Assembly (NCBI GenBank): GCA_964643545.1
Contig: CAZXTE010000001.1
Location: 19,101 to 83,100, forward strand
From: an uncultured Candidatus Saccharibacteria bacterium
GTDB taxonomy: Bacteria > Patescibacteriota > Saccharimonadia > Saccharimonadales > AWTP1-31
DNA length: 64,000 nt
Direction of reading: 5' to 3'
The position numbers were made by a program, and so were the translations under genes. Positions 1 to 64,000 of this stretch are shown here, in pieces. The notes beneath the pieces were generated by a model that did not search any database, had not been told where the DNA came from, and saw nothing but the letters and a program-made list of their open reading frames with translations. How positions within the stretch are numbered: position 1 is the stretch's first letter; every line of letters starts with the position of its first letter.

Positions 1-1
1 G

Positions 2-145
2 GACAACTACGAAAAATACTGTTTTGTAAATTTAGCAGACACCGACATAAACGCTCAATGGCCAATCGCTCTTGATGAAGCCATCGTTAATGATCGAGAC
101 CGTAACCACCCCTTCCTTAAAGATATAAAGCCCTTGGAGATCTAA
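2..145 (+). CDS. rfbC: dTDP-4-dehydrorhamnose 3,5-epimerase, C-terminal fragment truncated by the window edge
   Basis: The frame translates to DNYEKYCFVNLADTDINAQWPIALDEAIVNDRDRNHPFLKDIKPLEI*, which is the conserved RmlC C-terminus. It lies immediately upstream of rfbD and rfbA. Confidence 0.55.
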   Translation, partial: DNYEKYCFVNLADTDINAQWPIALDEAIVNDRDRNHPFLKDIKPLEI

Positions 146-146
146 C

Positions 147-1010
147 ATGATTATTGATGACTCAAAGGTATTCATTGTCGGTGCAAATGGACAACTCGGT
201 CGCGCCTTAAAAGCTCAATATCCAAATGCGCAGTCTGCCGATATAGATGAGCTTGATATTACAGATGCCGATAGCGTAAAAAAATACGACTGGTCAAAGA
301 TAGACATCATCCTCAATGCAGCTGCCTACACAAATGTAGACGGCGCAGAAACAGCAGAGGGTCGAATAGCCGCCTGGAATGTAAACGCAGCTGCCGTTAA
401 GAACCTTGCGTACGCAGTGTGGGAGCATCAGCTAAAGGCGATTGTTCACATTTCTACTGACTACGTCTTCGACGGAAGTAAAGATAACCATAAAGAGACT
501 GAGTTGTTTAGCCCATTGTCTGTATACGGTAGTAGCAAAGCGGCTGGCGACCTGCTCATTTCTCAAGTAGACAAGCACTATATCTTGCGCACTTCGTGGG
601 TCATTGGTGAGGGTAACAATTTTGTTCGTACCATGCTTGGCCTTGGGGAAAAGGGTGTTAACCCAACGGTTGTCGCAGATCAAATTGGTCGACTAACCTT
701 TACCTCCGAGCTCGTTCGAGCGATCGATCACTTACTCACAGCAGGTGCTCCGTTTGGAACATATAACGTCAGTAACGGCGGTGAACCAGCCAGTTGGGCG
801 AACATAACGAGAGAAATATTTAAAGTAGCGGGCTACAGCTTGCAAGTTACAGACACAACTACTGCCGAATACTACGCAGGAAAAGAAGGCATCGCGCCCA
901 GACCACTGAAGAGTACCCTGGACCTTGAAAAAATCCAGGCAACCGGTTTTGTGTCGCTTGATTGGCAGAAGGAACTTACAAAATATATTGCAAAGGAGCA
1001 GCAGCAATGA
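147..1010 (+). CDS. rfbD: dTDP-4-dehydrorhamnose reductase
   Basis: The N-terminal Rossmann motif VGANGQLG and the STDYVFDG motif fit the RmlD family. Its stop overlaps the rfbA start (ATGA). Confidence 0.9.
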   Translation: MIIDDSKVFIVGANGQLGRALKAQYPNAQSADIDELDITDADSVKKYDWSKIDIILNAAAYTNVDGAETAEGRIAAWNVNAAAVKNLAYAVWEHQLKAIVHISTDYVFDGSKDNHKETELFSPLSVYGSSKAAGDLLISQVDKHYILRTSWVIGEGNNFVRTMLGLGEKGVNPTVVADQIGRLTFTSELVRAIDHLLTAGAPFGTYNVSNGGEPASWANITREIFKVAGYSLQVTDTTTAEYYAGKEGIAPRPLKSTLDLEKIQATGFVSLDWQKELTKYIAKEQQQ

Positions 1011-1870
1011 AAGGCATAGTACTAGCCGGCGGGTCGGGCACACGACTCTACCCAATCACCCAGGGAGTCAGCAAGCAGCTCATACCCATCTTCGACAAAC
1101 CAATGATCTACTACCCGCTCACTACCCTCATCAATGCAGGAATCCGAGAGATACTCATTATTTCAACGCCCCAGGACCTGCCAAGATTTGAACAACTGCT
1201 TGGAGACGGCTCACGTATCGGGTGTAGCTTTACATATAAAGTACAGGAGACGCCACGTGGGCTTGCGGATGCATACATCGTCGGTGCTGATTTTATAGGG
1301 ACTGATGACGTAGCCATGGTGCTTGGAGACAACATATTCTTCGGTAGCGATTTCGACAAAAAGGTTAAGTCGGCGACCAAAGACCTAGATGGTGGAGTTA
1401 TTTTTGGCCAACAAGTTGCCGATCCCGAACGTTATGGAATCGTAGAATTCGACAAAGAAAACAAGGTTGTTTCGATAGAAGAGAAGCCAACGGAACCCAA
1501 GTCAAACTATGCCATCCCAGGATTATACTTTTTCGATAATGACGTTGTTGAGATTGCCAAGCACGTACAACCCAGCAATCGGGGTGAAATAGAGATTACA
1601 GAAATTCATAACGCTTACCTAAAACAAGGTAAATTAAAAGTAAACTTGTTGGACCGTGGTACTGCCTGGCTCGATACAGGAACATTCAAAAGCCTGAACC
1701 AGGCATCACAGTTTGTGCAGGTCATAGAAGAACGCCAAGGCATTAAGATCGGTTGCATAGAAGAGGCAGCCTACCAGCAAGGCTTCATAGACCGTACCCA
1801 GCTTGAAGAACTCGGCAATGAGCTCCTCAAGAGTGGATATGGCAAATACTTATTAGCGTGTCTTGTATAG
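1007..1870 (+). CDS. rfbA: glucose-1-phosphate thymidylyltransferase
   Basis: MKGIVLAGGSGTRLYPIT... is the canonical RmlA N-terminus. The ORF track shows an upstream in-frame extension from 962, but the conserved start is the ATG at 1007 overlapping the rfbD stop. Confidence 0.9.
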   Translation: MKGIVLAGGSGTRLYPITQGVSKQLIPIFDKPMIYYPLTTLINAGIREILIISTPQDLPRFEQLLGDGSRIGCSFTYKVQETPRGLADAYIVGADFIGTDDVAMVLGDNIFFGSDFDKKVKSATKDLDGGVIFGQQVADPERYGIVEFDKENKVVSIEEKPTEPKSNYAIPGLYFFDNDVVEIAKHVQPSNRGEIEITEIHNAYLKQGKLKVNLLDRGTAWLDTGTFKSLNQASQFVQVIEERQGIKIGCIEEAAYQQGFIDRTQLEELGNELLKSGYGKYLLACLV

Positions 1871-2300
1871 CATGGTTAAACTTAAAAACCTGATAACCTT
1901 TCTATACAATCATCATCTTATACGTTATTTATTTGTTGGAGGCACAACCTTCTTCATAGACTTCGGGCTTTTAGTTTTGCTACACGGCAAACTCAATATT
2001 GGTTTAGCAATTGCCGCTTCTACTTCTTACTGGGTATCAATTCTGTACAATTTTAATCTCAACCGAAACTGGACTTTTAGTGCGGCCGAAAGCAAAAAAC
2101 TCCACCAACATATTCTTCCCTACTCTATTCTCTTGTGTTTCAATTATCTCTTCACTGTACTTTTTCTGAGTTTGATTACGAGAGTCATTCATTATCAAGT
2201 GGCTAAAGTTATTGCAGTCGTCGTCCAAGTTGCCTGGACATATCCTATCTATAAATATGTCATATTCGGAACTTCGTCCGACAAAACTAACCCAGCTTAA
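1863..2300 (+). CDS. GtrA-family small polytopic membrane protein (polyprenol-P-sugar flippase-like)
   Basis: 145 aa with four hydrophobic segments and the motifs FVGGTTFFIDFGLL and YNFNLNRNWTF, which are typical of the GtrA family. Confidence 0.75.
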   Translation: MYSMVKLKNLITFLYNHHLIRYLFVGGTTFFIDFGLLVLLHGKLNIGLAIAASTSYWVSILYNFNLNRNWTFSAAESKKLHQHILPYSILLCFNYLFTVLFLSLITRVIHYQVAKVIAVVVQVAWTYPIYKYVIFGTSSDKTNPA

Positions 2301-3243
2301 GAGAATTCCGAAAGTACTCTATGGTTTTATCTAAGCCTTCATCTAGCTCAATGGTCGGCTCCCAATGAAGCCTTCTTTTAGCTAATTCTATAACGGGTTT
2401 TCTCTGAAGTGGGTCGTCACCTGGAAGGGGCATATACACCATTTTTGAGTCACTACCCACCTTTTTTAGAACTTTTTCCGCTAGCTCTAACATAGTGAAC
2501 TCGGCTGGATTGCCAAGATTTATTGGTGTCACTTCTTCAGACTCAATCAACTTTACGATCCCAGCAACAAGATCATCAACGTAGCAGAAGCTTCGAGTTT
2601 GAGTGCCATCACCATAGACAGTAATAGGCTCTCCTCTTAGGGACTGCACGATAAAGTTTGATACTACTCTCCCGTCGTTTGCATCCATACGTGGGCCATA
2701 CGTATTAAAGAATCTGGCAATGCACGCTGATACCTCTGGGTGCTTTTTGGTATAAGAGTATATGAGGGCTTCGGCATACCGCTTAGACTCGTCGTACATG
2801 GCACGTGGGCCATAACAGTTAACGCTGCCTTTATAGGTCTCCGGTTGTGGGTGTACCTCAGGATCACCATAAACTTCGCTTGTACTTGCATGGAAGAAAC
2901 GTGCCTTATTTTTTTTCGCCAGATCTAGCAGCCTGAGCGTACCTTCAGACCCAACCCTTAGTGTTTCGATGGCAAGTCTTTGGTAATGTGGTGGGCTTGC
3001 GGGTGAAGCCATATTAAGAATAATGTCGTAAGATCTGTCGGTGACACTGTCTGGCAATTCTGACACAATGTCTGCCTCGATAAACGTAAATTGCTTGTTA
3101 TCTATAAGGTGCGTTACATTTTTCTTAGTACCCGTTGAAAGGTTATCCAAGCAGATTACGGAGTCTCCCTTGCCAATAAAGTAGTCGCAAAGATGTGATC
3201 CAAGAAACCCAGCACCACCCGCGATTAAAACCGACCTAGACAT
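2287..3243 (-). CDS. UDP-glucuronate decarboxylase (UDP-xylose synthase-like short-chain dehydrogenase/reductase)
   Basis: GGAGFLGSHLCD Rossmann motif, a YxxxK catalytic motif (YDESKRYAE) and strong resemblance to the UXS/ArnA-decarboxylase family. The start is taken at MSRSVLIAGG (3243), whereas the track extends to 3288 into ugd. Confidence 0.8.
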   Translation of the reverse strand: MSRSVLIAGGAGFLGSHLCDYFIGKGDSVICLDNLSTGTKKNVTHLIDNKQFTFIEADIVSELPDSVTDRSYDIILNMASPASPPHYQRLAIETLRVGSEGTLRLLDLAKKNKARFFHASTSEVYGDPEVHPQPETYKGSVNCYGPRAMYDESKRYAEALIYSYTKKHPEVSACIARFFNTYGPRMDANDGRVVSNFIVQSLRGEPITVYGDGTQTRSFCYVDDLVAGIVKLIESEEVTPINLGNPAEFTMLELAEKVLKKVGSDSKMVYMPLPGDDPLQRKPVIELAKRRLHWEPTIELDEGLDKTIEYFRNSLKLG

Positions 3244-4561
3244 ATGGGTCCACCAACCGCCTACCAATACTTTGGTAGTAAATTCCATGTTCTTCCATCG
3301 TTACTAAATCATATAGGTTCCTGCCATCAAAAACGACGGGGGCTTTAAGAAGCTCTTTGATCCTATTAAAGTCAGGGCTAAAAAACTCTTTCCAGTTAGT
3401 TGCAATGATCAGTGCATCAGCCCCATCAAGCACTTCGTACTCATCCTCGCCATAGCTAAGCCTTGGGTTGTCTGCCATCGCCTTCTTTACGTTTCCCATT
3501 GCTTGTGGGTCAAAAGCAACGACATTAGCACCCTGGCTCGTCAGTGATTCAATTATGGCAAGTGCTGGTGACTCACGTATATCGTCCGTATTGTCCTTAA
3601 AAGCAAGACCCCACAATGCAAATGTCTTACCCTCAACATTGCCCTCAAAATACTCCATAACTTTTTCTGGAACAACTAGTTTCTGGCGATCATTTGCCCC
3701 CATAACAGCCTCTAGGATACTAAAATCAAAACCACAATCTTCTGCTGTCTTGCTTAATGCCAAGACATCCTTTGGGAAACAGCTGCCACCGTAGCCTGGG
3801 CCTGCGTAAAGAAATTGATCACCTATCCGACTATCGGTACCCATCCCTGCCCGCACCATATCGACATCTGCACCAAGCAATGAACACATACCAGCAATCT
3901 GATTTATAAAACTAATCTTTGTTGCCAAGAAAGCATTCGATGCATACTTAATCATTTCTGCAGATGCTTCATCGGTTACGATAAGACTTTCTGGCTTCCT
4001 TCTGACAAATGGAGCATAAAGTTCTTTCATGACCCTGATCGCTCTGTCAGATTTACTACCTATAACCACTCTTTCAGGTGCAAGAAAGTCTGCAACTGCC
4101 TGCCCTTCTCTCAAGAACTCTGGGTTAGAGACTACATCAAAGTCGACTTTGGCGTTAACGGCAATTGCTTGCCTAACCTTTTCCGCAGTTCCCACAGGCA
4201 CTGTACTCTTGTCTACAATTACCGAGTAGCCCGCAAGCTTCTGCCCGATGTTGTCTGCAACGCCTAGAATATACGACAAGTCTGCGGAGCCATCTTCATC
4301 AGAAGGTGTTGGAAGTGCTAAGAAGATTGCTGCAGCGCCAAGAGCCTCTTCCAGATCGGTTGTAAAAGTTAAACGGCCTTCTTTGACGTTACGCTGAAAT
4401 ATATCGCCCAATCCTGGCTCAAAAATTGGCACTTCTCCAGCCTGCATTCTATGGACTTTTTCTCTATCAATATCTACACAGGTGACTTCGTTGCCCATCT
4501 CAGCGAAACAGGTACCCGTCACCAAACCAACGTATCCGGTTCCTACAACAGCAACTTTCAT
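3236..4561 (-). CDS. ugd: UDP-glucose 6-dehydrogenase
   Basis: MKVAVVGTGYVGLVTG NAD-binding N-terminus, a catalytic GGSCFPKD cysteine motif, and full UDPGDH length (441 aa). Confidence 0.9.
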   Translation of the reverse strand: MKVAVVGTGYVGLVTGTCFAEMGNEVTCVDIDREKVHRMQAGEVPIFEPGLGDIFQRNVKEGRLTFTTDLEEALGAAAIFLALPTPSDEDGSADLSYILGVADNIGQKLAGYSVIVDKSTVPVGTAEKVRQAIAVNAKVDFDVVSNPEFLREGQAVADFLAPERVVIGSKSDRAIRVMKELYAPFVRRKPESLIVTDEASAEMIKYASNAFLATKISFINQIAGMCSLLGADVDMVRAGMGTDSRIGDQFLYAGPGYGGSCFPKDVLALSKTAEDCGFDFSILEAVMGANDRQKLVVPEKVMEYFEGNVEGKTFALWGLAFKDNTDDIRESPALAIIESLTSQGANVVAFDPQAMGNVKKAMADNPRLSYGEDEYEVLDGADALIIATNWKEFFSPDFNRIKELLKAPVVFDGRNLYDLVTMEEHGIYYQSIGRRLVDPYV

Positions 4562-4712
4562 ATGTTACCAACATTTATACCAAAGATAGTGGCGGTTATA
4601 AAGATGTAAACGATGAATGTTTGAATTCTACAACAACGCCATAGCACTAGTTACAATTCTGTTTTGTGGGGCACATTATGTTAGGATAAATGTACAATTA
4701 AACTTATCCGCG

Positions 4713-5441
4713 ATGGCTAAAACAGTAAAACTTTCAATAATTATTCCTTGTTTCAACGAAAAGGAGACAATCTTAACAATACTTCAAGAGATTGAGGACG
4801 TTCATCTAGGCTCTACTAAAAAAGAGATCATCATTATCGATGATGCCTCAACTGATGGTACACGAGAAATATTAACTCGTGTAGCTAGCAAAAACAAAAA
4901 CATAAAACTTCATTTTCAAAGTGTCAACCAAGGAAAAGGGGCTGCTTTGAAAAAAGGACTCCTATCTAGCACTGGGGATGTTGTGATCATCCAAGATGCA
5001 GATCTCGAATATGACCCCCAGGAATATGTACGCTTGCTCTACCCCATAGAGAGAGGCCACGCCGACGTAGTATACGGCTCACGATTTATTGGGGGTGAAC
5101 CACACAGAATTATTTATTTCCGTAATCAAGTTGCCAATAAGTTCTTAACCTGGCTATCGAATATTTTTACGGGTCTAAATCTAACGGACATGGAGACTTG
5201 TTACAAAATGATAGATGGTGAACTTGCGCGTATGCTCGCAAAAGACTTGAAGTCACAAAGATTCGGGTTTGAACCTGAAATTACTGCTCGCATTGCTAAA
5301 AATGGAGCTCGCGTCTATGAGATCGGCATCAGTTACTATGGGCGCAGTAAAGAGGAGGGCAAGAAGATTGGTTTTCGTGATGGCTTTAAAGCTATCTGGG
5401 AGATTGTTTATTTTAACCTGAGCGTACGCAAAAAACGATAA
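4713..5441 (+). CDS. GT2 polyprenol-phosphate sugar transferase (GtrB/ArnC/DPM1-like)
   Basis: [33 protein letters not shown] and a C-terminal membrane-anchor region. The start is placed at the ATG at 4713 ([12 protein letters not shown]). Confidence 0.8.
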
Positions 5442-7675
5442 ATATACTTTTTCCCCAAGGCCTGTGCTTCTCCAAGATTAAGATAGCCGCCAATCGTTAA
5501 CAATAGACCGGCGGCAAAAAGCCCATAACTTATATTCACATACGGTGGGCTGTACGAAAAATAGGTCTTTGACTTTCCCGCTGGCACAGCGACTGCCTGA
5601 AAGATATCTTTCTCTGTTTGGATGGGCCTACTAATATCGTTTACTTTTACTCGCCAACCCGGAAAAGAAAGCTCGCGTCTTATTATGGTCGTCTCTTTTG
5701 GGCAGTCTGCTTCTACAACATCCCTAGATGTATATGTTAATTTGCAATTTGCAATGCTTTCAAAATAGCCTTTCGAGTTTGGTAGTTCAAAAATCTCAAC
5801 AGTTTCGTCGCGGTGAACAAGTTTTAGCCCAAAACTATTACTAAACTTTTCACTAACCTGACCCCGATCTGTGACTAGATATTTAACGCTCAGATTCTCA
5901 AACTCTTTGATATTCCTTCCAAACTCTTCCAAAGCACTTGGCCCCAATGGATCAACACGTGAATAGCCCGTAAAGACTAGCGCGTTAGCGTTTCGATCTA
6001 ATTTATCTGGTATATATTCTGCCCAGTTCTTGGGTACAGGTAAGTTATTCACGTTGATTGACGCTATCTCATAATATGAACCGTAGTTCGGCGCAATTGG
6101 GTGAAGTGTATAGAATCGACTAACCCCTATGTTTTTTTGCAAAAAACTAACGGGCTTCGTGTTTACTTCTGGGATATTTGGCAACGACAGAAATGGGATC
6201 ATAAACAGTACAGCCGAATCAATCAATAATATGAAACCTATCGATTTACTACGCCATTCTTTTTTCAAGAAACAGGCAACAGCAATGCCCACAATCGTCA
6301 TTCCCCACACCACCGACAATACAGCCCAGGAATGATGAGACGAATAATCACCTAGCTGCCGAACTAGATTTCGCGCATAAAGTGCCAAGGAAGCCAAAAA
6401 AAATACAGCAAAGCCAGTTGCTCCGATTATTCTTTTCTTAGTAATCTCTGCTTTTTTGATTGCCTCTAGCCCAAACATGGCTAGAATAATTAAAGCCAGG
6501 CTTAGTGCAGGTATAGAATATCTGTAAAAAGCTATTAACTTCATTCCGGGCAGGACATTAACCATATACTCAACTGGCTTAAATCCGTATATTTTCAAAA
6601 TTATAACCAGCGAGAATGTAGAAAGGTAAAGTTTGTGAGCCAATCGTCTTCTGGAAAATAAACCAAGGAGTGCGGATGTAATAAGAGGCATGGAGATATA
6701 CCCCCCCACATTTGACCAAAATAGAAATATAGCAAGTGCCTTCCCTGTGTCAGAAAAACCAAAAATTGGGCCATAAATATACGGCATAAATAGAGCCGGC
6801 AACGTCTTTATATTGAGTGATACATGGGCATACCCACTGTCCGAGTGGCCACCAGTAGTTGCGTGAGGCAAATACCCCAGGAATGGAACAAGAATAGGAG
6901 CTGACAATAGCAAGCCCAGAATACTAGCAAATAACAGTTTGTAGATAAAAGGCTTCCAGGCACTCCTCTTTATTTGAATCATACGAACAACACCCCAGCC
7001 ATATGCAAATAGTGCGTTAATGTAAGCTGTTTCTGGGAAACCGGAGTACAACGAAAGACTCAGCGCTAACGCAATAACCAGCCATCCACCCCGTCGTTTT
7101 TTCTCAGCTCGGATAAGTGCTACTTCGATGCCCAGTAGCAGCATAGGTAAAAAAGCTATTGGATTAAAAGCAGCATTGGTTAGCCAGGCAAATGCCCCAT
7201 TCAATGCAAAAAGAATTCCACCAATTATAGCTATACTCGAGCTGAGTTTTATTTTTCTCAGTAATAGATAAGTAGTAAACCCAGCAATAAGTTGCAAAAA
7301 AAAGTGCATAATTATGAATCCATTTCCAAAGTACAGCAATAGTACAAGGGGGAAGAACGCTGCTGACTGCATACCCCCAGCCAGTGGTGAACCAATGCCC
7401 TCATAATGGTTCCAGTAGGGTACATCCCCCTGCAGCCAACTCTGGGCCGCCCTGCGGCCAAGCGCTTGAGAAGTAAAACCGTCGTTTGGGTCAATAGTGC
7501 TCTGGCCCCCAACAGGTCCGGGGGTAATACTTGTTGCCAACCCTGAGCGTTGTAGAATGGGGTTCCTGCTTTTGCCCATTATCAGTGGGGTCAAGTTTAT
7601 TAGAAGGATAGCAAGGAATACTACCAAGAATGGCTTTGTGTGTTCTGATTGAAATAATCGCTTAATTCTTGTCAT
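5408..7675 (-). CDS. large polytopic GT-C-like membrane glycosyltransferase (GtrC/YfhO/ArnT-like candidate)
   Basis: 756 aa with at least 12 predicted TM segments in the N-terminal two thirds and a C-terminal soluble domain. It is convergent with the GtrB-like gene and overlaps its 3' end. The start is placed at MTRIKRLF (7675). Confidence 0.55.
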
Positions 7676-7820
7676 ATTTTCCCCAATATTATGCCACAGG
7701 TACGTCAACATACATTCATTATGAGTCACTTTTGTGCAACGGTGTCGGTATTCGGATATGAAGCTAGTTACGCTATAATGGTCTATGTTATAAAAATGGA
7801 ATGGAGAGGTTTTTTATAAG

Positions 7821-8867
7821 ATGAAGGTTTTAATAACCGGTTCTGCTGGTCTGATTGGCTCAGAAGCTGCAAAATTCTTTGCTGAAAAGGGTTTTGAGGT
7901 TGTGGGCATTGACAACAATATGCGTAGTTACTTCTTTGGTGAGGAAGCAAGTACCGAGTGGAATCGAAAGAAAATTGAAACGCAGCTCAATAAAGCCTAC
8001 ACGCACTATAACGTCGATATCCGTGATAACGATGCGGTGGGCAAGATTTTTAAGAAACATAAATTTGATCTAATTATTCATACCGCCGCTCAACCCTCTC
8101 ACGACTGGGCAGCACGCGAGCCGTTTACTGATTTTACGGTTAACGCTAACGGCACACTTGTAATGTTAGAGAACATGCGGCAATTCTGTCCTGAAGCAGT
8201 GTTTATTTTTACCTCTACCAATAAAGTATACGGGGACACACCCAACAACCTTCCTTTGATCGAACTAGATAAGCGCTGGGAACTCCCCGAAGATCACAAG
8301 TTTTACAAGGGCATAGACGAAACAATGAGTATTGACGATTGTAAGCACTCAATTTTTGGTGCATCTAAAGTTGCGGCTGACATCATGGTTCAGGAGTATG
8401 GGAAATACTTTGGCTTCAAGACTGCAGTCTTCCGTGGTGGCTGCCTAACCGGACCATCCCATTCTGGCGCAGAGCTGCATGGCTTTTTAGCTTATCTAAT
8501 TAAGTGTATTGCGAGTGGCAAAAAGTACACGATCTTCGGCTACAAAGGCAAGCAAGTACGTGACAATATTCACTCTCACGATCTCGTAAATGCCTTTTAC
8601 CATGTGTATAAAAAACCTCGTTCTGGCGAAGTCTACAATATGGGCGGTAGTCGTAACTCCAACATATCCATGCTAGAAGCCATCGAAAAAATAGAGAAGT
8701 TATTGGGGAAAAAGGCAAACTACGAACTTTCAGACGAAAATCGTATCGGTGATCATATCTGGTATATATCAGACGTCTCTAAATTCCAAAAACACTACCC
8801 GAACTGGAAGTTCGAATACGATACAGATGCCATCCTAAAAGAGATGTGCGCAGCGGTGCGAGTCTAA
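7821..8867 (+). CDS. NAD-dependent sugar epimerase/dehydratase (CDP-paratose-2-epimerase-like)
   Basis: [10 protein letters not shown] Rossmann motif, STNKVYGD and YxxxK (FGASKVAAD) motifs. Confidence 0.7.
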
Positions 8868-9934
8868 TGCATTATAAAAACATACTCATTACAGGTGGCG
8901 CTGGGTTTGTAGGCTCTAATTTAGCGCTAAAATTAAAAAGCGACTACCCCGAAGTGCATATTATTGTACTCGACAACTTAAAGCGTCGCGGTTCAGAACT
9001 ATCATTGGCGCGCTTAAAAAGCGCTGGCATCGATTTCGTTCATGGCGACATCCGTAACCGAGAAGATTTAGTGGTTGATAGTATTGATCTACTAATCGAA
9101 TGCTCTGCCGAACCGTCTGTTATGGCCGGGATCGATTCTTCGCCAGACTATTTAATGAACACTAACTTGGTTGGAACGCTCAATTGTTTAGAATTAGCAC
9201 GCCACCATAACGCAGCTAGTTTATTCCTATCTACCAGCCGCGTGTACCCCATAAGCCATATTAATAACCTGCAGTTCAAAGAGTCGAGCACACGATTCGA
9301 AATTCTCGATTCTCAAAAAATTCTTGGCGCTTCATCAAAGGGCATTGCTGAAAATTTTCCGCTCGACAGACCACGCTCTCTCTATGGAACAACAAAACTG
9401 GCTTCTGAGATGGTCGTGGCAGAATATATCGATACGTACGGCATGAAAGCAATTGTTAATCGCTGTGGTGTCATTACTGGTCCGTGGCAAATGGGCAAGA
9501 TCGACCAAGGTGTCTTCGTCCTGTGGGTTGCTAAACACTACTTCAAGCAATCGCTGTCCTATATAGGCTATGGTGGTGAAGGAAAACAGGTCCGTGACTT
9601 TATCCATATTGATGATTTGTATACGGCCATAGACCACCAACTCGCGCACTTCGATGATTACAATGCTGGAGTCTTTAATATTGGTGGTGGTGCAGCCAAT
9701 AGCGTGTCTCTCAAGGAGCTGACTACCTTGTGTCAGGAAATTACAGGAAATACGATCAATATTGCTTCCATCAAAGAAGACCGCCCAGCTGATCTGCGGT
9801 TCTTCATTACAGACAGCACGAAATTTCTGGAGAAATCAGGTTTATCGTGGAACAAAGATGCGCGTCAAACGGTTACTGATATTTACAAATGGATTCGCGA
9901 TAATGAAGCGGCCCTAAGACCAATCTTGGCCTAG
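8867..9934 (+). CDS. NAD-dependent sugar epimerase/dehydratase, paralog of the preceding gene
   Basis: ITGGAGFVGSNL Rossmann motif and a YGTTKLASE catalytic motif. The start is the ATG at 8867 (MHYKNIL), overlapping the upstream stop (TAATG). Confidence 0.7.
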   Translation: MHYKNILITGGAGFVGSNLALKLKSDYPEVHIIVLDNLKRRGSELSLARLKSAGIDFVHGDIRNREDLVVDSIDLLIECSAEPSVMAGIDSSPDYLMNTNLVGTLNCLELARHHNAASLFLSTSRVYPISHINNLQFKESSTRFEILDSQKILGASSKGIAENFPLDRPRSLYGTTKLASEMVVAEYIDTYGMKAIVNRCGVITGPWQMGKIDQGVFVLWVAKHYFKQSLSYIGYGGEGKQVRDFIHIDDLYTAIDHQLAHFDDYNAGVFNIGGGAANSVSLKELTTLCQEITGNTINIASIKEDRPADLRFFITDSTKFLEKSGLSWNKDARQTVTDIYKWIRDNEAALRPILA

Positions 9935-9937
9935 CGC

Positions 9938-10681
9938 ATGAAGTTATCGATTGTCATACCGGCACACAACGAAGAGGGCTCTATTGCAACCACCGTCAAC
10001 GCTTTTCATACGGAACTTACCAAGGCAAAAATCCCGCACGAAATACTTGTGGTTAACGACAACAGCAAAGATAAAACTGAAAAAATATTAAAAAACATCT
10101 GCAAAAAAATACCCGAGGTGCGCTACGTAAACAACGTTCCGCCCAATGGTTTTGGGTTTGCTGTGCGAAAAGGGCTGGAATCATACACCGGTGACTGCGT
10201 GGCGCTGGTCATGGCTGACATGTCCGACCGCCCTATGGATCTCGTTGCTTATTATCGAAAAATGATCGAGGGCAACTACGACGCCGTTTTTGGCTCCCGT
10301 TTTATAAAAGGTGGCAAGACTATTAACTACCCACGTACAAAGCTCCTTATGAATCGCTTGACCAACAATATAATAAAGATCCTGTTCGGCATTCGCTTCA
10401 ATGATGTCACCAATGCCTTTAAGCTCTACAAGAGAGAAACCATAGAAGGCGTAAAGCCATTCCTAAGTCATCACTTTAACCTAACGGTAGAACTCCCCCT
10501 CAAAGCGATTGTTCGTGGATACTCGTACGGTGTGGTGCCTAATTATTGGACCAACCGCACAACCGGCGAGGCAAAGCTTAAACTGAAGGAGATGGGAAGT
10601 CGATATTTCTATATAATTCTATATTGCTTGATAGAGAAGTGGTTATCACGTGGTGATTATAAAAAACCTAACTCACCATAG
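9938..10681 (+). CDS. GT2 polyprenol-phosphate glycosyltransferase (DPM1/GtrB-like), second copy
   Basis: LSIVIPAHNEEGSI, LVVNDNSKDKT and DxD-like MADMSD motifs, with a C-terminal hydrophobic tail. Confidence 0.75.
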   Translation: MKLSIVIPAHNEEGSIATTVNAFHTELTKAKIPHEILVVNDNSKDKTEKILKNICKKIPEVRYVNNVPPNGFGFAVRKGLESYTGDCVALVMADMSDRPMDLVAYYRKMIEGNYDAVFGSRFIKGGKTINYPRTKLLMNRLTNNIIKILFGIRFNDVTNAFKLYKRETIEGVKPFLSHHFNLTVELPLKAIVRGYSYGVVPNYWTNRTTGEAKLKLKEMGSRYFYIILYCLIEKWLSRGDYKKPNSP

Positions 10682-10777
10682 TTTCTGAGTTTATCAACAA
10701 TTCGTTGTATTTCCTTCTATATGCCAGAACGCTTTTTTAAGCTACTATACCTATTAAGATAATTATGGAGATGTTGC

Positions 10778-11443
10778 TTGATGAAAGATTACGTACTTTC
10801 CATTTACGCTGATCGCTTTGATAAGGACGAGCAAAAACGTAAGGTAATGTGGCAGGTTCTCTGCAATGACTACTTTCAAAAGTTCATTGGCAAGAAAGAT
10901 GTCGTTCTTGACCTTGCTGCAGGATACTGTGAGTTTATTAATAATATAAAGTGCGGGAAGAAAATTGCTGTCGACCTAAATATGAAAACCAAGCAGAAGG
11001 CTGCAAAAAATGTAACAGTATACCGAGCGCTCAGTACCGCCCTGCCTAAAAAACTAACCGGTTCGGTGGATGTAGTATTTACCAGTAACTTCTTCGAGCA
11101 TTTAGATAGCAAAAATGAACTAATTGATACTCTAAAAGAGATACACCGAGTACTGAAACCAGGTGGTAAACTTATGGTTTTACAGCCCAATATTCGACTC
11201 GTCGGTAATCAGTATTGGGACTACGTTGACCACACATTGCCATTAACTGAAAAGAGTCTTGAAGAAGCTTTTCACTTAACTGATTTTGAACAATGGTTTC
11301 GTAAAGTAAGGTTTTTGCCATTTACAGCAAACTCACGTATGCCGGCGTATCCATTTCTAATTCGTCTGTATCTTCGACTTCCATTGGCTCAGTTTATTAT
11401 GGGTAAACAAACTTTTGTTATAGCTAAAAAAGTTAAGGCTTAG
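10778..11443 (+). CDS. class I SAM-dependent methyltransferase
   Basis: VLDLAAGYCEF (motif I) and VLKPGGKLMV (post-II motif). Confidence 0.7.
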   Translation: MMKDYVLSIYADRFDKDEQKRKVMWQVLCNDYFQKFIGKKDVVLDLAAGYCEFINNIKCGKKIAVDLNMKTKQKAAKNVTVYRALSTALPKKLTGSVDVVFTSNFFEHLDSKNELIDTLKEIHRVLKPGGKLMVLQPNIRLVGNQYWDYVDHTLPLTEKSLEEAFHLTDFEQWFRKVRFLPFTANSRMPAYPFLIRLYLRLPLAQFIMGKQTFVIAKKVKA

Positions 11444-12681
11444 TGCTTATTTAGACAAGTCAACCAATCACTACTCGGATTTACTTCGAGACAAACTCGC
11501 TCGCCAGAGTGAGCATTGTTGAATTTCTGAACTGAATTTGAAAAGTTTGTATACGATTTTTGTGGATAAGAGAAATCACTCGGTATTCCCAATAGAACCA
11601 TGCACAAGAGCAAGCCAACTGCTAATGACCTTGCATACTTATTAGCATACGAAAAGAGGAATAGTATTGCCGAAAAGAGGCCAATCATTGGAAGCCAAAA
11701 ATAACGATTTCCCCCTCCACTAACCATCGACGTCCACTGGGGTACGGTGTTGCTAGCCTGGGGTTTTATGAGCGCTACAAAGAAAATCAGCCAAGTGAAG
11801 ATTATGATCATCTTATACTTATACGGTGCTTTGATGAGAACAAAGATTAATAATGCTAATGTAACCGCACCAAGCACCGCAAACCAACCTTGATTGGCTA
11901 AAGCGTATTTGTTAATAGTCTCCATGCCTACCAGCAGTCCGCCAGTAATTCTACTACCTATTATAGCCAGAAACTTGACTGGGCTCGCGCCCAATCCCTG
12001 CGTAAATCTGGCTTCGGGCTTAGACAGAAGATACACAATTGTCTGCACGACCGACGTAACAGAATATACAGCCAGGTAGGGAAAGCCGACTTTCCCCCTC
12101 TTCCACAACCAGAAAGCGATTGGCAGGACTATGATGGAAAAAGGACCGGTTAGACCAGATATAAAAAGTACGCTGGTGTCAAAGACTTGCCAAAGTTTCG
12201 ACTCAGTTTTGCCAGAGATTAAAATCATGAACACGATCAACGCTAGGTGCCAGTTCATGTTGGTCAGGTTGGCGTTAACCTCAAAACTATTGGGCATCAG
12301 CAGATAGAAGGCTGCAAATAGTGACGAGTTTCGGGTTGAGCCAGTAAGCTTTTTGAATCGGTCGGTAAACAACAAAACAACAGGTAAAATCTGGACTACT
12401 GTTGCCGATAACACAAAAAATAATGGTGCTAGCTTCAACGGCAAGACCATGGATGTCGATGCGACCAGACGCATGCCGACTTGTAGGCTGCTGGCGTAGG
12501 GTTTAAAGATTGACAGAAGAATACCGTCGTTATAGGCCTGGCCGAACCACTTTATACCATCCTCTCCCCAGAATTGGGCATGCCTAAAAACGCTTGGATC
12601 GCGGAGGTAGACAAGCAAAAAACTGCCCAAAAATACTCCCAGAAGGAGCAGTATCTTGTTCTTAGTTAAATAATTCCGCAT
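11440..12681 (-). CDS. polytopic membrane protein, paralog A (uncharacterized family, possible GT-C)
   Basis: 413 aa with about 10-12 TM segments. It shares N-terminal (AQFWGEDG.../AQFWAEDF...) and C-terminal (NPSSDWLTCLNKH / NPDEAWKTCLKKN) signatures with the ORF at 16561..17853. Confidence 0.6.
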   Translation of the reverse strand: MRNYLTKNKILLLLGVFLGSFLLVYLRDPSVFRHAQFWGEDGIKWFGQAYNDGILLSIFKPYASSLQVGMRLVASTSMVLPLKLAPLFFVLSATVVQILPVVLLFTDRFKKLTGSTRNSSLFAAFYLLMPNSFEVNANLTNMNWHLALIVFMILISGKTESKLWQVFDTSVLFISGLTGPFSIIVLPIAFWLWKRGKVGFPYLAVYSVTSVVQTIVYLLSKPEARFTQGLGASPVKFLAIIGSRITGGLLVGMETINKYALANQGWFAVLGAVTLALLIFVLIKAPYKYKMIIIFTWLIFFVALIKPQASNTVPQWTSMVSGGGNRYFWLPMIGLFSAILFLFSYANKYARSLAVGLLLCMVLLGIPSDFSYPQKSYTNFSNSVQKFNNAHSGERVCLEVNPSSDWLTCLNKH

Positions 12682-12706
12682 TTGTGGATAGTATATAATA
12701 GTTCTC

Positions 12707-14329
12707 GTGCTTACAATAGATTGGTGGCCGCTACTAAGTGTAGCGCTTTATATTTCTTCATTTTTTAGTCTAAGTCTTTTTTTTGGCCTCAAAGCCCATC
12801 AGAAAAAACTCATTCCCGATAACTTTTTGTACATGGGTGGCCTAGCCATTTGTCTAGTCATCTGCTATTCTCAGTTTTACATTTTTGCCATTAGCCCAAA
12901 GCTTGGTCACGTCACGACTATTCTATTTATTCTCGCAGGCTTAGCAGTTTTGCCATTCCTGTTACGAACGCTTCTGATTCAAAAAACGATTTGGCAAATA
13001 ACTAAGAAGTACTTCTTTGTACCTTTTTTGATAATAGTTCTCCTCACTTTTCTGTATTCGTATTTCTTATTCGGCTGCACCACCAGCAAATACACTATTG
13101 ACCAATGGGGTGAAGTTCAAAACCCCGCCTTTTGTCACATATCGAAACTACCTATAGATAATGCTCTGCCCTACATCTACAGCGAGAAGGTTAAGAACAA
13201 TGATGCTAAATCATTGGTGATTGATTGGAGCATAGCCGACCGGCCACCGCTGCAAATTGCTACAACTTTGCCAATTTCTGATTTAGCCAAAACCACTGGC
13301 AGACCACAGCGTTACGCTATGTATTACGTCTTTTCCATCACATTACAGCTAAGCTGGATTGCGGTCATTTGGGGCATTTTAACAAAGCTTCTCCAGCGAA
13401 AATTACATGTCTGGGGTTCTATGTTGGCCCTGTCTGCTACGGGGTTCTTATACATTAACTCCGTTTTTGTGTGGCCAAAACTGATCTCAGCCAGTTTATT
13501 CGTATTTGGCGCCTTCATACTTTTTGAAACTAGCACCAAGAGACGAAACTTATTTACTTACAAGTATCTTACCCTAGCGGCAATCTCGTTCGCGCTGGCA
13601 TTACTCTCGCATACGGGCGTGTTGTTTACGTTAATAGTCCTTGCGCCGCTGGTTGCTTTTGACCTTTGGCGTAGTCAAAAAATAGACCAGAAGTTATTGA
13701 AGAGTCTCATAGTACCGACTGCTGCTGCCCTCATCTTGCTAGTACCATGGCAAATCACCAAAAATCATTTAATTTCTCATGATCGACTCATCAAGTGGCA
13801 CTTCGCAGGTGTAATCTCTGCGGAGGACCAGCGGGGAACTCTCAAAACTATAGTTGACGAGTACAAGAAGTTGCCCCTCGCAGCCTGGGCACACAATAAA
13901 CAGAAAAATATTGAAGCACTCTTTACGGGGGGCGTAGGCAACAGTTGCGACTCTGCAATTCGCAGGACCCTTGACGATTGCCACGTAGCCGTATGGAGAG
14001 ATCGAGAGTTCTTCAGCTCGTTCTATTCTTTAGGATTGTTTTCCATTGGATTCCCCGTAATTATCTGGCTTGGCCTTAAGAAGAAGTTGGACAGGCTTGA
14101 TATTATGCTACTTTTACTTACAGTACTGTACTTTATAGTTTGGGTGCTGTTGATGTTTATCCCGGGAGCAACCGTGATACATCAAGGGTCGTATGCTTCT
14201 GCTCTGTTTCTATTTATTTTGCTCATCAAGAATCTATCGCTAATGCCCGACGCAGCGTTTATAGCTTTTGTCGTTCTACAGCTCACCATATTTGGGTTAG
14301 CCTGGCTTCGACCTTTCGGCTTTTTGTAA
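12707..14329 (+). CDS. polytopic membrane protein (GT-C / PMT-like candidate)
   Basis: 540 aa with 12 or more hydrophobic segments. Family assignment is weak. Confidence 0.55.
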   Translation: MLTIDWWPLLSVALYISSFFSLSLFFGLKAHQKKLIPDNFLYMGGLAICLVICYSQFYIFAISPKLGHVTTILFILAGLAVLPFLLRTLLIQKTIWQITKKYFFVPFLIIVLLTFLYSYFLFGCTTSKYTIDQWGEVQNPAFCHISKLPIDNALPYIYSEKVKNNDAKSLVIDWSIADRPPLQIATTLPISDLAKTTGRPQRYAMYYVFSITLQLSWIAVIWGILTKLLQRKLHVWGSMLALSATGFLYINSVFVWPKLISASLFVFGAFILFETSTKRRNLFTYKYLTLAAISFALALLSHTGVLFTLIVLAPLVAFDLWRSQKIDQKLLKSLIVPTAAALILLVPWQITKNHLISHDRLIKWHFAGVISAEDQRGTLKTIVDEYKKLPLAAWAHNKQKNIEALFTGGVGNSCDSAIRRTLDDCHVAVWRDREFFSSFYSLGLFSIGFPVIIWLGLKKKLDRLDIMLLLLTVLYFIVWVLLMFIPGATVIHQGSYASALFLFILLIKNLSLMPDAAFIAFVVLQLTIFGLAWLRPFGFL

Positions 14330-14367
14330 TTTACAATTCTAGTTTAAAATGGTAAACTATAACTGTT

Positions 14368-14892
14368 ATGGTTAAAAATAAAAAGGTTAGAAAGACTAAG
14401 ATAATTGCACTCACCGCCGCTGTGCTGCTTCTAGCTGGCGGCTCTGCCTTTGCCTACGTAAAAACCAGACATCCAGCAGCCCCGGCGCCTCTGCCGGTCG
14501 GTGGAGTCAACCTTGATAAGCCAACTGCAGAAGAAATAAAAGAAACTGAAGAATTCAAGAAGCAGCAAGCAAAAGCGACGACTAACCCGCCCACCCAAAC
14601 GGCTTCTAACAACAATGCCAACGTTGTCATAACGACCATAACCACAACCGAAGCTAGGGGCTATGTATCGGGCACAGTTGAAGAAGGTGGCACCTGCACG
14701 CTAACGCTCACAAGAGGTACGGCAAAAGTAACAGCGAGCTCAACTGGCATACTCGATGTCAATAAAACGACCTGCTCCCAAATCACAATCGGCCCGGGTC
14801 AACTAAGCTCTGGTGAATGGGATGCAGTACTCAGTTACACTTCTCCAAGCATAAGTGGATCTTCTGCGGTCCAGAAACTAAAGGTACCCTGA
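14368..14892 (+). CDS. secreted/anchored Thr/Ser-rich protein
   Basis: N-terminal K-rich segment plus a hydrophobic signal/anchor (IIALTAAVLLLAGGSAFA), then Pro/Thr-rich linkers (TNPPTQTASNNNANVVITTITTTEA). Confidence 0.55.
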   Translation: MVKNKKVRKTKIIALTAAVLLLAGGSAFAYVKTRHPAAPAPLPVGGVNLDKPTAEEIKETEEFKKQQAKATTNPPTQTASNNNANVVITTITTTEARGYVSGTVEEGGTCTLTLTRGTAKVTASSTGILDVNKTTCSQITIGPGQLSSGEWDAVLSYTSPSISGSSAVQKLKVP

Positions 14893-14895
14893 GCT

Positions 14896-16560
14896 ATGTT
14901 GAGACCATTAAAGAGATTTGGTGCATTTATCAGCTTGCTAACCGCAGCGGTACTAATCGTGTTTGGACTTCAGCCAGCCTACGCAGCATCTGGCAACACC
15001 TTCAAAGCTGATCGTATTATTGATGACGCCATATTTTTTAACACAGCCCAGTTGTCCGTTACAGACATACAGAATTTCCTAAATAGTAAGGTCCCAACGT
15101 GCGACACCAATCATACCGGCAGCGGAAGCAACCAACCGCCGTTTACCTGTCTCAAGGACTACTCACAAACCATCAGCGATAGGGCGGCAGACCAGTATTG
15201 TACTGGTGCCGTAAGCGCTGGCACAAAGTCGTCGGCACAGATTATTAAAGATGTCGCAAATGCCTGTGGAATCAATGCTGCTGTACTAATAGTATTGCTC
15301 CAAAAAGAACAGTCCTTAATTACTGATACGTGGCCATGGGCATCACAGTACGAAAAAGCTACCGGTTACTATTGCCCCGATGACCCATCTAGGCCGGGCT
15401 GGTGTGACCCGGAATATGCAGGCTTTTTCAACCAAGTGTGGTATGCTGCCAGACAATTCCAGAGGTACGTGAAACAGCCGGGTTCTTTTAACTTTGCTGT
15501 TGGAAGAGCAAGCAGTGTACTCTTCCAGGCAAACCGCCCTAGTTGTGGTGGCACAACCCTTACTATGCAAACCCGAGCAACCGCAGCACTTTACAACTAT
15601 ACACCGTACCAGCCTAGTCAGGCTGCTCTAGACTATCTCTACGGCGTAGCCCCTGGTGACCCTAACACACCCGGCACGCCAGCTTATTGTGCAGCTTATG
15701 GGAACAGGAATTTCTGGCGACTCTTCAATGATTGGTTTGGGCCAACTACTTCAGATAACAATACGGATGTTATAAGTTTTGTTCGGCTTAACCATGCATC
15801 AGGGAACGTTGAGGTAGTAGGCTATACCTCAATAAGCGAGTACTCTTACCCCGCTCGGCATAACTTCTCTAGCTATCCCTCCGTACCAGCCGATGGCAAT
15901 GTGATACCCCTATTCTGGCCTAACGGTGACCTCGTATTCGTGAGACTTAATCATGCCTCAGGAAATGTCGAAGTGGTGAGCTATAGTGCGAATAGCGGAT
16001 ATAAACAACTTGTTAATATTGCAATAACTGGCTACCCCTCCGTGCCTGGCGATGGCAATGTTATCCCAATGTTTAAACCTAACGGGGATTTAAGTTTCAT
16101 TCGACTAAACCACAGTTCAGGAAATGTCGAAGTGGTGAGCTATGGCCCCGGAAGTAATTATAGAAGTCTCACCAGAATTCAAAATTCTAGCTATCCCTCC
16201 GTACCAGCCGATGGCAATGTGATACCCCTATTCTGGCCTAACGGTGACCTCGTATTCGTGAGACTTAATCATGCCTCAGGAAATGTCGAAGTGGTGAGCT
16301 ATAGTGCGAATAGCGGATATAAACAACTTGTTAATATTGCAATAACTGGCTACCCCTCCGTGCCTGGCGATGGCAATGTTATCCCAATGTTTAAACCTAA
16401 CGGGGATTTAAGTTTCATTCGACTAAACCACAGTTCAGGAAATGTCGAAGTAGCTACCTACAGCGCCTCTAGCAACTACAAGCAACTTATTGATTTACGC
16501 CTGACTGGTTACCCTAATGTAGCTAATGATGGTGCCGTAATTCCGCTATTCACCAGGTAG
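14896..16560 (+). CDS. secreted protein with a Cys-containing N-terminal domain and five or more ~53-aa beta-propeller/lectin-like repeats
   Basis: Signal peptide (LLTAAVLIVFGLQPAYA). The motif F[VI]RLNH[AS]SGNVEV recurs five times together with DGNVIP[LM]F.PNGDL. The domain between the signal peptide and the repeats contains LLQKEQSLITD. Confidence 0.7.
   Translation: MLRPLKRFGAFISLLTAAVLIVFGLQPAYAASGNTFKADRIIDDAIFFNTAQLSVTDIQNFLNSKVPTCDTNHTGSGSNQPPFTCLKDYSQTISDRAADQYCTGAVSAGTKSSAQIIKDVANACGINAAVLIVLLQKEQSLITDTWPWASQYEKATGYYCPDDPSRPGWCDPEYAGFFNQVWYAARQFQRYVKQPGSFNFAVGRASSVLFQANRPSCGGTTLTMQTRATAALYNYTPYQPSQAALDYLYGVAPGDPNTPGTPAYCAAYGNRNFWRLFNDWFGPTTSDNNTDVISFVRLNHASGNVEVVGYTSISEYSYPARHNFSSYPSVPADGNVIPLFWPNGDLVFVRLNHASGNVEVVSYSANSGYKQLVNIAITGYPSVPGDGNVIPMFKPNGDLSFIRLNHSSGNVEVVSYGPGSNYRSLTRIQNSSYPSVPADGNVIPLFWPNGDLVFVRLNHASGNVEVVSYSANSGYKQLVNIAITGYPSVPGDGNVIPMFKPNGDLSFIRLNHSSGNVEVATYSASSNYKQLIDLRLTGYPNVANDGAVIPLFTR
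15871..16451 (+). repeat. perfect direct tandem duplication, 318-bp unit (copy 1 15871-16188; copy 2 16189-16451, 263 bp, 100 % identical)
   Basis: Direct comparison of the two stretches shows identity at every base until 16452. The duplication is in-frame (106 aa) inside the repeat protein gene. Confidence 0.9.
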
Positions 16561-17853
16561 TTAGTTCTTCTTCAGGCACGTTTTCCACGCTTCGTCGGGA
16601 TTTATATCAAAGCAATATTGTTGCCCAGGACGTAAGGTCGAGAACTCGTTAGCTTGGCCTCTGAAGTTAAACTTCTTCAACTCTTTTACTCTAAAGTAGA
16701 ATGGGAAAAATAGCACGTATAAAGCCACCAAAGCTGAGGCAATCTTGCCCATGTTATTCCTGGTAAGTGCCGCAAAGTAGACCAGTATCAGCAGCCAGCA
16801 GAAGATTGGGATGAAAAAGTATCGTGCGCCGAAGGAATTTAGTTGTAACATATCCCAGAACTGCACAATCGGAACAGTTTGAGCTCGTACGAATGTCGAA
16901 GCATAAATAAGAGACCCGAATAATATCACTGCTCGCATATAGATGTTGGCCTTGATGAAGGCGTAGATCGTCATAATAATAGCGAACATACCCAACATAA
17001 ACATCTGGGGCGACCCTGCTATCTCTTTGGTGATTATTTTCTCGCCTGCGACTGGCAAAGCAAAGAACCTCATACCGGTAATCTTAATCGGTTTACTATA
17101 GTTATTTATTAGTTCTCTTTTCTGAGATACCAGACTGGCAGTTCTTTGTTGGGGGGCCTGTACGTAGACAGCTATCTGAATGAGCGCACAAGCAACTATA
17201 GCAGCAGCCTTAATCCAGTGCATTCTATTTTTGCTCTTTTGAGCAGTAATTAAGTATGCAGCCGTTAGTGCTAGGAAGGGAGCAAACGGCCCACTCAACC
17301 CAGACACAATAAGCACAGTAATATCAAATACCAACCATTTCTTCTGCGTTTTTGGGCCCCTAACTAGTACCAAAATTGCGGCAGCGGCCAAGAACCAAAT
17401 AGTATTTGTAAAATTTCCATAAATCTCAGCAATGCCCGGAATAAGTAGGTATAGAAAAGTGAATGTCATCTTTGATCGCACACTGAATTTTTTTATAAGG
17501 GTGCTATCCGACCAGAATATAAACAATGGTAGGACCATGACCAGAATGGCCACTAAATTTGCCGCCGCTGGGGCGAATCTTAGGGGTACCAACAGCAGCG
17601 GTAGAGCTACCAATCGAGGGAAGAAGGGCAAGATTCCAGAATAAGTCTTGAAGATACTGTAGCCGCCACGCATATAGGCATCTCTATAAAATACGGCGAA
17701 GTCTTCTGCCCAAAACTGAGCATTAAAAAGCAGCTCCGGCCTTCGTAATACGATTACGCCAACGCCAATCAAACACACTACTACCGCTTTTTTCATATCT
17801 GAAAGTACGACAAATTTACGCCAAATGTTAGCTGCCAGCGACTTTATTTCCAT
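16561..17853 (-). CDS. polytopic membrane protein, paralog B (same family as 11440..12681)
   Basis: 430 aa. It shares N- and C-terminal signatures with paralog A. Confidence 0.6.
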   Translation of the reverse strand: MEIKSLAANIWRKFVVLSDMKKAVVVCLIGVGVIVLRRPELLFNAQFWAEDFAVFYRDAYMRGGYSIFKTYSGILPFFPRLVALPLLLVPLRFAPAAANLVAILVMVLPLFIFWSDSTLIKKFSVRSKMTFTFLYLLIPGIAEIYGNFTNTIWFLAAAAILVLVRGPKTQKKWLVFDITVLIVSGLSGPFAPFLALTAAYLITAQKSKNRMHWIKAAAIVACALIQIAVYVQAPQQRTASLVSQKRELINNYSKPIKITGMRFFALPVAGEKIITKEIAGSPQMFMLGMFAIIMTIYAFIKANIYMRAVILFGSLIYASTFVRAQTVPIVQFWDMLQLNSFGARYFFIPIFCWLLILVYFAALTRNNMGKIASALVALYVLFFPFYFRVKELKKFNFRGQANEFSTLRPGQQYCFDINPDEAWKTCLKKN

Positions 17854-17857
17854 ATTC

Positions 17858-19756
17858 CTATTTTAATCTAGCATTAGCGATGTCACGACGAAACTCTGGG
17901 TGATAAAACGGGTCATCTTTAATGAGAGTGCCCCACTTATTTAACATAAGCTTTATCTCTTTATCGAACAGTTCTAGGTCGCGTTGCTTAGAACCAGGCT
18001 GGCCAATAGAGACTGACTCGTGGTGAAACAGATTTACGTGCGGCAGGTACACATTCCTATAACCTTTATCGTATAGCTTTAAACAGAAGTCAACATCGTT
18101 AAAGGCAATCTTAAAGATGGGGTCGAATCCATTAACTTTATTGAACTTGGAGACACCAACCATCACACAGGCTGCAGTTACAGCTGTGAAGTTCCGCGTG
18201 CCACCGACATATAAATTTTGAATGGGGCTCTGGGGTGGTTTATCTATATAAGCCGGGAAGAAATGCCCGGCTATGCCTGGGGTGCCATCCTGGCCACCAA
18301 CACCAAGGATAATGCCTGCATGCTGCAGCCTCTTGTCTGGATAATATAGTTTGCAGCCCACTGCACCAACGTCATCTTGTTGGCTGTAGGCAACCATCCC
18401 TTGGATCCAATCCGGAGATATGACCTCAGTGTCATTGTTGAGGAATAGTAGCTGTGAACCACTTGAGTTATCCGCTCCTAGATTGCAGGCTGCGGCAAAG
18501 TTGAACGGCTTTTCCCACTTCACCACCCTCAGGCCTTTTCCGAGCGATTTGTACCTTTTGTACAGATCCCACACTTTGTCGTCTGTACTGCCCGTGTCTA
18601 CTATTACTACTTCGTAATTATTATAGGTTGTTTTTTCTTTAATTGACCTTAAGCAACGCTCAATATAACCAAATTGATCTTTGGTTGGGATAACGATACT
18701 TACTAACGGATTATCACTTTCATACGCAACCCTCCACATAGAGTATGGAATTTGCCAAGAAATCTCGGCTTTCATGTTACGAGCCTTGACATCATCTTGT
18801 AAGGCTTTCTTCTGATTAACATAGGCGTACTCTTTGGAAGCAGGATTTTCAGCAGTCGAATTTTCAGTTTTCCGCCAACTGTAGAGTACCGTGGGTATGT
18901 GCTGAATTTTGTCAGTCTGGCGAGTAACTCGAAGGAATAGGTCCCAGTCTTGAGCACCTTCGTAACCAGGTCGAAAACCGCCAACTTTCTCAACTAACGA
19001 ACGTCTAATGACCGCAAAGTGAGTTATGTAATTGATTGATCGTAAAAATTCAAAACTCCAATCTGGTTTAAAGAAGGCATCTTCATGCACCTTGCTTTGT
19101 GAATCTATCTTGTCTTCGTCGCTATAAACAAGGTCGGCTTTTTTTTCATTAATAACAGTCGCTGCGTGGAATAAAGCATTTGGCCATAGTACATCATCGT
19201 GATCGAGCAGAGCTATAAATTCACCACTTGCTAGCTTTAATGCTGAGTTTGTGGCATGACAGATATGACCGTTTTCTTGGCGTATGGTGTACTTTATTCT
19301 GGGTTCTTTTTGGGCGTAAGCCTGAATCGCTCCAATTACTTTTTTATCGGTCGAGGCATCATCGGCAATGCAAAGCTCCCAGTTATCGTAAGTCTGGGCT
19401 ATAACGGACTCAATGCACTCTTTTAGGTGCTGAATGTTAGGATTGTAGGTTGGCACTAATACACTGATTAGAGGGCGAGATTTGAAATTCTTTTGGTTTT
19501 TCACTTGCTGCTTCAAAATACCACCCGTTGGGTAATTCTTTTTAAACCACTGTCTGTATTCTTTGTCGATTTGAATCTTTGTGTGAGCCGCTAGGGTTAA
19601 TGAATCTATGCGCGAAATGAGTTTTTTTGCACCCGGTAGACGCCGGGTATAACGATTAATAAAGATGTGTTTGCCGAAGATCTTGATGTGCAGAATTCGG
19701 ATTATAATTGGATATATCCCCTGCTTTACTTTCTTTACTATAGACGTCATTTTCAC
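17858..19756 (-). CDS. tandem double GT2 glycosyltransferase (ABC-pathway polymerising GT candidate)
   Basis: Two GT2 cores: ISVLVPTYNP...CIADDASTD and VSIVIPTKDQ...VIVDTGSTDD, with a DxD (DHDD). Confidence 0.8.
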   Translation of the reverse strand: MKMTSIVKKVKQGIYPIIIRILHIKIFGKHIFINRYTRRLPGAKKLISRIDSLTLAAHTKIQIDKEYRQWFKKNYPTGGILKQQVKNQKNFKSRPLISVLVPTYNPNIQHLKECIESVIAQTYDNWELCIADDASTDKKVIGAIQAYAQKEPRIKYTIRQENGHICHATNSALKLASGEFIALLDHDDVLWPNALFHAATVINEKKADLVYSDEDKIDSQSKVHEDAFFKPDWSFEFLRSINYITHFAVIRRSLVEKVGGFRPGYEGAQDWDLFLRVTRQTDKIQHIPTVLYSWRKTENSTAENPASKEYAYVNQKKALQDDVKARNMKAEISWQIPYSMWRVAYESDNPLVSIVIPTKDQFGYIERCLRSIKEKTTYNNYEVVIVDTGSTDDKVWDLYKRYKSLGKGLRVVKWEKPFNFAAACNLGADNSSGSQLLFLNNDTEVISPDWIQGMVAYSQQDDVGAVGCKLYYPDKRLQHAGIILGVGGQDGTPGIAGHFFPAYIDKPPQSPIQNLYVGGTRNFTAVTAACVMVGVSKFNKVNGFDPIFKIAFNDVDFCLKLYDKGYRNVYLPHVNLFHHESVSIGQPGSKQRDLELFDKEIKLMLNKWGTLIKDDPFYHPEFRRDIANARLK

Positions 19757-20742
19757 TTCTTTCTCTTAATTACCCTCTTGGTTGCTCTAAGTAATTTGGT
19801 GACCTTCCAAGATAATGATCGTTGCATTGCCGTATTAGATGCCTCAAGGGTTTGTACTTGTAATGAAAGGAGGTTTATTGAGTGCTGCATACTATTTTTT
19901 TGATTATCAATTGCGTTCTTTACTATCTCTGTTAGGGCTAGCGGTAGTTTGTTAACAACACTGACAGTTTTAGTGGCAACCTTCGGATAATACTCATCCA
20001 TGGCTTTCGCTACTCTCCTAACTTTACTTTGATTCCCAGAAATAAAGTAGATTACTCTATAAGAATTAAACTCGTCAACATCACTATCTAGCAGCTTGGT
20101 GTTTTCATTATAAAATCGATTAATCTCACCTGCTTTCATCGATGTAGTGTCGAGTACGCTAGATAGAAAAAAGATAGTCTGCATGGTAACCCAATTCTCA
20201 ACTTTATTACTATAGAGTTTACTAAAGTATAGTTTTTTAGAATGAATCACTGACTCTATTTTTTGTTGAGTTGGTAAGACATTGTCTATATGTTCTGCTA
20301 GCCACTGATGTCCTTTTCCTTCAAATGATTTGAAAAGCGCATTTAAATTCTTCTCGGCTTCGGTAACCACACTTGAAGAATTTTCGAACGGACAGCACAA
20401 GAAAAATCCTTCTTTAGAGACACGTATGCATTCTAGAATAAAATCTGCTCGTTTTTCTGTAGATATATGCTCTAAAACATCAAAACTAACCACTACATCA
20501 AATTCCTCATTTTTAAAGGACATTTTTGTTCCATCGCCCTTGACGTAGTTATCTTCCTCTACATCAAAAACATCGAGTACCGTTACTTTATCTTGCCTCG
20601 AAAAATCGTGGGTTTTTCCCTTGTATCCTCCAACGTCAAGTACTTTGAGAGTTTTACCCTTTGGCCTAATTACTCCTACTAAGTCTGCGGTTATATTTTG
20701 ACGAGAATACTGATCGAAAGGTAAGTCTAGGCGTGCGTTCAT
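19753..20742 (-). CDS. class I SAM-dependent methyltransferase (possible glycan chain-terminating modifier)
   Basis: LKVLDVGGYKG and VVSFDVLEHI motifs. The gene is immediately upstream of, and overlaps, wzt. Confidence 0.7.
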   Translation of the reverse strand: MNARLDLPFDQYSRQNITADLVGVIRPKGKTLKVLDVGGYKGKTHDFSRQDKVTVLDVFDVEEDNYVKGDGTKMSFKNEEFDVVVSFDVLEHISTEKRADFILECIRVSKEGFFLCCPFENSSSVVTEAEKNLNALFKSFEGKGHQWLAEHIDNVLPTQQKIESVIHSKKLYFSKLYSNKVENWVTMQTIFFLSSVLDTTSMKAGEINRFYNENTKLLDSDVDEFNSYRVIYFISGNQSKVRRVAKAMDEYYPKVATKTVSVVNKLPLALTEIVKNAIDNQKNSMQHSINLLSLQVQTLEASNTAMQRSLSWKVTKLLRATKRVIKRKK

Positions 20743-21944
20743 GATATACCGCTCTTATCCCATGTGCCAAACAGCTCCACCTTGCTTGCCGGATTGGTTG
20801 TAGTATTAGCGGCAACTACCGTGAACTTAAATCCATTGTAAATATGATCGTGTTCTTGGGTCATATCTTTACTAAACACAGCTACGGTAAGTTTGTACTC
20901 TCCTTCCAGGAACGGCACCCTAGGTATGACGTAGGAAGCCGTCTGATCCGTTTGAAGCTCGTAATTTATGCTATTTGGGCCAGATAGATTTACCCCTTCG
21001 GAATCTTCAAACATTAATCCAAGAATTATTTTCTGTTTTTCTTCAGACTTGAATGAAATCTTAACTTCTAATTCTTCGCCACTGGTAACTCGTTTTTTCT
21101 TAAGCGGTTTGCCATTGCTGTAGAATTCTAGTGAATCAACTTTTACCTTGCTGTCACCCCAGCGTCGAACCTTCTTTTCACTCTGTACTGTTTCGTCGCC
21201 ATAACTACTGGCATTAATTTCCTGGTATACGGCAGCAGCTTCACTTGGTGTATAAATGCCTAGAAGCTTACCGTTATCAATAACAGCAACTCTTTCGCAG
21301 TATTTTTTTATAGCCTGCATATCGTGCGAAACAAGCACGACCGTTCTATTCGATTTCTTGTATTCAGCAAAGACGCTGTTGCACTTTTTCTGGAAGGCCT
21401 CATCTCCAACGGCTAGCACTTCGTCCAGTACCAGTATATCGCTTTTAGCTCGAATGGCGATCGAAAAGGCCAGACGAACCTGCATTCCCGATGAGTAATT
21501 CTTAAGCTTCTGGTCCATAAATTTCTCTATTTCAGCAAAGTCAACAATATCCTGGTACATTAAGTTCATTTCTTTGCGCCCGAAACCCAATAGCGCACCG
21601 TTTAAAAAAACATTTTCGCGACCTGTAAGTTCTGGGTTGAAACCAACACCTAATTCTATGAAGGGAGTAAGCTTACCATTGACAGATATAGCCCCTGTAT
21701 CTGGAGCGTAGATCCCTGCTAACAACTTAAGCAATGTGCTCTTCCCACTTCCATTCCTGCCAACTATCCCAAAGAAATTTCCCTTTTTTATCTCAAATGA
21801 CACATTGTCTAGAACTTTTTGTCTTTCAAACGTCCGATTCCCCCTAAACAGACTTACGAACAAGCCCTTAACAGACCCCTGTTTTTCGTGGGGAAGTTTG
21901 AATGTTTTACTGACAGACTCAATCTTAATAGCAAGATCATCCAT
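20739..21944 (-). CDS. wzt: polysaccharide ABC exporter ATP-binding protein with C-terminal carbohydrate-binding extension
   Basis: Walker A GRNGSGKST, ABC signature YSSGMQVRLAF and Walker B ILVLDE. A ~150-aa C-terminal beta-rich extension resembles the Wzt C domain. Confidence 0.85.
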   Translation of the reverse strand: MDDLAIKIESVSKTFKLPHEKQGSVKGLFVSLFRGNRTFERQKVLDNVSFEIKKGNFFGIVGRNGSGKSTLLKLLAGIYAPDTGAISVNGKLTPFIELGVGFNPELTGRENVFLNGALLGFGRKEMNLMYQDIVDFAEIEKFMDQKLKNYSSGMQVRLAFSIAIRAKSDILVLDEVLAVGDEAFQKKCNSVFAEYKKSNRTVVLVSHDMQAIKKYCERVAVIDNGKLLGIYTPSEAAAVYQEINASSYGDETVQSEKKVRRWGDSKVKVDSLEFYSNGKPLKKKRVTSGEELEVKISFKSEEKQKIILGLMFEDSEGVNLSGPNSINYELQTDQTASYVIPRVPFLEGEYKLTVAVFSKDMTQEHDHIYNGFKFTVVAANTTTNPASKVELFGTWDKSGIS

Positions 21945-22744
21945 TACAGATCCTCGGCAAAGTTTTTTGCTTCTCTCTTAAAGTACAGGACGCCGAATAA
22001 TAATACAGTGAGTGTTATAGAATATGGTACCAGTCGCGACCATTGACTACCGTAGACATGACTAATTGTTAACGAACTATGCGAAACTGCAGCGTACCTC
22101 GCGTCCTGAACGGCAGTAGCGATTGGATTCACCATCAAGATTTTCTGATACAAGGGCTTCGTTATGATCGAGAGTGGATATAGTATGGGCGTTAGATAGA
22201 ACAACCCTTGAAGCGAAACCTCCCATAGGTGCGTAACGTCCCGATACTTTACAAAGGCCGTCGCAAGAATAAGAGATACTCCCAAGGCAAACAAGTAGAG
22301 CTGAACCAGCACTAATGGCAACAGCAAGATACTTCGCATAATATCAACGTGATTGAATAGCAAGAAAATAAACACAATAATAAGATTAAGCGCTAAGTTA
22401 ATCAGTGCGGTAACGCTACTCGAAAGAACTATTATCCATCTTGGGATACGGATCTTGCGAATTAAGTCACCTCTGGAAACAATACTACTAAGACTTATAC
22501 TTGTCATTTCTGCAAAAAAGTTCCATAGTACTATTCCTAATAATAGGTATATGGGGTAGTGTTCTATGCCCTTACCTATCTTTAAGAATTTTACAAAGAC
22601 GACATAGAGTATCAGGAACAGCAACAACGGGCGCAGAAGCGACCATGCGTAGCCGAGAACAGAGCCTTGATAGCGAAGCTTGAAGTCGGTTCTAACCAGT
22701 TCACCAAGAAGAGTCCTGTTCTGTTTTGAAAATATATGTTTCAT
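21944..22744 (-). CDS. wzm: ABC-2 type polysaccharide exporter permease
   Basis: 266 aa with six TM segments. It is adjacent to and translationally coupled with wzt. Confidence 0.85.
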   Translation of the reverse strand: MKHIFSKQNRTLLGELVRTDFKLRYQGSVLGYAWSLLRPLLLFLILYVVFVKFLKIGKGIEHYPIYLLLGIVLWNFFAEMTSISLSSIVSRGDLIRKIRIPRWIIVLSSSVTALINLALNLIIVFIFLLFNHVDIMRSILLLPLVLVQLYLFALGVSLILATAFVKYRDVTHLWEVSLQGLFYLTPILYPLSIITKPLYQKILMVNPIATAVQDARYAAVSHSSLTISHVYGSQWSRLVPYSITLTVLLFGVLYFKREAKNFAEDL

Positions 22745-22783
22745 GGGTTACCAGCCTTTTATTATAAGATAGGTACTAGAAAC

Positions 22784-23794
22784 ATGAAAAAGATATTTGT
22801 CGTAGTCCCAAACTGGAATGGTAAAGATGAGCTAAAGGCCTGTCTTGAGTCGCTTCACGCGCAGACTCAAAGCGCACAGATTTTGGTAGTAGAGAACGGC
22901 TCTAACGATGGCTCCCTAGAATATATCCAAGAGAACTTTAACAACGTGCAACTTGTCATAAATAAAACGAACCTGGGCTTTGCGGGTGGGGTAAATAGCG
23001 GCATTAGGGAAGCAATCGCTAGTGGAGCAGAATATATAGCCCTATTCAATAACGATGCAGTTGCAGATAAAGACTGGCTCAAGCATCTTCTTAAGTCCTT
23101 AGAACAAAACTCGGAAGTCGGAATCACCACCTGTAAACTGTTGAGTGCAGATAAGAAACTGATCGACAGCACGGGTGACCAATATACCACATGGGGACTA
23201 CCCTACCCCAGAGGAAGGGGTGAGATTACCTCCAATAGGTATGATTCCGACACGCATATATTTGGGGCTTCTGGTGGGGCAAGCTTGTACAGAACTAAGA
23301 TGTTTGAAGAAATAGGACTATTTGACGAGGATTTCTTTGCCTACTTTGAAGATGTAGACTTGAGTTTCCGCGCCCAACTTGCTGGCTGGAAAGTACTTTA
23401 CGCTCCCAAAGCTATTGTTTATCACAAAATAGGCGCAACAAGCGGCAAAATAAAGGGCTTTACCACGTATCAAACGTTCAAGAACTATCCATTATTATTC
23501 TGGAAGAACGTTCCCTTTCCGCTTATGTTTAAAATGCTCCCACGATTTACACTCGTTTACGTCAGCATATACATAAGTTCTCTCTTAAAAGGACGTGGTT
23601 TGCCTGCAACAAAAGGCCTTGTGCGCTCACTCACTTTATTACCGAAAAAGACTCTGGAGCGGCGACGCATCCAGAAAAGCCGAATGGTTTCTGCCGAGCA
23701 CATTAATGGCTTGCTCTTGCATGACTTGCCCCCCAATGCCGACAAACTAAGGAAGCTACGTTCTCGTTGGTGGAAAATTATCGGCAAACGGTAA
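22784..23794 (+). CDS. GT2 glycosyltransferase (rhamnosyltransferase-like)
   Basis: IFVVVPNWNGKDEL and FNNDAV motifs, plus a DVDLSFR-like DxD region. The start is the ATG at 22784. Confidence 0.75.
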   Translation: MKKIFVVVPNWNGKDELKACLESLHAQTQSAQILVVENGSNDGSLEYIQENFNNVQLVINKTNLGFAGGVNSGIREAIASGAEYIALFNNDAVADKDWLKHLLKSLEQNSEVGITTCKLLSADKKLIDSTGDQYTTWGLPYPRGRGEITSNRYDSDTHIFGASGGASLYRTKMFEEIGLFDEDFFAYFEDVDLSFRAQLAGWKVLYAPKAIVYHKIGATSGKIKGFTTYQTFKNYPLLFWKNVPFPLMFKMLPRFTLVYVSIYISSLLKGRGLPATKGLVRSLTLLPKKTLERRRIQKSRMVSAEHINGLLLHDLPPNADKLRKLRSRWWKIIGKR

Positions 23795-23818
23795 ACTTTT
23801 GGTACAGTTTTAGACCAG

Positions 23819-24232
23819 TTATATATTAAAGGTCTTCTTGGTCTTGTATGGTTCTAGCTCTAACGAGTCCTGAATTTCAGTATATACAAACGGCATCTCT
23901 TCTCGGGCGAGCGCCTGCATTGTTTTATCAATCATTTCGTATAATTTTGACGTTGGCACATCTTTTAGATCTCGTTTTTCAACTTCTTCTAGCAACTTCT
24001 CAAGTCTCTTGCCAAGAACCTTGATTCGATGTTGTTTACCAATCTTGTATTGTTCTTGCAAATTGTCTAAATACAGACCCTGTTGGTTCTGGATCTCATT
24101 TTCATATTGTTTTGCCCAATTAAACAAAGTTGTCTTACTGACGTCGAGTTTCTTTGCAATATTTGCATAGCTTTCATTGCTCGCACGTAACTCAATAAAT
24201 TTCTCATGTTTCTCTGGCTTACTCATCAACAC
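23819..24232 (-). CDS. small helix-turn-helix protein (IS3-OrfA-like or regulator)
   Basis: SYANIAKKLDVSKTTLFNWAKQY is an HTH, followed by a coiled-coil/leucine-zipper-like region. No partner ORF is present. Confidence 0.45.
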   Translation of the reverse strand: MLMSKPEKHEKFIELRASNESYANIAKKLDVSKTTLFNWAKQYENEIQNQQGLYLDNLQEQYKIGKQHRIKVLGKRLEKLLEEVEKRDLKDVPTSKLYEMIDKTMQALAREEMPFVYTEIQDSLELEPYKTKKTFNI

Positions 24233-24295
24233 TCCCCTTGCAATTTTCCTGTTCCGGTATTATACCACCCCTTACCGCCAGGGGTCACTCACGCA

Positions 24296-25618
24296 CTACT
24301 TCTTAGGCGAGAGTCTGGGTAGTATTTGAGCGCTCAATACCATACCCGTAAGCAGCCACCACTGTGTAGTCACCGCCTCGTTACTCCATACATGGTTGAG
24401 GAGTCCAACAATGATGTACCCCCAGAAACTCGCCTGGAGCGCTCTTTGCAAAACGAACATGTCTTGATTCTTTGTAAGCGTTTTCCTGAAAGACAGATTG
24501 TAGATAAGTAGGGCAAGTAGACCAAGAAAGAGCAGCAACCCCACCACTCCGACCTCGTACCCTATTTGTAGAAAGTAGTTTTCGGTCAATTGCCCGCCAT
24601 TAGTATTACGGATCGATACAATGCCAGCGGTCCCTGGACCATGACCCTGAGGCTCATGAATGATCCCATCTATGGCTTGGCGCTGAAAAGAAACACGCAG
24701 CTCGTTAGGATCAGCCTGGTTGGTGCTCTGGTCACTGTGCAAGAGTAGGTTTTGAGTGACGTAACTATCACGCGTCATCACTGCAACACCACAGAACAAC
24801 AGGACCACGGCGATAAGTACATACTTAAACCGGCCAGCCAGTGCTCGCAACACGCTGCCATAGGTGAGAACAACCGCCAGAACTACAGATAGAACAGCAC
24901 CAATCCACGCGCTACGAGAAAAAGTGAGCAGCAACGCCAACCCTTGCAACCCCAGTAAACCCAACAAGATTAGTCGCTTTTTCGCCTTCAGCACCATGAG
25001 CACCAACATAGTCATAGGAATCATGAGGTACGCACCTAGTGAATTTGGGTCACGAAGAGTGGACATAATACGAGGGAAGTCGGGCTTGTCGTCGATGAAA
25101 AACGCGGGTTTGACCCCCCGAGCGACACTATAGCCAAAGTGCGTCATTACATCTTTTGGCAGGAAGTACTGCAATACTCCAAGAACCGCCACTACCGAAC
25201 TAACAATCAATACTAATCGAATCAAAAAACGCTGTTTCTCTTTGTCTAGCCGCGCACCGGCAACTATGCCAATCAGCAATAGGGCCAAGGGCCGCGTGTT
25301 ATAGGCAGTCGCTTCCAGAGCGACTTGAGAGTATCCTTGAGAGCCAAGGAGCATAAGCAACACATGGGTCGTTACATAAAGCCCGGAAAGGACCGTCAGA
25401 ATGCGAAATAATCTATTACTAAACAACCCCCGCCGATATGCAAGACCCAGAAATATCGGGACTGATAGCATCAAAACAACATCTTTGCCTGCCTTCCACG
25501 CCGACAAGCCCCCGGTGTAGGTGCTTAACCAAATCGACAAGAAGATATGAAGGGGCATATACGTAAGATATGCGTACGCAAACCAGCGCGGGAACCAAGA
25601 CAGCTGCTGTTTGTTCAT
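24296..25618 (-). CDS. Wzy_C-domain membrane protein (O-antigen ligase / PglL-like O-oligosaccharyltransferase family)
   Basis: 440 aa with about 10-12 TM segments and an LLTFSRSAWIGAVL motif typical of Wzy_C. Confidence 0.6.
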   Translation of the reverse strand: MNKQQLSWFPRWFAYAYLTYMPLHIFLSIWLSTYTGGLSAWKAGKDVVLMLSVPIFLGLAYRRGLFSNRLFRILTVLSGLYVTTHVLLMLLGSQGYSQVALEATAYNTRPLALLLIGIVAGARLDKEKQRFLIRLVLIVSSVVAVLGVLQYFLPKDVMTHFGYSVARGVKPAFFIDDKPDFPRIMSTLRDPNSLGAYLMIPMTMLVLMVLKAKKRLILLGLLGLQGLALLLTFSRSAWIGAVLSVVLAVVLTYGSVLRALAGRFKYVLIAVVLLFCGVAVMTRDSYVTQNLLLHSDQSTNQADPNELRVSFQRQAIDGIIHEPQGHGPGTAGIVSIRNTNGGQLTENYFLQIGYEVGVVGLLLFLGLLALLIYNLSFRKTLTKNQDMFVLQRALQASFWGYIIVGLLNHVWSNEAVTTQWWLLTGMVLSAQILPRLSPKK

Positions 25619-25644
25619 TGTGTTTTATTGTATAGACTAATAGG

Positions 25645-26757
25645 ATGAAGAACCAGAAAAAACACATTGTTATTGATGCCCGCATTCGGCCCAGCAGCAC
25701 CGGCCGATATATTGACCGAGTACTCGAGCATCTCCAGACAATAGACACACATAATAAATACACAGTGCTCTTAAGCAAAGGGGACGAATGGAAACCCAAA
25801 GCAAAGAACTTTTCTGCGCAGACGTGCCGATTCAGGTCTTTTTCCTTTAACCCAATTGACCAACTCCTTTTCTCGCGTCAACTATATAAACTCAAGGCAG
25901 ATCTTGTACATTTTGCGATGACTGGATACCAACCATTGTTCTACTTTGGCAACCAAGTAACTACAACAAATGATCTGACAATGTTTAAGTTTACTCGACG
26001 TGGCAGACTACCGATGTGGGCGCACCGTCTGAGAATGTGGGGCTACCATCTACTGATCTGGCAGGCGCATAAAAAAGCAAAGTACATCTTAACCTTCAGT
26101 GAGTATACTCGAGATGCAGTGGCAAAATTCCATACTTTCACAAGTAGAAAAATAGTAATCACCCCCCTAGCAACTGAGCCGCCACTAACCGAAAAATCTA
26201 TGCCTGTTGAGGAAGTAGAAGGTCGTTATATTATGTACACCGGTAGCTCTTTCCCGCATAAAAATTTGAAGCGTTTGGTCAAGGCCTTTGCAAGAGTTAG
26301 CGAAGGTGACCCAAGCCTGCACTTAGTATTAGTGGGCAAGAAAGAATATCATTCAAATCAACTACAGAAATGGGTGAAAGAAAAAGGCATAACTAACGTC
26401 ATCTTTACAGGATTTGTAAGCGATGGTGAGTTAAAGTGGCTATACGAAAACACACTGGCTTATGTCTTCCCTTCTCTTAGTGAGGGCTTTGGTCTTCCTA
26501 GTCTTGAAGCAATGGCTCATGGCGCACCTGTCGCTAGTAGCAATGCATCCTGTCTGCCCGAGGTGAATGGTGAAGCTGCACAGTACTTCGACCCACTAGA
26601 TATTGAAAGCATGGCTCAAGTAATAAAAAGGGTTGTGGGCAGTAGCAGTTTACGCCAAAAACTAGTGACGGCTGGTTATCGACAAGTAAAAAAATACTCA
26701 TGGAAACGAACGGCGCAACAAACTTTAGAGGCCTACAAAAAAGTTCTAGAAAAATAG
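25645..26757 (+). CDS. GT4 (GT-B) glycosyltransferase
   Basis: The C-terminal EGFGLPSLEAMAHGAPV motif is the GT1/GT4 signature. Confidence 0.8.
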   Translation: MKNQKKHIVIDARIRPSSTGRYIDRVLEHLQTIDTHNKYTVLLSKGDEWKPKAKNFSAQTCRFRSFSFNPIDQLLFSRQLYKLKADLVHFAMTGYQPLFYFGNQVTTTNDLTMFKFTRRGRLPMWAHRLRMWGYHLLIWQAHKKAKYILTFSEYTRDAVAKFHTFTSRKIVITPLATEPPLTEKSMPVEEVEGRYIMYTGSSFPHKNLKRLVKAFARVSEGDPSLHLVLVGKKEYHSNQLQKWVKEKGITNVIFTGFVSDGELKWLYENTLAYVFPSLSEGFGLPSLEAMAHGAPVASSNASCLPEVNGEAAQYFDPLDIESMAQVIKRVVGSSSLRQKLVTAGYRQVKKYSWKRTAQQTLEAYKKVLEK

Positions 26758-26875
26758 TTGTTGCTTTTATTACTGCTTTTTCTTTGATCTGTTCCGTGGC
26801 AATTTTTAAGCACGACAATTTTTCTTTTTAGGACTCTGCTACTACGCTTTCTTTACTAAATGTAGAGGGTACATT

Positions 26876-28363
26876 TTGAAAAGTTCTTTTTTGAAGGTGC
26901 GCGTATCGAAAAGTCTGTTCATTGTTATTTCTAGCTCAATTATTTTATCAATCCTGGTTCAACCGCTTATAGCTCTAAAAACCTCTGCGCTGGGCACCTA
27001 CCCTAACGCTTCTATTGCAAACCGAGCCCTCGGCTATACGGGCCAATGGGGCGGTAACGCCTGCAAAGATGTTGGTAGGAGTGGATATACTGGTGGTTAC
27101 CCTGGCGGTCAAACCTACGATGGTCAGTGCCGGGCGTTTGTTAACTGTGTGGTTTGGTCCGTTAGTAATCGTACGCAGTGGTTGGGTGGCGGAGACTACT
27201 TTAGCCCACTCGCAGCCAATGGTCATGAAATCAAAGATATTAATGGTTTAGTAAAAGGTGATGTCATCCAGGTCGGGCAAGGCACGCACACATTCATAAT
27301 TGTTGGTCGTACGGGCGGCAATATATTCAGAGTAGTGGACTCGAACAGCAGGCTAGATGAGGTGGTCCGAACATATGACCGTAAAGTCACCCTCGACAAT
27401 ACAAATCGTGCGTTTCGATTAGGTCTGGCTGATGGGCCTCAACCAACTGTGAACGGAGGGGTCGGGACAAGATTGCTCGGTGATGTAAATGGAGATGGGC
27501 TAGACGATGCGATCGTTATGTTTAAAGACACAGGGACAGCAATGGTCGCTCTTTCGCAAGGCAGCAGCTTCTCTAACCCTTCCGCCTGGAGTTATGGCCA
27601 TTCCATGAACGCAAGTAATTACTTTTTGGCCGATGTAAATGGCGATAAAAAGAAGGACTTGGTCGGATTCTTCGCCCAGGACGGGCGCTGGAAAGTTAGC
27701 CTATCTTCTGGGACCGGGTTTTGGTCACCCGTAGAGTGGGCGTATGGGCAGGGTGTTGGTACGAGTAATCAATGGTTAATGGATGCAAATGGTGACGCGA
27801 AGGCCGACATCATAACTCTAGATAAACAAAACGGCGACTGGTATGTAAGCAGCTCATCCGGGAGTGGGTTCTGGCCACCAAAGCGCTGGATTAGTGGCCA
27901 TGGAGTCGGAAGTGACGATCAAGCAGCAGGAGATTTTAACGGGGACGGCAGAGCTGATGTTGCCATTTGGCTTCGGGATGGCTCGTGGTATGTAGCCCTA
28001 TCTACGGGCAGCACGTTCGGCTATCCTGGCCACTGGTCTGCCGGGCAAGGATTAAATAGCAGCCAACGCCTCGTTGGGGATGCAAACGGCGATGGCAGAG
28101 CTGACACAGCATACTTCTACGCCGATACGGGCAGGTGGTACGTATCTACCTCTTCTGGTTCAGGGTTCTGGACACCAACGGAGTGGGCGTATGGGCAGGG
28201 CGTAGGGACCACGGAGCGTTTCTTGGGCACGACCACAAAAGATTCGCTAGCTGACATGGTTACATTTGACAGAAACACGGGAGATTGGTGGGTTAGTGTA
28301 TCGTCTGGATCAGGCTTTTGGCCACCTTCTCGTTGGATCAGTGGTCACGGTAAGGCTTCTTAG
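26876..28363 (+). CDS. secreted CHAP-like amidase/peptidase domain fused to FG-GAP/integrin-alpha-like repeats
   Basis: Signal peptide, then a Cys...His pair (GQCRAFVNCVVW ... GTHTFIIVG), then seven D-x-N-G-D-G/K-x-x-D loops (DVNGDGLDD, DVNGDKKKD, DANGDAKAD, DFNGDGRAD, DANGDGRAD...). Confidence 0.65.
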   Translation: MKSSFLKVRVSKSLFIVISSSIILSILVQPLIALKTSALGTYPNASIANRALGYTGQWGGNACKDVGRSGYTGGYPGGQTYDGQCRAFVNCVVWSVSNRTQWLGGGDYFSPLAANGHEIKDINGLVKGDVIQVGQGTHTFIIVGRTGGNIFRVVDSNSRLDEVVRTYDRKVTLDNTNRAFRLGLADGPQPTVNGGVGTRLLGDVNGDGLDDAIVMFKDTGTAMVALSQGSSFSNPSAWSYGHSMNASNYFLADVNGDKKKDLVGFFAQDGRWKVSLSSGTGFWSPVEWAYGQGVGTSNQWLMDANGDAKADIITLDKQNGDWYVSSSSGSGFWPPKRWISGHGVGSDDQAAGDFNGDGRADVAIWLRDGSWYVALSTGSTFGYPGHWSAGQGLNSSQRLVGDANGDGRADTAYFYADTGRWYVSTSSGSGFWTPTEWAYGQGVGTTERFLGTTTKDSLADMVTFDRNTGDWWVSVSSGSGFWPPSRWISGHGKAS

Positions 28364-28821
28364 TCTTTGGTTACGGCCTTGAGGACAATGTGGCGGTCTC
28401 GGCCTTCGCCTACTGACTCGGTCTCTAGACCGCTCTCGCCCGCTAGTTTATGTATGGTGCGGCGATCAGCGGCATTCATGGGTTCGAGCGGCATGTCTTT
28501 GCCACTTTCTTTTACGGCAGCAACCCATTCTTCTGCCTTTTGCGACAGACGGTCTGCTCGAGCCTTCTTGTAGTCGGCAACGTCGACACTGACGCGAGAT
28601 ATTTCGTAATCGTTGTTCTTGAGTGCGCTACTCACCATGTACTGGATGGCACGGATGGTGTCGCCATGGCTACCGATAAGAAAGCCGTTGAGGTGCGAGC
28701 TAGGAACATGAAGTTCGATAACCTCATCTTCGCTATTGGTGGCATAAATATCGGTGTTTAAACCAAAAAAAGACAGTAGGTCTTCTAGGTACTTCTTGGC
28801 ATATAAAATTGATTCTTCCAC
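28360..28821 (-). CDS. jag: Jag/KhpB-like RNA-binding protein (KH + R3H)
   Basis: Position downstream of yidC and a C-terminal R3H-like motif. Confidence 0.75.
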   Translation of the reverse strand: MEESILYAKKYLEDLLSFFGLNTDIYATNSEDEVIELHVPSSHLNGFLIGSHGDTIRAIQYMVSSALKNNDYEISRVSVDVADYKKARADRLSQKAEEWVAAVKESGKDMPLEPMNAADRRTIHKLAGESGLETESVGEGRDRHIVLKAVTKD

Positions 28822-29741
28822 TACCGTTTCCTCCGTTTACTTTTTGATTTGGCGGTTTGCTTCTTTTTGTTTTTAGGAGGAAGAACTTCTGCTTCGATTA
28901 CCACTTTCGATTTCTTGTCGGTCGCTGTCGTCAGTTCGGTCTTGTCCCGGCCAAGCACCCTGTCCTGCTGCCAATACGCAACCAGGCCACTGGCAAGCCA
29001 GTACAACGACAGTGCTGATGCTATGTTGACGGTAACGATAAAGATAAAACCAGGCAATAAGAAGCGTGTGCTGCGCCCAACGGCTGCATTGACTTCGGTT
29101 TGGTCAGCCTGCTTGCCACCACCGGCGTCTTTGAGGATGCTACGCAGACTACGCTTGTCTTTGGTGTCTGGTGCAAGCTGTTTGGCTTGGAAGTACTGGA
29201 CCACTGCGCTACCGGCAACAATGGCCATGGCAGGCCAATAGATAGCACCGGCTTTATCAAGGGCGGCCCTGGAAAGGTCAACAACCCCAAAGAGCGTACT
29301 GTCGAAGCGCCCAATATCCGCTGCCAGCGTCTTAACCCAGCTTAGATCCCGTATAAACGGATAGGAAAAGTTAACGATTGCGTGCGGGTCGTCCACAATG
29401 CGCCGCAACCCGCTATACAGACCAATGAAGATTGGGATCTGTACAATGAGCAGACCAATACTGGCGAAGGGATTAATCTCGCGCTCTTTGTAGAGCTCCA
29501 TCATCATGACAGATTCTTTTTGACGATCACCCTTTGCTGCGGCCTTGATCTTCTTAAGCTCTGGCTGCAGTTCTCGCATAGCTTTCGCTTGGTGTAGCTG
29601 CTTCTTGACGAGTGGCCACATAAGCAAGCGAACAAGTATGGTGAAGAGAATGATGCTCAGACCAAAATTATGACCTGGCAACAGAGCATAGATAAGGACT
29701 AGTAAGTTAAATATCGGCTTAACAATGAGCGCTGTAAACAT
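28821..29741 (-). CDS. yidC: membrane protein insertase YidC (short monoderm type)
   Basis: 306 aa with the conserved first TM and the LLMWPL, KMRELQPE and ELYKEREINP motifs. It sits in the rnpA-yidC-jag context. Confidence 0.9.
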   Translation of the reverse strand: MFTALIVKPIFNLLVLIYALLPGHNFGLSIILFTILVRLLMWPLVKKQLHQAKAMRELQPELKKIKAAAKGDRQKESVMMMELYKEREINPFASIGLLIVQIPIFIGLYSGLRRIVDDPHAIVNFSYPFIRDLSWVKTLAADIGRFDSTLFGVVDLSRAALDKAGAIYWPAMAIVAGSAVVQYFQAKQLAPDTKDKRSLRSILKDAGGGKQADQTEVNAAVGRSTRFLLPGFIFIVTVNIASALSLYWLASGLVAYWQQDRVLGRDKTELTTATDKKSKVVIEAEVLPPKNKKKQTAKSKSKRRKR

Positions 29742-29755
29742 CGTTTCTCCTTTGG

Positions 29756-30130
29756 TTATATAGTATCACGGGTCTTGTCTTCAACCTTGACCGCGATGTT
29801 GGTTTTCTTAAGTAGCGCGCGCAGCTGTTCTTGCAGTTGGTCTATCGGAATAGTGGCGGTGCTTTCGTGAAAGACCGTCAGCACGATATCCATAGGCTGA
29901 TCGGGCAGAATTATAGTACGGATAAGTTCGTATAGCCGGCGACGCATCCGATTGCGCTTTACGGCTGACTTGCTGACTTTCTTGCTGACGACCACGGCAC
30001 AGCGCATGTCCGTACGCCGTTGGTTTTGGCCATACTTTAATCCAAATAGGTCACTCCGTACCGTTTGGCCAGTCTTATAGACATAGCGAAGGCTATTGTG
30101 ACCATGGAAGCGATTTGCTCGCCGAAGCAT
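29756..30130 (-). CDS. rnpA: ribonuclease P protein component
   Basis: 124 aa, basic, with an RNR-like (RRANRF) N-terminus. It lies between rpmH and yidC. Confidence 0.85.
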   Translation of the reverse strand: MLRRANRFHGHNSLRYVYKTGQTVRSDLFGLKYGQNQRRTDMRCAVVVSKKVSKSAVKRNRMRRRLYELIRTIILPDQPMDIVLTVFHESTATIPIDQLQEQLRALLKKTNIAVKVEDKTRDTI

Positions 30131-30149
30131 ACGGCTTAAGACCTTCTAT

Positions 30150-30287
30150 CTAGTGCGTTAGACGCACGCGACCTTTGATACGTCGGCTTTTTAGAACTCG
30201 ACGACCGGCTTTACTGGCCATTCGTTTTAGGAATCCGTGCTCGCGTGCGCGGTGGCGTTTTTTTGGTTGGTAGGTTCGTTTTGGCAT
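30150..30287 (-). CDS. rpmH: 50S ribosomal protein L34
   Basis: [45 protein letters not shown] is 45 aa. The track ORF is a spurious 5' extension. Confidence 0.9.
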
Positions 30288-30470
30288 GTGTGCTCCTGTT
30301 GTCGTTTTTAGTAACGTGAAATTAACAATGTTTACCCCACAAATTCTAGCAAGTTTTCCACTGGTCGCCAACTACTTTCCACAGATTTCAAGATGGAGCA
30401 TTGCCCTGTGTACAAATATTCATCTGTTAGGCGCAATTCATTTAGAAATCACCTTTCGCAATTGTTTTCT

Positions 30471-30479
30471 TGTGGAAAA
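30471..30479 (-). promoter_or_regulatory. DnaA box (TTTTCCACA, 8/9 to TTATCCACA) upstream of dnaA
   Basis: TGTGGAAAA on the plus strand. A weaker box, CTTTCCACA, lies at 30375-30383. Confidence 0.45.
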
Positions 30480-30527
30480 CTTTTCTTCAATCCTCTAGAA
30501 TACGACTACGAAACCAAAGGAGAGGGC

Positions 30528-31904
30528 GTGAACGACGGGTTGTGGCAAGCCGTACTTGGTGAGATCGAACTTTCTGTGTCGAGAGCTAGTTTTATTACTT
30601 GGTTCAAAAACACACACCTTGTTCGGTACAAAAAAGGGGTCTTGGTTGTTGGCGTGCCTAATGTTTTTATAAAGAATCAGCTGGAACGCAAGTTTAACCA
30701 ACTGATCGTTGATGCCCTCAAAAACAATGGGGTAACCCCCGACACTATCCAATACAAGGTTTACTCGTCAGGCTTGCAAAGAAAGATTGTGGACGACCCG
30801 ATGGTTATCCAGGCATCACCGCGGGACGACGAGCAAGCAAACCAAACCGGCGGGACGCCACGATCTAGTTCGCTTCGGCATAGTTACCGCCAAGGCCTAA
30901 ACGAACGCTATACGTTCGAAAACTTTATTGTTGGTTCGGGCAACGAACTCGCCTATGCTGCCTGCCAAGCCATAGCCACGAGCCCCGGCACAAAGTACAA
31001 CCCCTTGTTCTTGTATGGTGGTGTTGGTATTGGCAAAACCCACCTTATCCAGGCGGTCGGTAACGCCGTACTAGCCAACAATCCAAAAGCTCACGTTGTC
31101 TATATATCTACCGAGCAGTTTGTCCAAGAATTCTTGGACGCCATCCGCTACAAGAAAAATACCGACTTTGCGGGTTTTTATAGAAGCGCTGATGTGTTGA
31201 TTGTTGATGACATGCAGTTTATTGCCAACAAAGAAAAGACCCAGGAAGAGTTTTTTCACACCTTTAACGCACTCCACCAGGCCAACAAGCAGATCATTAT
31301 TAGCAGCGACAAGCCGCCAAAGGAGATACCCACCTTGGAGGACCGCCTACGATCTCGTTTTGCTTGGGGTATGAGCATTGACATGCAAACTCCGGACTTT
31401 GAGACGCGCTGCGCCATTATCCAAACCAAGGCGATCGTACACAACATCACGTTGCCGCCAGATGTAGTGGAATACCTAGCGACACATATCCAAACAAACA
31501 TCCGCGAACTCGAAGGCGCGCTGAACCAATTGTTGGCCTTTTGCGAGATGCGCGGGCTAGCACCGGACTTACATTTGGCAACCGGCCTTCTTGGAGCAAG
31601 CAAAAACCGTCCGAAACATTTGAATGCTAAGCAAATTGTCGAACGTACCGCTAAGCACTTCCAGGTTTCTTTGGATGATATCTTAGGACCAAAGCGAGAC
31701 AAAGACATTGTGGTGCCCAGGCAAATCGCTATGTATATGCTACGAAGCGAACTCCATTTGAGCTTCCCGAAAATCGCGAAAGAACTTGGTCGAAAAGATC
31801 ACACGACTGCCATCCATTCTGTTGAAAAAATCGAAAAAGAGTCGTCGCTCGATGCGAATATTCGTGCGGCAATTTCCGAAATTAAAGAGCGTTTGTATGC
31901 GTAA
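30528..31904 (+). CDS. dnaA: chromosomal replication initiator DnaA
   Basis: Walker A GGVGIGKTHL, a sensor/box VII region and a C-terminal DNA-binding domain (VPRQIAMYM...HTT). The start is the GTG at 30528, preceded by AAAGGAGAG. An upstream ATG at 30393 is possible but adds a non-conserved Cys-rich leader. Confidence 0.85.
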   Translation: MNDGLWQAVLGEIELSVSRASFITWFKNTHLVRYKKGVLVVGVPNVFIKNQLERKFNQLIVDALKNNGVTPDTIQYKVYSSGLQRKIVDDPMVIQASPRDDEQANQTGGTPRSSSLRHSYRQGLNERYTFENFIVGSGNELAYAACQAIATSPGTKYNPLFLYGGVGIGKTHLIQAVGNAVLANNPKAHVVYISTEQFVQEFLDAIRYKKNTDFAGFYRSADVLIVDDMQFIANKEKTQEEFFHTFNALHQANKQIIISSDKPPKEIPTLEDRLRSRFAWGMSIDMQTPDFETRCAIIQTKAIVHNITLPPDVVEYLATHIQTNIRELEGALNQLLAFCEMRGLAPDLHLATGLLGASKNRPKHLNAKQIVERTAKHFQVSLDDILGPKRDKDIVVPRQIAMYMLRSELHLSFPKIAKELGRKDHTTAIHSVEKIEKESSLDANIRAAISEIKERLYA

Positions 31905-32159
31905 TACATGTGCACAAGTTGTTCATAGTATAGGCACAACTTTGTATAACTTTGGGGGTTACCCACAGCACAAAATTGGTCAGTTTTTTCACACCTCTTT
32001 GTACACTTTTTGTACTCGATTTGTACGTTGTTTATACACGCAATTTTTTGAAGTTCTAAACAGGCATTTTTATCTGTTAGTTACCGCCTTATACCCACAA
32101 TACACAGGGCTTACTATAACTACTACTACCTATTAATTAATAACAATATAAGGAACCAT
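31905..32159. other. putative oriC (dnaA-dnaN intergenic region with DnaA-box-like 9-mers and an AT-rich unwinding element)
   Basis: TTACCCACA (31959-31967, 8/9), TTGTGCACA-like, TTTTTCACA, TTATACACG and ATACCCACA (7/9 each). An AT-rich tract lies at 32110-32150 (tactataactactactacctattaattaataacaatata). Confidence 0.5.
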
Positions 32160-33251
32160 ATGAAGCTCCAAGTAACACAAGAAAACTTATCAAAAGCAGT
32201 CAGCACAGTAGGTCGTGTTGCAAATACAAGAAACACTCTCCCTATACTCTCTAACATTATGTTGAAGACGGTTGGTACACGACTTGCAATCTCTGCAACA
32301 AATTTAGAAATTGGTATAACCCATTACATCGGTTCGAAGGTTGGGGAAAAAGGAAGTATCACCGTACCTGCCCGCCTCATGCAGGATTTTGTAAGTAGCC
32401 TACCAAGTGGTGTTATTGATTTAACACTAGACGAATATAAACTTCACATCACGACTGATAAGTACAACTCAGTGATTAATGGTGTTTCAGCAGAAGAATT
32501 CCCGGTCATGCCAACTATAGAAGGTGGAGAAAAATGGTCACTCCCCTCACATGTTCTAAAACGAGGACTACAACAAATTTTAATAGCCGCGAGTAACGAC
32601 GAAGCAAGACCGGTTTTGACAGGTGTGTACATGCAAACCAACAATGGCAAGTTATTCGCTGCAGCAACAGATAGTTATCGTCTTGCTGAAAAAAACCTGG
32701 GCAAAACAACCGAAAAAGTAAACCTACTTATACCGGCATCTTCCCTGCAAGACCTACTACGAATCCTACCCGATGGTGAAGAATTGGTTGAAATAACAAA
32801 CGATGACCAGCAAATTTTGTTTAAAGTCGGTGAAGTTGAGTTGGTAACCAGGCTTATAGAGGGTGTATACCCGGACTACCAAAAACTTATCCCAAAGACA
32901 TTTGCGAACACTGCAAAAATAAGTAAGACTGACCTCGTAAACATCACAAAAGTTTCTAGTCTGTTTGCTCGAGAAAGTGCCGGCAGTGTAACTGTGCAAC
33001 TAGACGATACACAGAAGCAGATTAGTATACGAGCGGTCGCTTCACAATTGGGCGAGAACACTGCTACCGCTGATGCTGACGTAGTTGGTGACGGTGGTAT
33101 AACGCTGAACAGTAAGTATATATTGGACGCACTTGCTGTTATGAGTAGTGACACAGTCGAACTGTGTTTTAACGGCAAACTAGAACCTTGTGTGCTGCGA
33201 GAATCCGACAAGAACGACTACACGCACGTCATTATGCCATTAAAGAGCTGA
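32160..33251 (+). CDS. dnaN: DNA polymerase III beta sliding clamp
   Basis: 363 aa with three-domain architecture, the MKLQVTQENL start and position after dnaA. Confidence 0.9.
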   Translation: MKLQVTQENLSKAVSTVGRVANTRNTLPILSNIMLKTVGTRLAISATNLEIGITHYIGSKVGEKGSITVPARLMQDFVSSLPSGVIDLTLDEYKLHITTDKYNSVINGVSAEEFPVMPTIEGGEKWSLPSHVLKRGLQQILIAASNDEARPVLTGVYMQTNNGKLFAAATDSYRLAEKNLGKTTEKVNLLIPASSLQDLLRILPDGEELVEITNDDQQILFKVGEVELVTRLIEGVYPDYQKLIPKTFANTAKISKTDLVNITKVSSLFARESAGSVTVQLDDTQKQISIRAVASQLGENTATADADVVGDGGITLNSKYILDALAVMSSDTVELCFNGKLEPCVLRESDKNDYTHVIMPLKS

Positions 33252-33281
33252 GGGAGGCCCTACGATGGCCTACAATACTAG

Positions 33282-34355
33282 GTGATGGCAATCGTTAGTC
33301 TGCAACTAGAAAACTTTCGTACATACTACCGGGATAGTTTCGAATTCTCGGAAGGGGTTAGTATTATTGTTGGTCCAAATGCCAGCGGTAAAACCAATCT
33401 TCTGGAAGCTATACTACTGCTCTGTGAAGGCCAATCGTTTCGCGCCAAAGATCACGAACTTATTAGCCACGAAAAAGACTATGCCCGAATTGAAGGTTTG
33501 GTGGGTATAGATAAGCGCATTGTTTTGATAGAGCACGATGGGATAGAGCGAAGCACAAAAACACACCAGATAAACACCCAAAACCTAAAACGTTTACCAC
33601 CAGCAAAACGAGTGCCGGTGGTGCTGTTCGAGCCGGAAATTTTACAGCTTTTCCAGGGTGGACCCGAAAAACGAAGAGAGTATATAGATAGTCTGATTAG
33701 CCGGACTACCCCAGGATTCAACACAATACTGCGTCAGTACAGGCGGGTCTTAAGCCAACGAAACGCGTTGCTAAAAAGGCAGCAAGCACCAAAGCAGGAA
33801 GAGTTCTTTGCCTGGGATGTCCGACTAAGTGAATTGGGTGGTCAGATTGCCACTGCGCGCAATCAGCTCATCGACAATCTCAACAGCTCAATAAATGAGG
33901 AGTATCAGAAGATAGCTAGCAAGAACAATAATGTGAGCCTTGAGTATCTCTCTAAAATATCGTCATTGTCGTATAACACCAAAATGCTCCACATGCTCGA
34001 GCAGGTATTCCAAACCGATCGGGAACGGGGGTATACAAGTGTCGGGCCTCACAGAGACGACTTGCAAGTGCTTTTTGATGGTAAAGATGCGAAACAGGTA
34101 GCCTCCCGCGGCGAGATGAGATCATTGGTGTTAACACTAAAGATACTTGAGCTAAAGATCGTAGAAGAGGCAGCCCAAAAGCAACCAATACTACTACTCG
34201 ACGATGTGTTTAGCGAACTTGATGGTGCTCGCCGCAAGGCCCTGACAGAATCAATACAACAATACCAAACCTTTATTACGACCACAGACGCAGACCTAAT
34301 CGTGAAGTATTTTATTGGAGCCTGCGAAATAATCCCCACTAACAGAGCAGTCTAA
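33282..34355 (+). CDS. recF: DNA replication/repair protein RecF
   Basis: Walker A GPNASGKTNLLEAI, an ABC-signature-like region and LLLDDV Walker B. Confidence 0.9.
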   Translation: MMAIVSLQLENFRTYYRDSFEFSEGVSIIVGPNASGKTNLLEAILLLCEGQSFRAKDHELISHEKDYARIEGLVGIDKRIVLIEHDGIERSTKTHQINTQNLKRLPPAKRVPVVLFEPEILQLFQGGPEKRREYIDSLISRTTPGFNTILRQYRRVLSQRNALLKRQQAPKQEEFFAWDVRLSELGGQIATARNQLIDNLNSSINEEYQKIASKNNNVSLEYLSKISSLSYNTKMLHMLEQVFQTDRERGYTSVGPHRDDLQVLFDGKDAKQVASRGEMRSLVLTLKILELKIVEEAAQKQPILLLDDVFSELDGARRKALTESIQQYQTFITTTDADLIVKYFIGACEIIPTNRAV

Positions 34356-34987
34356 CGGTTGTTTATATTCCGTATGACTGACTCGGGAACTTTTGGAAAC
34401 TCTTTGATGTACAGAATGATCGTTGGACCTGCGGCAATTGACCAGGTGTTACCACTCTTCTTTAGAACAACCAACAAGATATCATCTTGTTCTGGGTCTA
34501 GCGGGAGGAGCTTCCCGGCATACCAGTCACCTCGCAGATAAAGCTTCCCATCGGAAATAGTGTATTTTGAGATATCATCGAAGTCGCTACGTATAACAGA
34601 CTCCACTGCAGACTTTTGAGGAACGAGCATTTCTTGCAAACGACTGTCGCTATACGAAAGTTCGGGGGTTTGAACGGTAGTTTTAGAGCTAATATTCAGT
34701 TGCTTGGATTCTGTTTTATACACACCACCACTAAAGACTGCGTTGTAATATCCTTTGGAGACTCTGACCGTTGTTTTCTCCTGAGTACGTACGATCTCTT
34801 TGGTGCTGGCTGGGTAGTTGGTGCCAGACTGGGTTAGTGTAATGGTTGTCCCTTGCTCTGGGATCAGAGTGACGCGCTTAAGGCCAAAGAAATATCGAAA
34901 ACCAAACCAGGCAACAAGCCCAAAAACCAACACAATAGCACCGAACGTTACCAGGCGCTTAATTTGAATTCGGGGTGGCTCTTCCAT
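34352..34987 (-). CDS. bitopic membrane protein, last gene of the T4SS-like minus operon (VirB8/PrgL-like candidate)
   Basis: Single N-terminal TM (LVTFGAIVLVFGLVAWFGF) and a ~170-aa extracytoplasmic domain. Confidence 0.5.
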   Translation of the reverse strand: MEEPPRIQIKRLVTFGAIVLVFGLVAWFGFRYFFGLKRVTLIPEQGTTITLTQSGTNYPASTKEIVRTQEKTTVRVSKGYYNAVFSGGVYKTESKQLNISSKTTVQTPELSYSDSRLQEMLVPQKSAVESVIRSDFDDISKYTISDGKLYLRGDWYAGKLLPLDPEQDDILLVVLKKSGNTWSIAAGPTIILYIKEFPKVPESVIRNINNR

Positions 34988-34988
34988 G

Positions 34989-35387
34989 TTAGTCTCCTGA
35001 CTGAAGGTCTCTAAATATTATTTCCAAATCACTAGGGTCATAACCTTGGGAGCGTATCCAGGTTAGTGCTTCTTGCCTGGCCTGTGGATCGGGGGCTTTA
35101 ATGAGAAGCGCTACCGAATCGTTACTGTCGGGTGAGACCAATGACTTCCCGTAATCTATACGGAAGTAGAGGCCGAGTGCAGGGAGTTTATCTACGATGC
35201 TGCTTTTTGCACGGACTGCCGCATCTTTTTCTTGGTAAGACGTACCACCTGCTCTTTCTTTTTCTTGGGTGCTTTTTGTATTGTTTGTTTGGGTCCTTGT
35301 CGTCACCCCAAGAATAAGTAGCCCGAACATGACGATGCCAATAAGTACGGCTATGACAATGATTTTGCTGCGTGGGTTTTCCTGCAT
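34989..35387 (-). CDS. small bitopic membrane protein
   Basis: N-terminal TM (IIVIAVLIGIVMFGLLILGV). It is co-oriented and tightly spaced with its neighbours. Confidence 0.5.
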   Translation of the reverse strand: MQENPRSKIIVIAVLIGIVMFGLLILGVTTRTQTNNTKSTQEKERAGGTSYQEKDAAVRAKSSIVDKLPALGLYFRIDYGKSLVSPDSNDSVALLIKAPDPQARQEALTWIRSQGYDPSDLEIIFRDLQSGD

Positions 35388-35400
35388 TACTTCGTCTCCC

Positions 35401-37821
35401 TTATTTAATTCTCGCTACCGAGAAGTGATGGCCACGATCTTCCAGGTAGGCGTTACCAGCTTGTGGCGCCTGGGAGCCGAGTGAAGCCTGGCGCATGTTA
35501 TACGTGCCTCCCTGTGTCCCGACGTAGATGAATGTGTGTCCCTGGTCACCCGCTGCATAGATCAGTATGTCACCCGGCAACAGCTTGCTTGTGTCGTTTA
35601 TATCGTCAAAAACGGTGTACTTTTCGGGATGACTTCGGAGATACTCAAGTTGTGTTCCGGTGTCGACTTTCGGGTAACTCGTGTCCACCCCGCTACTGAG
35701 CATAACCGTAGCCACAAACCCACCACAGTCAGTTACGTCGGGTGTCGGATTGAATTGTTTCTTGGTATCGAGGAATTTTTGTGTTGCCGTTGCCCCATGG
35801 CCTTTGTCCGGCCACGCGAGGCTTATTGCGGTAGCCACAACATCACCCGCAACAGCAGCATTCCCCCCGGCATCAGGAGACCCTGTGCAGGTACCTGCAC
35901 TAGACCCACCACCACCCCCAACATAGTCTGCACCAATTGCAACCTTGTCGTAGTCACCCTCAGTGTCGCCAGGCCAAGCGATTTGTGGGGCGCCCGGTTT
36001 CTCATCGAGGCCGCCTAAATAGGCAAAGATAGCTCCCGCCCCCATGCGTCCGCTGTTGTCCAAGCCGTAATTACCGTATCCATAGGCGGCAGAGCCCAGA
36101 TATGCACTCCAGGTATTGAGCCATTCGTTGGCCCCAAAAGTTCCATCCTGAATGGCTGCAATAACCTCGGCACCAGTCTTCTGTGGGTTTCTTCTTGTTG
36201 CATGAAGGATAAGAACCCAGGTCGAGTAGTCGATATCTTGCACATTAGACCCATAACCACGTCTAGCTGGGGCACGTCCAGGGACTTGCTCGGGAGTATC
36301 AAAGAATCCGGGCACGCCCACATCGGCGGAATGCCACTTGTACTGCTTGCCGCCCAACTCAGCAGCAGTCGGAAGCTTCCGGCCATTAATCATAGATTGT
36401 TCTGGGTTCGAACTGCCTTCACGCCAGTGCGTTGCTGCTAGTGCCTGCCACGGCACGCCCCAACGCGCCCCAATAGACTTGTAGACAGGGATCTCCCTCA
36501 CGATATCACTTTTTATAAGTGCATCGAGTTTTGACTCTAACCCCTTGCCTTTAATCATTACATTATCGGGGTAGGTCTTGTAGCTGGCGTCAGCGGGTGT
36601 CCCTGGGTTACCGCCACCCCCGCCAGGAGCTGGCGCCCCGGGTTGGCGGATTGCATTAATACGATCCAAAGACTGCTGGATGCGCTGATTCGTTATTTTT
36701 CCTGCCTTATAGTCGGATTCAAGCCGGTCAAGCACCTTCCCAACCGATGATTCATTCACAAAAACAGCCATGTCTGCGCCTGCCGCGATCGCCATAGACG
36801 TTGCCTCCTCTACGCCGTATTTAGACTTAATGGCTTCCATGGTGCCTATGTCGTCTGTCATTGCGACACCGTTAAAGCCGTATTTATCGCGCAATAGTTT
36901 ATAGGTCTCGGGGCTCAAACTCGTTGGTATGCCACCAGTTGTTAGTCCGGGCACATTAAGGTGGCCCAGCATAACAGCAGACCTCGGGTTCTTTAGTAGT
37001 TTTTCGTAAGGCTTTAAATCCCTACCCTCCAGAGTTGCTAAGTCACTGGTTGTCACAACCTGTTTGTGCGAATCGCCATTGGCATAACCATGACCTGGGA
37101 AGTGCTTAAACACGGGCGTAAGGTTGCCTTGGCGGAGTCCTTCGGCAAACGCGCCAGACTTTTTTTCTACAACCGCAGGATCTTTCGAGAATGCCCTGTC
37201 CAAGGGGCTAATAACGGCAGAGCCACCATCGAGGTCTGCCACAGGCGCAAAATCCATGGTTAGTCCAACGGCTGCAAGCTTGTCCGCTTGGCCCTTCGCA
37301 ATGCTCTGAACTTCTGTGTCTGTTTTCGTACCCATTTCCCGAGCACTGGGCACAACGCCGAGCGGACGAAAGCGCTGTACTTTACCGCCTTCTTCGTCGG
37401 CAGCCACCAACATGGGTACAGGACCGGCTTTGAACTTATCGATCCACGTTTTATCTTTCTGCTCAAATTGTCGTCCCATCAAGAAGACTCCCCCCACATG
37501 GCTATCAATCAAGGCTTGAGCTTCTGACTCATTTGTCACAGAGACCATCAACAGTTGGGCGAGCTTCCCGCGGATGCCCCACTCAGCTGGAATTTCATAG
37601 CTGGCGCCAGTTGTTGGGCCTGTTGTTTCGCACTTCTCTTTGGCGTAGTTTGTCTTGTGGTGTTCCGTGTTTAGGAGGATGTGGTACAGATCGTCCTCGG
37701 GTATTTTTGCAGCCATTCCAAGTGGGATGATTGCTTGGAAATACAGCATGGTGAGAATGAACGACGCGCAAAAGAGGCGGAACAGGTGCTTTTTCTTCAC
37801 TATAGACATAGACATAGGCAT
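35401..37821 (-). CDS. multidomain secreted cell-wall hydrolase: GH3 (NagZ-like beta-N-acetylhexosaminidase) + central unknown domain + C-terminal CHAP/NlpC-P60-like domain
   Basis: GH3 N-domain motifs (VGGVFLMGRQ, AADEEGG, KHFPGHG). C-terminal Cys...His pair (CGGFVATVML ... GHTFIYVG). The start is chosen at MPMSMSIVKKK (37821) to avoid overlapping the upstream stop. Confidence 0.7.
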   Translation of the reverse strand: MPMSMSIVKKKHLFRLFCASFILTMLYFQAIIPLGMAAKIPEDDLYHILLNTEHHKTNYAKEKCETTGPTTGASYEIPAEWGIRGKLAQLLMVSVTNESEAQALIDSHVGGVFLMGRQFEQKDKTWIDKFKAGPVPMLVAADEEGGKVQRFRPLGVVPSAREMGTKTDTEVQSIAKGQADKLAAVGLTMDFAPVADLDGGSAVISPLDRAFSKDPAVVEKKSGAFAEGLRQGNLTPVFKHFPGHGYANGDSHKQVVTTSDLATLEGRDLKPYEKLLKNPRSAVMLGHLNVPGLTTGGIPTSLSPETYKLLRDKYGFNGVAMTDDIGTMEAIKSKYGVEEATSMAIAAGADMAVFVNESSVGKVLDRLESDYKAGKITNQRIQQSLDRINAIRQPGAPAPGGGGGNPGTPADASYKTYPDNVMIKGKGLESKLDALIKSDIVREIPVYKSIGARWGVPWQALAATHWREGSSNPEQSMINGRKLPTAAELGGKQYKWHSADVGVPGFFDTPEQVPGRAPARRGYGSNVQDIDYSTWVLILHATRRNPQKTGAEVIAAIQDGTFGANEWLNTWSAYLGSAAYGYGNYGLDNSGRMGAGAIFAYLGGLDEKPGAPQIAWPGDTEGDYDKVAIGADYVGGGGGSSAGTCTGSPDAGGNAAVAGDVVATAISLAWPDKGHGATATQKFLDTKKQFNPTPDVTDCGGFVATVMLSSGVDTSYPKVDTGTQLEYLRSHPEKYTVFDDINDTSKLLPGDILIYAAGDQGHTFIYVGTQGGTYNMRQASLGSQAPQAGNAYLEDRGHHFSVARIK

Positions 37822-37828
37822 GGTGTTA

Positions 37829-40800
37829 TTAGCTCCCAGTATGAGACCAATGCCATGGCTCATTCCAGTACTGCTTTAGATTATACTTTCCGGCGTTATC
37901 TATGAGCCAGTCCCACATCGGCATGCCGGGGGCAACACGAGGGTTGCTGGGGCTAGCTTTCCCACCATTTTTTGTGCCAAACTCCTCAGGGTGACCAACT
38001 CGAGTAAGCGCAAAATCTACGGCATCACCAGACTGATGTCTAGATGTTCCAGGCTTTGCGACATCGGAGTAGACGCCGTTAGGGCACTTATCATCTTTTG
38101 CGCACAGCTCTTGTTGGTGCTTCATGGTGCGAAAACTACTGGAGGCTTTGGGTGAGACGCCATCGCTCTTCATGGCGTTAAACATGTTCACCCAATCATT
38201 TGATTTGTCTGCTGCCACGAGTACGTTACCATCTGCCCCATTTACGTAATATTGACTACGCGGATTACTCTCCTCGCTTGAACTTGGGAAGCCAAGGATC
38301 GCACACAGGGTTATCTTCTTTAGAACGCCACCTTCATACCCATCGGCAAGCCCCACGTTCTTGGTGCCACTTGCACAGGTTCCGTCGCCCGTACCTCCCG
38401 TAGAGGCGGGGGGTGGTCCAAGACTCGCCACAAGAAAGTCGCTCTTTGCCAGGTATCCTGCAGCAGTATGGTGAATTTTATCTGGCGCAAACGGATACTT
38501 AGCTGGATTTTTAGCCACCTCGGCACGCCAGTCAATGGGTGTATATTTCAGGGCAGCCGCCTGGCTCGAAACTGCCGCCGCGACAGCATCGTAATTGGAA
38601 ATTTGGGTTTTTGCATTCATCCAGAATATCTTCGCCGAGGGGTTGTATTCGTGGATTTTGTCGACCATGAGTTTTATTTTGCTCGCGAACTGGGGGCTGT
38701 CTGGTCCTGGGTTTGTGCCCAGCATGACCGCTATTGTCCCGGCACGGCTAACTTCGTTTCTATCGAGGTCGATCTTTTCTAGAGATCGGTCAACGTCTAT
38801 ACCGTCGGTTGCCTGGACCTTGGTAACTTCCCACCCAGCAGTTTGCAGCTTGTTCGTTAATGAGCCTAAGTCTTTCATGCCGTTTGTCAACGAGTCGCCA
38901 ACGACGTAGACTGCATTATTGCCACCCCCACTATTTGAACCTCCGCCCCCGCTGGTGGTTTCAGATTCATAATCTTCCGGGTCGAGCACATCAGTTGTAT
39001 ATCGGCCACCAGCTGCCGCCACAGCCTTCTTATTTAGCAAGCAAGGGTTTTCCTTGGTGTGCACGTCGGTGCCCGTCTCCTTGTCCTCTATAAGCGTACC
39101 TGCAAATTCACCGCGCCCATTCGCCCAGTCTTTATCCATCTTTTCACAGACGGCGTCGGTAAGCGTGTCTGGGTCAACATCAAGTGCTGACGAATTCTTT
39201 GGAAAGCCATATTGGACGACACCAAATGGGTCAGGCTTTGCATCTGCTGCAAAGGTCTTTTTGGTGGCAAGTAAACTGCCAAAACTTTTTGACAGGCTTG
39301 TGAATGGATTTGCGAGAAGACCGGTGACGCCTGTATTGGCGGTTCTAGTCACACTGCTGGGTGTAGCCATCGCCATTTGGCTGACAAGTGATTTTGGACT
39401 CTCTGTGCTGAACATACGAGCAAAGAATGGTTGACGTTGGAATTCCTCGTTGCGCTGATTCTCTTGGTCGGCGCGAATCTCGGCTACCTGGGCGTCGGTG
39501 AGGCGTATGCCCCCCAGGCCATAGTGTGCATCATTATTCCCTGCTACATCGGCACCGCCTGCGAGCATATCGAATGTGCGGGCCCCGCTCATGTCTGCAG
39601 ACACTGGTGACGGGATTAGCCACTTCGCAATTGTTTCGAATATCTTGCCGATTTGTTCCTCAATCATCTTCTTTAGGTCAGCGTATTGAGGAAAGATCTT
39701 GCTAATTGCTGCCTCGACAGCACCTACGCCCAGATCAATGAGCTTATTGATCAAGTTAAGGATTTGTCCGATTGTGGCGTTCCATGCATCTGCCGTCTGC
39801 CCGAGCAGACTAAGTGGGGGTTGATTAAAGATGTCAGATATTTTCTGGATGACCCCATTGGTAAGCAGACTTTCCTCTGGGCAAATAAGCTTACCGGTGT
39901 CTGGCTTATTCTTATCGTCACATGTGTATTTTGGCTCTGACGCAGTGCTGCCCGTTTCTGCTGCGTATGCTTTTTGCGGCGACAGGACATCCAAAAAGGA
40001 GCTTTTTTGTATTGGTTCGCCTAGGATGTCCCCGTAGAGTGGTGCTAATTCAGCGGGTTGATTTTTGTGGTCTTTATCACCGGCGCTGTCACCCACACCA
40101 TTCGTCATGCTACCGAGCAACTCGACGTTACAATGCATGCCTTTGCACTCGTCTGCAGTTGTTCTATACAGCATGTAGGTTGCCACCATTTGCGTGCCAA
40201 TAATTTCGTATTTCCAGCGTTTCAATGCCGGCCCAGCTGACTTAGCTTTCGCGGTAATTCTGGCTGCTAGGTCAATCCAGCCAATAACAGGCAAGCCTTT
40301 CGAGGCGGCTGACCCTGCAGCCTCTCCGGCAATCTTCGCAACAACCTCTTCAACAATAAAAGCAGTTAAGCTCTTGTCTGCGAGTTTAATTGTCTTCTCA
40401 ACAATTTTTTCTACGGTCTCCTCGGTGAATTCTTTGCCAGACTTCTCAAGTGCCTCACGAATTTGTTTCTCTATTTTGTCTCTCCTCACTCCGTCATTGT
40501 CAGCTTCACCCTTCGATGCTTTGTCCGAATCACAGGCAGGATCGATGATACACTCTAATACAAAACCCAGATGTTGAGTGTAGGGTATGATGACCCGGCG
40601 ATTAATGACGAGCCTGAAGGCTCCCTTCTTTTTGTCTTTCCAGTCGTCTATGCGATCTTTTGATTTGCACGCAAAAACACACCTCCGGATGCCGTATTTT
40701 TCTTCCAGAAGTCGCCCCACCTTGAATCGGTACATAACACGCTTCCACAATGTCTCTTCTTTGAAAGACTCACGTACTTTTATGCGAACATCATTTCTGC

Positions 40801-41575
40801 CACCTGCTGCCTTCCACATACCCTGGTTTGGGTCTTTTCGCCAGCCTTCTACGTCAAGGTTACTCACTTTGTCATTGACCTTAATCTTGTAGTCGCTTGC
40901 CCCGCCACTAAAACCATCCCGGGTTATTTCTATGCCGTATTTCTCGGATAGTTTATTCTCGAGGCGTGCATCGCGCCAACCCCTAAACAAGCGGGCAGCC
41001 GGCGAATCGCCTTCTAGATTGGCAATACAATTTTTGTCTATTGTCCCAGACGAACGACTACAGGTTCCCTTGCCTAGGTTTGGGATCACCTTATCTCGGA
41101 GGTACTTGTCTAGTAGCCTTTCTGCTCTCGTTTGCACAGCACTCTCCGAGCTGGCAAAAAAGCGACTCTGCAAATTTTCCATGATGTGGTTAATCTTCAA
41201 GGGCAAAAACGCCATGAATGCGGCCAGAATCAAACCGCCAATGCCACCCCCAATAAGCCCAGCACCAATCAATTTCTTTTTTTTGCCGCCCGTGGCACCT
41301 GCTAAAAATTTCTTAAGGCTTTGAAGGTCTTTTACATCCTCAGTATTGTAGCCGCTCCCAACCCTATCGCCGAGCGCATCTGCTTCTCTTGATGCGGCTC
41401 CGCCAACACCATCCGCTGCCTCTCCCTGAGCCTCTTGCTCTGAGATATTTGGTGTTTCTGTCGAAGCGTCACCACTGGCCTCGTTTGTTAGTTTGGGGTC
41501 CTCATCTCCGCCCCCCACACTTCCTGATGCTCTTCGAGGCGAGTCATCGTCATATATTTTTGATGGTTCACCCAT
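37829..41575 (-). CDS. giant (1248 aa) T4SS-associated membrane-anchored protein with SGNH/GDSL hydrolase-like and peptidase M15 (VanY-like) C-terminal domains
   Basis: N-terminal TM after a K-rich segment (LIGAGLIGGGIGGLILAAFMAF). GDSL-like VYVVGDSLTNG block. M15 motifs SRHQSGDAVDF (S-x-H-x-x-G-x-A-x-D) and terminal EPWHW. Confidence 0.7.
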   Translation of the reverse strand: MGEPSKIYDDDSPRRASGSVGGGDEDPKLTNEASGDASTETPNISEQEAQGEAADGVGGAASREADALGDRVGSGYNTEDVKDLQSLKKFLAGATGGKKKKLIGAGLIGGGIGGLILAAFMAFLPLKINHIMENLQSRFFASSESAVQTRAERLLDKYLRDKVIPNLGKGTCSRSSGTIDKNCIANLEGDSPAARLFRGWRDARLENKLSEKYGIEITRDGFSGGASDYKIKVNDKVSNLDVEGWRKDPNQGMWKAAGGRNDVRIKVRESFKEETLWKRVMYRFKVGRLLEEKYGIRRCVFACKSKDRIDDWKDKKKGAFRLVINRRVIIPYTQHLGFVLECIIDPACDSDKASKGEADNDGVRRDKIEKQIREALEKSGKEFTEETVEKIVEKTIKLADKSLTAFIVEEVVAKIAGEAAGSAASKGLPVIGWIDLAARITAKAKSAGPALKRWKYEIIGTQMVATYMLYRTTADECKGMHCNVELLGSMTNGVGDSAGDKDHKNQPAELAPLYGDILGEPIQKSSFLDVLSPQKAYAAETGSTASEPKYTCDDKNKPDTGKLICPEESLLTNGVIQKISDIFNQPPLSLLGQTADAWNATIGQILNLINKLIDLGVGAVEAAISKIFPQYADLKKMIEEQIGKIFETIAKWLIPSPVSADMSGARTFDMLAGGADVAGNNDAHYGLGGIRLTDAQVAEIRADQENQRNEEFQRQPFFARMFSTESPKSLVSQMAMATPSSVTRTANTGVTGLLANPFTSLSKSFGSLLATKKTFAADAKPDPFGVVQYGFPKNSSALDVDPDTLTDAVCEKMDKDWANGRGEFAGTLIEDKETGTDVHTKENPCLLNKKAVAAAGGRYTTDVLDPEDYESETTSGGGGSNSGGGNNAVYVVGDSLTNGMKDLGSLTNKLQTAGWEVTKVQATDGIDVDRSLEKIDLDRNEVSRAGTIAVMLGTNPGPDSPQFASKIKLMVDKIHEYNPSAKIFWMNAKTQISNYDAVAAAVSSQAAALKYTPIDWRAEVAKNPAKYPFAPDKIHHTAAGYLAKSDFLVASLGPPPASTGGTGDGTCASGTKNVGLADGYEGGVLKKITLCAILGFPSSSEESNPRSQYYVNGADGNVLVAADKSNDWVNMFNAMKSDGVSPKASSSFRTMKHQQELCAKDDKCPNGVYSDVAKPGTSRHQSGDAVDFALTRVGHPEEFGTKNGGKASPSNPRVAPGMPMWDWLIDNAGKYNLKQYWNEPWHWSHTGS

Positions 41576-41601
41576 GGTTGTTTATACGGCTCCGACCATA
41601 G

Positions 41602-43515
41602 TTAAACTCCAGGCGTCAATCTATTGTTAAGGTCAATGGTGCCTTGTGGCTGATTGATTTCGCCCTGTCTCATTTGTTGAACCTGCTGCGGATTCGTTGT
41701 GATAAGCCCGGTTTCTGTAGGGCTGGCTGTAATCTGGATATGAACGTGGCTTTGCCCAGCGAAGAACAGGCCCTGGCCAACAGGAAATTGACTGAGGCGC
41801 TTCTTCTCCTCGCTGGTAAGCTTGAATATATCAGCCAATACATCAACGGCAGACGTCGACTGCTTCAGCAGTATCTGCATGCTTGCGTTGGCAACGATCG
41901 CGCGACCCATGCGTGATCCCATAAAGTCCTCCACATCCTGGCTAATGGTGGTAATGCCGAGGTTGTACTTTCGAGCACGTTTTGCAAGCGAAAACAAGAA
42001 GTTAGCAGAGTCTTCGTACTTCATAAGCTGCCAAGCTTCATCGACAATCAGAATGCGACGTTTTACGTCACTCTTCGTTTTGTTCCAGATGTAGTTCAGT
42101 ACAATGTACATAGCAACGGGGCGTAATTCGTCCTCGAGGTCACGTATGTTAAACACAACCAGGGGATTATTGACGTTAGTATTCGATTGCTGACTAAAAA
42201 TGCCCGCAAATGTACCGGTGGTATATTTTCTTAGACGCTGTGCGAGCTGTGGTCCTGTGCCGCCCATATGTAGCAGCGTGTCGTACAGATCGGCAATTGT
42301 TGGCGGAACCCCATTGTGCGTGAGTGGATCGTTGGTTATGCCGGCCTTGGCATATGTTTCGATGAGTGCTGCGTCGAGGTCGGATTCTTCTACGGGGGAT
42401 AAAGCAGGAACAGCGGCTACACCGCCACTTGCTGCCATTTGTGCTTGTGCGCCACCCATCATCAGTCGGAAGAGCCCGTGCAAAGTAATAATATTACTAC
42501 GCAAGGCGTTGTCGGCTTCTTCGGCATCTACAACCTTCGGAAGGTCAAAGGGGTTAATGCGTGTTGCTGAGCTCAAACTTAGTCGTACATATGCACCACC
42601 GACTGCATCACACATTCGCTGGTATTCGTTTTCTGGGTCAATAATAAAGATTTCGGTGCCGAACATAAGACTACGCAACGCTTCTAGCTTAACGGTAAAC
42701 GACTTACCAGCACCCGACTTGGCAAAGACAACTGAGTTGCCATTTTCTAGGCTAAACCGATCAAATATAACAAGACCAGAGTTGTGCATGTTGATGCCGT
42801 ACAATATGCCATTCTCTTGGCTCAGGTCGGCCGAAGTAAACGGGAAGCTCGTGCTAATCGCGCCCGTGTTCATATTGCGACGAATCTGAAGCTGGTCCAT
42901 AAATTGCGGTATGCAACTATTAAAGCCCTGCTCTTGCTGTGAGGTAGCTGCTTTGGAGTAGGTTAGCTGTTGGCCCAGCATAGACTCGATCTTGTGGGTT
43001 ACAAACTCCAGTTCGTCCATGTCGCCTGCGTAGACAGTAAAATATAATCCAAAACGGAAGAAACGTTCCTCGCCAACCTGTAACTTATCGCGCATTTCCT
43101 CAGCATCTGTAATGGCGGCCTGCTTGCCTGGGTCTCGCACGCGTCCCTTCTCTGCGTCAATCTGTAGACCGGCCTCTAACTGCGTTACTTTTTTGCGCAA
43201 GTTCTCCAAAACCACTTGGCTTTCCACGGGGTATATATACATAGAAAGATCCATAACCTCGTCGATGTTTACCAGGCTACTTGCCCAGCCTGTAAAAACC
43301 TGGCGGGGGTATCCGTAGACATAAAATGTTCTGGCTATCCTGGTCCCAATATGGAACAGACTATTCTCGAACACAAGTGAACTGGGGGCGATAAAGTCAC
43401 GAAGTGCAGTGATGCCCTTTTGGAACGCTGCGCTTACCTCTTGCTCTTCTCGTGCTCGTTGCGCTTGTGCGATTGCAACCGGGTCAACGGGTTGGTTCTT
43501 TCTGCCAAAAGCCAT
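41602..43515 (-). CDS. virB4: type IV secretion ATPase VirB4/TrbE family (Gram-positive PrgJ/TraE-like)
   Basis: Walker A FAKSGAGKSF, Walker B RILIVDEAWQ, and an N-terminal APSS..F...ARTFYV..YP signature typical of monoderm VirB4. Confidence 0.85.
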   Translation of the reverse strand: MAFGRKNQPVDPVAIAQAQRAREEQEVSAAFQKGITALRDFIAPSSLVFENSLFHIGTRIARTFYVYGYPRQVFTGWASSLVNIDEVMDLSMYIYPVESQVVLENLRKKVTQLEAGLQIDAEKGRVRDPGKQAAITDAEEMRDKLQVGEERFFRFGLYFTVYAGDMDELEFVTHKIESMLGQQLTYSKAATSQQEQGFNSCIPQFMDQLQIRRNMNTGAISTSFPFTSADLSQENGILYGINMHNSGLVIFDRFSLENGNSVVFAKSGAGKSFTVKLEALRSLMFGTEIFIIDPENEYQRMCDAVGGAYVRLSLSSATRINPFDLPKVVDAEEADNALRSNIITLHGLFRLMMGGAQAQMAASGGVAAVPALSPVEESDLDAALIETYAKAGITNDPLTHNGVPPTIADLYDTLLHMGGTGPQLAQRLRKYTTGTFAGIFSQQSNTNVNNPLVVFNIRDLEDELRPVAMYIVLNYIWNKTKSDVKRRILIVDEAWQLMKYEDSANFLFSLAKRARKYNLGITTISQDVEDFMGSRMGRAIVANASMQILLKQSTSAVDVLADIFKLTSEEKKRLSQFPVGQGLFFAGQSHVHIQITASPTETGLITTNPQQVQQMRQGEINQPQGTIDLNNRLTPGV

Positions 43516-44387
43516 TACAGTAGCTCCCTGTCTAAGTTTGGTTGTGGAGCCTGTCCTTGCCCTCTTGTGACAACAGGTGTTGAAAGATCACCGAAGTTAC
43601 GAAGTTGCTGCCTTGTTGCAGTATCTGGGTTGTAGGCATCGTAGTAGAGCTCGATAAGTTCCTGGGTATCGAGTGGTAACCCTTGGATGCCGCACTGCAT
43701 CAATCCAGAGAGTACAGCTTGTACGCGGTTTCTCAGCTCGTCTTTTGCCTTGGCGAGATCAGTCTCATTGATAACCACTTGCTTCTCAGGCTTCTTGCTG
43801 AACAGTGCCCCAATGCCACCAACAAGTTTCTTGCTTTCATCCAGTGTTTTCTGCAGGTCTGCTACGGGGAAATAGGGTATGACCACGTAAAAACGTTTAT
43901 CCATAATGTTGGTTTGTTGGCTCAACTGATCCATGAAATTTATGTAATCGTCCATGAGTAGCGCCAACAGCATGTTGTCGTGCTCGCTACGAATTTTGAC
44001 AAGCTTATCCAAGTAAGGTCCAAGGTCTACCTTCTCGGAACGGATCATAATTTGTATAGGGAAATAGAGAGAATTTAGAAAACCCTGGTAGCTAAACTCA
44101 ACAGCCTCTCGTTCTTGCGGGCTCATTAGGTCAAAGTTAATAGATTTTGTCATGATGACGGAACGGAAAGAGCCATCGTTCATGATCACAATACCATCTC
44201 GGATTTCCGCTATTTGCAGGGCATTTTGTGTGCTGTTTGGGTTTGATGGTGGTGCAAGAGGTTGTGGTTTGGCCCCAGCGGTACGAGGTGCATTAAAGCT
44301 AGCAGGTGGCGGTCCAGCGGGGGTTGGGTATGCCATCCCGGGCTGGTTTTGTACGGGGTTCATCTGAGGATTTGATGCCGGATTCAT
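43515..44387 (-). CDS. T4SS-associated protein with Pro/Gln/Asn-rich N-terminus, translationally coupled to virB4
   Basis: 290 aa. The N-terminal ~65 aa are low-complexity and Pro-rich. Its stop overlaps the virB4 ATG (TAATG). There is no TM segment. Confidence 0.55.
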   Translation of the reverse strand: MNPASNPQMNPVQNQPGMAYPTPAGPPPASFNAPRTAGAKPQPLAPPSNPNSTQNALQIAEIRDGIVIMNDGSFRSVIMTKSINFDLMSPQEREAVEFSYQGFLNSLYFPIQIMIRSEKVDLGPYLDKLVKIRSEHDNMLLALLMDDYINFMDQLSQQTNIMDKRFYVVIPYFPVADLQKTLDESKKLVGGIGALFSKKPEKQVVINETDLAKAKDELRNRVQAVLSGLMQCGIQGLPLDTQELIELYYDAYNPDTATRQQLRNFGDLSTPVVTRGQGQAPQPNLDRELL

Positions 44388-44427
44388 GCTACCTGTCTAC
44401 CCACTCCCTTGGTGCTCAATTGATAAT

Positions 44428-45471
44428 TTAACGCAGCGATATTATTACTTCACCATCGTCAGTCTTTGATTGACTGGGGTGGTTCTTCTCTGCCTCTCGT
44501 GCCAAACTATCAATCGGGCGATTATTCTCGATTGCTAGGTTCAGTATATCAGGCGCAGGTGCTGCTGTCACCCCTGGTGATTTTGGTTGTGCTTGCGGGG
44601 GCTGACTCGAAAGCGGCTGGAGCTTTCTGTGGTTACGAAACGACTCATCTGGGTGGCTTTTTTGCTCGTGTATCTTGTTTAGTAGCGCCTGCTCATTTGC
44701 GTCTGGTATTGCTGGCTTGGCAAAAGTCGGAGCAGGTGTTGACCCTCCCTGTGATTGCACGAACCAGCCTCCTGGGGGTGCGATATTGGTGCTCGGTGCT
44801 TGTTGCTCCCGAGCAACTTCACGCATGTGAGAGACTGCCTCTTGTTGGTGCACTTCCTTCGACTGGGCAATTTGGGCATCGAGCCGAGCGGCCGTTTGAT
44901 TATCAAAAATATCATCCTCTGCTCGAACATCTATGGTCGAGACCTGCTTTGGCAATTCCTCGACCGCTACAAGCCTGTCCGAGCTTGGCGCCATAGCTAA
45001 CGAACCGTAAGAGGGCTGTGCAAATAAGTTCACGTCCACGTTCTTAATAACCCAACCACGGCTGTCTATGGTTGTTGCCAGCGCCTTAAGGCGGCTTTTG
45101 ACTTCGTTCTGGCTAAGGTTATCAGAGAAGTTCTGTTCAATATGTTTTGGAACAGTTATCTTGACCAGTTCCTTCATGCCCGACTGGTCCCAAATGCGTT
45201 TACGTGGCTTAAAGTAAAAACGGAGCTTAGCGAGGAGCCATACCTCAGTGGGCTGATCTCGACCCCACGGGAACGCCAAAAACCCAAAGACAATCTCTAT
45301 AGGCAACAAAATAACCGCCACAAACCATACATTGTGTGTAAGGCCCAAGAAACTTATGTAAAGACTGGTTACAACAATCGCCCCAAAGATAAATTGTTTC
45401 AGCGTTAAGGGGCCAAGGAACTTATCCTCTGCCTCAATATCCTGGAGAACTTTATACGTAGCCACTAGCAT
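44428..45471 (-). CDS. VirB3/PrgI-like membrane protein with a long Pro-rich C-terminal tail
   Basis: Two N-terminal TM helices (FIFGAIVVTSLYISFLGL; WFVAVILLPIEIVFGFLAF) within the first 70 aa, as in VirB3/TrbD. The tail is Q/P-rich. Confidence 0.5.
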   Translation of the reverse strand: MLVATYKVLQDIEAEDKFLGPLTLKQFIFGAIVVTSLYISFLGLTHNVWFVAVILLPIEIVFGFLAFPWGRDQPTEVWLLAKLRFYFKPRKRIWDQSGMKELVKITVPKHIEQNFSDNLSQNEVKSRLKALATTIDSRGWVIKNVDVNLFAQPSYGSLAMAPSSDRLVAVEELPKQVSTIDVRAEDDIFDNQTAARLDAQIAQSKEVHQQEAVSHMREVAREQQAPSTNIAPPGGWFVQSQGGSTPAPTFAKPAIPDANEQALLNKIHEQKSHPDESFRNHRKLQPLSSQPPQAQPKSPGVTAAPAPDILNLAIENNRPIDSLAREAEKNHPSQSKTDDGEVIISLR

Positions 45472-45523
45472 TTAGTATCTGATATTCATCAGAAGCATGC
45501 AAGTTTTATAGAGGAAACTTGTA

Positions 45524-46495
45524 CTAAAGAGCTGGAGGTCCGGCAGGTGGTGCTGGAGGTGCAGCGGGCGGAGGCGGCAGTGCAGCTATGCGGGCAGCCT
45601 CTGCCGTAGCAGCTGCCTGGGCATCCAGATTGGCAGTTGCAAGTGCGGCAGTAGTTTGTATCTCGTTTAAGACCGCCCGCTCTGCATCGTATCTACCGAC
45701 GGCTGCATCAAGCAGGTTCACTCTCGTTTCTTTGGGGGTAGAAGCGCGTTTGTATTGAGGGCTAAATTCACCCAGAATTTTAAAAGCATCAAATCCACCA
45801 CCCTCCTTGTCGGGTCGCCTAGGGCGTTCCCGGGCAATGGGCATGTTGCTCTCGAATGGACCAAGGTCAGGCGTTGGGGAATAGGAGGTATCCTCTCCTA
45901 GGAGTGCTGGCCCCCGTGATGGAACGTGGCCTTCAAAGAATTCAAGCCCTGTCCCCACAATCCTACCAAGCGCTCCTGGATCGTCAGAGACGTGTTTTCT
46001 GCGACCCGTTGGGATGACTTCACGCCTAATGCTAAACACGGCAAATATTGGAGAGCCGCCGTCTCGGGCAACTTCCACCGGTGTGCTATAGGTTGTTTCA
46101 ACGCGTCCTATCGGCTGCTCTTCTCGCGAAATTCTGCCAGGTATGCGACTTCGCCGGTCTATACCAGGCCCTCTTGTTCGCAGGGCGTTTTGTCGCATGC
46201 GATCGGGCTCGCTTCTTTGGGTACGCTCTGCATCAACACCAATTCGCTGGATTAAGTCATCAACGTCTGCGGCTACTCGCTCTTGTTCTCCGTAGAATTC
46301 AAGCACAGCTTCCGCACCCCTGTGAATGTCCTGTGTTGCCTCAACGTGCGCTTCCCTTGTAGCCTCTTCATCATCACGTCGATCGTGTCTGGCCGTCTGT
46401 AATCTACGACGGAGGTCTTCTTGGTAGGCTGCTTGTTCTGGGCTAGGGATATCGCTCATAGTGTATTTTTGTTTTAATAGTGAGTAACAAATCAA
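45524..46495 (-). CDS. hypothetical charged protein with a C-terminal poly-Pro/Ala tail (VirB10-like linker candidate)
   Basis: The track start is a TTG. An ATG is possible at 46459 (MSDIPSP). The protein is Arg/Asp/Glu-rich and ends PPPPAAPPAPPAGPPAL. GC is higher than its surroundings. Confidence 0.5.
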   Translation of the reverse strand: MICYSLLKQKYTMSDIPSPEQAAYQEDLRRRLQTARHDRRDDEEATREAHVEATQDIHRGAEAVLEFYGEQERVAADVDDLIQRIGVDAERTQRSEPDRMRQNALRTRGPGIDRRSRIPGRISREEQPIGRVETTYSTPVEVARDGGSPIFAVFSIRREVIPTGRRKHVSDDPGALGRIVGTGLEFFEGHVPSRGPALLGEDTSYSPTPDLGPFESNMPIARERPRRPDKEGGGFDAFKILGEFSPQYKRASTPKETRVNLLDAAVGRYDAERAVLNEIQTTAALATANLDAQAAATAEAARIAALPPPPAAPPAPPAGPPAL

Positions 46496-46547
46496 CAGTA
46501 CACTATTTTGGTTAATAAGTCAACAAGGTTGTGTAAAGTCATCTATA

Positions 46548-49500
46548 CTATTGGCGCTTGGTGGGGTCGTTGCCAACATCTATTGGGATATCCTCTCCAG
46601 GAAGTGGGGTACCGGACCGTCCCGCTGGACCACCCGGTACAGTTGAGCGTGTTGGAGTACCGGCTATGGGGTCTGCTCTGCCTGTGGTGCCTACCTCGCG
46701 GCTCCACTCGACGGGGTCAGTTGCGGCGTGCCCTGTAGCTGGGTCGATCCTAGAACTAGTTTCAAATAATGCGTAAAAGTTCTCCATTTCTTCTTTGGTG
46801 CGTCCGCTAGCACCACCACCAACTTGGGTGATCATTCTTCCAGTTGGGGTACCGCTTGCCGTCATTTCCGGTACTGTCTGGCCGATGCTGCGTGCAATTC
46901 GAGCACCACGTTGGATAACTTCATTTGCGGCTGCCTGTTCATCGGCTGTTGCAGCTGGGTTAGCGAGTGTGGTACGAGCACGAACGACTTCTTCTGACAT
47001 TGTAGTCCAGGTGTCCGGATGCTGTTGTGTCATCTGGTATGTGCCTTGGCGTTCATCGATCTCTTGCATAAGGGCTGTGGCATTCATGGTTAGTCCATTC
47101 TCGCCGTATTGGTAATGCTTCCACTCGCGGTCGGTATTCTGGTTGGCGAAGGCCGCACCCGTCCATATGCCACCCATTTGGCCTGTAGTAGCATTTTCGG
47201 CAGCACCACCACGTGTTGCTAGGCGACCAACGTTCTGGTACAGGTAATCATGTTGTTCTTGGGTGGTGGCTTTGCGCATTTCGTAACTAAGAGCGTACTG
47301 TGCAGCATCTTGGTCCCCACGCCAGCGATTGTGTGCCGCATCCACGGCACTTTCGTCGACCCATTTCCCACCAAGTGTTTTATATTGACGTGTATTATTG
47401 TGGATTCGAACATGACCATTCCCGTCCGGGTCGTAGAGGTTGCCGGCTATAGCATCGGCCTCCGCCTTGTTTACAGTCAGTGCTCGTACCTCAGTATCAT
47501 CCCCGGTAGAGGTCAGCTGCTCCATTCGTTTTTGTGTTTCGCCACGCATTGCTGTAATACCCTCCTCGAGGTTATAGCCACCAACACGCCCCTGCAAGAA
47601 TCGCGCGCTTCTGCCAAACCGACCGCCCCTGCTGGCGTAGGTGCCAAGGGCACGGTATTGACGATCTCGTGCTGTTAGCATGCGGCGCTGCACATCTTGT
47701 TTGGCCTGTTCTTTGCGACTTTTGGTGAGCCCTCCAACCTTTGCGGTGCCCCCAGCAACGGCTGCATAGAGTTTGCCCATGGCTCCCCCGGCAAACTTGA
47801 AAGCAAAAGGAATCAGGAATAATGGGATAATTTGCAGCGAGAATGCGATGAGACCCGCAAGTCCCGCGGAAACAGGGTTGGGACTTCCGGAAGTCCCTAC
47901 GGCGTCATTTGCTACGAGTATTGTTGCGCTCAATATGCTGGCAGTCGAGAATATAACAACAACAATTGGGAACACTAGTAATGTCTCGAATAATAAGTTC
48001 CACCACTTTTTAAAATATTGTTCGGTATTTGGGAGGCAGTACAAAGCAAATGCAACGGGGCTGACCATAATGAGGGCTAATATAATGCCGCGCCGAATAA
48101 CGAGCGTTGCAAAGACCGCAAGGATGGCTAACATTGCCGGAACGACAATGCCGATAAGAATAAAAACTGCCGCCTTCCCCAGGAACCCTGCCGTTAAAAA
48201 CCCACCCAGGAACCCTGCAATACCTGCAGCCCCAAGAAACAATGCGAGAACAGTAGTTAGTACTGCGCCAAGTTGCGCCCCTGGGCTGGGAGCTGCATGA
48301 AGCAAATCGGCCACTGGGGCCATCATGAGCTGGGCAATTCCCTTGCCAAGAACGTTGGTGATGTCCACGAGCAAAGCCACAATGTAGACAGATAAGTTTA
48401 TGAGTATGGCCGCTATTAATATGCGTGGCATCACTTTCTTGGCTGTATACGCATCGATAATGCCTCCACCGATAGTTTGCCCAAAAACAATGACCAGCAT
48501 GGCTATGATGAGGAATATATTGCCATAAACGCGAAATGCCGACCACGCCTTGAAGCTCGGGTCTGATGGGTCGGTAGAAACAGGGCTGGTATATAAAAGA
48601 GGGGATACAAGATTCTTAAAAAGCCAGTCAGTTGTTTCGGCAAACATATTAAAGACAGGGCAAAGTATCCAGTTTAGGCTAAAACCAGATGCTTCGCAGG
48701 TGGCGTTTGTGTCGTCCGATGTGCCGTCCGTGTTCCCACCCCCAGACGGGTTACTGCCCCCACTATTATCTCCCTGATTTCCTTTAGAATCTTCAATTTG
48801 TTTCTGGTAATCGCCATCAAGATCCTTCATGAGCTTAGATAGGTCTGGGGTAAAGCCGTCATCTTCCAAAATATGGAAACATTTTTTATTCTTGTCGCCG
48901 CCACACTGCTGAGAGTTACTGTTCGTATCTAGATTATAGACGAGACTACTCCCGACCATCTGCACTGCGTAATTATCTGCCGTGATTGCGGCACTGGACC
49001 ATGTTACGTCATCTTGGTCTACTTCAAAGTCTTGATTGATGGTGAGTGCAATTGTTATCTCTTTGCCATCCTTGTCCTTTATGACGGATGCTGCACCACT
49101 ATTGTTGTTGCCAGGCAGCTTAATGAGACGAAAGCGAAAATTACCCGACTTTTTTAGAAAGGCGAGCTTGTCTGCCTGGGCACTAGCTTGTATGTAGTCT
49201 TTATCGCCAGCTTTAATTTTAAAGTGGACGCTTACTTTTCTTTGATTAAGTGGGCTGATATCGATACGTGACGTACATGTCTTGTCTCGATACGATTTGT
49301 CGGCAAACTTTTGGTGTTCCTCCCAGACCCCTGAGCTCTTAAGCTTTGAGTAGAGCTTTTCGGCTTGATCTGCATAAAACCTCTTGGTGCTCGCGTCGCC
49401 GCCATTACGAATGTCCCACAAGTGGTCCTGATCTTTGGGGTTGCCTTTCTGGTAGGTAAATGTGCCAGGAAAGCACAGGTCCATGGTAAGCCGTGCATCT

Positions 49501-49844
49501 CCATTAACAAATGTGGCAATACGGGGCGCAGCTACTGTAGAAAACTCAGCCGAGGCAGTCTTATAGGTATAGTCACCATTATCCGGGATAGATTCTGCTT
49601 TGTTATCGGCGCGAATGTAAGGCAAGTCTCGATCCGTGCGGGTTGTAAAGACATCCTTTCCCGGAACACGATTATAATTTGAGTTCACATCGTCATCATA
49701 AGGACTGGTAGCGTATGCTATTTGTGGCGTGAAAATAATAACGCCAGCAAGAAGCTGCAGGATGATAAATGATATAAAAGCAAATGGAATAAGCTTGCGG
49801 TTAGATCTCACAACTGAAGTATAGATTAACGGAATTAAATACAC
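46548..49844 (-). CDS. VirB6/TrbL/PrgH-like polytopic T4SS channel protein with large N-terminal extracytoplasmic and C-terminal soluble domains
   Basis: 1098 aa with a signal/TM at the N-terminus and a central block of about 7 TM helices (residues ~420-650). Both termini are hydrophilic. Confidence 0.6.
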   Translation of the reverse strand: MYLIPLIYTSVVRSNRKLIPFAFISFIILQLLAGVIIFTPQIAYATSPYDDDVNSNYNRVPGKDVFTTRTDRDLPYIRADNKAESIPDNGDYTYKTASAEFSTVAAPRIATFVNGDARLTMDLCFPGTFTYQKGNPKDQDHLWDIRNGGDASTKRFYADQAEKLYSKLKSSGVWEEHQKFADKSYRDKTCTSRIDISPLNQRKVSVHFKIKAGDKDYIQASAQADKLAFLKKSGNFRFRLIKLPGNNNSGAASVIKDKDGKEITIALTINQDFEVDQDDVTWSSAAITADNYAVQMVGSSLVYNLDTNSNSQQCGGDKNKKCFHILEDDGFTPDLSKLMKDLDGDYQKQIEDSKGNQGDNSGGSNPSGGGNTDGTSDDTNATCEASGFSLNWILCPVFNMFAETTDWLFKNLVSPLLYTSPVSTDPSDPSFKAWSAFRVYGNIFLIIAMLVIVFGQTIGGGIIDAYTAKKVMPRILIAAILINLSVYIVALLVDITNVLGKGIAQLMMAPVADLLHAAPSPGAQLGAVLTTVLALFLGAAGIAGFLGGFLTAGFLGKAAVFILIGIVVPAMLAILAVFATLVIRRGIILALIMVSPVAFALYCLPNTEQYFKKWWNLLFETLLVFPIVVVIFSTASILSATILVANDAVGTSGSPNPVSAGLAGLIAFSLQIIPLFLIPFAFKFAGGAMGKLYAAVAGGTAKVGGLTKSRKEQAKQDVQRRMLTARDRQYRALGTYASRGGRFGRSARFLQGRVGGYNLEEGITAMRGETQKRMEQLTSTGDDTEVRALTVNKAEADAIAGNLYDPDGNGHVRIHNNTRQYKTLGGKWVDESAVDAAHNRWRGDQDAAQYALSYEMRKATTQEQHDYLYQNVGRLATRGGAAENATTGQMGGIWTGAAFANQNTDREWKHYQYGENGLTMNATALMQEIDERQGTYQMTQQHPDTWTTMSEEVVRARTTLANPAATADEQAAANEVIQRGARIARSIGQTVPEMTASGTPTGRMITQVGGGASGRTKEEMENFYALFETSSRIDPATGHAATDPVEWSREVGTTGRADPIAGTPTRSTVPGGPAGRSGTPLPGEDIPIDVGNDPTKRQ

Positions 49845-49931
49845 AAAACTAACTACAGTCGTTAAGGTGATTGCGCAAAATAATGACTTTTATGGTTAAA
49901 TAAAGAGTACTAACGCAACACGTAATAAAAA

Positions 49932-50450
49932 ATGAACGAAAACAATAATCAAACACCAGCAGAAACCGTAGACTACAGTTTCATAACGGATCAACCCACG
50001 GCATCTCCAAAAAAGAAACCTAATAAAATGATCGCCATATTTCTCGGGTTGACGTTGCTCGTTATTTTGGCGGCGGGCTTACTGTTGTTAGTACAGTCCA
50101 AAAAAAGCACAACCAAAAGTAACATCGACGCAGAACAGGTCGTCCGACAACTTTTTGTAGATATGGGGAACGGGGATAATATCGCCGCCCTAAACGCATT
50201 TACGGGGCCAAATAAGCCGGATGCTGCGTACCTTGAGGGCTACTTAATAGCTCCGCTGAAGAATGATTACTTGGTAGATTCATGCACATTTACCTCTTCA
50301 GAAACAAAAGTAGCTAGCTATTACCAGGTCAAGGCATCTTGCCCACAAAAGCAAGCAAGTAACATCAGAATTCGTGTAGACTTTACAGTTATGAGACAAG
50401 AGCTATCATCGAAAATTGTTGCATACTCTCTTGGCGGGGTAGATACGTGA
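49932..50450 (+). CDS. bitopic membrane protein with NTF2/SnoaL-like ectodomain (VirB8-like candidate)
   Basis: TM (IAIFLGLTLLVILAAGLLLLV), then QLFVDMGNGDNIAALNAFTG, typical of the NTF2-like fold that VirB8 adopts. Confidence 0.5.
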   Translation: MNENNNQTPAETVDYSFITDQPTASPKKKPNKMIAIFLGLTLLVILAAGLLLLVQSKKSTTKSNIDAEQVVRQLFVDMGNGDNIAALNAFTGPNKPDAAYLEGYLIAPLKNDYLVDSCTFTSSETKVASYYQVKASCPQKQASNIRIRVDFTVMRQELSSKIVAYSLGGVDT

Positions 50451-51433
50451 AATTGGTAAAGCGGGTTCACACCGCCGGATTAGTTATCCTATCTGTCGCT
50501 GGTCTACTTAGTGCAACATTATTCGTACATCCAAAATCGGTCCAAGCAGCCGCGCCAATATGCTATGAGCTACTCGGCAGCTCTGGTAATGATGTCCGAG
50601 TGGCTGACTGTAATAATCCCACAGTAGTTACTTTAAGAGACCAAAAGTACCCTGCTGACAAAAAATTTCTTGACGATCACTGTTACCTATATGGTGGATT
50701 TGGATTTTTCATAAAACGAGGTTTAACAGAAGTGCCGCCTGCGAGCGATGCAAATAAGAAATACACCTGTGAGTGGGCAAGAAAAGCGGCGGCTGCAGGT
50801 CAGGCAGCCGCTCCAAAATGTTACTTATTCTCTCGTGCGACGTTGGACGATTACTTTTCATTTAAATTTGCCGCTACAGATATCAAGGAAACTGCGTGCA
50901 CGCAAGAATTAAAGAATTACTACAGGTTTGTTCACAATCCTAAAGAAATAGAAAGCGGGTGGTGCTACCTATTCAGCCAAGATCATAACAACATCCAGAC
51001 ATCATGTGCAGACCTTCTTTCCAATATTGCAACTGCAGATAGTAGCGGAGGCGGGGGCGGCGGCACCTCCAGTTGCGCAAGCGATCCAACGCTTTCTTTC
51101 TGTGTGGACCTGCCGGTTAAGACCAATGATACGTGCGGCGAAGCTGGTAGCGGTACGGAAGTCCAGATATCGATCAATGTGGGATGTGTGGGCAAAGGTA
51201 ATGGCATTCTTGATCTGACCTTTGCGCTCATTCGATTTCTCTCTTATGGTGTGGGCATTGCCATGGTGGCCTCTTTAGTTGTTGCTGGCATACAGTACAG
51301 CTCCTCTAGAGGTGATCCACAGGCTACCAGCAAGGCAATAGGTCGTGCGCAGAGCACTGTTGGGGCGTTACTTCTGTTCTTGTTTATATATGCTATATTG
51401 AACTGGATAATACCCGCAGGACTCTTGAAATGA
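50447..51433 (+). CDS. secreted Cys-rich protein with C-terminal VirB2/TrbC-like pilin domain (tip/adhesin pilin candidate)
   Basis: Signal peptide. About 16 Cys with internal CY[EL]L/CYLFS repeats and a Gly6 linker. The C-terminus has two hydrophobic helices separated by SSSRGDPQ, as in the downstream pilins. Confidence 0.6.
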   Translation: MKLVKRVHTAGLVILSVAGLLSATLFVHPKSVQAAAPICYELLGSSGNDVRVADCNNPTVVTLRDQKYPADKKFLDDHCYLYGGFGFFIKRGLTEVPPASDANKKYTCEWARKAAAAGQAAAPKCYLFSRATLDDYFSFKFAATDIKETACTQELKNYYRFVHNPKEIESGWCYLFSQDHNNIQTSCADLLSNIATADSSGGGGGGTSSCASDPTLSFCVDLPVKTNDTCGEAGSGTEVQISINVGCVGKGNGILDLTFALIRFLSYGVGIAMVASLVVAGIQYSSSRGDPQATSKAIGRAQSTVGALLLFLFIYAILNWIIPAGLLK

Positions 51434-51819
51434 CACTCCCCCTAACCTATTTTGCAGCAGCTTGTGAAGCTGGGAAAGACACCGCCGGGCAGGTGTTAAA
51501 CTTCTTTGCATTTCCTACGTGGTACAAATATCTTGAAGGGCAGACTATCACAAGTAACGGTGCCGCAGAATGTGCCCCTAAAATCACTAAGATTGGTGAT
51601 GCCTGGTTGGTGTTGGCGGCTGTTATAGAAATAATGCTACGAGTCGGTGCACTCATTGCGATAGCATTTGTTATCTATGGGGGCATATCGTTTATTACCA
51701 GCGAAGGACAGCCAGATAAAGCATCAAAAGCCAGGAGCACAGTAATAAATGCAGTTATTGGGCTGGCACTTTCGATTTCGGCATCGGCGGTAATCTCTTT
51801 CATAGCAAGGAGCTTTTAA
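51430..51819 (+). CDS. VirB2/TrbC-like pilin paralog 2
   Basis: 129 aa with two hydrophobic helices flanking TSEGQPDK and a Cys pair near the N-terminus. It overlaps the upstream gene (ATGA). Confidence 0.6.
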   Translation: MTLPLTYFAAACEAGKDTAGQVLNFFAFPTWYKYLEGQTITSNGAAECAPKITKIGDAWLVLAAVIEIMLRVGALIAIAFVIYGGISFITSEGQPDKASKARSTVINAVIGLALSISASAVISFIARSF

Positions 51820-52140
51820 GTGACATTCAACGTATTTGCACAAACACAGCCCCCACCTACTTCACAGGTTGGTGTTTGTACTACAGATTTGTGCAACACA
51901 AATCTGCCCGCAGTGAGTGCAGGAAGCACGCAAGTGACTACGGTTTTGCAGATCTTGTTTGGAGTGGTAGCAGTGCTGGCGCTTATTTATGTCATTTTGG
52001 CAGGTTTGAAGCTCATCACTTCCAGCGGTGATCCTCAGTCAGTAGCAAAAGGACGACAACAGATACTCTTTGCAGTTATTGGCCTGACAGTTGCACTCAG
52101 CGCCGAACTAATCATTTCATTTGTAATCAACAGGCTATAA
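51820..52140 (+). CDS. VirB2/TrbC-like pilin paralog 3
   Basis: 106 aa with a CTTDLC pair and two hydrophobic helices flanking TSSGDPQS. Confidence 0.6.
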   Translation: MTFNVFAQTQPPPTSQVGVCTTDLCNTNLPAVSAGSTQVTTVLQILFGVVAVLALIYVILAGLKLITSSGDPQSVAKGRQQILFAVIGLTVALSAELIISFVINRL

Positions 52141-52142
52141 TC

Positions 52143-52550
52143 ATGAGAAAATTAACACTAGTTATGGCAACCGTACTAGGCAGCATGCTTTTTGCGCTGC
52201 CGAATACAGTATTTGCGGTAGATGTTTTTGGGGGGTCGGACGGTGCTTGTACACAAGCAAATACCACGGGCGAAGTTCCGGAAATATGTAAGGACACCGT
52301 GAACGCAACGGGCGAGAACCCTATAGTAGGGCCGAGTGGTATTGTCACCAAGGGTTTACAAGTACTCGTCATTGTAATCGGCATCATTGCGGTTGTGATG
52401 TTAGTAATCTCTGGGCTACGACTTATTATGTCGGGCGGTGATCCAAAAAATGCGGCCAGCGCACGAGATGGCATACTGTACGCCGGTATTGGTATAGTAG
52501 TAGTAGTGACTGCACAACTGCTGATCAACTTTGTATTAACAAAACTGTAA
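52143..52550 (+). CDS. VirB2/TrbC-like pilin paralog 4
   Basis: 135 aa with a signal peptide, a C..C pair, and helices flanking MSGGDPKN. Confidence 0.65.
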   Translation: MRKLTLVMATVLGSMLFALPNTVFAVDVFGGSDGACTQANTTGEVPEICKDTVNATGENPIVGPSGIVTKGLQVLVIVIGIIAVVMLVISGLRLIMSGGDPKNAASARDGILYAGIGIVVVVTAQLLINFVLTKL

Positions 52551-52558
52551 AGGAAAAA

Positions 52559-52969
52559 ATGAAAAAAATTGCCCGTTTCAGGAAAAACTTGGTAGTAGCA
52601 CTGGCGTCTGTGTTCTTCTTAGTACCGCTCTCGCCTGTTCTGGTGCATGCAGGACCATTCGACAGCGCCAAAGACGCAGCATGTAAGGGTTTAAATTTTG
52701 ACGACCCTACGGCCACGTGTGCTGCAGGCTCTAAGGACGCAGAAACAAATGCCAAGCTAAAGACGGCCGTGAATCTTTTGTCGGCTATTGTGGGTGTAAT
52801 TGCAGTAGTTATGATTATCATTGCAGGCATGAATTTTATAACTGCAGGAGGAGATTCGGGCAAAGTTTCAACTGCCAGGAATATGATTCTGTACGCTGCA
52901 ATTGGTATTGTAGTTGTAGCCCTCGCACAACTGATCGTCCGCTTTGTCTTGCAACGATTCGGGAAGTAG
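52559..52969 (+). CDS. VirB2/TrbC-like pilin paralog 5
   Basis: 136 aa with a signal peptide, a C..C pair, and helices flanking TAGGDSGK. The C-terminus is ALAQLIVRFVLQRFG. Confidence 0.65.
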   Translation: MKKIARFRKNLVVALASVFFLVPLSPVLVHAGPFDSAKDAACKGLNFDDPTATCAAGSKDAETNAKLKTAVNLLSAIVGVIAVVMIIIAGMNFITAGGDSGKVSTARNMILYAAIGIVVVALAQLIVRFVLQRFGK

Positions 52970-53031
52970 CTGTTGTAACTTCCCTCAAAGTTGTGATATA
53001 AACATAAGTAGCAATATAGAAAGGTAAAAGA

Positions 53032-53460
53032 ATGATTAAAAAATTAAAACGTTTAGTAGTTGGCTTCACCGCTTCGGCTGCACTGTTAATGCCTTTGGCT
53101 ATACCTGTGGCTGTTCACGCGCAAACGACTGAAGACATTGGAAAGAACTTTTGTCAGGGGGCAGACATAACACTCGGTACTGGTACGGGTAGCTCTGCAA
53201 CCTGTGATACCAAAGATGCAGAAAGCAAAGTGAATACTACCGTAAAGAACTCGCTCAATCTTTTTTCGGCAATAGTTGGTATTTTGTCTGTAGTCATGAT
53301 CATTATTGGTGGTGTTAAGTACATCACCTCTGGTGGTGAATCTGGCAAGGTTACCTCAGCCAAAGACAGCATTTTGTTTGCGGTCGTCGGATTGATTGTC
53401 GTGGCTCTTGCACAACTGATCGTCCGCTTCGTCTTGCAACGATTCGGTAACCCCACCTAA
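53032..53460 (+). CDS. VirB2/TrbC-like pilin paralog 6
   Basis: 142 aa with a signal peptide, a C..C pair, and helices flanking TSGGESGK. Its 3' 38 nt are near-identical to those of paralog 5 (52925-52962 versus 53410-53447, one mismatch). Confidence 0.65.
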   Translation: MIKKLKRLVVGFTASAALLMPLAIPVAVHAQTTEDIGKNFCQGADITLGTGTGSSATCDTKDAESKVNTTVKNSLNLFSAIVGILSVVMIIIGGVKYITSGGESGKVTSAKDSILFAVVGLIVVALAQLIVRFVLQRFGNPT

Positions 53461-53481
53461 GAAAGTTAGACGTATTAAAAA

Positions 53482-53506
53482 AGCTCCGGGTAACCGGAGC
53501 TTTTTA
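53482..53506. terminator. bidirectional rho-independent terminator between the pilin array and convergent hsp20
   Basis: AAAAA-AGCTCCGG-gtaa-CCGGAGCT-TTTTT: an 8-bp perfect stem with a GTAA loop, an A-run upstream and a T-run downstream. Confidence 0.7.
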
Positions 53507-53521
53507 TTTGGTCGAGGTATT

Positions 53522-54004
53522 CTAAAGAACCTGGATCTTCTTGACGGTGTCTTGCTTGAGCTTAGTAAAGCTAATGGTTAGAACGCCATCTTTCAAGACT
53601 GCTTCGATCTCTTCTTCTTTAACGGGAACAGGTAATGTGATGCTGCGAGAGAATTCTCCCCAGTAGCATTCTTGAACAAAATAGTTCTCTACGTCATCTT
53701 CGTTGCCGGCAGATAGCGTGCCACGAATGCTAAGCGTGTTGTCGGCAATGCTCACATCGAGTTCTTGCTTGTTGACTCCCGCGGTACGTGCCTTTACGAC
53801 TAGTTTTTCCTTGGTCTCGTATACATCAACTGCTAATTGGCCAGGAACTGCTTCTTCCTCGTCCCATTCTTCTGCGGCCACAACTGCTGTGTTTGCGGCG
53901 ACAGGCGCAGTAGTCGCTGTTTCTGGAGCATCGTCTTCACCCAAAAAGGCAGCCGTCAGCTCATCTTCCATCAATAAATCTTCATCACGATTACGTCGTG
54001 CCAT
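53522..54004 (-). CDS. Hsp20/alpha-crystallin family small heat-shock protein
   Basis: Alpha-crystallin domain (VDVYETKEKLVVKARTAGVNKQELDVSIADNTLSIRG). Confidence 0.8.
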   Translation of the reverse strand: MARRNRDEDLLMEDELTAAFLGEDDAPETATTAPVAANTAVVAAEEWDEEEAVPGQLAVDVYETKEKLVVKARTAGVNKQELDVSIADNTLSIRGTLSAGNEDDVENYFVQECYWGEFSRSITLPVPVKEEEIEAVLKDGVLTISFTKLKQDTVKKIQVL

Positions 54005-54123
54005 GTATGTTACCCTCCACTTGCAATAGTTTTTTGTGGTATTTTTATCTTACTTAGCAGTATAACCTAGGTAAAACCACCCAGCAACCTAAGACGGTAT
54101 ATTTACAACACAATAATAACAAC

Positions 54124-54792
54124 ATGCCAGTACTAGAGATAATTTTATCGGTCGTTGCTCCGCACACCTGTGTGGGTTGCGGTGTCGAGGGCTCACTTCT
54201 CTGCTGCGGGTGTAGCGTCGAGATTACTCCTGTGCCCTCGCGTTGCTACCACTGTAGAAAGCGAACAGAGTCTTTTAGAACGTGCCAAAGTTGCAGAGGC
54301 TCGAGCAAGCTGCGTCGAGTCTTCGTGCGGGCACAATACTGCGACGTTCCTAAGGAGCTGGTGCATAAGCTGAAGTTTGAACGTGCTCGAGCTGCTGCTG
54401 CAACGCTAGCAAGTTTGATGAGCGAGAAGTGGGGTGATGTTTCGACAGATACGCTGATCGTTCATGTGCCGACGGCAACATCGAGAAGGCGCCAGCGGGG
54501 TTATGACCAAGCTGAACTCCTTGCAAAGGAGCTGAAGAGATTAACTGGTGCTAAGCGAGCATCGTTGCTTTGTCGTCTTGGGCAGCAACGCCAAGTTGGT
54601 CATACTAGAAAACAACGCCTTGAACAGCTGAGTAATGCTTTCTATATATTAAACCCAAAAGAAGTAATAGGGAGAGATGTTCTTCTTGTTGACGATGTGT
54701 TGACGACAGGCGCTACCCTGGAGGCAGCCGCAAATGTGCTTCGCAGAGCGGGTGCACGACACGTTGATGCAATAGTTTTTGCACAGGCATAA
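54124..54792 (+). CDS. comFC: ComF family phosphoribosyltransferase-domain protein
   Basis: N-terminal double zinc-ribbon Cys pairs (CVGCG...CCGC; CYHC...CQSC) and a C-terminal PRTase motif VLLVDDVLTTGATL. Confidence 0.75.
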   Translation: MPVLEIILSVVAPHTCVGCGVEGSLLCCGCSVEITPVPSRCYHCRKRTESFRTCQSCRGSSKLRRVFVRAQYCDVPKELVHKLKFERARAAAATLASLMSEKWGDVSTDTLIVHVPTATSRRRQRGYDQAELLAKELKRLTGAKRASLLCRLGQQRQVGHTRKQRLEQLSNAFYILNPKEVIGRDVLLVDDVLTTGATLEAAANVLRRAGARHVDAIVFAQA

Positions 54793-54829
54793 AAAAAGAG
54801 CCTACAATTTTGGCTCAGTACTCTTCTCA

Positions 54830-54919
<90 letters not shown>

Positions 54920-54940
54920 AGACTAGCTTTTCGTGTTACG

Positions 54941-55033
54941 TGGCGGAGGAGGAGGGATTCGAACCCTCGCGGGAGATTGCTCCCCCCTAACGATTTAGCA
55001 AACCGTCCCCTTCAGCCTCTTGGGTACTCCTCC
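54941..55033 (-). tRNA. tRNA-Ser (anticodon GCU), type II
   Basis: Minus-strand read: GGAGGAG acceptor, anticodon arm ACGGT-TTGCTAA-ATCGT, long variable arm, GAGGGTTCGAATCCCTC T-arm, and CCA. Confidence 0.85.
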
Positions 55034-55118
55034 GTAACAGGTTGCAATTATAGCAACTTCCCTGTTATTCATAAAGAACAGTTTTAGTAATTTGTTGTAA
55101 ATACGGTACAATACGCTT

Positions 55119-55691
55119 ATGCAAGAGGGTCAACAAAGTCAGACGGTGGCGCCTGTGCCGCAACAAACTGCACCGCAGTCGAGCTGGCAATTCACGAATA
55201 ACGAGCCGGCCCTACCTCAAACTTCAAAAGACATAAACCCCATACAATGGTCTGCCTCTGAGTTTATACGTCACGATAAAGGGATTGGCTGGTATCTTGC
55301 ACTTATGGGTGCTTCTTTGCTCGTAGCAGCGGGCATCTACTTAATAACACGCGACAAAATAACTGCCGCAACCATTATTGTTGCTACGATTCTACTAGGT
55401 GTTGTCGCTGCGCGAAAACCCCGAGAATTACAGTATGGAGTGGATGAGCACGGCGTACAGATTGGCAAGAAGCTTTACCCGTACACGAGCTTTAAGTCGT
55501 TTTCTATTATGCAAGAGGGTGGGATTGAATCTATTTGGTTTATGCCCATGCAACGATTTATGCCCGGGCTTAGTATCTACTTTGCGCCCGAAGATGGGCC
55601 GAAGATTGTTGATGCACTTTCACAGTTCTTGCCTGCCGAGACTCGCTCGCTTGATCCTGTTGACAAATTCATGCATCGCATCCGCTTCTAG
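55119..55691 (+). CDS. hypothetical membrane protein (2 TM)
   Basis: Gln/Pro-rich N-terminus, then two adjacent TM helices (WYLALMGASLLVAAGIYLI; AATIIVATILLGVVAA). Confidence 0.5.
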   Translation: MQEGQQSQTVAPVPQQTAPQSSWQFTNNEPALPQTSKDINPIQWSASEFIRHDKGIGWYLALMGASLLVAAGIYLITRDKITAATIIVATILLGVVAARKPRELQYGVDEHGVQIGKKLYPYTSFKSFSIMQEGGIESIWFMPMQRFMPGLSIYFAPEDGPKIVDALSQFLPAETRSLDPVDKFMHRIRF

Positions 55692-55740
55692 CTAGCAATA
55701 ACAGATACGCTGTGCTAGAATTACCCCTGTTCATCATTGA

Positions 55741-55817
55741 GCACCCGTAGCTCAGCTGGATAGAGCGTTGGCTTGCGGAGCCAAAGGTCGTAGGTTCGAA
55801 TCCTGTCGGGTGTACCA
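55741..55817 (+). tRNA. tRNA-Arg (anticodon read as GCG), 77 nt with encoded CCA
   Basis: GCACCCG acceptor, GCTCAGCTGGATAGAGC D-arm (Arg-like, A20), anticodon arm TTGGC-TTGCGGA-GCCAA, GTAGGTTCGAATCCTGT T-arm, and CGGGTGT-A-CCA. It is closely similar to E. coli tRNA-Arg(ACG) outside the anticodon. Confidence 0.8.
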
Positions 55818-55824
55818 ATGAAAG

Positions 55825-55849
55825 GGCCGGTCGAAAGACCGGTTTTTTC
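55825..55849 (+). terminator. rho-independent terminator after tRNA-Arg
   Basis: GGCCGGTC-gaaa-GACCGG followed by TTTTTT. Confidence 0.6.
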
Positions 55850-55894
55850 ATTTGTTATGTCTGTGAGCTCGGACCTACGACCCGAGCTTTGCTC

Positions 55895-55921
55895 GGCAGT
55901 CTTCGAATCCTGTCGGGTATA
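55895..55921 (+). repeat. duplicated tRNA-Arg 3'-end fragment (17/17 nt identical to 55795-55811; att-site-like scar)
   Basis: TTCGAATCCTGTCGGGT occurs both in the tRNA T-arm/acceptor region and again about 85 bp downstream. It is preceded there by a GAGCTCGG...CCGAGC hairpin. Confidence 0.7.
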
Positions 55922-56276
55922 CTGCTTGGCGTTCAGCTTGAATGCACAAGGCGCAGCATCTGTCTGCTTGTGGCAAGAACGGGGTTTGGCGGCCGCAGTT
56001 GGTAGACTGGAGCAAAGTACTCATCGTGTAACCGAGCAGCTTTGGCTGGTGGTGCATCTGGGTGTGGCACGCGCGGCTCAAAATCTCCCGCCAAACCATC
56101 ATCACCAAATAGCTCTTCTACGGTTGATATGCCCCCAAGGAACTCTGCAAACTGTTGTATGCGATGTTCGTTTGGTTTTGGTGCTTCTGGGTTATCTATT
56201 TGTTCCATGGCTGTAGTCTAGATTCGTTTGTGTGTACAATCTAGTTAGTACATTTTGTGTCAAAAAAATTAGACCT

Positions 56277-56945
56277 ATGCTTACACATAATATCCAGAGA
56301 AAAATTATTCGCGGGCTTGCACTCCATAAATCCTTGTCTTTTGCTGAGCTTCGTCCCGCCGGCACAGAGAGTAATGTATTTACGTATCATTTGAATACGC
56401 TTATAAAAGAGGGCTATGTAGATAAGGTTGGCAAAGGAAATTACGAACTCACTGCTCTTGGCAAGATGCTTGGTATAAATTCTCATCTGACACCGAAAGA
56501 ATGGTTATCGCAGGCGCATGCAGTAGTGTTCGTGACGGTGTTTGACCCCAAAAAAGGATGGTTGGTGCGACGGCGTAAAGCGCAGCCAATGTACGACTAT
56601 GTGGGCTTTTTGCACTTTGAACCAGTTGCAGCAGTGCCTATGTTGGAGACCGCTCAAAACATAGTGAATGATAAAGTCGGCATTCACGCGGTTTTTGAAC
56701 CAAGAGGTTTTGGCTATGCGCGCTTTTTTAAAGATGGTGATCTACAGAGCTTTACGACCTACACCATTGTTGGTGCTACATCGTTCGAGGGAGACATAAC
56801 GAAGCAGACCGAAACTGGCGAGAGTTATTGGGCCAGCTATGATGAGATAAAGAAAGAGAAATTATTGCTCCCAACGATGCTTCCTATTATGGATAACCTT
56901 CTCAAGGAAAAGCTGTTCTTTTTAGATATGAATTTTGAAGTTTAG
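56277..56945 (+). CDS. winged-helix DNA-binding protein with C-terminal uncharacterized (Nudix-like?) domain
   Basis: N-terminal wHTH (IQRKIIRGLALHKSLSFAELRP...NVFTYHLNTLIKEGYVDK). The start is placed at the ATG at 56277. Confidence 0.5.
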   Translation: MLTHNIQRKIIRGLALHKSLSFAELRPAGTESNVFTYHLNTLIKEGYVDKVGKGNYELTALGKMLGINSHLTPKEWLSQAHAVVFVTVFDPKKGWLVRRRKAQPMYDYVGFLHFEPVAAVPMLETAQNIVNDKVGIHAVFEPRGFGYARFFKDGDLQSFTTYTIVGATSFEGDITKQTETGESYWASYDEIKKEKLLLPTMLPIMDNLLKEKLFFLDMNFEV

Positions 56946-57020
56946 AAGCGCACGAGGTAGCATATCTTGGGTTGGGCGTACTTTCTATTGATCTCGACGT
57001 TTGCTATATTGAACCGACTG

Positions 57021-57755
57021 ATGAAAGTATGCTATTGGAATGTCTGCAATGAGACTTCGCCAGAAGATATTGCTGCACACTGTAGTGATATGCCCGGTGT
57101 TGACGTATTCTGCCTACAAGAAGTGCCATATGCACAACATGGGTATACAAGGTTGCCTGCAACAAGGCTTTTGGCTCGTGAGCTGGGCATGGACGGGGTA
57201 TTCCAGCATACCCGCACGTTAAGAAGATCACCGGGCAAATATAAGGCGTATGGTACCGCTATCCTTAGTAAGTCCACAATTATCGGCTCAAGAACCGCTG
57301 TGCTCAGAGATGACATCTTTGCATATATGACTCCCGGCGCACAAAATCAACGCATTGCACTGTCTGCAGCAACTGAAGCTGAACCTGGTGTAACTGTTGC
57401 TGTGGCTCACCTTTCCTATCGCCTACCGCTTGGTCTGGGCAGCGTTGGGCTTTTAGAAGAACGTCGCGTACTTCAAAGACAACTTTCCACAATGCGCGAC
57501 ACTTCAGAAGTGATCTTTGGTGGCGATATGAATGCTGAACCGGGTGGGGGCTTAGATGCTATGATTGGCGAGCTTGGTCTGTCGAGAGTGCCTACCGATG
57601 GTGCTACATTTCGTTCTCGGCATTGGTTTGCTGGCCATGCGACGCGGGAACTAGACAGGGCATTTGTTACACAGGGCTTGGTTGCAACTGCTGAACTGGG
57701 TGCGTTTGGCGCATCTGACCACCGTCCTGTGATTGTGGATGTTCACACCAGATGA
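57021..57755 (+). CDS. endonuclease/exonuclease/phosphatase (EEP) family protein
   Basis: MKVCYWNV start typical of EEP, with CLQEV, GGDMNAEP and SDHRPV motifs. The track ORF begins at a TTG at 56967. Confidence 0.7.
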   Translation: MKVCYWNVCNETSPEDIAAHCSDMPGVDVFCLQEVPYAQHGYTRLPATRLLARELGMDGVFQHTRTLRRSPGKYKAYGTAILSKSTIIGSRTAVLRDDIFAYMTPGAQNQRIALSAATEAEPGVTVAVAHLSYRLPLGLGSVGLLEERRVLQRQLSTMRDTSEVIFGGDMNAEPGGGLDAMIGELGLSRVPTDGATFRSRHWFAGHATRELDRAFVTQGLVATAELGAFGASDHRPVIVDVHTR

Positions 57756-57823
57756 ATCTATAGACAAAACGAATGAACAGGAATATCCTAAAAGCATTAA
57801 CAGTTTTAAGGAGGGTTCAAACA

Positions 57824-58039
57824 ATGAAAATGAACGCAGTAGATAAAGTTGCATACCTGCTCCTCGTAGTGGGTGGCCTCAACTGGGGCCTCGTGGGAGT
57901 TTTTGAATGGAATCTAGTAACAAAACTTTTTGGGGTTGATTCTGGTTTGACCAGAGTTGTATATGCGCTTGTTGGTGTCGCAGCGGTGTACGGTTTGTAT
58001 ACTATCGTCAGCATGCTTGCAAAGGGCGAAGACGCGTAG
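57824..58039 (+). CDS. DUF378-like small membrane protein
   Basis: 71 aa with a strong RBS AAGGAGGG 7 nt upstream. Two TM helices (LLLVVGGLNWGLVGVF; VVYALVGVAAVYGLY). Confidence 0.6.
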   Translation: MKMNAVDKVAYLLLVVGGLNWGLVGVFEWNLVTKLFGVDSGLTRVVYALVGVAAVYGLYTIVSMLAKGEDA

Positions 58040-58124
58040 AGCGTCAACCGGGCAGTCACAGAAAATCGGGGCAACGCCCCGATTTTTATTTGGTTGGCAT
58101 GATGAGCGAGGGTATATACTGTAT

Positions 58125-58700
58125 ATGATGAGTAAAAGCCAAAAGAAGTTATATGGCGTGATCCTATTCGGGGCACTTGTTGGTTTTATTGCTTCTTTTT
58201 GGCAACTACTCGAAAAACTAACATTGCTAAAAAACAGTGCTGCTCCCTTAAGTTGTAATCTGAACACCGTCTTTAGTTGCACGAATGTATTGAATGCTCC
58301 TCAGAGCTCAGTGTTTGGCTTCCCGAACTCGCTACTGTGCATTATTTTATTCACCATTGCCATTGTTGCAGCTATAGTTGGATTAACGGGTACAAAAATA
58401 GCTCGTGGGGTGCGTTTTTCGTTTCAATTCCTAGCTCTCTTTACCGTATTCTTTGGCCTTTGGTACCTATGGCAGAGCATATTTAATCTAGGGGCAATGT
58501 GTATTTTCTGTGTTTTTTGTTTCGGGGGCGTGCTAACGATAAATGCCGCTTGGTTCAGGCTGAATTATTCGGATTACCCGATTTCAAAGTCACTTAAGCG
58601 AAAGATCGATGTAGCGGTCGCTAACGGCGCCGATATTTTCTTCTGGTGCCTCATCGGCTTGATTGTTGTAGCAGAAGCAGTTATCAAATTCACTCGCTAG
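58125..58700 (+). CDS. vitamin K epoxide reductase (VKOR) family thiol-disulfide oxidoreductase
   Basis: Four or five TM helices with the active-site CxxC arrangement (C...CNLNTVFSC). The start is placed at MMSKSQKK. Confidence 0.65.
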   Translation: MMSKSQKKLYGVILFGALVGFIASFWQLLEKLTLLKNSAAPLSCNLNTVFSCTNVLNAPQSSVFGFPNSLLCIILFTIAIVAAIVGLTGTKIARGVRFSFQFLALFTVFFGLWYLWQSIFNLGAMCIFCVFCFGGVLTINAAWFRLNYSDYPISKSLKRKIDVAVANGADIFFWCLIGLIVVAEAVIKFTR

Positions 58701-58969
58701 ATACGGCGTTGCGAGCGGTTCACTTTGGGGGAGATGGAGACCTTCTCTATTTGTTCTTGCCTATGCTTGCAAAAACGCACGCAACCGATAATAGTATCTG
58801 CAGATGAAGTTATTTTTCTTGGGGGTATTATTTTTGGCTATACCGTACGTACTGCTGAACTCATTCGTAATGCCGCAGCTTCGGGGTCTTGAGAAAATGT
58901 ACAGCAATGCTGACGTAATTGCCGAGAATGTGGCCAAAGGAAAGCCGGTAAGCCCAGAGACAAACGGGG

Positions 58970-60439
58970 TTAGGTGTGTACTACAACCGGCGTGCCAATA
59001 GTGGCCCATGAGTAGATCCAGGCTGCGTCATCATTGGTAATGCCAACGCAACCATGTGAGCTATTGACGTTGCCAAAATAGGAAGACGGCCGCCAGTAGT
59101 TGCCATGAACGGCATAATCTCTATAGAAATAGTTTACATACTGTACGTTAGGCTGAAAATATTCGCTACCATCTGCATTGAACCCGCGCATATCTTGCTG
59201 ACGAACTTTTGAATAGATAGCAAATTGTCCGGTTACCGTTGGCGTTGCCGCGGCACCTGCGGTTATGAGGAACGTGCGAATAAGTACATTGTTCTGGTAC
59301 GCGTACATACGTTTACTGCCCGTGTCTACCTCGAGTAGTTTTGGCCCATTGGCGACGTTGACCGTCTTGAATGGCGTATAGCCAACTGTCATCGTGGCTT
59401 GCACCGAATTCTCCGTTGCGAGCCCGGCAACTATTTGTGATGTAACCTCATCCTTGTTCGTTACATCGGTTCCATTACTGCCGGTCACCAGGATTGTTTT
59501 GGCGCCATTAGCTTGTGTAATCTCTACCTGATCTCGGGGCCGGTGGACAATAGATGCTGTTAGCTTTTGCAAATACTCCCCTACTTTGCCGTTATCTACG
59601 GCTATGTCGTAGCTGCTTGCCTTTTCGTTTGGTGTTAATACTAACCATGAGCCAATCGTGTGCGCATCCGCAGTGGTTTGATCCTGATTAAGCGTTATCT
59701 GAACACTTCTTTTTAGCATACTCTCGAGCTTGGCTTTGCTTTTCGCAATACTCCCGGTTGTTATTGCTGGTCGAACTGTTTGCAACGTTAGCGACAAAGC
59801 TGGTTGTTGCAGAGCACGCACAGCACTCAAAACCGTGTTGCGACCACCGACGATGGCGTACTCTTGCCCGTCCGACTCATCCGTTGTCTGGATGGATCCA
59901 TCGGAATTGACCGCCAGAAGCGCATTTTTAACGGGCCGTACTTCTACCCTGGCATGCTGCGCAAGAAATGTAGAAAATTGTTGTTCGTTTATATTCAAAG
60001 CGACACTTGCTGGTTTTTCTTGCCACCAAAGCAGCGTAGACGAAACGCTGTTTGCCTGACTCTTGGTCGCCTGAATACTTTTGTCGACATCCAGCGCTAA
60101 CCCCATCTGCAAGAGAGAGTAGCTGTTTAACTTGCCGGCATCATCCTTAATGGTCAGTCTATAATCTGTTTGCTGTTTATTGAGTGCACTTCTGAGTTCG
60201 GTTTTTAGATTCTGTCTGGGGATGGTTTGTGCACCGACACTAAAGTGCGCAAAGAATGTTGCACCAACAATCCAGCTAGACAACAGCACTCCCAGTACAA
60301 GGGCGCTGACCAAGTAGGCGTGCTTGTGAAGTTTAGGAAAGCGTACATGACTAGGGTGCTCTTTCGTACCCTTCTCGTCTGAATCATCACGAAGTCGCTT
60401 TGTCGCTACACGCCCCACATTGCTCTGTTTCTTATGCAT
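58970..60439 (-). CDS. L,D-transpeptidase (YkuD family) with N-terminal TM and large linker domains
   Basis: C-terminal catalytic motif SSHGCVGITNDDAAW (His...Cys). The N-terminus is membrane-anchored. Confidence 0.75.
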   Translation of the reverse strand: MHKKQSNVGRVATKRLRDDSDEKGTKEHPSHVRFPKLHKHAYLVSALVLGVLLSSWIVGATFFAHFSVGAQTIPRQNLKTELRSALNKQQTDYRLTIKDDAGKLNSYSLLQMGLALDVDKSIQATKSQANSVSSTLLWWQEKPASVALNINEQQFSTFLAQHARVEVRPVKNALLAVNSDGSIQTTDESDGQEYAIVGGRNTVLSAVRALQQPALSLTLQTVRPAITTGSIAKSKAKLESMLKRSVQITLNQDQTTADAHTIGSWLVLTPNEKASSYDIAVDNGKVGEYLQKLTASIVHRPRDQVEITQANGAKTILVTGSNGTDVTNKDEVTSQIVAGLATENSVQATMTVGYTPFKTVNVANGPKLLEVDTGSKRMYAYQNNVLIRTFLITAGAAATPTVTGQFAIYSKVRQQDMRGFNADGSEYFQPNVQYVNYFYRDYAVHGNYWRPSSYFGNVNSSHGCVGITNDDAAWIYSWATIGTPVVVHT

Positions 60440-60569
60440 TTCTTTTTAACTCTTTTGATCAGTATAACACTGAAAGCACAAGCGAATACCTACGTGTTTC
60501 GTAAGCAAAACGTAGTAATTTAGTACCGTTTTTTGCTTTTTACGCAAATGCTTATCTATACTGTAGTTA

Positions 60570-62180
60570 ATGGGGGAAATAGTTGGGGAGTTAGCTGTTG
60601 AGATAGATCAACCCGCACAAGAGGCCTGCGGGTTGTTTATGGTCCACTTGCGCCCAGATGCCGTTGTTGGTCCAGCTGCAACAGAGCTTGCAGCCATGGG
60701 CATCGGTCAGCTTGGGCATCGTGGCAATGAAGGAACCGGAGTAGCCGTGCAAGACCAGGCCCGTGTTCTGGTTATTCACGGCAAGGGTGATGCGAAAGAG
60801 GCTTTTGGCGGCAACCAGTTACTCGGGCAAGATGCACAAAGTGCGATGGCACATGGGAGGTATGCAACTTCGAACATGGATGCGTCGGCCGAGGACGAGA
60901 GTGGAGAAATAAAGAAAAGTATCTACGATACGATACAACCAATGATCGAACAGGCCGAGGTACGCGAAGGCAGGCTAGTGTCGATTGTACAAGGACACAA
61001 TGGCGACATAGCAAATGCCAAGGAACTGACCGAGTTGTTTGGCTATAAACATGAAGAAATAAAGAGCGACAGTCACCTTGCCTTGCTAATGCTAAAAGAT
61101 GCGCTAGAGGCAGGCCTCAGCGAAGTAGAAGCCATACGGCATATCAGTCATCTGATGGTTGGTGCGTACTCGATGACAACCATGATCGGCGACAAACGGT
61201 TTGCATGGAGGGACCCGTGGGGGTTTCGGCCACTATTTTTAGGCGAAATCAAGAACGACGAAGGTGGTGTAGAGGGCTGGGCTGTTGCCTCTGAGCAACC
61301 TGCTTTTGAGGCAATTGGCGCCCGAGAGCTTGGGCCTGTTGGGCGGGGGGAGCTGGTTGAAATAGGGGACGACGGACCGATAGTACATCAATTATTTACC
61401 GAAGAAGAGTTGGCTCAGATCCCCGAGAGCTTGTGCATATTTGAATTCGTGTACTTTGCTCGCCCAGATACAGTTTTAAACGGCGTTAATGTGGGTGCGG
61501 CTCGCGTGAAAGCTGGTGAAATTCTAAGAAAAGAAGAGAATGCAGCGCTACCCTTTCCAAGGCGTCTTGGTAGGTATGCATTAGATCGGTTACGTCTCCA
61601 CAAAAATTCAATTGTAGTCGGTTCGCCAAATTCGGGTATGTTGGGAGCGGAGGGCTATGCACATGAATCTGGTATGCGAATGGTGCCTGGACTCGTCAAA
61701 AACCCGTCCGATGGGCGCCGTTCATTTATGCAGCCCGGCCAGAATGGTAGGATTGCCACGGCCTTGAACAAAATGAATGTGGTCCGATCAATCGTTGTTG
61801 GCAATAAGGTTTACAATGGCGACGACTCAAGGGTGCGCGGCCACACCAGCAGGAGGGTTAATGATCAAATGAGGGCGGCAGGCGCTGCGGAGTTGCACGG
61901 CAGAATTTTTTCGCCGCCCTATAAACACCCTTGTCACTTTGGGATGGACACAAAAGACCCTAGTCAGCTAAAGGCAAACCGAATGAGTGTCGAAGAAATG
62001 CGCAAAGACGCGGGTGATGATTCGCTGGTTTTCTTGTCGCTGGCGGGGCTCTTGAAGTCTGTTGGGAGCAAAGACGGTAGAGGGTTCTGTACTCACTGCA
62101 TGACCGGCGTAGATCCTACCCAAACTCCCGTTCAGATTCGGACAAGACGTGAGTATCTAGAAAGAACACTAGCAGCCTAG
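60570..62180 (+). CDS. purF: amidophosphoribosyltransferase (glutamine PRPP amidotransferase) with a 19-aa propeptide
   Basis: Collinear with B. subtilis PurF: nucleophile CGLF after the propeptide, then HRGNEGTGV, RYATSN, GHNGDIAN, RDPWGFRPL and a PRTase motif NGDDSRVRGHTSRR. Fe-S ligand cysteines are present (HPCHFGMDT ... CTHC). Confidence 0.8.
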   Translation: MGEIVGELAVEIDQPAQEACGLFMVHLRPDAVVGPAATELAAMGIGQLGHRGNEGTGVAVQDQARVLVIHGKGDAKEAFGGNQLLGQDAQSAMAHGRYATSNMDASAEDESGEIKKSIYDTIQPMIEQAEVREGRLVSIVQGHNGDIANAKELTELFGYKHEEIKSDSHLALLMLKDALEAGLSEVEAIRHISHLMVGAYSMTTMIGDKRFAWRDPWGFRPLFLGEIKNDEGGVEGWAVASEQPAFEAIGARELGPVGRGELVEIGDDGPIVHQLFTEEELAQIPESLCIFEFVYFARPDTVLNGVNVGAARVKAGEILRKEENAALPFPRRLGRYALDRLRLHKNSIVVGSPNSGMLGAEGYAHESGMRMVPGLVKNPSDGRRSFMQPGQNGRIATALNKMNVVRSIVVGNKVYNGDDSRVRGHTSRRVNDQMRAAGAAELHGRIFSPPYKHPCHFGMDTKDPSQLKANRMSVEEMRKDAGDDSLVFLSLAGLLKSVGSKDGRGFCTHCMTGVDPTQTPVQIRTRREYLERTLAA

Positions 62181-62218
62181 ACTTCTGTAGGCATGCGCTT
62201 GTAGAATACATTGGTTAC

Positions 62219-62308
62219 GGAGAGGTGTCCGAGTGGTTGAAGGAGCTGCTCTCGAAAAGCAGTATGCCGGCAACGGTATCGAGGGTTCGAATCCCTCTCT
62301 CTCCGCCA
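62219..62308 (+). tRNA. tRNA-Ser (anticodon CGA), type II
   Basis: GGAGAGG acceptor, TCCGAGTGGTTGAAGGA D-arm, anticodon arm CTGCT-CTCGAAA-AGCAG, long variable arm, GAGGGTTCGAATCCCTC, and CCA. Confidence 0.85.
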
Positions 62309-62325
62309 CGATTCATATGGAGTGT

Positions 62326-63366
62326 CTAGCTTTGGCTCTGAGGCGTCTCTGGCGCAGAAGCTCTAACTACCGGTCTTCTACTAATTACTTGCAGCGACAA
62401 TAGTACCAGTGCCCCACACAGAGTAATTAAGCCAGAGGCAATAAATCCTTGTTTTGTGAGGTCGTGAATAAATGCATCGATCCCCTTCTCTAGTGCTGTT
62501 CTTATGGTTGTATCCAGATTACCCTTTGCTACGTTGGTTTTAATGAATGGGGCTATGAAGCGTTCGAGTGCCGCGCCAACACCAAGCAGCAGACCGCTCA
62601 TCACCAGCGTAACGCCAATTTTTTTTGCAGCGCGACGGTGATCATGGAGCCCAAGCATAATAATTGTGATCAGTAGTATGGACATGAAGCCAAGCGCAAC
62701 GGGCACTAAGCGAACATATGAGTACACTCTTTTGACTTGCTGAAAGCGCTGATACACTGGTTCTTTTGTGCCATCATTTGCCTGCGCCTGAAACGTGTCG
62801 GCGCTTAATGTTACTTGGGGCAAGAAGTTATCGCTTGATACGATTGTACTGGTGAGTTTTGCGATCTCGGCGTCTACGTCAAACCCAAATGCTGGCCGAC
62901 AGGTAATCTTTAGCAGTTCCGTGCTGGTTGGTATGGATCTTGGTGGGCATGCCGGTAGACTTAGGTACCGCGTTTTTAAGTACGAAGACAAACCCGAGGC
63001 GAACGCCACCTTTTGCGGCTGCAAATCTATAGAAAAACTTGGCTTTTCGGTTTTACCATCTAGCCACTGAAAAGACCCATCGATTATTTGCCCGCCTGTC
63101 TGCTCCAAAAAAACGGGCGTTACGGCTTGTTTTGCCGCTGCTTGAACCCCCGGATCCCCAAAAAAGGCACTGTCAGCACCAGACGATGCCTTGCTGGCCT
63201 GGCCGACAAGATAGTCGGGCAGTGTGGCATAAATGCCACTGCTGCGGAGCCAGCTCTTTATGTGTGGCGGCCGAAACTGCAGAACCAAGATGCTTGTTAT
63301 TGCGAGAAGTATTACACAAACTGCCAGCATGCTGCTGGATAACCCAGAAAAGAATTTTTTAACCAT
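62326..63366 (-). CDS. hypothetical membrane protein (N-terminal TM, large ectodomain, C-terminal TMs)
   Basis: 346 aa. No recognizable catalytic motif. Confidence 0.45.
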   Translation of the reverse strand: MVKKFFSGLSSSMLAVCVILLAITSILVLQFRPPHIKSWLRSSGIYATLPDYLVGQASKASSGADSAFFGDPGVQAAAKQAVTPVFLEQTGGQIIDGSFQWLDGKTEKPSFSIDLQPQKVAFASGLSSYLKTRYLSLPACPPRSIPTSTELLKITCRPAFGFDVDAEIAKLTSTIVSSDNFLPQVTLSADTFQAQANDGTKEPVYQRFQQVKRVYSYVRLVPVALGFMSILLITIIMLGLHDHRRAAKKIGVTLVMSGLLLGVGAALERFIAPFIKTNVAKGNLDTTIRTALEKGIDAFIHDLTKQGFIASGLITLCGALVLLSLQVISRRPVVRASAPETPQSQS

Positions 63367-63425
63367 AAACCTATTCTAGAGACGCACACCAAATTAACCA
63401 AGAAAAATACGATACAATAGAGAAT

Positions 63426-63824
63426 ATGAACGAAGAATCAATTTTTACGAAGATCATAAAGGGCGAAATACCATGCCACAAGGTGTACGAGGACGAACGC
63501 ACCCTTGCCTTTATGGACATCCACCCCATTCAGCCGGGGCACGTTCTGGTGGTTTCTAAGACACAGGTACCTACATTTGTAGATTTGAACGAAGAGGATG
63601 CAGGTGCATTCTGGGCTACGCTTCGAAAAGTGGGGAGGCGTCTGCAAGAAGTCTATCCTAATAAGAAGCGGATAGGCCTTATGATAGAAGGTTTAGATGT
63701 TCCCCATGTGCATGCCAAGTTGTTCCCTATTGATAGTGGCACGCAATTCCGCAGCGAGCCAGATCTTGCTGCCGAACCTGATCACGCTGCTTTGGCAGAA
63801 TTGGCTAAGCGGATTGCCTTTTAA
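63426..63824 (+). CDS. HIT-family (HINT-like) nucleotide-binding protein
   Basis: IFTKIIKGEIPCHKVYEDERTLAFMDIHPIQPGHVLVVSK is a classic HINT N-terminus. The histidine-triad region reads PHVHAK, so the third His is replaced. Confidence 0.7.
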   Translation: MNEESIFTKIIKGEIPCHKVYEDERTLAFMDIHPIQPGHVLVVSKTQVPTFVDLNEEDAGAFWATLRKVGRRLQEVYPNKKRIGLMIEGLDVPHVHAKLFPIDSGTQFRSEPDLAAEPDHAALAELAKRIAF

Positions 63825-63841
63825 GGTGCTACAATACGAAT

Positions 63842-64000
63842 ATGAGTGAAGGTGCAGTAGCATTCGTTTTTAGTATCGGTGTCGGGGCGTGGGTGTATAG
63901 TAAATTTCAACGACGAACTGGCAATCAGACACAGAAATCATTAACGGCAGCCGCCGTTGTTGGTGTGTTTGCTTTCATCGTCTTCTTTTCCCTGGCCAAA
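63842..64000 (+). CDS. N-terminal fragment of a membrane protein, truncated by the window end
   Basis: ATG at 63842 gives MSEGAVAFVFSIGVGAWVYSKF...AAAVVGVFAFIVFFSLAK, an open frame running to the end of the window. Confidence 0.35.
   Translation, partial: MSEGAVAFVFSIGVGAWVYSKFQRRTGNQTQKSLTAAAVVGVFAFIVFFSLAK

Follow-up and report, generated by a model that had tools for sequence, protein, structure and literature searches.

Gene content and arrangement of the locus

The window, by which we mean the whole 64-kb stretch of DNA analysed here, encodes five proteins between positions 1863 and 7675: a GtrA-like protein, a UDP-glucuronate decarboxylase (UXS), a UDP-glucose 6-dehydrogenase (Ugd), a GT2 glycosyltransferase (GT2a) and a YfhO-family protein. 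A preliminary description had placed five such genes here and all of them are present, but the cluster to which they belong extends further, to about 26.8 kb. GT2a and yfhO are convergent and, as previously described, overlap by 34 nt at their 3′ coding ends, with the two reading frames sharing positions 5408–5441 by their coordinates. The corresponding overlap measures 31 nt in the related locus L001 and 37 nt in L080, and is absent from L002.

The ugd and uxs genes, which had been described as convergent, instead lie in tandem on the minus strand. The two overlap by 8 nt (3236–3243) and, since the ugd stop falls within the uxs start, are probably co-transcribed. The pair is convergent only with gtrA (14-nt overlap, 2287–2300) and is divergent from GT2a. 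The 151-bp region between ugd and GT2a (4562–4712, from gene coordinates) presumably contains promoter sequence; a promoter-consensus scan of it gave no signal above chance. In this window ugd and uxs do split the GtrA, GT2 and GT-C genes, as first described, but this layout is a local rearrangement: in the usual Saccharibacteria order, gtrA is followed directly, on the same strand, by ugd and an SDR gene, all running away from a divergent GT2. The association of these genes is not due to chance, as related loci in Saccharibacteria again carry them together.

Enzymes for UDP-glucuronate and UDP-xylose

The ugd gene (3236–4561, minus strand) encodes a 441-aa protein with all three UDPG_MGDP_dh domains (Pfam accessions PF03721, PF00984 and PF03720), which scores 455 bits against TIGR03026 (cut-off 190) and is TuaD-like (E 3e-161). 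The 318-aa product of uxs (2287–3243, minus strand) has Epimerase/GDP_Man_Dehyd matches in Pfam and aligns over its full length with the human UXS1 structures 4GLL and 2B69 (E 4e-99), where the next-best SDR classes reach ~1e-38. It carries the catalytic motifs STSE and YDESK (YxxxK), and is by sequence a genuine UDP-xylose synthase.

GT2a is a synthase-class enzyme that lacks a transmembrane helix

The GT2a reading frame opens at 4617, but its true start is M33 at 4713, because homologues (more than 120 compared, at 78–83% identity) are 238–256 aa long. The resulting 242-aa protein (4713–5441, plus strand) matches PF00535 at 111 bits and contains DD and DAD motifs in which D43, D44, D95 and D97 are invariant. 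No other protein of the locus is so strongly conserved: its identity is ~80% across species-level genomes. Its best PDB matches are the catalytic domain of dolichyl-phosphate-mannose synthase (DPMS), which ranks first, ArnC and GtrB. AglJ, PgfS, ArnC and PpgS are its best NCBIfam matches, all far below equivalog cut-offs (for the PpgS model, E 2e-14).

No hydrophobic segment in the 242 residues reaches the transmembrane threshold, at the C-terminus or elsewhere. Amphipathic segments are present at 138–156 and 221–237, and the quality of an AF2 model (pLDDT 57) was too low for helices at the membrane interface to be seen. Three homologues at 55–57% identity are fused to membrane domains, two of them (P0248 and P0250) to a GtrA_DPMS_TM domain and one (P0251) to a PMT_2 GT-C domain. 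By homology, GT2a thus belongs to the polyprenyl/dolichyl-phosphate sugar synthase class and resembles DPM1/PpgS rather than GtrB. The earlier assignment to a GtrB-like synthase was right as to class, given the DPMS, ArnC and GtrB relatives, and wrong as to architecture. Formally, the GT2 does lack the membrane-associated C-terminus whose absence the preliminary description took as grounds for rejecting a GtrA/GT2/GT-C trio. The trio model nonetheless stands, because the family includes fusions to GtrA-like transmembrane domains and because synthases without transmembrane helices have a precedent in PpgS/Rv3632 (PMC3485146).

A GtrA-family protein as candidate membrane partner

The small membrane protein encoded at 1872–2300 (plus strand; 142 aa from the ATG, with a TTG at 1863 also possible) has four hydrophobic segments and matches the GtrA family (PF04138, E 1.5e-17; score 64 bits, cut-off 26). 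The open reading frame of this gene and the 3′ end of rmlA overlap. The sole PDB match is the GtrA-like transmembrane domain (residues 255–373) of Pyrococcus furiosus DPMS, at E 0.0045 with the single sequence and 4e-11 with a profile. No second GtrA gene was found in the 64 kb, and gtrA lies 2.4 kb from GT2a. Since close GT2a homologues are fused to a GtrA-like or PMT_2 GT-C domain, GtrA is probably the membrane subunit of GT2a and/or a flippase for a polyprenyl-phosphate-sugar. The GtrA that usually neighbours GT2a is of type I; the window GtrA belongs to the paralogous type II, so its partnership with GT2a is here assumed. Type II orthologues (51–53% identity) adjoin rmlA in L001, L002 and L080.

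YfhO has a GT-C fold

The yfhO gene (5408–7675, minus strand) encodes a predicted 755-aa glycosyltransferase, counted from the ATG at 7675. It matches PF09586 at 64.7 bits (cut-off 28.5) across profile positions 85–450 of 835 only, and a match to this family is precomputed for most of its homologues. The protein has a polytopic N-terminal membrane domain, a β-rich extracytoplasmic domain of ~200 aa and a C-terminal helix, with at least 10 transmembrane segments. With its AF2 model (pLDDT 93.2, pTM 0.92) as query, the top 17 matches in a Foldseek search of the PDB are all GT-C enzymes, led by ArnT (5EZM, E 7e-8), with AftD, STT3 and PglB among the top matches; PMT and DPY19 are also among the fold matches. 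An invariant aspartate, D62, sits in a TIDPND motif in the first outer loop, between TM1 and TM2. The fold bears out the GT-C assignment of the preliminary description and answers its concern that the protein might be a transporter. The three proteins thus fall by homology into the GtrA, GT2 and GT-C classes of Gtr-type periplasmic-face glycosylation systems, as had been proposed. Homologues of YfhO unlinked to Ugd or UXS occur in Actinomycetota (~40% identity) and in another Saccharibacterium (42%).

The surrounding polysaccharide locus

Upstream of gtrA lie rmlD (147–1010, plus strand; PF04321, E 2e-61) and rmlA (open reading frame 962–1870, plus strand; PF00483, E 1e-71), and loci syntenic with the window (L001, L002 and L080) have rmlB and rmlC upstream. 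These genes for dTDP-rhamnose synthesis suggest that the acceptor polymer contains rhamnose. Downstream, the cluster holds a second short GT2 that resembles GT2a and likewise lacks transmembrane helices (9938–10681), accompanied by two SDRs, as well as a double GT2, several unclassified polytopic membrane proteins and methyltransferases. A minus-strand group at 19753–22744 encodes a methyltransferase (PF08241), Wzt with a Wzt_C domain (PF00005 and PF14524) and Wzm (PF01061), and recurs in L001, L003, L006 and L016. From their families, Wzm and Wzt are presumed to provide an ABC-transporter-dependent export route for the acceptor polysaccharide.

Conservation of the cassette and the identity of the donor sugar

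We compared related Saccharibacteria loci, about 25 of which have enough flanking sequence to judge the neighbours of GT2a. Ugd accompanies GT2a in 23 of these, though the surrounding genes are shuffled, and in most lies within ~500 bp of it; two loci (L101 and L106) have no Ugd within 6–10 kb. The gene that follows Ugd is more variable: UXS in 13 loci, an epimerase-like SDR without the decarboxylase STSE motif in nine, and neither in three, including L080, where no SDR adjoins Ugd. In 35 non-redundant Saccharibacteria loci, GT2a has gtrA directly beside it in divergent orientation and is followed by the gene for a large polytopic protein. The window, L001, L002 and L080 have YfhO as this protein, with its gene and GT2a meeting 3′ end to 3′ end and overlapping in three cases; elsewhere it is DUF6311-like. 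An independent Actinomycetes contig from another phylum (L036) encodes Ugd, UXS and GT2 in a row, and GT2a homologues from other phyla at 40–58% identity lack neighbouring genes for Ugd, UXS or GtrA.

GT2a is ~79% identical both within and between loci of the UXS and epimerase-like SDR types, and no alignment column discriminates the two. It does not track SDR type, so UXS may feed a different enzyme. The co-occurrence with the GT2 that the preliminary description wished to see checked is seen in 23 of the ~25 loci for Ugd and in 13 for UXS. The company of UDP-glucuronate and UDP-xylose genes makes glucose probably not the added sugar, and the conserved linkage of GT2a to Ugd, and usually to a UDP-glucuronate-acting SDR, makes a UDP-glucuronate-derived sugar likelier. 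That much of the earlier sugar assignment holds. Xylose specifically is not established, because UXS is replaced in nine loci and absent in three while GT2a stays ~79% identical. The transferred sugar is thus probably derived from UDP-glucuronate, being xylose in this genome or glucuronate itself. Adjacency is weaker evidence here than usual, because small Saccharibacteria genomes cluster most of their glycan genes together.

A model for extracytoplasmic glycosylation and its alternatives

We propose, with a probability of roughly 0.6, that the main envelope polysaccharide locus of this member of the Saccharimonadales encodes a three-component extracytoplasmic glycosylation system that adds a UDP-glucuronate-derived sugar. 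By homology, Ugd oxidises UDP-glucose to UDP-glucuronate, which in this genome UXS decarboxylates to UDP-xylose. GT2a, docked at the membrane's inner face through its amphipathic helices and the GtrA-family protein, would move the sugar from its UDP donor onto polyprenyl phosphate, the pair acting as a two-polypeptide version of a type-III dolichyl-phosphate-mannose synthase. The polyprenyl-phosphate-sugar would then be moved to the outer leaflet by the GtrA-like protein and/or another factor. There YfhO, whose fold is supported by the model and whose activity is predicted, would use Asp62 to add the sugar to an already exported polymer. The most likely acceptor is a glycan that contains rhamnose, is built through the rml genes and cytoplasmic GT2s and leaves the cell by way of Wzm/Wzt. 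The system is of an ordinary three-protein kind, and its only unusual trait is the company of UDP-glucuronate and UDP-xylose genes.

That company bears on an alternative which we judge unlikely, namely that the trio is real and its lipid-linked sugar is a common hexose, such as glucose from the UDP-glucose that Ugd uses. Ugd and UXS would then feed the cytoplasmic GT2 and GT4 enzymes that build the polymer, and their adjacency to GT2a would reflect a compact glycan locus in a reduced genome. Several cytoplasmic glycosyltransferases in the locus could indeed use UDP-xylose, and a common hexose would suit a GT2a that varies independently of whether UXS or the epimerase-like SDR is present, the loci without an SDR beside Ugd (L080) or without a nearby Ugd (L101 and L106), and the homologues in other phyla without cassette neighbours. 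Against this, Ugd sits close to GT2a and directly behind GtrA in most loci, is kept in nearly all informative ones despite shuffled surroundings, and recurs with UXS and a GT2 in L036. Whether GT2a belongs to the trio at all is a further point: it might be a soluble cytoplasmic GT2 that extends a polymer or a lipid-diphosphate-linked acceptor, in which case YfhO would rely on a different synthase, such as the GT2 at 9938–10681, or on none encoded nearby. The missing transmembrane helix, the sub-threshold NCBIfam scores and the presence of two similar short GT2s beside a single GtrA would fit such a role, which we consider very unlikely given that the best solved or curated relatives (DPMS, ArnC, GtrB, AglJ, PpgS and PgfS) are all polyprenyl- or dolichyl-phosphate sugar synthases. 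The fusions to GtrA_DPMS_TM and GT-C domains, the GtrA and large polytopic proteins that flank GT2a in nearly all loci and the end-to-end pairing with yfhO argue in the same direction.

The model could also hold with a different acceptor, a protein (PMT/Pgf-like O-glycosylation), an LTA-like polymer or peptidoglycan, instead of a rhamnose polysaccharide. YfhO proteins glycosylate LTA in Bacillus subtilis and Listeria monocytogenes (PMC5836110, PMC7389260), the fold matches include the protein-modifying enzymes STT3, PglB, PMT and DPY19, and elsewhere homologues of YfhO are encoded away from rhamnan loci. We regard such an acceptor as improbable here, since yfhO is found inside an rml/Wzm-Wzt polysaccharide locus in the window, L001, L002 and L080, and neither an LTA synthase nor an obvious target protein is encoded in the annotated part of the window.

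Saccharibacteria are obligate episymbionts within the CPR, and to our knowledge almost nothing is known of their envelope chemistry. We found no paper linking Saccharibacteria to UDP-xylose, nor one naming UDP-xylose, undecaprenyl and GT-C together. The strong conservation of GT2a and the recurrence of the GtrA/Ugd/SDR cassette suggest that the surface modification is important. More tentatively, and as a possibility we would not favour on present grounds, polyprenyl-phosphate-xylose (or -glucuronate, or -galacturonate where the SDR is epimerase-like) could be a lipid-linked donor new to bacteria, made by a GT2 without transmembrane helices that is conserved at ~80% across the class together with a detachable GtrA-type subunit, and used by interchangeable GT-Cs (YfhO or DUF6311-like) to decorate a rhamnose-containing surface polymer. 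If so, a CPR-wide cassette would shape the surface that these episymbionts present to their hosts. The cassette is a concrete candidate source of a lipid-linked donor that carries a pentose or a uronate, and GT2a/GtrA, as a putative natural split DPMS, could help to distinguish whether GtrA-like proteins act as anchor, activator or flippase.

Comparison with known systems

The same three protein classes make up CsbB/GtcA/YfhO and GtlA/GtlB, which act on LTA and WTA in Bacillus and Listeria, and the GtrA/GtrB/Gtr* systems of O-antigen glucosylation, and the Bacillus and Listeria GT-Cs share a Pfam family with the window YfhO (PMC5836110, PMC7389260, PMC8035078). CsbB and GtrB, however, carry C-terminal transmembrane helices that GT2a lacks. 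Known donors of these systems are UDP-GlcNAc, UDP-Gal and UDP-Glc, whereas the cassette here includes Ugd and UXS, and the teichoic acid acceptors of the CsbB type are probably replaced by an ABC-exported rhamnose glycan in a CPR host.

A short GT2 synthase with a separate small membrane protein and a GT-C also characterises PpgS (Rv3631)/Rv3632/Rv3779, the polyprenyl-phosphate-GalNAc route to arabinogalactan in Mycobacterium tuberculosis (PMC3485146), and GacI/GacJ/GacL of Streptococcus pyogenes (PMC8035078 for GacI/GacJ), which likewise decorates a rhamnan from an rml/ABC-transporter locus. Sequence similarity to both is at the family level only, and their donors are UDP-GalNAc or UDP-GlcNAc; GacJ is described with three transmembrane helices against the four hydrophobic segments of the window GtrA. 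In the type-III DPMS of P. furiosus (PDB 5MLZ), the catalytic domain corresponds to GT2a and the four-helix transmembrane domain to GtrA, but there the modules are fused and the donor is GDP-Man, whereas here they are separate genes (4713–5441 and 1872–2300) and GT2-GtrA fusions are confined to more distant GT2a homologues. The DPMS transmembrane domain is reported to resemble GtrA and perhaps to act as a flippase; the polar-pocket residues that are proposed to serve flipping in DPMS are, by the same report, missing from GtrA proteins (PMC12992685).

The Arn pathway (Ugd, ArnA, ArnB, ArnC, ArnD, ArnE/F and ArnT) offers a close parallel in logic: a GT2 loads a UDP-glucuronate-derived sugar onto polyprenyl phosphate, small membrane proteins flip it and a GT-C transfers it. 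The best PDB matches of GT2a include ArnC, and in fold YfhO comes closest to ArnT. The systems differ in their acceptor, which is lipid A for Arn and not for the window system, and in their decarboxylase, which here is a eukaryote-like UXS rather than of the ArnA type (E 4e-99 against ~1e-24); no ArnA-type decarboxylase/formyltransferase, ArnB aminotransferase or ArnD deformylase is present among the proteins annotated in 0–34 kb. Rhizobium RgtE and RgtA-D, which use dodecaprenyl-phosphate-GalA, another UDP-glucuronate-derived sugar, are comparable to this Arn-type scheme.

Gene layout and family assignments

According to its ORFs and their translations, the first 7.7 kb of the window encode rmlD (147-1010, plus strand), rmlA (ORF 962-1870, plus), a GtrA-family membrane protein of 142-145 aa (1863 or 1872 to 2300, plus), an SDR (2287-3243, minus), ugd (3236-4561, minus), a GT2 glycosyltransferase here called GT2a (ORF 4617-5441, plus) and a 755-aa YfhO protein that starts at an ATG at 7675 (ORF 5408-7729, minus). 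Pfam agrees with the gene labels of the preliminary description for GtrA (GtrA_DPMS_TM, PF04138; 64 bits, cut-off 26), Ugd (the complete set of three UDPG_MGDP_dh domains), GT2 (Glycos_transf_2, PF00535; 111 bits) and the large protein (YfhO, PF09586; 65 bits, cut-off 28.5). The ugd and UXS genes, described there as convergent, follow one another on the minus strand and overlap by 8 nt, and gtrA and the SDR gene are convergent with a 14-nt overlap. The 34-nt convergent overlap of the GT2 and YfhO frames was read correctly (5408-5441); it recurs in the related loci L001 (31 nt) and L080 (37 nt), is absent from L002, and provides no evidence of more than genome compaction. In 1-11.5 kb, scans for promoter and terminator consensus sequences did not rise above shuffled expectation, and transcription units are therefore deduced from overlaps only.

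A proposed three-component glycosylation system with a TM-less GT2

More than 120 GT2a homologues at 78-83% identity have lengths of 238-256 aa, which places the translation start at M33 (position 4713); the 32 residues that the ORF adds at the N-terminus are spurious. The resulting 242-aa protein has no TM helix and thus lacks the membrane-associated C-terminus of a GtrB-like synthase, an absence that the preliminary description had named as counting against its model; amphipathic segments are present at residues 138-156 and 221-237. Among solved structures it is closest to the catalytic domain of the P. furiosus dolichyl-phosphate mannose synthase (DPMS), ArnC and GtrB, and its best curated relatives (AglJ, PgfS, ArnC and PpgS) all score far below equivalog cut-offs. 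These relatives assign GT2a to the polyprenyl-phosphate sugar synthase class, where it is DPM1/PpgS-like, not GtrB-like. An AlphaFold model of GT2a, built from a low-diversity alignment of 25 sequences, reached a pLDDT of 57 with a disordered C-terminal half.

The GtrA protein has a single PDB match, to residues 255-373 of this P. furiosus enzyme, its four-helix TM domain (E = 0.0045 with a single sequence and 4e-11 with a 21-sequence profile). DPMS is thus the common best relative of the two proteins, through its catalytic domain for GT2a and its TM domain for GtrA. This TM domain has been described as GtrA-like, and crystallographic data point to a possible role in flipping Dol-P-Man (PMC12992685). 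When 1.8 billion cluster representatives were searched exhaustively and the hits assigned with Pfam, fusions emerged among GT2a homologues at 55-57% identity: P0248 (373 aa) is fused to a GtrA_DPMS_TM domain, P0250 (566 aa) carries the same fusion plus a methyltransferase, and P0251 (688 aa) is fused to a PMT_2 GT-C domain. These fusions link the three modules functionally. Mycobacterium tuberculosis PpgS/Rv3632/Rv3779 (PMC3485146) and Streptococcus pyogenes GacI/GacJ/GacL (PMC8035078) likewise combine a short GT2 with a separate small membrane protein and a GT-C enzyme. The DPMS matches, the fusions and these short-GT2 precedents make a TM-less GT2 compatible with the three-component model, which is not refuted by the lack of a membrane-associated C-terminus.

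The large YfhO protein had no match in a sequence search of the PDB. A confident AlphaFold model based on 49 homologues (pLDDT 93.2, pTM 0.92) was compared with the PDB by Foldseek, and the 17 best matches were all GT-C glycosyltransferases, namely ArnT (E = 7e-8), AftD, STT3/OST, PglB, AftA, DPY19 and PMT. Transporters appeared only at a Foldseek probability below 0.2; we thus reject a transporter function, and the GT-C identity initially proposed for this protein holds. GT-C enzymes have their catalytic acid between TM1 and TM2. Asp62 of the YfhO protein lies between TM1 and TM2 in a TIDPND motif, is invariant across the family alignment and represents a candidate catalytic residue. The closest homologue is 57% identical, and named homologues come from Saccharimonadales and Actinomycetota, in keeping with an assignment of the window to Saccharibacteria.

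The GtrA genes of the compared loci fall into two types in an alignment. Type I is divergent from GT2a in most loci. The window protein is of type II and is 51-53% identical to the proteins encoded at L001:18662-19033, L002:5351-5779 and L080:12407-12835, whereas it shares only ~19-28% identity with type I. Type II adjoins rmlA in all four YfhO-containing loci (the window, L001, L002 and L080), of which L001 alone also keeps type I. A single GtrA gene is present in the whole 64-kb window. In the lineage that the "split" trio reflects, type II thus remains as the sole GtrA close to two GT2 genes without TM helices, and we assume that it partners GT2a.

Conservation of the cassette and the sugar it transfers

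Scans of GTDB genomes and metagenomes with GT2a, supplemented by contigs from identity look-ups, yielded 35 non-redundant loci whose GT2a is at least 72% identical, of which ~25, including the window, have enough flanking sequence to judge. In the canonical order, GtrA, Ugd and SDR genes follow one another on one strand, and GT2a is divergent from them and followed by a large polytopic protein. Ugd is near GT2a in 23 of the ~25 loci. The SDR is of UXS type (at least 51% identical to that of the window) in 13, a shorter epimerase-like protein in nine and neither in three, namely L080 (Ugd only), L101 and L106. The co-occurrence of Ugd, Uxs and GtrB that the preliminary description proposed to check thus holds strongly for Ugd with GT2a and extends to UXS in about half the loci. 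Outside Saccharibacteria, an Actinomycetes contig (L036) independently has Ugd, UXS and GT2 in a row, and L026 is a weaker case with Ugd only; other GT2a homologues from other phyla (40-58% identity) show no linkage to Ugd, UXS or GtrA, and their neighbours are kept only within a phylum.

After GT2a, most Saccharibacteria loci encode a polytopic protein of ~560-620 aa that is not YfhO and has a precomputed DUF6311 match (for example L003:10780-12510 and L006:12522-14285); conserved ~650-aa and ~950-aa proteins without known function lie 3' of it. This points to one conserved synthase with interchangeable downstream transferases.

In a PDB search the window SDR matches human UXS1 over its full length (E = 4e-99), compared with ~1e-38 for the next SDR class and ~1e-24 for ArnA. 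It contains STSE and YxxxK motifs and, by homology, is a genuine UDP-xylose synthase. An Arn-like pathway was rejected, as aminotransferase, formyltransferase and deformylase genes were not found in the annotated 0-34 kb. In about a third of related loci, an SDR of ~290 aa takes the same position after Ugd (L002:4473-5345, L009:35-925, L012:5061-6026, L013:1185-2105 and L014:527-1447), with the adjoining GT2 unchanged. This shorter protein has SSTK in place of STSE, and in the PDB it matches putative 4-epimerases and UXS best (~1e-23). It resembles an epimerase and may be a UDP-GlcA 4-epimerase. Its replacement of UXS beside a constant GT2 suggests that the uronate or pentose produced has been switched in a lineage-specific manner.

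GT2a does not follow this switch: the proteins of UXS-type loci share 79% identity among themselves, those of epimerase-type loci 81%, and the two groups 79% with each other, and no alignment column separates the two. This constancy fits a donor that is the shared precursor UDP-GlcA, a relaxed specificity, or the use of the SDR products by other transferases. We put the probability that the transferred sugar is derived from UDP-GlcA at about 0.6; xylose specifically is a tentative assignment that we lean against. The rival reading, in which the trio transfers an unrelated hexose, has to be weighed against the near-constant presence of Ugd, and we consider it unlikely. On its side, L101 and L106 have no Ugd within 6-10 kb. 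A YfhO homologue in L082 has a 320-aa GT2 and GtrA as partners but no Ugd, and further homologues lie outside glycan loci altogether, so that the GT-C family as a whole is not tied to pentose or uronate.

The surrounding glycan locus and a likely acceptor

Downstream lie two CDP-tyvelose-2-epimerase-like SDRs, a second TM-less GT2 and a methyltransferase (7821-11443, plus strand), then a double GT2, a methyltransferase, Wzt with Wzt_C, and Wzm (17858-22744), and beyond these a further GT2, a Wzy_C protein and a GT4. Together with the rmlBCDA genes found upstream in syntenic loci, this arrangement is similar to streptococcal loci for rhamnose-rich cell-wall polysaccharides, in which side-chains are attached to the exported polymer by systems of the GacI/J/L type (PMC8035078, PMC9574508). 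By analogy, the acceptor is most likely the polysaccharide of this rml/Wzm-Wzt locus.

Both SDRs of 7821-11443 have CDP-tyvelose 2-epimerase as their best similarity (E = 3e-39 and 6e-36), and the second GT2 (247 aa) shares 28% identity with GT2a. L001 retains the SDR-SDR-GT2 block at 77-86% identity. In the window the block has neither a GtrA of its own nor a recognised GT-C beside it; it is possibly a second lipid-linked-sugar module. Three polytopic proteins, at 12707-14329 (plus), 11440-12681 (minus) and 16561-17853 (minus), have 11, 8 and 10 predicted TM segments and no Pfam or NCBIfam family, and a relaxed-threshold Pfam search of the unclassified membrane proteins and the L003 DUF6311 protein gave no matches. 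The first of the three (540 aa) belongs to a rare family of 46 homologues, the named ones all from Saccharimonadales-type MAGs, with invariant LPxDN and DRPPLQ motifs and one precomputed PMT_2 match. Its hhalign probability against the YfhO profile is 9-19%, and its PDB profile search was empty. Its gene adjoins YfhO in L001 and lies ~4.5 kb upstream of YfhO in L080. This protein may be an unrecognised GT-C partner of the second GT2.

At 19753-22744 (minus), Wzm and a Wzt with a C-terminal Wzt_C carbohydrate-binding domain adjoin a 329-aa methyltransferase, which is fused to Wzt in L004. The arrangement is suggestive of an ABC-transporter polysaccharide pathway with methyl capping and chain-length control, like that of E. 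coli O9a. Two proteins of 174 and 554 aa (14368-16560, plus) both have a hydrophobic N-terminal segment, match no family and are kept beside glycan genes in relatives; part of a 953-aa L003 protein shares 50% identity with the larger, whose L080 counterpart has beta-propeller/tectonin domains. Both may be lectin-like surface proteins.

A 137-aa HTH transposase-like fragment (HTH_Tnp_1) inside the glycan locus adjoins the 440-aa Wzy_C (O-antigen ligase/polymerase-like) membrane protein (23819-25618, minus). Directly after the locus lies a chromosomal origin-region gene set (28360-33251), with khpB/jag-like (KH and R3H), yidC and rnpA on the minus strand followed by dnaA and dnaN on the plus strand. 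Three of the four tRNA genes at 54830-55817 and 62219-62308 are serine isoacceptors (Ser-TGA, Ser-GCT and Ser-CGA, with Arg-GCG).

Comparison with known systems

Our literature search returned no paper linking Saccharibacteria with UDP-xylose and none naming UDP-xylose, undecaprenyl and GT-C together. That the trio uses a new lipid-linked donor nonetheless seems rather doubtful to us. Arn and RgtE provide precedents for lipid-linked donors derived from UDP-GlcA, and the architecture and logic of the trio are those of known three-component systems.

Follow-up and report, generated by a model that had tools for sequence, protein, structure and literature searches.

The interval between positions 9,938 and 17,853 of the window (the whole 64-kb stretch of DNA that was analysed) probably encodes the central part of a three-component system for extracytoplasmic glycosylation, set in an ABC-transporter-dependent, rhamnose-type envelope polysaccharide locus. 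The acceptor of its three predicted GT-C proteins is most likely a cell-wall polysaccharide of rhamnose type that is exported, and not the adjacent secreted proteins. All the ORFs named in the initial annotation were recovered at their positions in an ORF check of the window. However, protein O-glycosylation, the role proposed there, did not hold up well, because the module lies inside a dTDP-rhamnose, Wzm/Wzt (ABC-transporter) glycan locus, a context that favours a polysaccharide over a protein as the acceptor. The genes concerned are the following:

1863–2300, plus strand: GtrA-family putative polyprenyl-P-sugar flippase, 145 aa (PF04138), outside the interval initially annotated
4617–5441, plus strand: second DPMS/GtrB/ArnC-like GT2, 274 aa (Pfam GT2, E 9.6e-32), convergent with the YfhO gene
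5408–7729, minus strand: YfhO-family GT-C glycosyltransferase, 773 aa (Pfam PF09586 YfhO, E 7.9e-18, above cut-off)
7821–9934, plus strand: two SDR-type NDP-sugar epimerase/dehydratase genes, 7821–8867 and 8846–9934 (Pfam Epimerase, E 1.4e-41 and 6.3e-38)
9938–10681, plus strand: polyprenyl-phosphate-sugar-synthase-like GT2, 247 aa (Pfam GT2, E 3.8e-24)
10778–11443, plus strand: SAM-dependent methyltransferase, 221 aa (Pfam Methyltransf_11, E 1.1e-10)
11440–12681, minus strand: paralog A, 413 aa, predicted GT-C-fold membrane glycosyltransferase of an unannotated family, with an A-E40-D41-G motif in the first outer loop
12707–14329, plus strand: 540-aa predicted GT-C-fold glycosyltransferase of a second unannotated family, distant relative of PMT_2/ArnT
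14368–14892, plus strand: 174-aa membrane-anchored protein (hydrophobic segment 12–30; two-Cys domain)
14896–16560, plus strand: 554-aa secreted repeat protein (Cys-rich N-terminal domain and five 53-aa repeats)
16561–17853, minus strand: paralog B, 430 aa, predicted GT-C of paralog A's family (28 % identity to paralog A)
17858–19756, minus strand: double-GT2 glycosyltransferase, 632 aa, candidate polymerising enzyme (two Pfam GT2 domains, E 3.3e-51)
19753–20742, minus strand: methyltransferase, 329 aa, candidate chain-terminating capping enzyme (Pfam Methyltransf_11, E 8.8e-9)
20739–22744, minus strand: Wzt (401 aa, C-terminal Wzt_C) and Wzm (266 aa), polysaccharide ABC exporter (Pfam)
24296–25618: Wzy_C (ligase-like) protein

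The locus thus holds four GT-C genes from three sequence families that are mutually unrelated (YfhO, the paralogs and the 540-aa protein), and its nucleotide-sugar genes comprise, by protein family, rml, UDP-glucose dehydrogenase, a UDP-xylose-synthase-like gene and the two SDR genes. Both paralogs are on the minus strand, which the initial annotation does not mention, unlike the genes for the GT2, the methyltransferase and the 540-, 174- and 554-aa proteins of the interval.

None of the three membrane proteins (paralogs A and B and the 540-aa protein) had a match in Pfam, NCBIfam or the PDB sequences, so the initial statement that they do not obviously match known families was correct. Their polytopic architecture was evident from hydropathy and, for paralog A and the 540-aa protein, from AF2 secondary structure; the 540-aa protein had been assigned 12 transmembrane segments, but its AlphaFold model shows more than 12 membrane helices. 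In Foldseek comparisons, the three proteins were more similar in 3D to solved GT-C enzymes than to other membrane folds, with modest E-values of about 1e-3; AglB and STT3 were among the top structural matches for the paralog family, and ALG12 and ArnT outscored the Pmt proteins. Sequence similarity to ArnT was undetectable. On these models, all three are confidently predicted to be GT-C glycosyltransferases, a class that takes its sugars from lipid carriers, the GT-C fold prevailing over the transporter fold in the comparison that the initial annotation had suggested. Conserved acidic residues in the first extracytoplasmic loop, also suggested there as a check, were found in both families. In the paralog family, E40 is conserved in 100 % and D41 in 98 % of 158 sequences, opening a loop helix (residues 40–52) that follows TM1 in paralog A according to its AF2 secondary structure; paralog B retains the A-E-D motif. 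In the 540-aa family, D151 and D178 are invariant among 29 sequences and lie in the loop after the helix 93–120. An outer-face position of these residues is suggested by hydropathy, by the positive-inside rule and by secondary-structure strings.

Paralogs A and B are indeed paralogous, as their BLASTP identity extends over the full length (E 7e-40), and the 540-aa protein is unrelated to them in sequence (hhalign probability 0.5 %). An exhaustive profile search with the paralog family identified 8,273 clusters at 50 % identity, from Saccharibacteria, Cyanobacteria, Acidobacteriota, Nitrospirota, Chloroflexi and others, and the copies of Pfam-A and NCBIfam that were searched contain no model for it. 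The family is therefore undescribed, as had been surmised, yet not rare, and the locus contains two new GT-C families, one of them with more than 8,000 clusters. One member of the paralog family is fused to WecG/TagA, an enzyme acting on Und-PP-linked intermediates.

The description of GT2 9938–10681 as DPM1/GtrB-like was borne out by a search of PDB sequences, in which Pyrococcus Dol-P-Man synthase (5mlz, E 8.3e-18, residues 1–221), GtrB (5ekp) and ArnC matched best. Its best NCBIfam matches, PgfS, AglJ and Dol-P-hexose transferase, were all under their cut-offs (68 bits against 500 for PgfS, the top model), and it passes no curated equivalog model in that library (PgfS, AglJ, ArnC, PpgS and others). 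Hydropathy revealed no hydrophobic segment, so GtrB-like C-terminal transmembrane helices are absent and the architecture resembles that of PpgS or human DPM1, which are helix-less. By sequence, this protein is a probable member of the DPM1/GtrB/ArnC-type polyprenyl-phosphate glycosyltransferase subgroup. GT2 4617–5441 contains a single hydrophobic segment, which is N-terminal, and best matched DPMS 5mlz (E 1.2e-16), ArnC and GtrB among PDB sequences and AglJ, PgfS, ArnC and PpgS, all under cut-offs, in NCBIfam. ORF 1863–2300 belongs, from its match to Pfam PF04138 (GtrA_DPMS_TM; E 1.5e-17, 64.3 bits, cut-off 26.1), to the GtrA flippase family, and its position after rmlA is the same in loci L006 and L007. 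The similarity of the GT2 proteins to DPMS, GtrB and ArnC, together with the presence of a GtrA gene, assigns the system to a type already known, three-component extracytoplasmic glycosylation. The SDR pair is probably co-transcribed with GT2 9938–10681, situated directly downstream, and the order SDR-SDR-GT2-methyltransferase is kept in loci L006, L008 and L011. The initial assignment of methyltransferase 10778–11443 holds in Pfam; gene-order maps showed conserved synteny of this gene with the GT2 and members of the paralog family in Saccharibacteria, and Nostocales loci contain a small methyltransferase (Pfam-checked) beside a DPMS-like GT2 and the paralog family.

Downstream of the interval, the exporter genes matched ABC_tran (E 4e-22), Wzt_C (E 9.1e-15) and ABC2_membrane (E 7.6e-20), and all the components of an ABC-transporter capped pathway are present: Wzm, Wzt with Wzt_C, and an adjacent methyltransferase (19753–20742) that, by analogy, would cap the chain. 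In locus L037, a methyltransferase domain and a double GT2 are fused in one 850-aa protein. Paralog B is separated from the double GT2 by a 4-bp gap and is the last gene of the minus-strand operon wzm-wzt-methyltransferase-double GT2-paralog B, whose upstream genes overlap each other and whose order is also present in L009. In 24 of 79 loci, a homolog of the double GT2 of ca. 597 aa is encoded no more than 3 kb from the paralog family, and Wzt, a double GT2 or a small DPMS-like GT2 is at most four genes away in 50 of the 79, which come from many phyla. The set Wzm-Wzt-methyltransferase-[paralog family]-double GT2 is tightly recurrent in Acidobacteriota, Pyrinomonadaceae among them, and Saccharibacteria have it in the form of the paralog B arrangement. 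Of the 26 loci in which Wzt is at most four genes away, just 4 also have a DPMS-like GT2 at that distance, so that a lipid-monophosphate donor is assumed, not seen, for the Wzt-linked subtype.

In the explanation that we favour, rml, UDP-glucose dehydrogenase, the UDP-xylose-synthase-like protein and the two SDR proteins would provide nucleotide sugars, whose identity is presumed. At the cytoplasmic face, the soluble GT2 9938–10681 and GT2 4617–5441 would put a sugar on polyprenyl phosphate, the adjacent methyltransferase may modify the lipid-linked sugar and GtrA, going by its family, would flip it over the membrane. The double GT2 would make the main chain in the cytoplasm, with methyltransferase capping and Wzm/Wzt export, the Wzt_C domain recognising the cap as in the E. 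coli O9a-type paradigm. Outside, the YfhO protein, paralog A, the 540-aa protein and paralog B would move sugars from lipid donors to the exported glycan, each presumably with its own acceptor or linkage specificity, and catalysis might proceed via the conserved acidic residues with which the first helix of the outer loop begins, E40-D41 for the paralogs and D151 for the 540-aa protein.

Rhamnose-rich wall polysaccharides of Gram-positive cocci, such as those involving S. pyogenes GacI/J/K/L and L. lactis CsdA/B with CflA and WpsJ, are among the closest known parallels (PMC9574508). Their loci share with this one rml, a Wzm/Wzt-type ABC exporter, cytoplasmic rhamnosyl/GT2 polymerisation, a GT-A polyprenyl-P-sugar synthase, a flippase that serves several GT-A/GT-C sets, and polytopic GT-C partners, here predicted, that decorate the exported chain and lack sequence conservation (PMC9574508). 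Unlike them, this locus belongs to a CPR/Saccharibacteria host and has four GT-C genes of three unrelated families, Wzt_C with a putative capping methyltransferase, as in the O9a-type system, and an extra methyltransferase adjoining the lipid-sugar synthase; a scan of large ORFs in the window did not turn up an LCP ligase gene. Three-component logic acting on ABC-transporter-exported, chain-terminated glycans is likewise shared with Gtr (GtrA/GtrB/Gtr*) O-antigen glucosylation, Klebsiella O2 galactose addition and the GT136 pentofuranose system (PMC11127046). Both GT136 and the present families were recognised as GT-C through structure prediction, since they lack sequence similarity to existing GT families (PMC11127046). 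Nevertheless, the donor synthase here is DPMS/GtrB-like instead of a PRPP-dependent polyprenyl phosphoribose synthase, the flippase is of GtrA type instead of MATE, and the GT-C proteins lack a large carbohydrate-binding domain and are unrelated in sequence to Gtr* and apparently also to GT136.

The initial reading, in which a GT-C protein transfers the GT2-made polyprenyl-P-sugar to Ser/Thr of the 174-aa and/or 554-aa proteins, is unlikely, although several observations agree with it; the transferase would most plausibly be the 540-aa protein, their operon partner. The 540-, 174- and 554-aa genes follow one another on the plus strand as a single unit, 38 and 3 bp apart. Seven or more further loci from Saccharibacteria keep this trio, usually with the GT2, the methyltransferase and a paralog, at identities that go down to about 40 %; this points to some functional link to the secreted proteins and counts against the explanation favoured above. 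Additionally, three-component-system GT-C enzymes glycosylate proteins too, including Ser/Thr-rich regions of membrane-anchored proteins, and the S. mutans pgf genes adjoin those for adhesin substrates (PMC12041528). The streptococcal models for this reading, PgfS/PgfM1 (with PgfE and PgfM2 in S. mutans) and GtrB/PgtC2, resemble the locus in having a GT2 lipid-sugar synthase, an epimerase, two membrane GT-C and adjoining genes for exported proteins (PMC12041528). PgfS is also the best NCBIfam match of the GT2, but far under its cut-off; PgfM1, PgfM2 and PgtC2 belong to the YfhO family (PMC12041528), whereas PF09586 had no match in paralog A, paralog B or the 540-aa protein. The actinobacterial Ppm1/Pmt (GT39) analogy fails on membership: none of the three membrane proteins matched PMT (PF02366) or PMT_2 (PF13231) above threshold, MIR domains were not found, Pmt proteins are outscored in structure, and the context is polysaccharide synthesis, not Sec-coupled protein mannosylation. 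PMT_2 matched only 1 of 29 scanned members of the 540-aa family alignment; this member and one further syntenic homolog scored 24.8 and 25.1 bits, just under the cut-off of 26.1.

Features of the secreted proteins themselves also speak against a role as substrates. The 174-aa protein consists of an N-terminal transmembrane segment, a charged/Pro/Thr linker with short Thr runs and a conserved domain of ca. 85 aa, with C110, C136 and W151 invariant in an alignment with three syntenic homologs. Its initial description as Thr/Ser/Pro-rich holds only to a moderate degree (S+T 23 % versus a background of 12 %): the richest S/T stretch sits inside the two-Cys beta-type domain, Ser/Thr enrichment is not a consistent feature of the linkers in its homologs, and neither this nor the 554-aa protein has a long poly-Ser/Thr disordered tract of the kind carried by the streptococcal substrates (PMC12041528). 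It is a candidate accessory or carbohydrate-binding subunit, or glycoprotein substrate. The 554-aa protein does have repeats, as noted initially, of FG-GAP-like type (a syntenic homolog in L005 matches FG-GAP_3, E 1.4e-9), and its conserved N-terminal domain has 779 homologs, with SLH, LGFP, CW_binding_2, PF18885 or FG-GAP modules in their C-termini. As SLH, LGFP and CW_binding_2 are known wall-binding modules, it is better seen as anchored in the wall than as a substrate dedicated to glycosylation; it is probably wall-associated, and its repeat domain could bind the polymer. Finally, the synteny of both proteins is limited to Saccharibacteria, and in other phyla the two GT-C families occur within Wzm/Wzt clusters without comparable secreted proteins nearby. 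Both proteins are most likely wall-associated accessories rather than primary acceptors.

It is less probable still that the paralog family is an en-bloc transferase or extracytoplasmic polymerase of lipid-linked oligo- or polysaccharides, attaching the exported, capped chain to its final acceptor, rather than a transferase of single side-chain sugars. The recurrent Wzm/Wzt arrangement, the scarcity of DPMS-like GT2 genes close to the family in the Wzt-linked loci, the WecG/TagA fusion, the matches to AglB and STT3 and the use of lipid-linked oligosaccharide donors by the Lactococcus GT-C proteins WpsJ and WpsI (PMC9574508) are consistent with it. However, GtrB and GtrA genes often lie apart from the gene of their GT-C, which makes it weak evidence that they are missing nearby; the proteins are small (413–430 aa), with a C-terminal extramembrane element of only ca. 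45 aa and no large periplasmic domain of oligosaccharyltransferase type; tight linkage to a DPMS-like GT2 and a methyltransferase, the logic of a monosaccharide donor, characterises the paralog A subtype; and the locus already encodes a Wzy_C protein. It is similarly doubtful that the family constitutes a dedicated, previously unrecognised core part of a widespread Wzm-Wzt(Wzt_C)-methyltransferase-double-GT2 pathway, handing the capped polymer to wall, lipid or protein; if true, it would represent a ligase or en-bloc transferase of GT-C fold that serves ABC-transporter glycans, not one more side-chain decorator. That the membrane proteins are non-enzymatic transporters, flippases or structural proteins with GT-C-like helical-bundle features would accord with their modest Foldseek E-values and lack of sequence-level matches to any characterised glycosyltransferase in Pfam, NCBIfam and PDB sequences, but is very improbable.

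The ArnC/ArnD/ArnT pathway for lipid A aminoarabinose differs in that the monoderm-like Saccharibacteria envelope has no lipid A, and the window contains no formyltransferase or aminotransferase. Mycobacterial PpgS/Rv3779 is a further system for comparison.

The seven open reading frames that the initial annotation had grouped as a putative polyprenol-phosphate/GT-C protein O-glycosylation module (9938-17853) are all present. Strands, absent from that annotation, divide them, because both paralogs are on the minus strand and the other five genes on the plus strand:

9938-10681, plus strand, GT2 glycosyltransferase (confirmed by Pfam)
10778-11443, plus strand, methyltransferase (confirmed by Pfam)
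11440-12681, minus strand, membrane protein, paralog A
12707-14329, plus strand, 540-aa membrane protein
14368-14892, plus strand, secreted 174-aa protein
14896-16560, plus strand, secreted 554-aa protein
16561-17853, minus strand, membrane protein, paralog B

At its 3′ end, paralog A shares 4 bp with the methyltransferase gene, and its start lies only 25 bp from the 540-aa gene, which runs divergently, so that promoters must sit within coding sequence. The 540-aa, 174-aa and 554-aa genes, spaced 38 and 3 bp apart, form a plus-strand unit, and paralog B belongs to a tight minus-strand operon, wzm-wzt-MT-GT2x2-paralog B, in which genes overlap or are separated by a 4-bp gap. Paralog A is inverted here, whereas it is co-directional in loci L005, L006, L008 and L011 from other genomes.

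Paralogs A and B are truly related, as had been proposed (28 % identity over their full length, E 7e-40). The 540-aa protein showed no sequence relationship to them (hhalign profile-profile probability 0.5 %, not significant); that alignment placed the E-D-G motif of the paralogs opposite D151-N152, which we regard as anecdotal. None of the three membrane proteins matched any Pfam or NCBIfam model, or any PDB sequence with either single-sequence or family-profile queries, and a Pfam scan of all members of both family alignments gave isolated sub-threshold matches only. Membership in the PMT or YfhO families was thus rejected. Two members of the 540-aa family reached 24.8 and 25.1 bits against Pfam PMT_2 (cut-off 26.1), near-threshold scores by which this family is distantly related to the ArnT/PMT_2 group.

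Homologs were gathered, alignments A1 and A2 were built, and structures were predicted for paralog A and the 540-aa protein. The 540-aa prediction (91.5 / 0.93) had GT-C folds throughout its top 21 structural matches, the best being ALG12 (19.1), ArnT (18.6), Pmt4 (16.7), Pmt2 (15.4) and ALG9 (15.2), after which the score fell to 6.2. For paralog A, STT3, ArnT, ALG9, PimE and PglB alone were retrieved by Foldseek at a probability of about 1 (TM 0.39-0.48), whereas MFS transporters gave TM values below 0.2. The transporter fold, named in the initial annotation as the finding that would speak against GT-C enzymes, is therefore rejected, and the GT-C reading holds.

The acidic first-loop residues anticipated for such enzymes are also conserved. 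Among 158 aligned members of the paralog family, each 23-37 % identical to paralog A, an A-E-D-G motif is nearly invariant (E40 100 %, D41 98 %, G42 97 %), with conservation also at R326-Y327 (98-100 %), R108 (99 %), D168 (96 %), R71 (93 %) and E134 (91 %); A-E-D is retained in paralog B. In the model of paralog A, the loop that connects TM1 (7-27) with TM2 (82-103) contains a short helix (40-52) headed by D41, which is where the catalytic acid of GT-C enzymes is classically found. In the 540-aa family (29 sequences), D151 and the block D178-R-P-P-L-Q183 are invariant, and D151 starts a modeled loop helix (150-163) downstream of helix 93-120. Four helices precede the D151 loop and the loops at 29-39 and 86-101 are positively charged, suggesting a topology with the N-terminus out and three extra N-terminal helices before the canonical GT-C entry helix.

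The surface-glycan locus occupies the first 26.7 kb of the window. It contains genes for RmlD, RmlA, GtrA, a UDP-xylose-synthase-like SDR, UDP-glucose dehydrogenase, GT2 enzymes, YfhO and two SDRs and, after the module, for a double GT2, a methyltransferase, Wzt with a Wzt_C domain, Wzm, a rhamnosyltransferase-like GT2, a Wzy_C protein and a GT4. Among PDB sequences, the GT2 at 9938-10681, which has no transmembrane helix, best matched Pyrococcus dolichol-P-mannose synthase (E 8.3e-18, residues 1-221), GtrB and ArnC, and its top NCBIfam models were PgfS, AglJ and Dol-P-hexose transferase, all far under their cut-offs. A second small GT2 (4617-5441), convergent with a bona fide YfhO GT-C gene (5408-7729), had the same match profile, and a 145-aa ORF (1863-2300) belongs to the GtrA family (E 1.5e-17, above the cut-off). 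Together with the three GT-C proteins, these genes provide a concrete, testable inventory of two lipid-sugar synthases, one flippase and four GT-C transferases beside an ABC-exported, capped polymer. The Wzy_C product (24296-25618) is a membrane protein that resembles O-antigen ligases, in a CPR bacterium presumably of the monoderm type; the large window ORFs scanned included no LCP-family ligase.

A word-indexed search found just 30 relatives of paralog A; an exhaustive profile search retrieved 8,273 clusters (50 % identity) of the paralog family at E <= 1e-3 and 2,460 at E <= 1e-30. When one genome per species was scanned with a motif seed, 392 relatives were obtained, from Saccharibacteria, other Patescibacteria, Nostocales and Leptolyngbyaceae cyanobacteria, Acidobacteriota, Nitrospirota, Chloroflexi, Planctomycetota and Gammaproteobacteria. 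The source names seen were all "hypothetical protein" and the copies of Pfam-A and NCBIfam searched hold no model for the family, which bears out the suspicion that it was undescribed. The scan was seeded with an 8-sequence subset and required the motif [PA]QFW[AG]EDG, so that the 80 loci it returned are skewed toward paralog-A-like members. After ORF calling and clustering, a family gene was found in 79 of these. A Wzt of ca. 407 aa with a Wzt_C domain was present in 31 of the 79 loci (23 within 3 kb of the family gene), a double GT2 of ca. 597 aa in 26 (24 within 3 kb), a DPMS-like GT2 of ca. 256 aa in 24 (20 within 3 kb) and Wzm in 20 (nine within 3 kb); in 50 loci, Wzt, the double GT2 or the DPMS-like GT2 was situated at most four genes from the family gene.

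Three arrangements recurred. The first, Wzm-Wzt-MT-[family]-double GT2, occurs in Pyrinomonadaceae and others and is that of paralog B in the window, whereas paralog A follows the arrangement of Saccharibacteria, SDR-SDR-GT2-MT-[family]-540-like-174-like-554-like. The third, GT2-[family]-MT-DPMS-like GT2-polysaccharide deacetylase, is found in Nostocales and resembles the ArnC/ArnD/ArnT logic, in which a lipid-linked N-acyl-aminosugar is deacylated before transfer; in loci L013, L015, L016, L019, L021 and L022 the methyltransferase has ca. 225 aa and the deacetylase is Polysacc_deac_1 plus DUF3473. In Trichormus, the family gene lies downstream of Wzm-Wzt-GT-WsaF-like GT, and in a 676-aa protein (P0120) the family domain is fused to an N-terminal WecG/TagA GT26 domain (E 2.8e-50). 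The domain also occurs in two 982-aa proteins, P0179, whose N-terminal ca. 570 residues had no Pfam match, and the product of one gene in L039. Distant members of the 540-aa family are located in clusters of the type Wzm/Wzt(Wzt_C)-MT-GT2-rml that also encode a Bac_transf initiating enzyme and a Wzy_C protein and contain no 174-like or 554-like genes.

In the 174-aa protein, a single transmembrane segment at the N-terminus is followed by a charged/Pro/Thr linker and then by a conserved domain of ca. 85 aa with two invariant Cys and a Trp. Its description as Ser/Thr-rich holds for overall composition (S+T 23 % vs. 12 % background) but not for any long poly-Ser/Thr tract, there being none, and the S/T-richest window falls in the conserved domain. 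The 554-aa protein is indeed a repeat protein, its Cys-rich N-terminal domain being followed by five 53-aa FG-GAP-like repeats. Within its gene (15868-16451), a 318-nt unit encoding two repeats occurs in tandem (1.8 copies, 100 % identity); the older 159-nt repeats resemble one another at only about 68 %. The duplication is either very recent or an artefact of assembly. The N-terminal domain (residues ca. 31-290; 14896-15770) carries near-invariant K137-E138-Q139, YNYTPY and GNRNFWR motifs and has 779 homologs, mostly from Saccharibacteria and other Patescibacteria, that end in SLH, LGFP, CW_binding_2, PF18885 or FG-GAP modules; such mixed wall-binding C-termini are typical of the modularity of wall-anchored exoproteins. 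No Pfam model covers this domain, and a 23-sequence profile of the protein and its homologs (alignment A5) found no relative in the PDB, a PP2A match (E about 0.1) being dismissed as a chance motif match. The domain may represent a wall-active enzyme not yet characterised and, to judge from its sequence, gives the impression of a lysozyme/SLT-like wall hydrolase. Since at least seven further loci of Saccharibacteria show 174-like and 554-like genes in synteny with a 540-like gene, some functional link is likely, the candidate roles being substrate, accessory or carbohydrate-binding subunit, and polymer-binding wall protein.

The system matches the well-described three-component glycosylation paradigm, in which a GT-A enzyme attaches a sugar to polyprenyl phosphate, a flippase carries it to the other side of the membrane and a GT-C enzyme transfers it there. 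This is documented for O antigens, including chain-terminated ones exported by ABC transporters (PMC11127046), and for rhamnose-rich wall polysaccharides of Gram-positive bacteria, where GT-C partners lack sequence conservation and several GT-A/GT-C pairs share one flippase (PMC9574508). The GT-C enzymes probably decorate the exported polysaccharide, because both families are linked to Wzm/Wzt polysaccharide modules across phyla, paralog B sits in the wzm-wzt operon and the secreted neighbours lack long Ser/Thr tracts. Proteins can also be targets, as in streptococci, where GtrB/PgtC2 and PgfS/PgfM1 glycosylate Ser/Thr-rich disordered regions and pgf genes adjoin those of their adhesin substrates (PMC12041528); O-glycosylation of the co-encoded proteins is nonetheless unlikely here. 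En-bloc transfer or extracytoplasmic polymerisation, as by WpsJ/WpsI, appears less likely still, and a non-catalytic role of the membrane proteins is very improbable.

The mechanism class and the GT-C fold are already known and the three-component concept is well established, so the gain is in annotation and enzymology rather than in a new principle. What is new are two GT-C sequence families without a Pfam-A or NCBIfam model, one of them very large and with a sharp A-E-D-G signature, and a glycan locus, in a CPR bacterium, with unusually many GT-C genes. Were the paralog family defined, for instance as a candidate for a new GT-C family in CAZy, its members would lose the "hypothetical protein" label and point to extracytoplasmic glycan modification across many genomes. 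By the names that its homologs carry, the locus comes from an organism of the Saccharimonadales/Saccharibacteria. Saccharibacteria are obligate epibionts whose surface glycans probably mediate host-bacterium attachment and phage recognition and whose envelope biosynthesis is, to our knowledge, almost uncharacterised.

Another secreted protein with FG-GAP repeats (495 aa, 26876-28363) is encoded at the end of the glycan locus; its N-terminal region (GQCRAFVNCVVW ... GTHTFIIVG) had no Pfam match and, by eye, has the look of a CHAP/NlpC-type Cys-His hydrolase. The locus directly adjoins the chromosomal origin region (28360-34355), with genes for a jag/khpB-like R3H protein, yidC, dnaA, dnaN and recF. 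Further on, a type-IV-secretion-like gene set lies on the minus strand (37829-49844) and includes:

41602-43515, minus strand, TraG/VirB4-like P-loop ATPase
44428-45471, minus strand, PrgI-family protein
within 37829-49844, minus strand, 1098-aa protein with no Pfam match
within 37829-49844, minus strand, 1248-aa protein with GDSL lipase and VanY carboxypeptidase domains

What the first reader, a model, noticed from the sequence alone, without database searches (positions are those of the whole stretch)
15871..16451. Perfect 318-bp in-frame tandem duplication inside the secreted repeat-protein gene
Positions 15871-16133 and 16189-16451 are identical at all 263 compared bases. The period is exactly 318 bp (106 aa, two propeller-like blades). 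Such perfect identity points to a very recent duplication, ongoing slipped-strand or recombinational length variation of a surface protein, or an assembly collapse or expansion. True copy number may differ in the population.
Basis: seen in the sequence. Interest (0 to 1): 0.6.

Follow-up and report, generated by a model that had tools for sequence, protein, structure and literature searches.

The report
Blade homogenisation in a Saccharibacteria propeller gene
Two stretches of 266 identical bases sit 318 bases apart inside a secreted five-blade propeller gene of a Saccharibacteria bacterium, most likely because one pair of blades was recently copied over another (gene conversion), which is a familiar way for repeat genes to evolve.

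Summary
Bases 15868-16133 equal 16186-16451 exactly: 266 bp, offset 318, in frame.

The repeat lies in ORF 14896-16560 (554 aa). The protein has a signal peptide, an unannotated N-domain that may be lysozyme-like, and five 53-aa repeats predicted as four-stranded beta-propeller blades.

This is not a fresh tandem duplication.
- The layout is A(266)-B(52)-A(266), and the 52-bp spacer is about 40% identical to its counterparts.
- The closest relative (73% aa) also has five repeats, and its R1, R3 and R5 match this gene's R1, R3 and R5 by position.
- So five blades are ancestral, and R2 and R4 plus adjoining parts were homogenised without a change in copy number.

Independently assembled homologues show the same behaviour.
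- They carry exact tracts of 82-316 bp at offsets 159, 318 and 477.
- They also carry older tracts of 84-98% identity, against a background of 55-67%.
- Near-identical alleles differ by clean one-repeat indels.

Recurrent intragenic recombination is therefore real in this family. A short-read assembly artefact at this particular locus cannot be excluded without reads. It is a new example of a known process, of modest interest.

The parts
14896..16560 (+). Host gene of 554 aa: signal peptide, N-terminal domain and five 53-aa blade repeats. It is identical to database protein P0001.
   Evidence: ORF list; translation; 100% hit to P0001, an NCBI entry on a 179-kb contig.
14896..14985 (+). Predicted Sec signal peptide, residues 1-30: basic n-region, hydrophobic core, and AYA|AS cleavage motif.
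   Evidence: Read by eye from the translation. This is an inference; no signal-peptide predictor was available.
14986..15765 (+). N-terminal domain with no Pfam or NCBIfam family. It has an invariant Glu138 in the motif LLQKEQSL and conserved cysteines. It is possibly a lysozyme-like muramidase or glucosaminidase fold.
   Evidence: No family hit. Invariant columns. AF2 model with pLDDT 92.7. Foldseek PDB hits are weak (E 0.35-8) but dominated by GH73/GH23 peptidoglycan hydrolases.
15766..15924 (+). Repeat/blade R1. It is positionally orthologous to R1 of the homologues.
   Evidence: Unit segmentation and identity matrix; NJ tree of units.
15925..16083 (+). Repeat/blade R2. It is identical to R4 over all 159 bp.
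16084..16242 (+). Repeat/blade R3. Its head and tail lie inside the identical tracts. Its core is unique and orthologous to R3 of P0002.
16243..16401 (+). Repeat/blade R4, identical to R2. The shared R2/R4 unit is closest to R4 of P0002 (77% aa, against 67% for P0002 R2).
16402..16557 (+). Repeat/blade R5, the C-terminal unit. Its last strand probably closes the ring onto blade 1. It is positionally orthologous to R5 of the homologues.
   Evidence: Ring closure is an inference from strand order.
15868..16133 (+). Copy 1 of the exact 266-bp tract: R1 tail (57 bp), all of R2 (159 bp) and R3 head (50 bp).
16134..16185 (+). Unique 52-bp spacer, the variable core of R3. It is 40% identical to the sequence 318 bp downstream.
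16186..16451 (+). Copy 2 of the exact 266-bp tract: R3 tail, all of R4 and R5 head.

Best explanation
This is a recent intragenic gene conversion inside an ancestrally five-bladed propeller gene.

The blades alternate between two types. One junction type reads ...FWPNG-DLVF... and the other ...FKPNG-DLSF.... Blades two units (318 bp) apart therefore share the best homology.

The proposed event is a non-reciprocal exchange. It could be RecA-mediated sister-strand recombination, or replication template switching with a return switch. It was anchored in the conserved tails of R1 and R3 and the conserved heads of R3 and R5. It copied one two-blade stretch over the other, making R2 identical to R4 without changing the number of blades.

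The donor was probably the R4 side, but this is tentative.

The two 266-bp direct repeats are now themselves a substrate for in-frame loss or gain of 318 bp (two blades).

Shown: the identity, the layout, the ancestral five-unit array, and the same process in relatives.

Inferred: the molecular mechanism, the direction, and the protein's role. That role would be a secreted cell-wall-directed enzyme whose propeller acts as the binding module.
For: 1. The layout is A(266)-B(52)-A(266), with flanks and spacer at about 36-40% identity. A conversion tract fits this layout and a fresh tandem duplication does not.

2. Positional orthology with the closest homologue P0002 (73% aa): R1-R1 79%, R3-R3 70%, R5-R5 83%. 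The R2=R4 unit matches P0002 R4 at 77% and P0002 R2 at 67%. In the NJ tree of units, R1 and R5 cluster by position across six proteins.

3. Of about 45 repeat-bearing homologues, most have 5 repeats and none has more.

4. Independent assemblies of homologues carry exact DNA tracts at several offsets:
- L035: 316 bp at offset 318
- L003: 170 bp at offset 477, between non-adjacent repeats
- L037: 133 bp at offset 159
- L038: 104 bp at offset 159
- L043: 96 bp and 91 bp
- L039: 88 bp
- L047: 82 bp

5. Tracts of intermediate age also exist:
- L042: 91 bp with 2 mismatches, and 101 bp with 5
- L049: 107 bp with 10
- L045 and L046: 93 bp with 10
- L041: 119 bp with 16
These form a continuum from 100% down to about 84%, against a background of 55-67%. 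Assembler collapse alone would not produce that continuum.

6. The recombination machinery is visibly at work in relatives. L040 equals L039 minus exactly 159 bp. The junction lies in a 30-bp direct repeat, and only 5 other differences occur in 1479 bp.
Against: - No reads are available, and the source record could not be identified.
- All tracts longer than about 100 bp are perfectly exact, here and in homologues. Short-read assemblers can produce that by collapsing similar parallel paths.
- A 266-bp exact repeat exceeds common k-mer and read lengths, so its resolution in a short-read assembly depends on paired-end inference.
- The direction of conversion is ambiguous. The unit core looks like R4, while the leading tail looks more like P0002 R1 than R3 by eye.
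- No second assembly of this species exists in the databases searched. The nearest protein is 73% identical.
Confidence: 0.62

Rival explanations
1. The identity is a short-read assembly artefact. The true R2 and R4 regions are similar but not identical. The assembler merged them as a bulge and threaded the same path twice. Alternatively, it traversed an A-B loop the wrong number of times, so that the perfect identity or the copy number is not real.
For: - The 266-bp tract is longer than typical k-mers and reads.
- All long tracts in homologues are also exactly perfect, with sharp edges.
- Many homologue contigs are short or end in or near the repeats. L001 ends inside the last repeat, and several contigs are only 1.7-4.3 kb. 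These arrays clearly trouble assemblers.
- The source assembly and its read type are unknown.
Against: - Even under this reading, the true copies would have to be far more alike than the 55-67% background for a collapse to happen. A recent homogenisation would still be needed.
- Exact tracts shorter than common maximum k-mers (82-133 bp) occur in several independent assemblies.
- Imperfect tracts of 84-98% identity also occur. An assembler would not create those.
- The gene lies inside a 179-kb contig rather than at a break.
- No homologue has more than five repeats, which argues against a missed extra loop.
Confidence: 0.22
2. This is a genuine recent tandem duplication that added two blades, taking a three-repeat gene to five. 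This is what the first reader proposed.
For: - The offset is an exact multiple of the repeat unit and is in frame.
- Three-repeat relatives exist, for example P0027 at 439 aa.
- Unequal recombination clearly changes repeat number in this family.
Against: - A 318-bp tandem duplication predicts at least 318 identical bases in each copy. Only 266 are identical, and the remaining 52 bp are about 40% identical.
- The unique R3 core is orthologous to R3 of a homologue that diverged long ago. It therefore predates the event.
- The closest relatives already have five units.
Confidence: 0.06
3. This is programmed or selected blade shuffling. Conversion between blades would be an adaptive way to vary or tune the ligand-binding surface of a host-directed enzyme of an epibiotic bacterium, rather than a neutral by-product of repeated DNA.
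For: - Homogenisation recurs in many lineages and at different offsets.
- All long tracts are young. This would fit rapid turnover.
- The same N-domain is combined with many alternative lectin-like or wall-binding C-terminal modules, which suggests pressure on the targeting function.
Against: - No dedicated machinery was seen: no recombinase, silent cassette or template repeat near the gene, and no other copy in the window.
- Positional orthology of R1, R3 and R5 over large distances shows that most blades are stably maintained.
- The pattern is what ordinary homology-dependent recombination produces.
Confidence: 0.1

Closest known systems
Concerted evolution (intragenic gene conversion and unequal recombination) of tandem repeats in bacterial surface and secreted proteins
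   Same: - Repeats in one gene are more alike than orthologous repeats between lineages.
- Identity tracts are exact and sharply bounded, and anchored in conserved parts of the repeat.
- Close alleles differ by in-frame gain or loss of whole units.
   Different: - The units here are blades of a closed propeller rather than an open, extended stalk, so copy number appears capped at five.
- The event preserved the number of units.
- The comparison with classic surface-protein cases rests on general knowledge. It was not tested here.
Beta-propellers with near-identical blades, explained by recent amplification from single blades (Pereira and Lupas 2022, PMC9218822; Afanasieva et al. 2019, PMC6805158)
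   Same: - Propeller blades are identical or nearly so at the nucleotide level.
- The process is ongoing in bacterial lineages.
- Relatives with fewer blades exist (2-4 repeats), and these might need to oligomerise.
   Different: - Those cases are whole propellers amplified from one blade. Here only a two-blade stretch of an otherwise differentiated, positionally conserved five-blade array is homogenised.
- This points to conversion rather than re-amplification.
- The 2022 paper does not use the terms 'gene conversion', 'concerted' or 'recombination'.
VCBS / FG-GAP / tachylectin-2 supercluster of propellers (Pereira and Lupas 2021, PMC8023676)
   Same: - Blades are about 53-58 aa with four strands.
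- Paralogues with the same N-domain carry Pfam FG-GAP and FG-GAP_3 repeats in the same position.
- A profile-profile comparison of the two C-terminal domains gives 82.7% probability, E 9.5e-6.
- The five-blade count matches tachylectin-2 (from the literature).
   Different: - The cation-binding DxDxDG loop that marks the group (PMC9218822) is missing. The alignment shows a 4-residue gap at 'GD----L'.
- No Pfam FG-GAP or VCBS model matches this protein.
Modular peptidoglycan hydrolases: a catalytic domain plus a cell-wall-binding repeat module
   Same: - The protein has a signal peptide, an N-domain with an invariant Glu, and weak fold matches to GH73/GH23 enzymes.
- The same 53-aa repeat module follows CHAP domains in other proteins (P0042, P0079).
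- The N-domain is also fused to ChW, LGFP, B_lectin and Tectonin modules.
   Different: - No sequence model and no significant structural match establishes the N-domain as a lysozyme-family member. Foldseek E-values are at least 0.35.
- Neither activity nor ligand is known.

Membership tests
Fresh tandem duplication | Two adjacent complete copies, with identity spanning at least one full period (318 bp) | tested here: not met
   Only 266 of 318 positions are identical. The 52-bp remainder is 40% identical. TRF reports 1.8 copies.
Fresh tandem duplication | Extra units compared with close orthologues | tested here: not met
   P0002, P0003 and P0004 (68-73% aa) also have five units. No homologue has more than five.
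Intragenic gene conversion / concerted evolution | Copy number unchanged, and a tract of identity bounded by diverged paralogous sequence on both sides | tested here: met
Intragenic gene conversion / concerted evolution | Phylogenetic incongruence: converted units cluster within the genome while unconverted units cluster by position across genomes | tested here: met
   In the NJ tree of units, R1 and R5 form positional clades, Q_R3 pairs with P0002_R3, and Q_R2 and Q_R4 are identical and sister to P0002_R4. The identity matrix agrees.
Intragenic gene conversion / concerted evolution | Tracts of different ages in related genes | tested here: met
   Exact tracts of 82-316 bp, and imperfect tracts of 84-98% identity, in 12 or more independent loci.
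Intragenic gene conversion / concerted evolution | Confirmation in reads or a population that the assembled sequence is real | not testable with these tools
   No reads are available. The source record was not retrievable, and there is no other assembly of the species.
Beta-propeller fold | Repeated four-stranded antiparallel blades | tested here: met
   AF2 predicts 20 strands in five groups of four over residues 292-553, with pLDDT mostly above 90. All top Foldseek PDB hits are propellers, including TolB and the CV39L lectin, with E down to 5e-7.
Beta-propeller fold | Closed ring with N/C-terminal 'velcro' strand exchange | not testable with these tools
Strand order is compatible with closure, because the C-terminal VIPLFTR strand has no following partner and R1 lacks a preceding one.
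VCBS / FG-GAP superfamily | Cation-binding DxDxDG motif in the blades | tested here: not met
   The blades read ...PNGDL.... The loop is absent, with a 4-residue gap against FG-GAP-bearing paralogues. The motif definition comes from PMC9218822.
VCBS / FG-GAP superfamily | Match to the Pfam FG-GAP, FG-GAP_3 or VCBS models | tested here: not met
   There is no such hit at E <= 0.01.
VCBS / FG-GAP superfamily | Profile-level homology to bona fide members | tested here: inconclusive
   hhalign against the C-terminal domains of P0043, P0063, P0080 and P0040 gives probability 82.7% and E 9.5e-6 over 167 columns. P0043 matches the Pfam FG-GAP and FG-GAP_3 models.
Lysozyme-like peptidoglycan hydrolases (GH23/GH73) - N-domain | Lysozyme-like fold with a catalytic Glu | tested here: inconclusive
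Lysozyme-like peptidoglycan hydrolases (GH23/GH73) - N-domain | Sequence-model membership | tested here: not met
   No Pfam, NCBIfam or PDB sequence hit.
Simple-sequence contingency locus (phase variation) | Short-unit repeat whose slippage shifts the frame or promoter spacing | tested here: not met
   The unit is 159 or 318 bp and always in frame. No short tandem repeat lies in or upstream of the gene.

The most novel reading that the evidence does not exclude
Blade-to-blade conversion and blade gain or loss in this family might be a fast, selected way for Saccharibacteria to re-tune the ligand specificity of a secreted wall-directed enzyme. These bacteria are epibionts that must recognise host cell surfaces. 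Under this reading, converted alleles arise constantly and turn over quickly. That would explain why all long tracts are perfectly young while blade positions stay orthologous over long times.
Probability: 0.1. Interest if true: 0.6.

Novelty: new member of a known kind. Interest (0 to 1): 0.3.

Why it matters
If real, this is a clean, datable example of partial gene conversion inside a closed beta-propeller. Highly similar blades in propellers are usually read as fresh amplification from a single blade. The locus shows that homogenisation without any change in blade number also happens. The converted gene now carries a 266-bp direct repeat, which should make in-frame two-blade loss frequent.

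For annotation, the result flags a large unnamed Saccharibacteria protein family. Its N-domain may be lysozyme-like, and it is fused to interchangeable propeller, lectin or wall-binding modules. Such proteins may act on the host or the cell's own envelope.

For assembly users, the case is a reminder that repeat number and exact repeat identity in such genes need long-read confirmation.

None of this overturns current understanding.

Tried and rejected
**Dead ends**
- The exact protein P0001 has no contig on record, and its cluster entry carries no accession or name. The source assembly and read technology therefore stay unknown.
- Pfam and NCBIfam give only sub-threshold noise for the gene: PrpF, Phage_tudor and TiaS.
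- Profile searches of PDB sequences found nothing meaningful for either the whole protein or the N-domain.
- DNA for P0003 could not be fetched.

**Negative checks**
- There is no paralogue or other copy of the tract elsewhere in the window, so an external donor within 64 kb is excluded.
- L039 and L040 differ by 5 clustered mismatches. I looked for a donor repeat for them within the gene and found none. They are not evidence of a micro-conversion.

**Readings rejected**
- A diversity-generating retroelement or a cassette system. There is no template repeat, and the copies are identical rather than adenine-mutated.
- Selection on the protein as the cause of the identity. All synonymous sites are identical as well.
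- An RNA or opposite-strand feature. No ORF of 100 aa or more lies on the minus strand, and there is no inverted repeat.

Full report
**1. The observation**

Tandem Repeats Finder reports an array at 15868-16451 with period 318, 1.8 copies, 100% matches and no indels. It lies on top of a weaker 159-bp periodicity with 68% matches.

A base-by-base comparison at offset 318 gives one uninterrupted run.

Identity collapses at both ends.
- The 52 bp between the copies (16134-16185) are 40% identical to the sequence 318 bp downstream.
- The sequence just upstream of copy 1 is about 36-40% identical to its counterpart.

The first 200 bases of the tract occur twice in the window, against 0.00 expected in shuffles. 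It is the only long exact repeat in the 64 kb.

**2. The gene**

The tract lies in frame in ORF 14896-16560 (+), 554 aa. The protein begins with what reads as a Sec signal peptide (MLRPLKRF...LQPAYA|AS; inference from sequence).

A domain of about 260 aa follows, and then five 53-aa (159-bp) units, R1 to R5.
- Copy 1 covers the tail of R1, all of R2 and the head of R3.
- Copy 2 covers the tail of R3, all of R4 and the head of R5.
- The unique spacer is the variable core of R3.

Neither Pfam nor NCBIfam recognises the protein, and no solved structure is related by sequence.

The best database hits are hypothetical proteins from Candidatus Saccharibacteria / Patescibacteria metagenome-assembled genomes. 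The query itself is a singleton in the database, and the next relative is 73% identical.

**3. Fold and likely role**

*The repeats.* An AlphaFold2 model built on 27 homologues predicts residues 292-553 with pLDDT mostly above 90. It shows 20 beta-strands, four per repeat. Foldseek against the PDB returns only beta-propellers, such as TolB and the CV39L lectin. The repeats are therefore propeller blades, five in all. Strand order is compatible with the usual N/C-terminal closure, but I could not inspect coordinates.

*Relationship to FG-GAP.* A profile-profile comparison with the C-terminal domains of paralogues that match Pfam FG-GAP and FG-GAP_3 gives 82.7% probability. The blades here lack the DxDxDG cation loop that marks that superfamily. 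They are best called FG-GAP/VCBS-like, with membership not established.

*The N-domain.* Modelled alone, it reaches pLDDT 92.7. It has an invariant Glu138 in LLQKEQSL. Its Foldseek hits are individually insignificant (E 0.35-8), but nearly all are peptidoglycan hydrolases of the lysozyme-like superfamily: LytB, AtlE, the C. perfringens autolysin, goose-type lysozyme and lytic transglycosylases.

*Domain combinations.*
- The same N-domain is fused in other Saccharibacteria proteins to ChW, LGFP, B_lectin, Tectonin, FG-GAP and DUF5648 modules.
- The same 53-aa repeat module follows CHAP domains.

The most economical reading is a secreted, modular, wall-directed enzyme whose propeller is the binding module. 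This is an inference.

*Gene neighbourhood.* The gene sits among glycosyltransferase and membrane-protein genes. It is preceded by a conserved small membrane-anchored protein.

**4. Duplication or conversion?**

A fresh tandem duplication of a 318-bp unit must leave at least 318 identical bases in each copy. Here the two 266-bp copies are separated by a 52-bp segment that matches neither neighbour.

That segment encodes the R3 core, VSYGPGSNYRSL. It is shared with R3 of the nearest homologue P0002 (VSYGPGSNYKSL).

Unit-by-unit identities between the two proteins are positional:
- R1-R1: 79%
- R3-R3: 70%
- R5-R5: 83%
- the R2=R4 unit against P0002 R4: 77%
- the R2=R4 unit against P0002 R2: 67%

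A neighbour-joining tree of units from six proteins places all R1s together and all R5s together. Q_R3 pairs with P0002_R3, and the identical Q_R2 and Q_R4 are sister to P0002_R4.

Most repeat-bearing homologues have five units and none has more.

The five-unit array therefore predates the event. What happened is homogenisation of one two-blade stretch by another, that is, gene conversion with no net change in length.

The 318-bp offset follows from the alternating blade types (...FWPNG-DLVF... and ...FKPNG-DLSF...). Because of that alternation, blades two apart are the best recombination partners.

Zero differences in 266 bp puts the divergence of the two copies below about 1% (3/266, 95% bound). 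Unconverted unit pairs differ by 33-45%.

**5. The same process in relatives**

At the protein level, long internal exact repeats occur in P0008 (105 aa, offset 106), P0012 (58 aa, offset 159), P0024 (44 aa), P0011 (35 aa), P0009 (34 aa) and P0021 (32 aa).

*Exact DNA tracts with sharp edges*:

| Locus | Tract length | Offset |
|---|---|---|
| L035 | 316 bp | 318 |
| L003 | 170 bp | 477 (non-adjacent repeats) |
| L037 | 133 bp | 159 |
| L038 | 104 bp | 159 |
| L043 | 96 bp and 91 bp | 318 and 159 |
| L039 / L040 | 88 bp | 159 |
| L047 | 82 bp | 318 |

The L003 tract joins non-adjacent repeats, which a simple tandem duplication cannot produce.

*Older, imperfect tracts*:

| Locus | Length / mismatches |
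|---|---|
| L042 | 91 bp / 2; 101 bp / 5; 108 bp / 12 |
| L049 | 107 bp / 10 |
| L045 and L046 | 93 bp / 10 |
| L005 | 80 bp / 8 |
| L041 | 119 bp / 16 |
| L002 | 110 bp / 17 |

Identity thus runs as a continuum from 100% to about 84%, above a 55-67% background. That is the signature of recurrent concerted evolution.

*Length change.*
- L040 equals L039 minus exactly 159 bp. The junction lies inside a 30-bp direct repeat, and only five other differences occur in 1479 bp.
- P0004 and P0005 differ in the same way, 5 versus 4 units.
- Forms with 3 repeats (P0027) and 2 repeats exist.

**6. The artefact question**

I could not obtain reads or even the source record.

A 266-bp exact repeat is longer than usual k-mers and reads. 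A short-read assembler would have to resolve an A-B-A loop from paired ends. It could also have merged two similar but non-identical paths.

Two observations keep this open.
- All long tracts seen are perfectly exact.
- Homologue contigs often break at these genes.

Four points argue against a pure artefact.
- Sub-k-mer exact tracts and imperfect tracts occur in many independent assemblies.
- A collapse would need the true copies to be far more alike than background anyway.
- The gene lies inside a 179-kb contig.
- Repeat number is capped at five across the family.

My estimates are about 0.6 for real conversion, about 0.2 for artefactual perfection or miscount, and well under 0.1 for a net duplication.

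**7. Comparison with what is known, and verdict**

Concerted evolution of intragenic repeats is a well-known process. Propellers with near-identical blades have been described and explained as repeated amplification from single blades (PMC9218822, PMC6805158).

This locus differs in two ways. Only part of a differentiated, positionally conserved five-blade array is homogenised, and blade number is preserved. It is a new member of a known kind.

The host protein family is unnamed and may deserve description, but that goes beyond the finding. Interest is modest at 0.3.

The most novel reading still open is selected blade shuffling that tunes host recognition in an epibiont. It has no specific support (probability about 0.1).

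Noticed in passing
window 14368-14892 (+): A 174-aa protein with an N-terminal membrane anchor ends 4 bp before the repeat gene starts. Homologues at 30-63% identity sit immediately upstream of the orthologous gene in L035, L036, L038 and L039. It looks like a conserved two-gene unit of unknown function, with no Pfam or NCBIfam family.
   Followed up: partly
window 16561-17853 (-) and 17858-19756 (-): A convergent 430-aa protein with no Pfam family abuts the stop codon of the repeat gene. From the weak NCBIfam hit it is probably a membrane protein. It is 51% identical to the neighbour of P0002 in L036. A 632-aa family-2 glycosyltransferase follows. The locus looks like a cell-envelope glycan region, and homologue loci also carry PMT_2, GT1/GT4, GT2 and methyltransferase genes.
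   Followed up: partly
window 14986-15765 (N-domain of the same gene) and proteins P0040-P0120: The N-domain has no Pfam model, yet it matched over 3000 database proteins, mostly Saccharibacteria. These carry many different C-terminal modules: FG-GAP, ChW, LGFP, B_lectin, Tectonin, DUF5648 and Ig-like. There is an invariant Glu and several conserved Cys. This may be an undescribed lysozyme-like family.
   Followed up: partly
L039 2171-2200 and L040 (P0025 / P0030): Two JGI contigs carry near-identical alleles that differ by a clean 159-bp (one blade) indel at a 30-bp direct repeat. They also differ at five positions clustered in 23 bp, and no donor for those five was found within the gene.
   Followed up: yes
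window 27704-27762 and 28151-28209 (inside ORF 26876-28363, +): A 59-nt segment is repeated 447 bp apart at 80% identity within a 495-aa ORF. This may be another internally repeated protein. It was not examined.
   Followed up: no
window 54833-55033 (-), 55741-55814 (+), 62219-62305 (+): Rfam finds four tRNA genes, two of them adjacent on the minus strand. No other RNA family reaches threshold in the window.
   Followed up: no
L001 (contig DATNAB010000065.1), and the short contigs of P0002, P0003, P0005, P0024 and P0030: Many homologues sit on contigs of only 1.7-4.3 kb. One contig ends inside the last repeat. These repeat arrays appear to fragment short-read assemblies routinely, so repeat counts in database entries should be treated with care.
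   Followed up: partly
L003 3916-4085 versus 4393-4562 (P0012): A 170-bp exact tract joins repeats three units apart (offset 477), with unrelated sequence in between. This is a clear case of conversion between non-adjacent blades in an independently assembled Saccharibacteria genome, on a 221-kb contig.
   Followed up: yes
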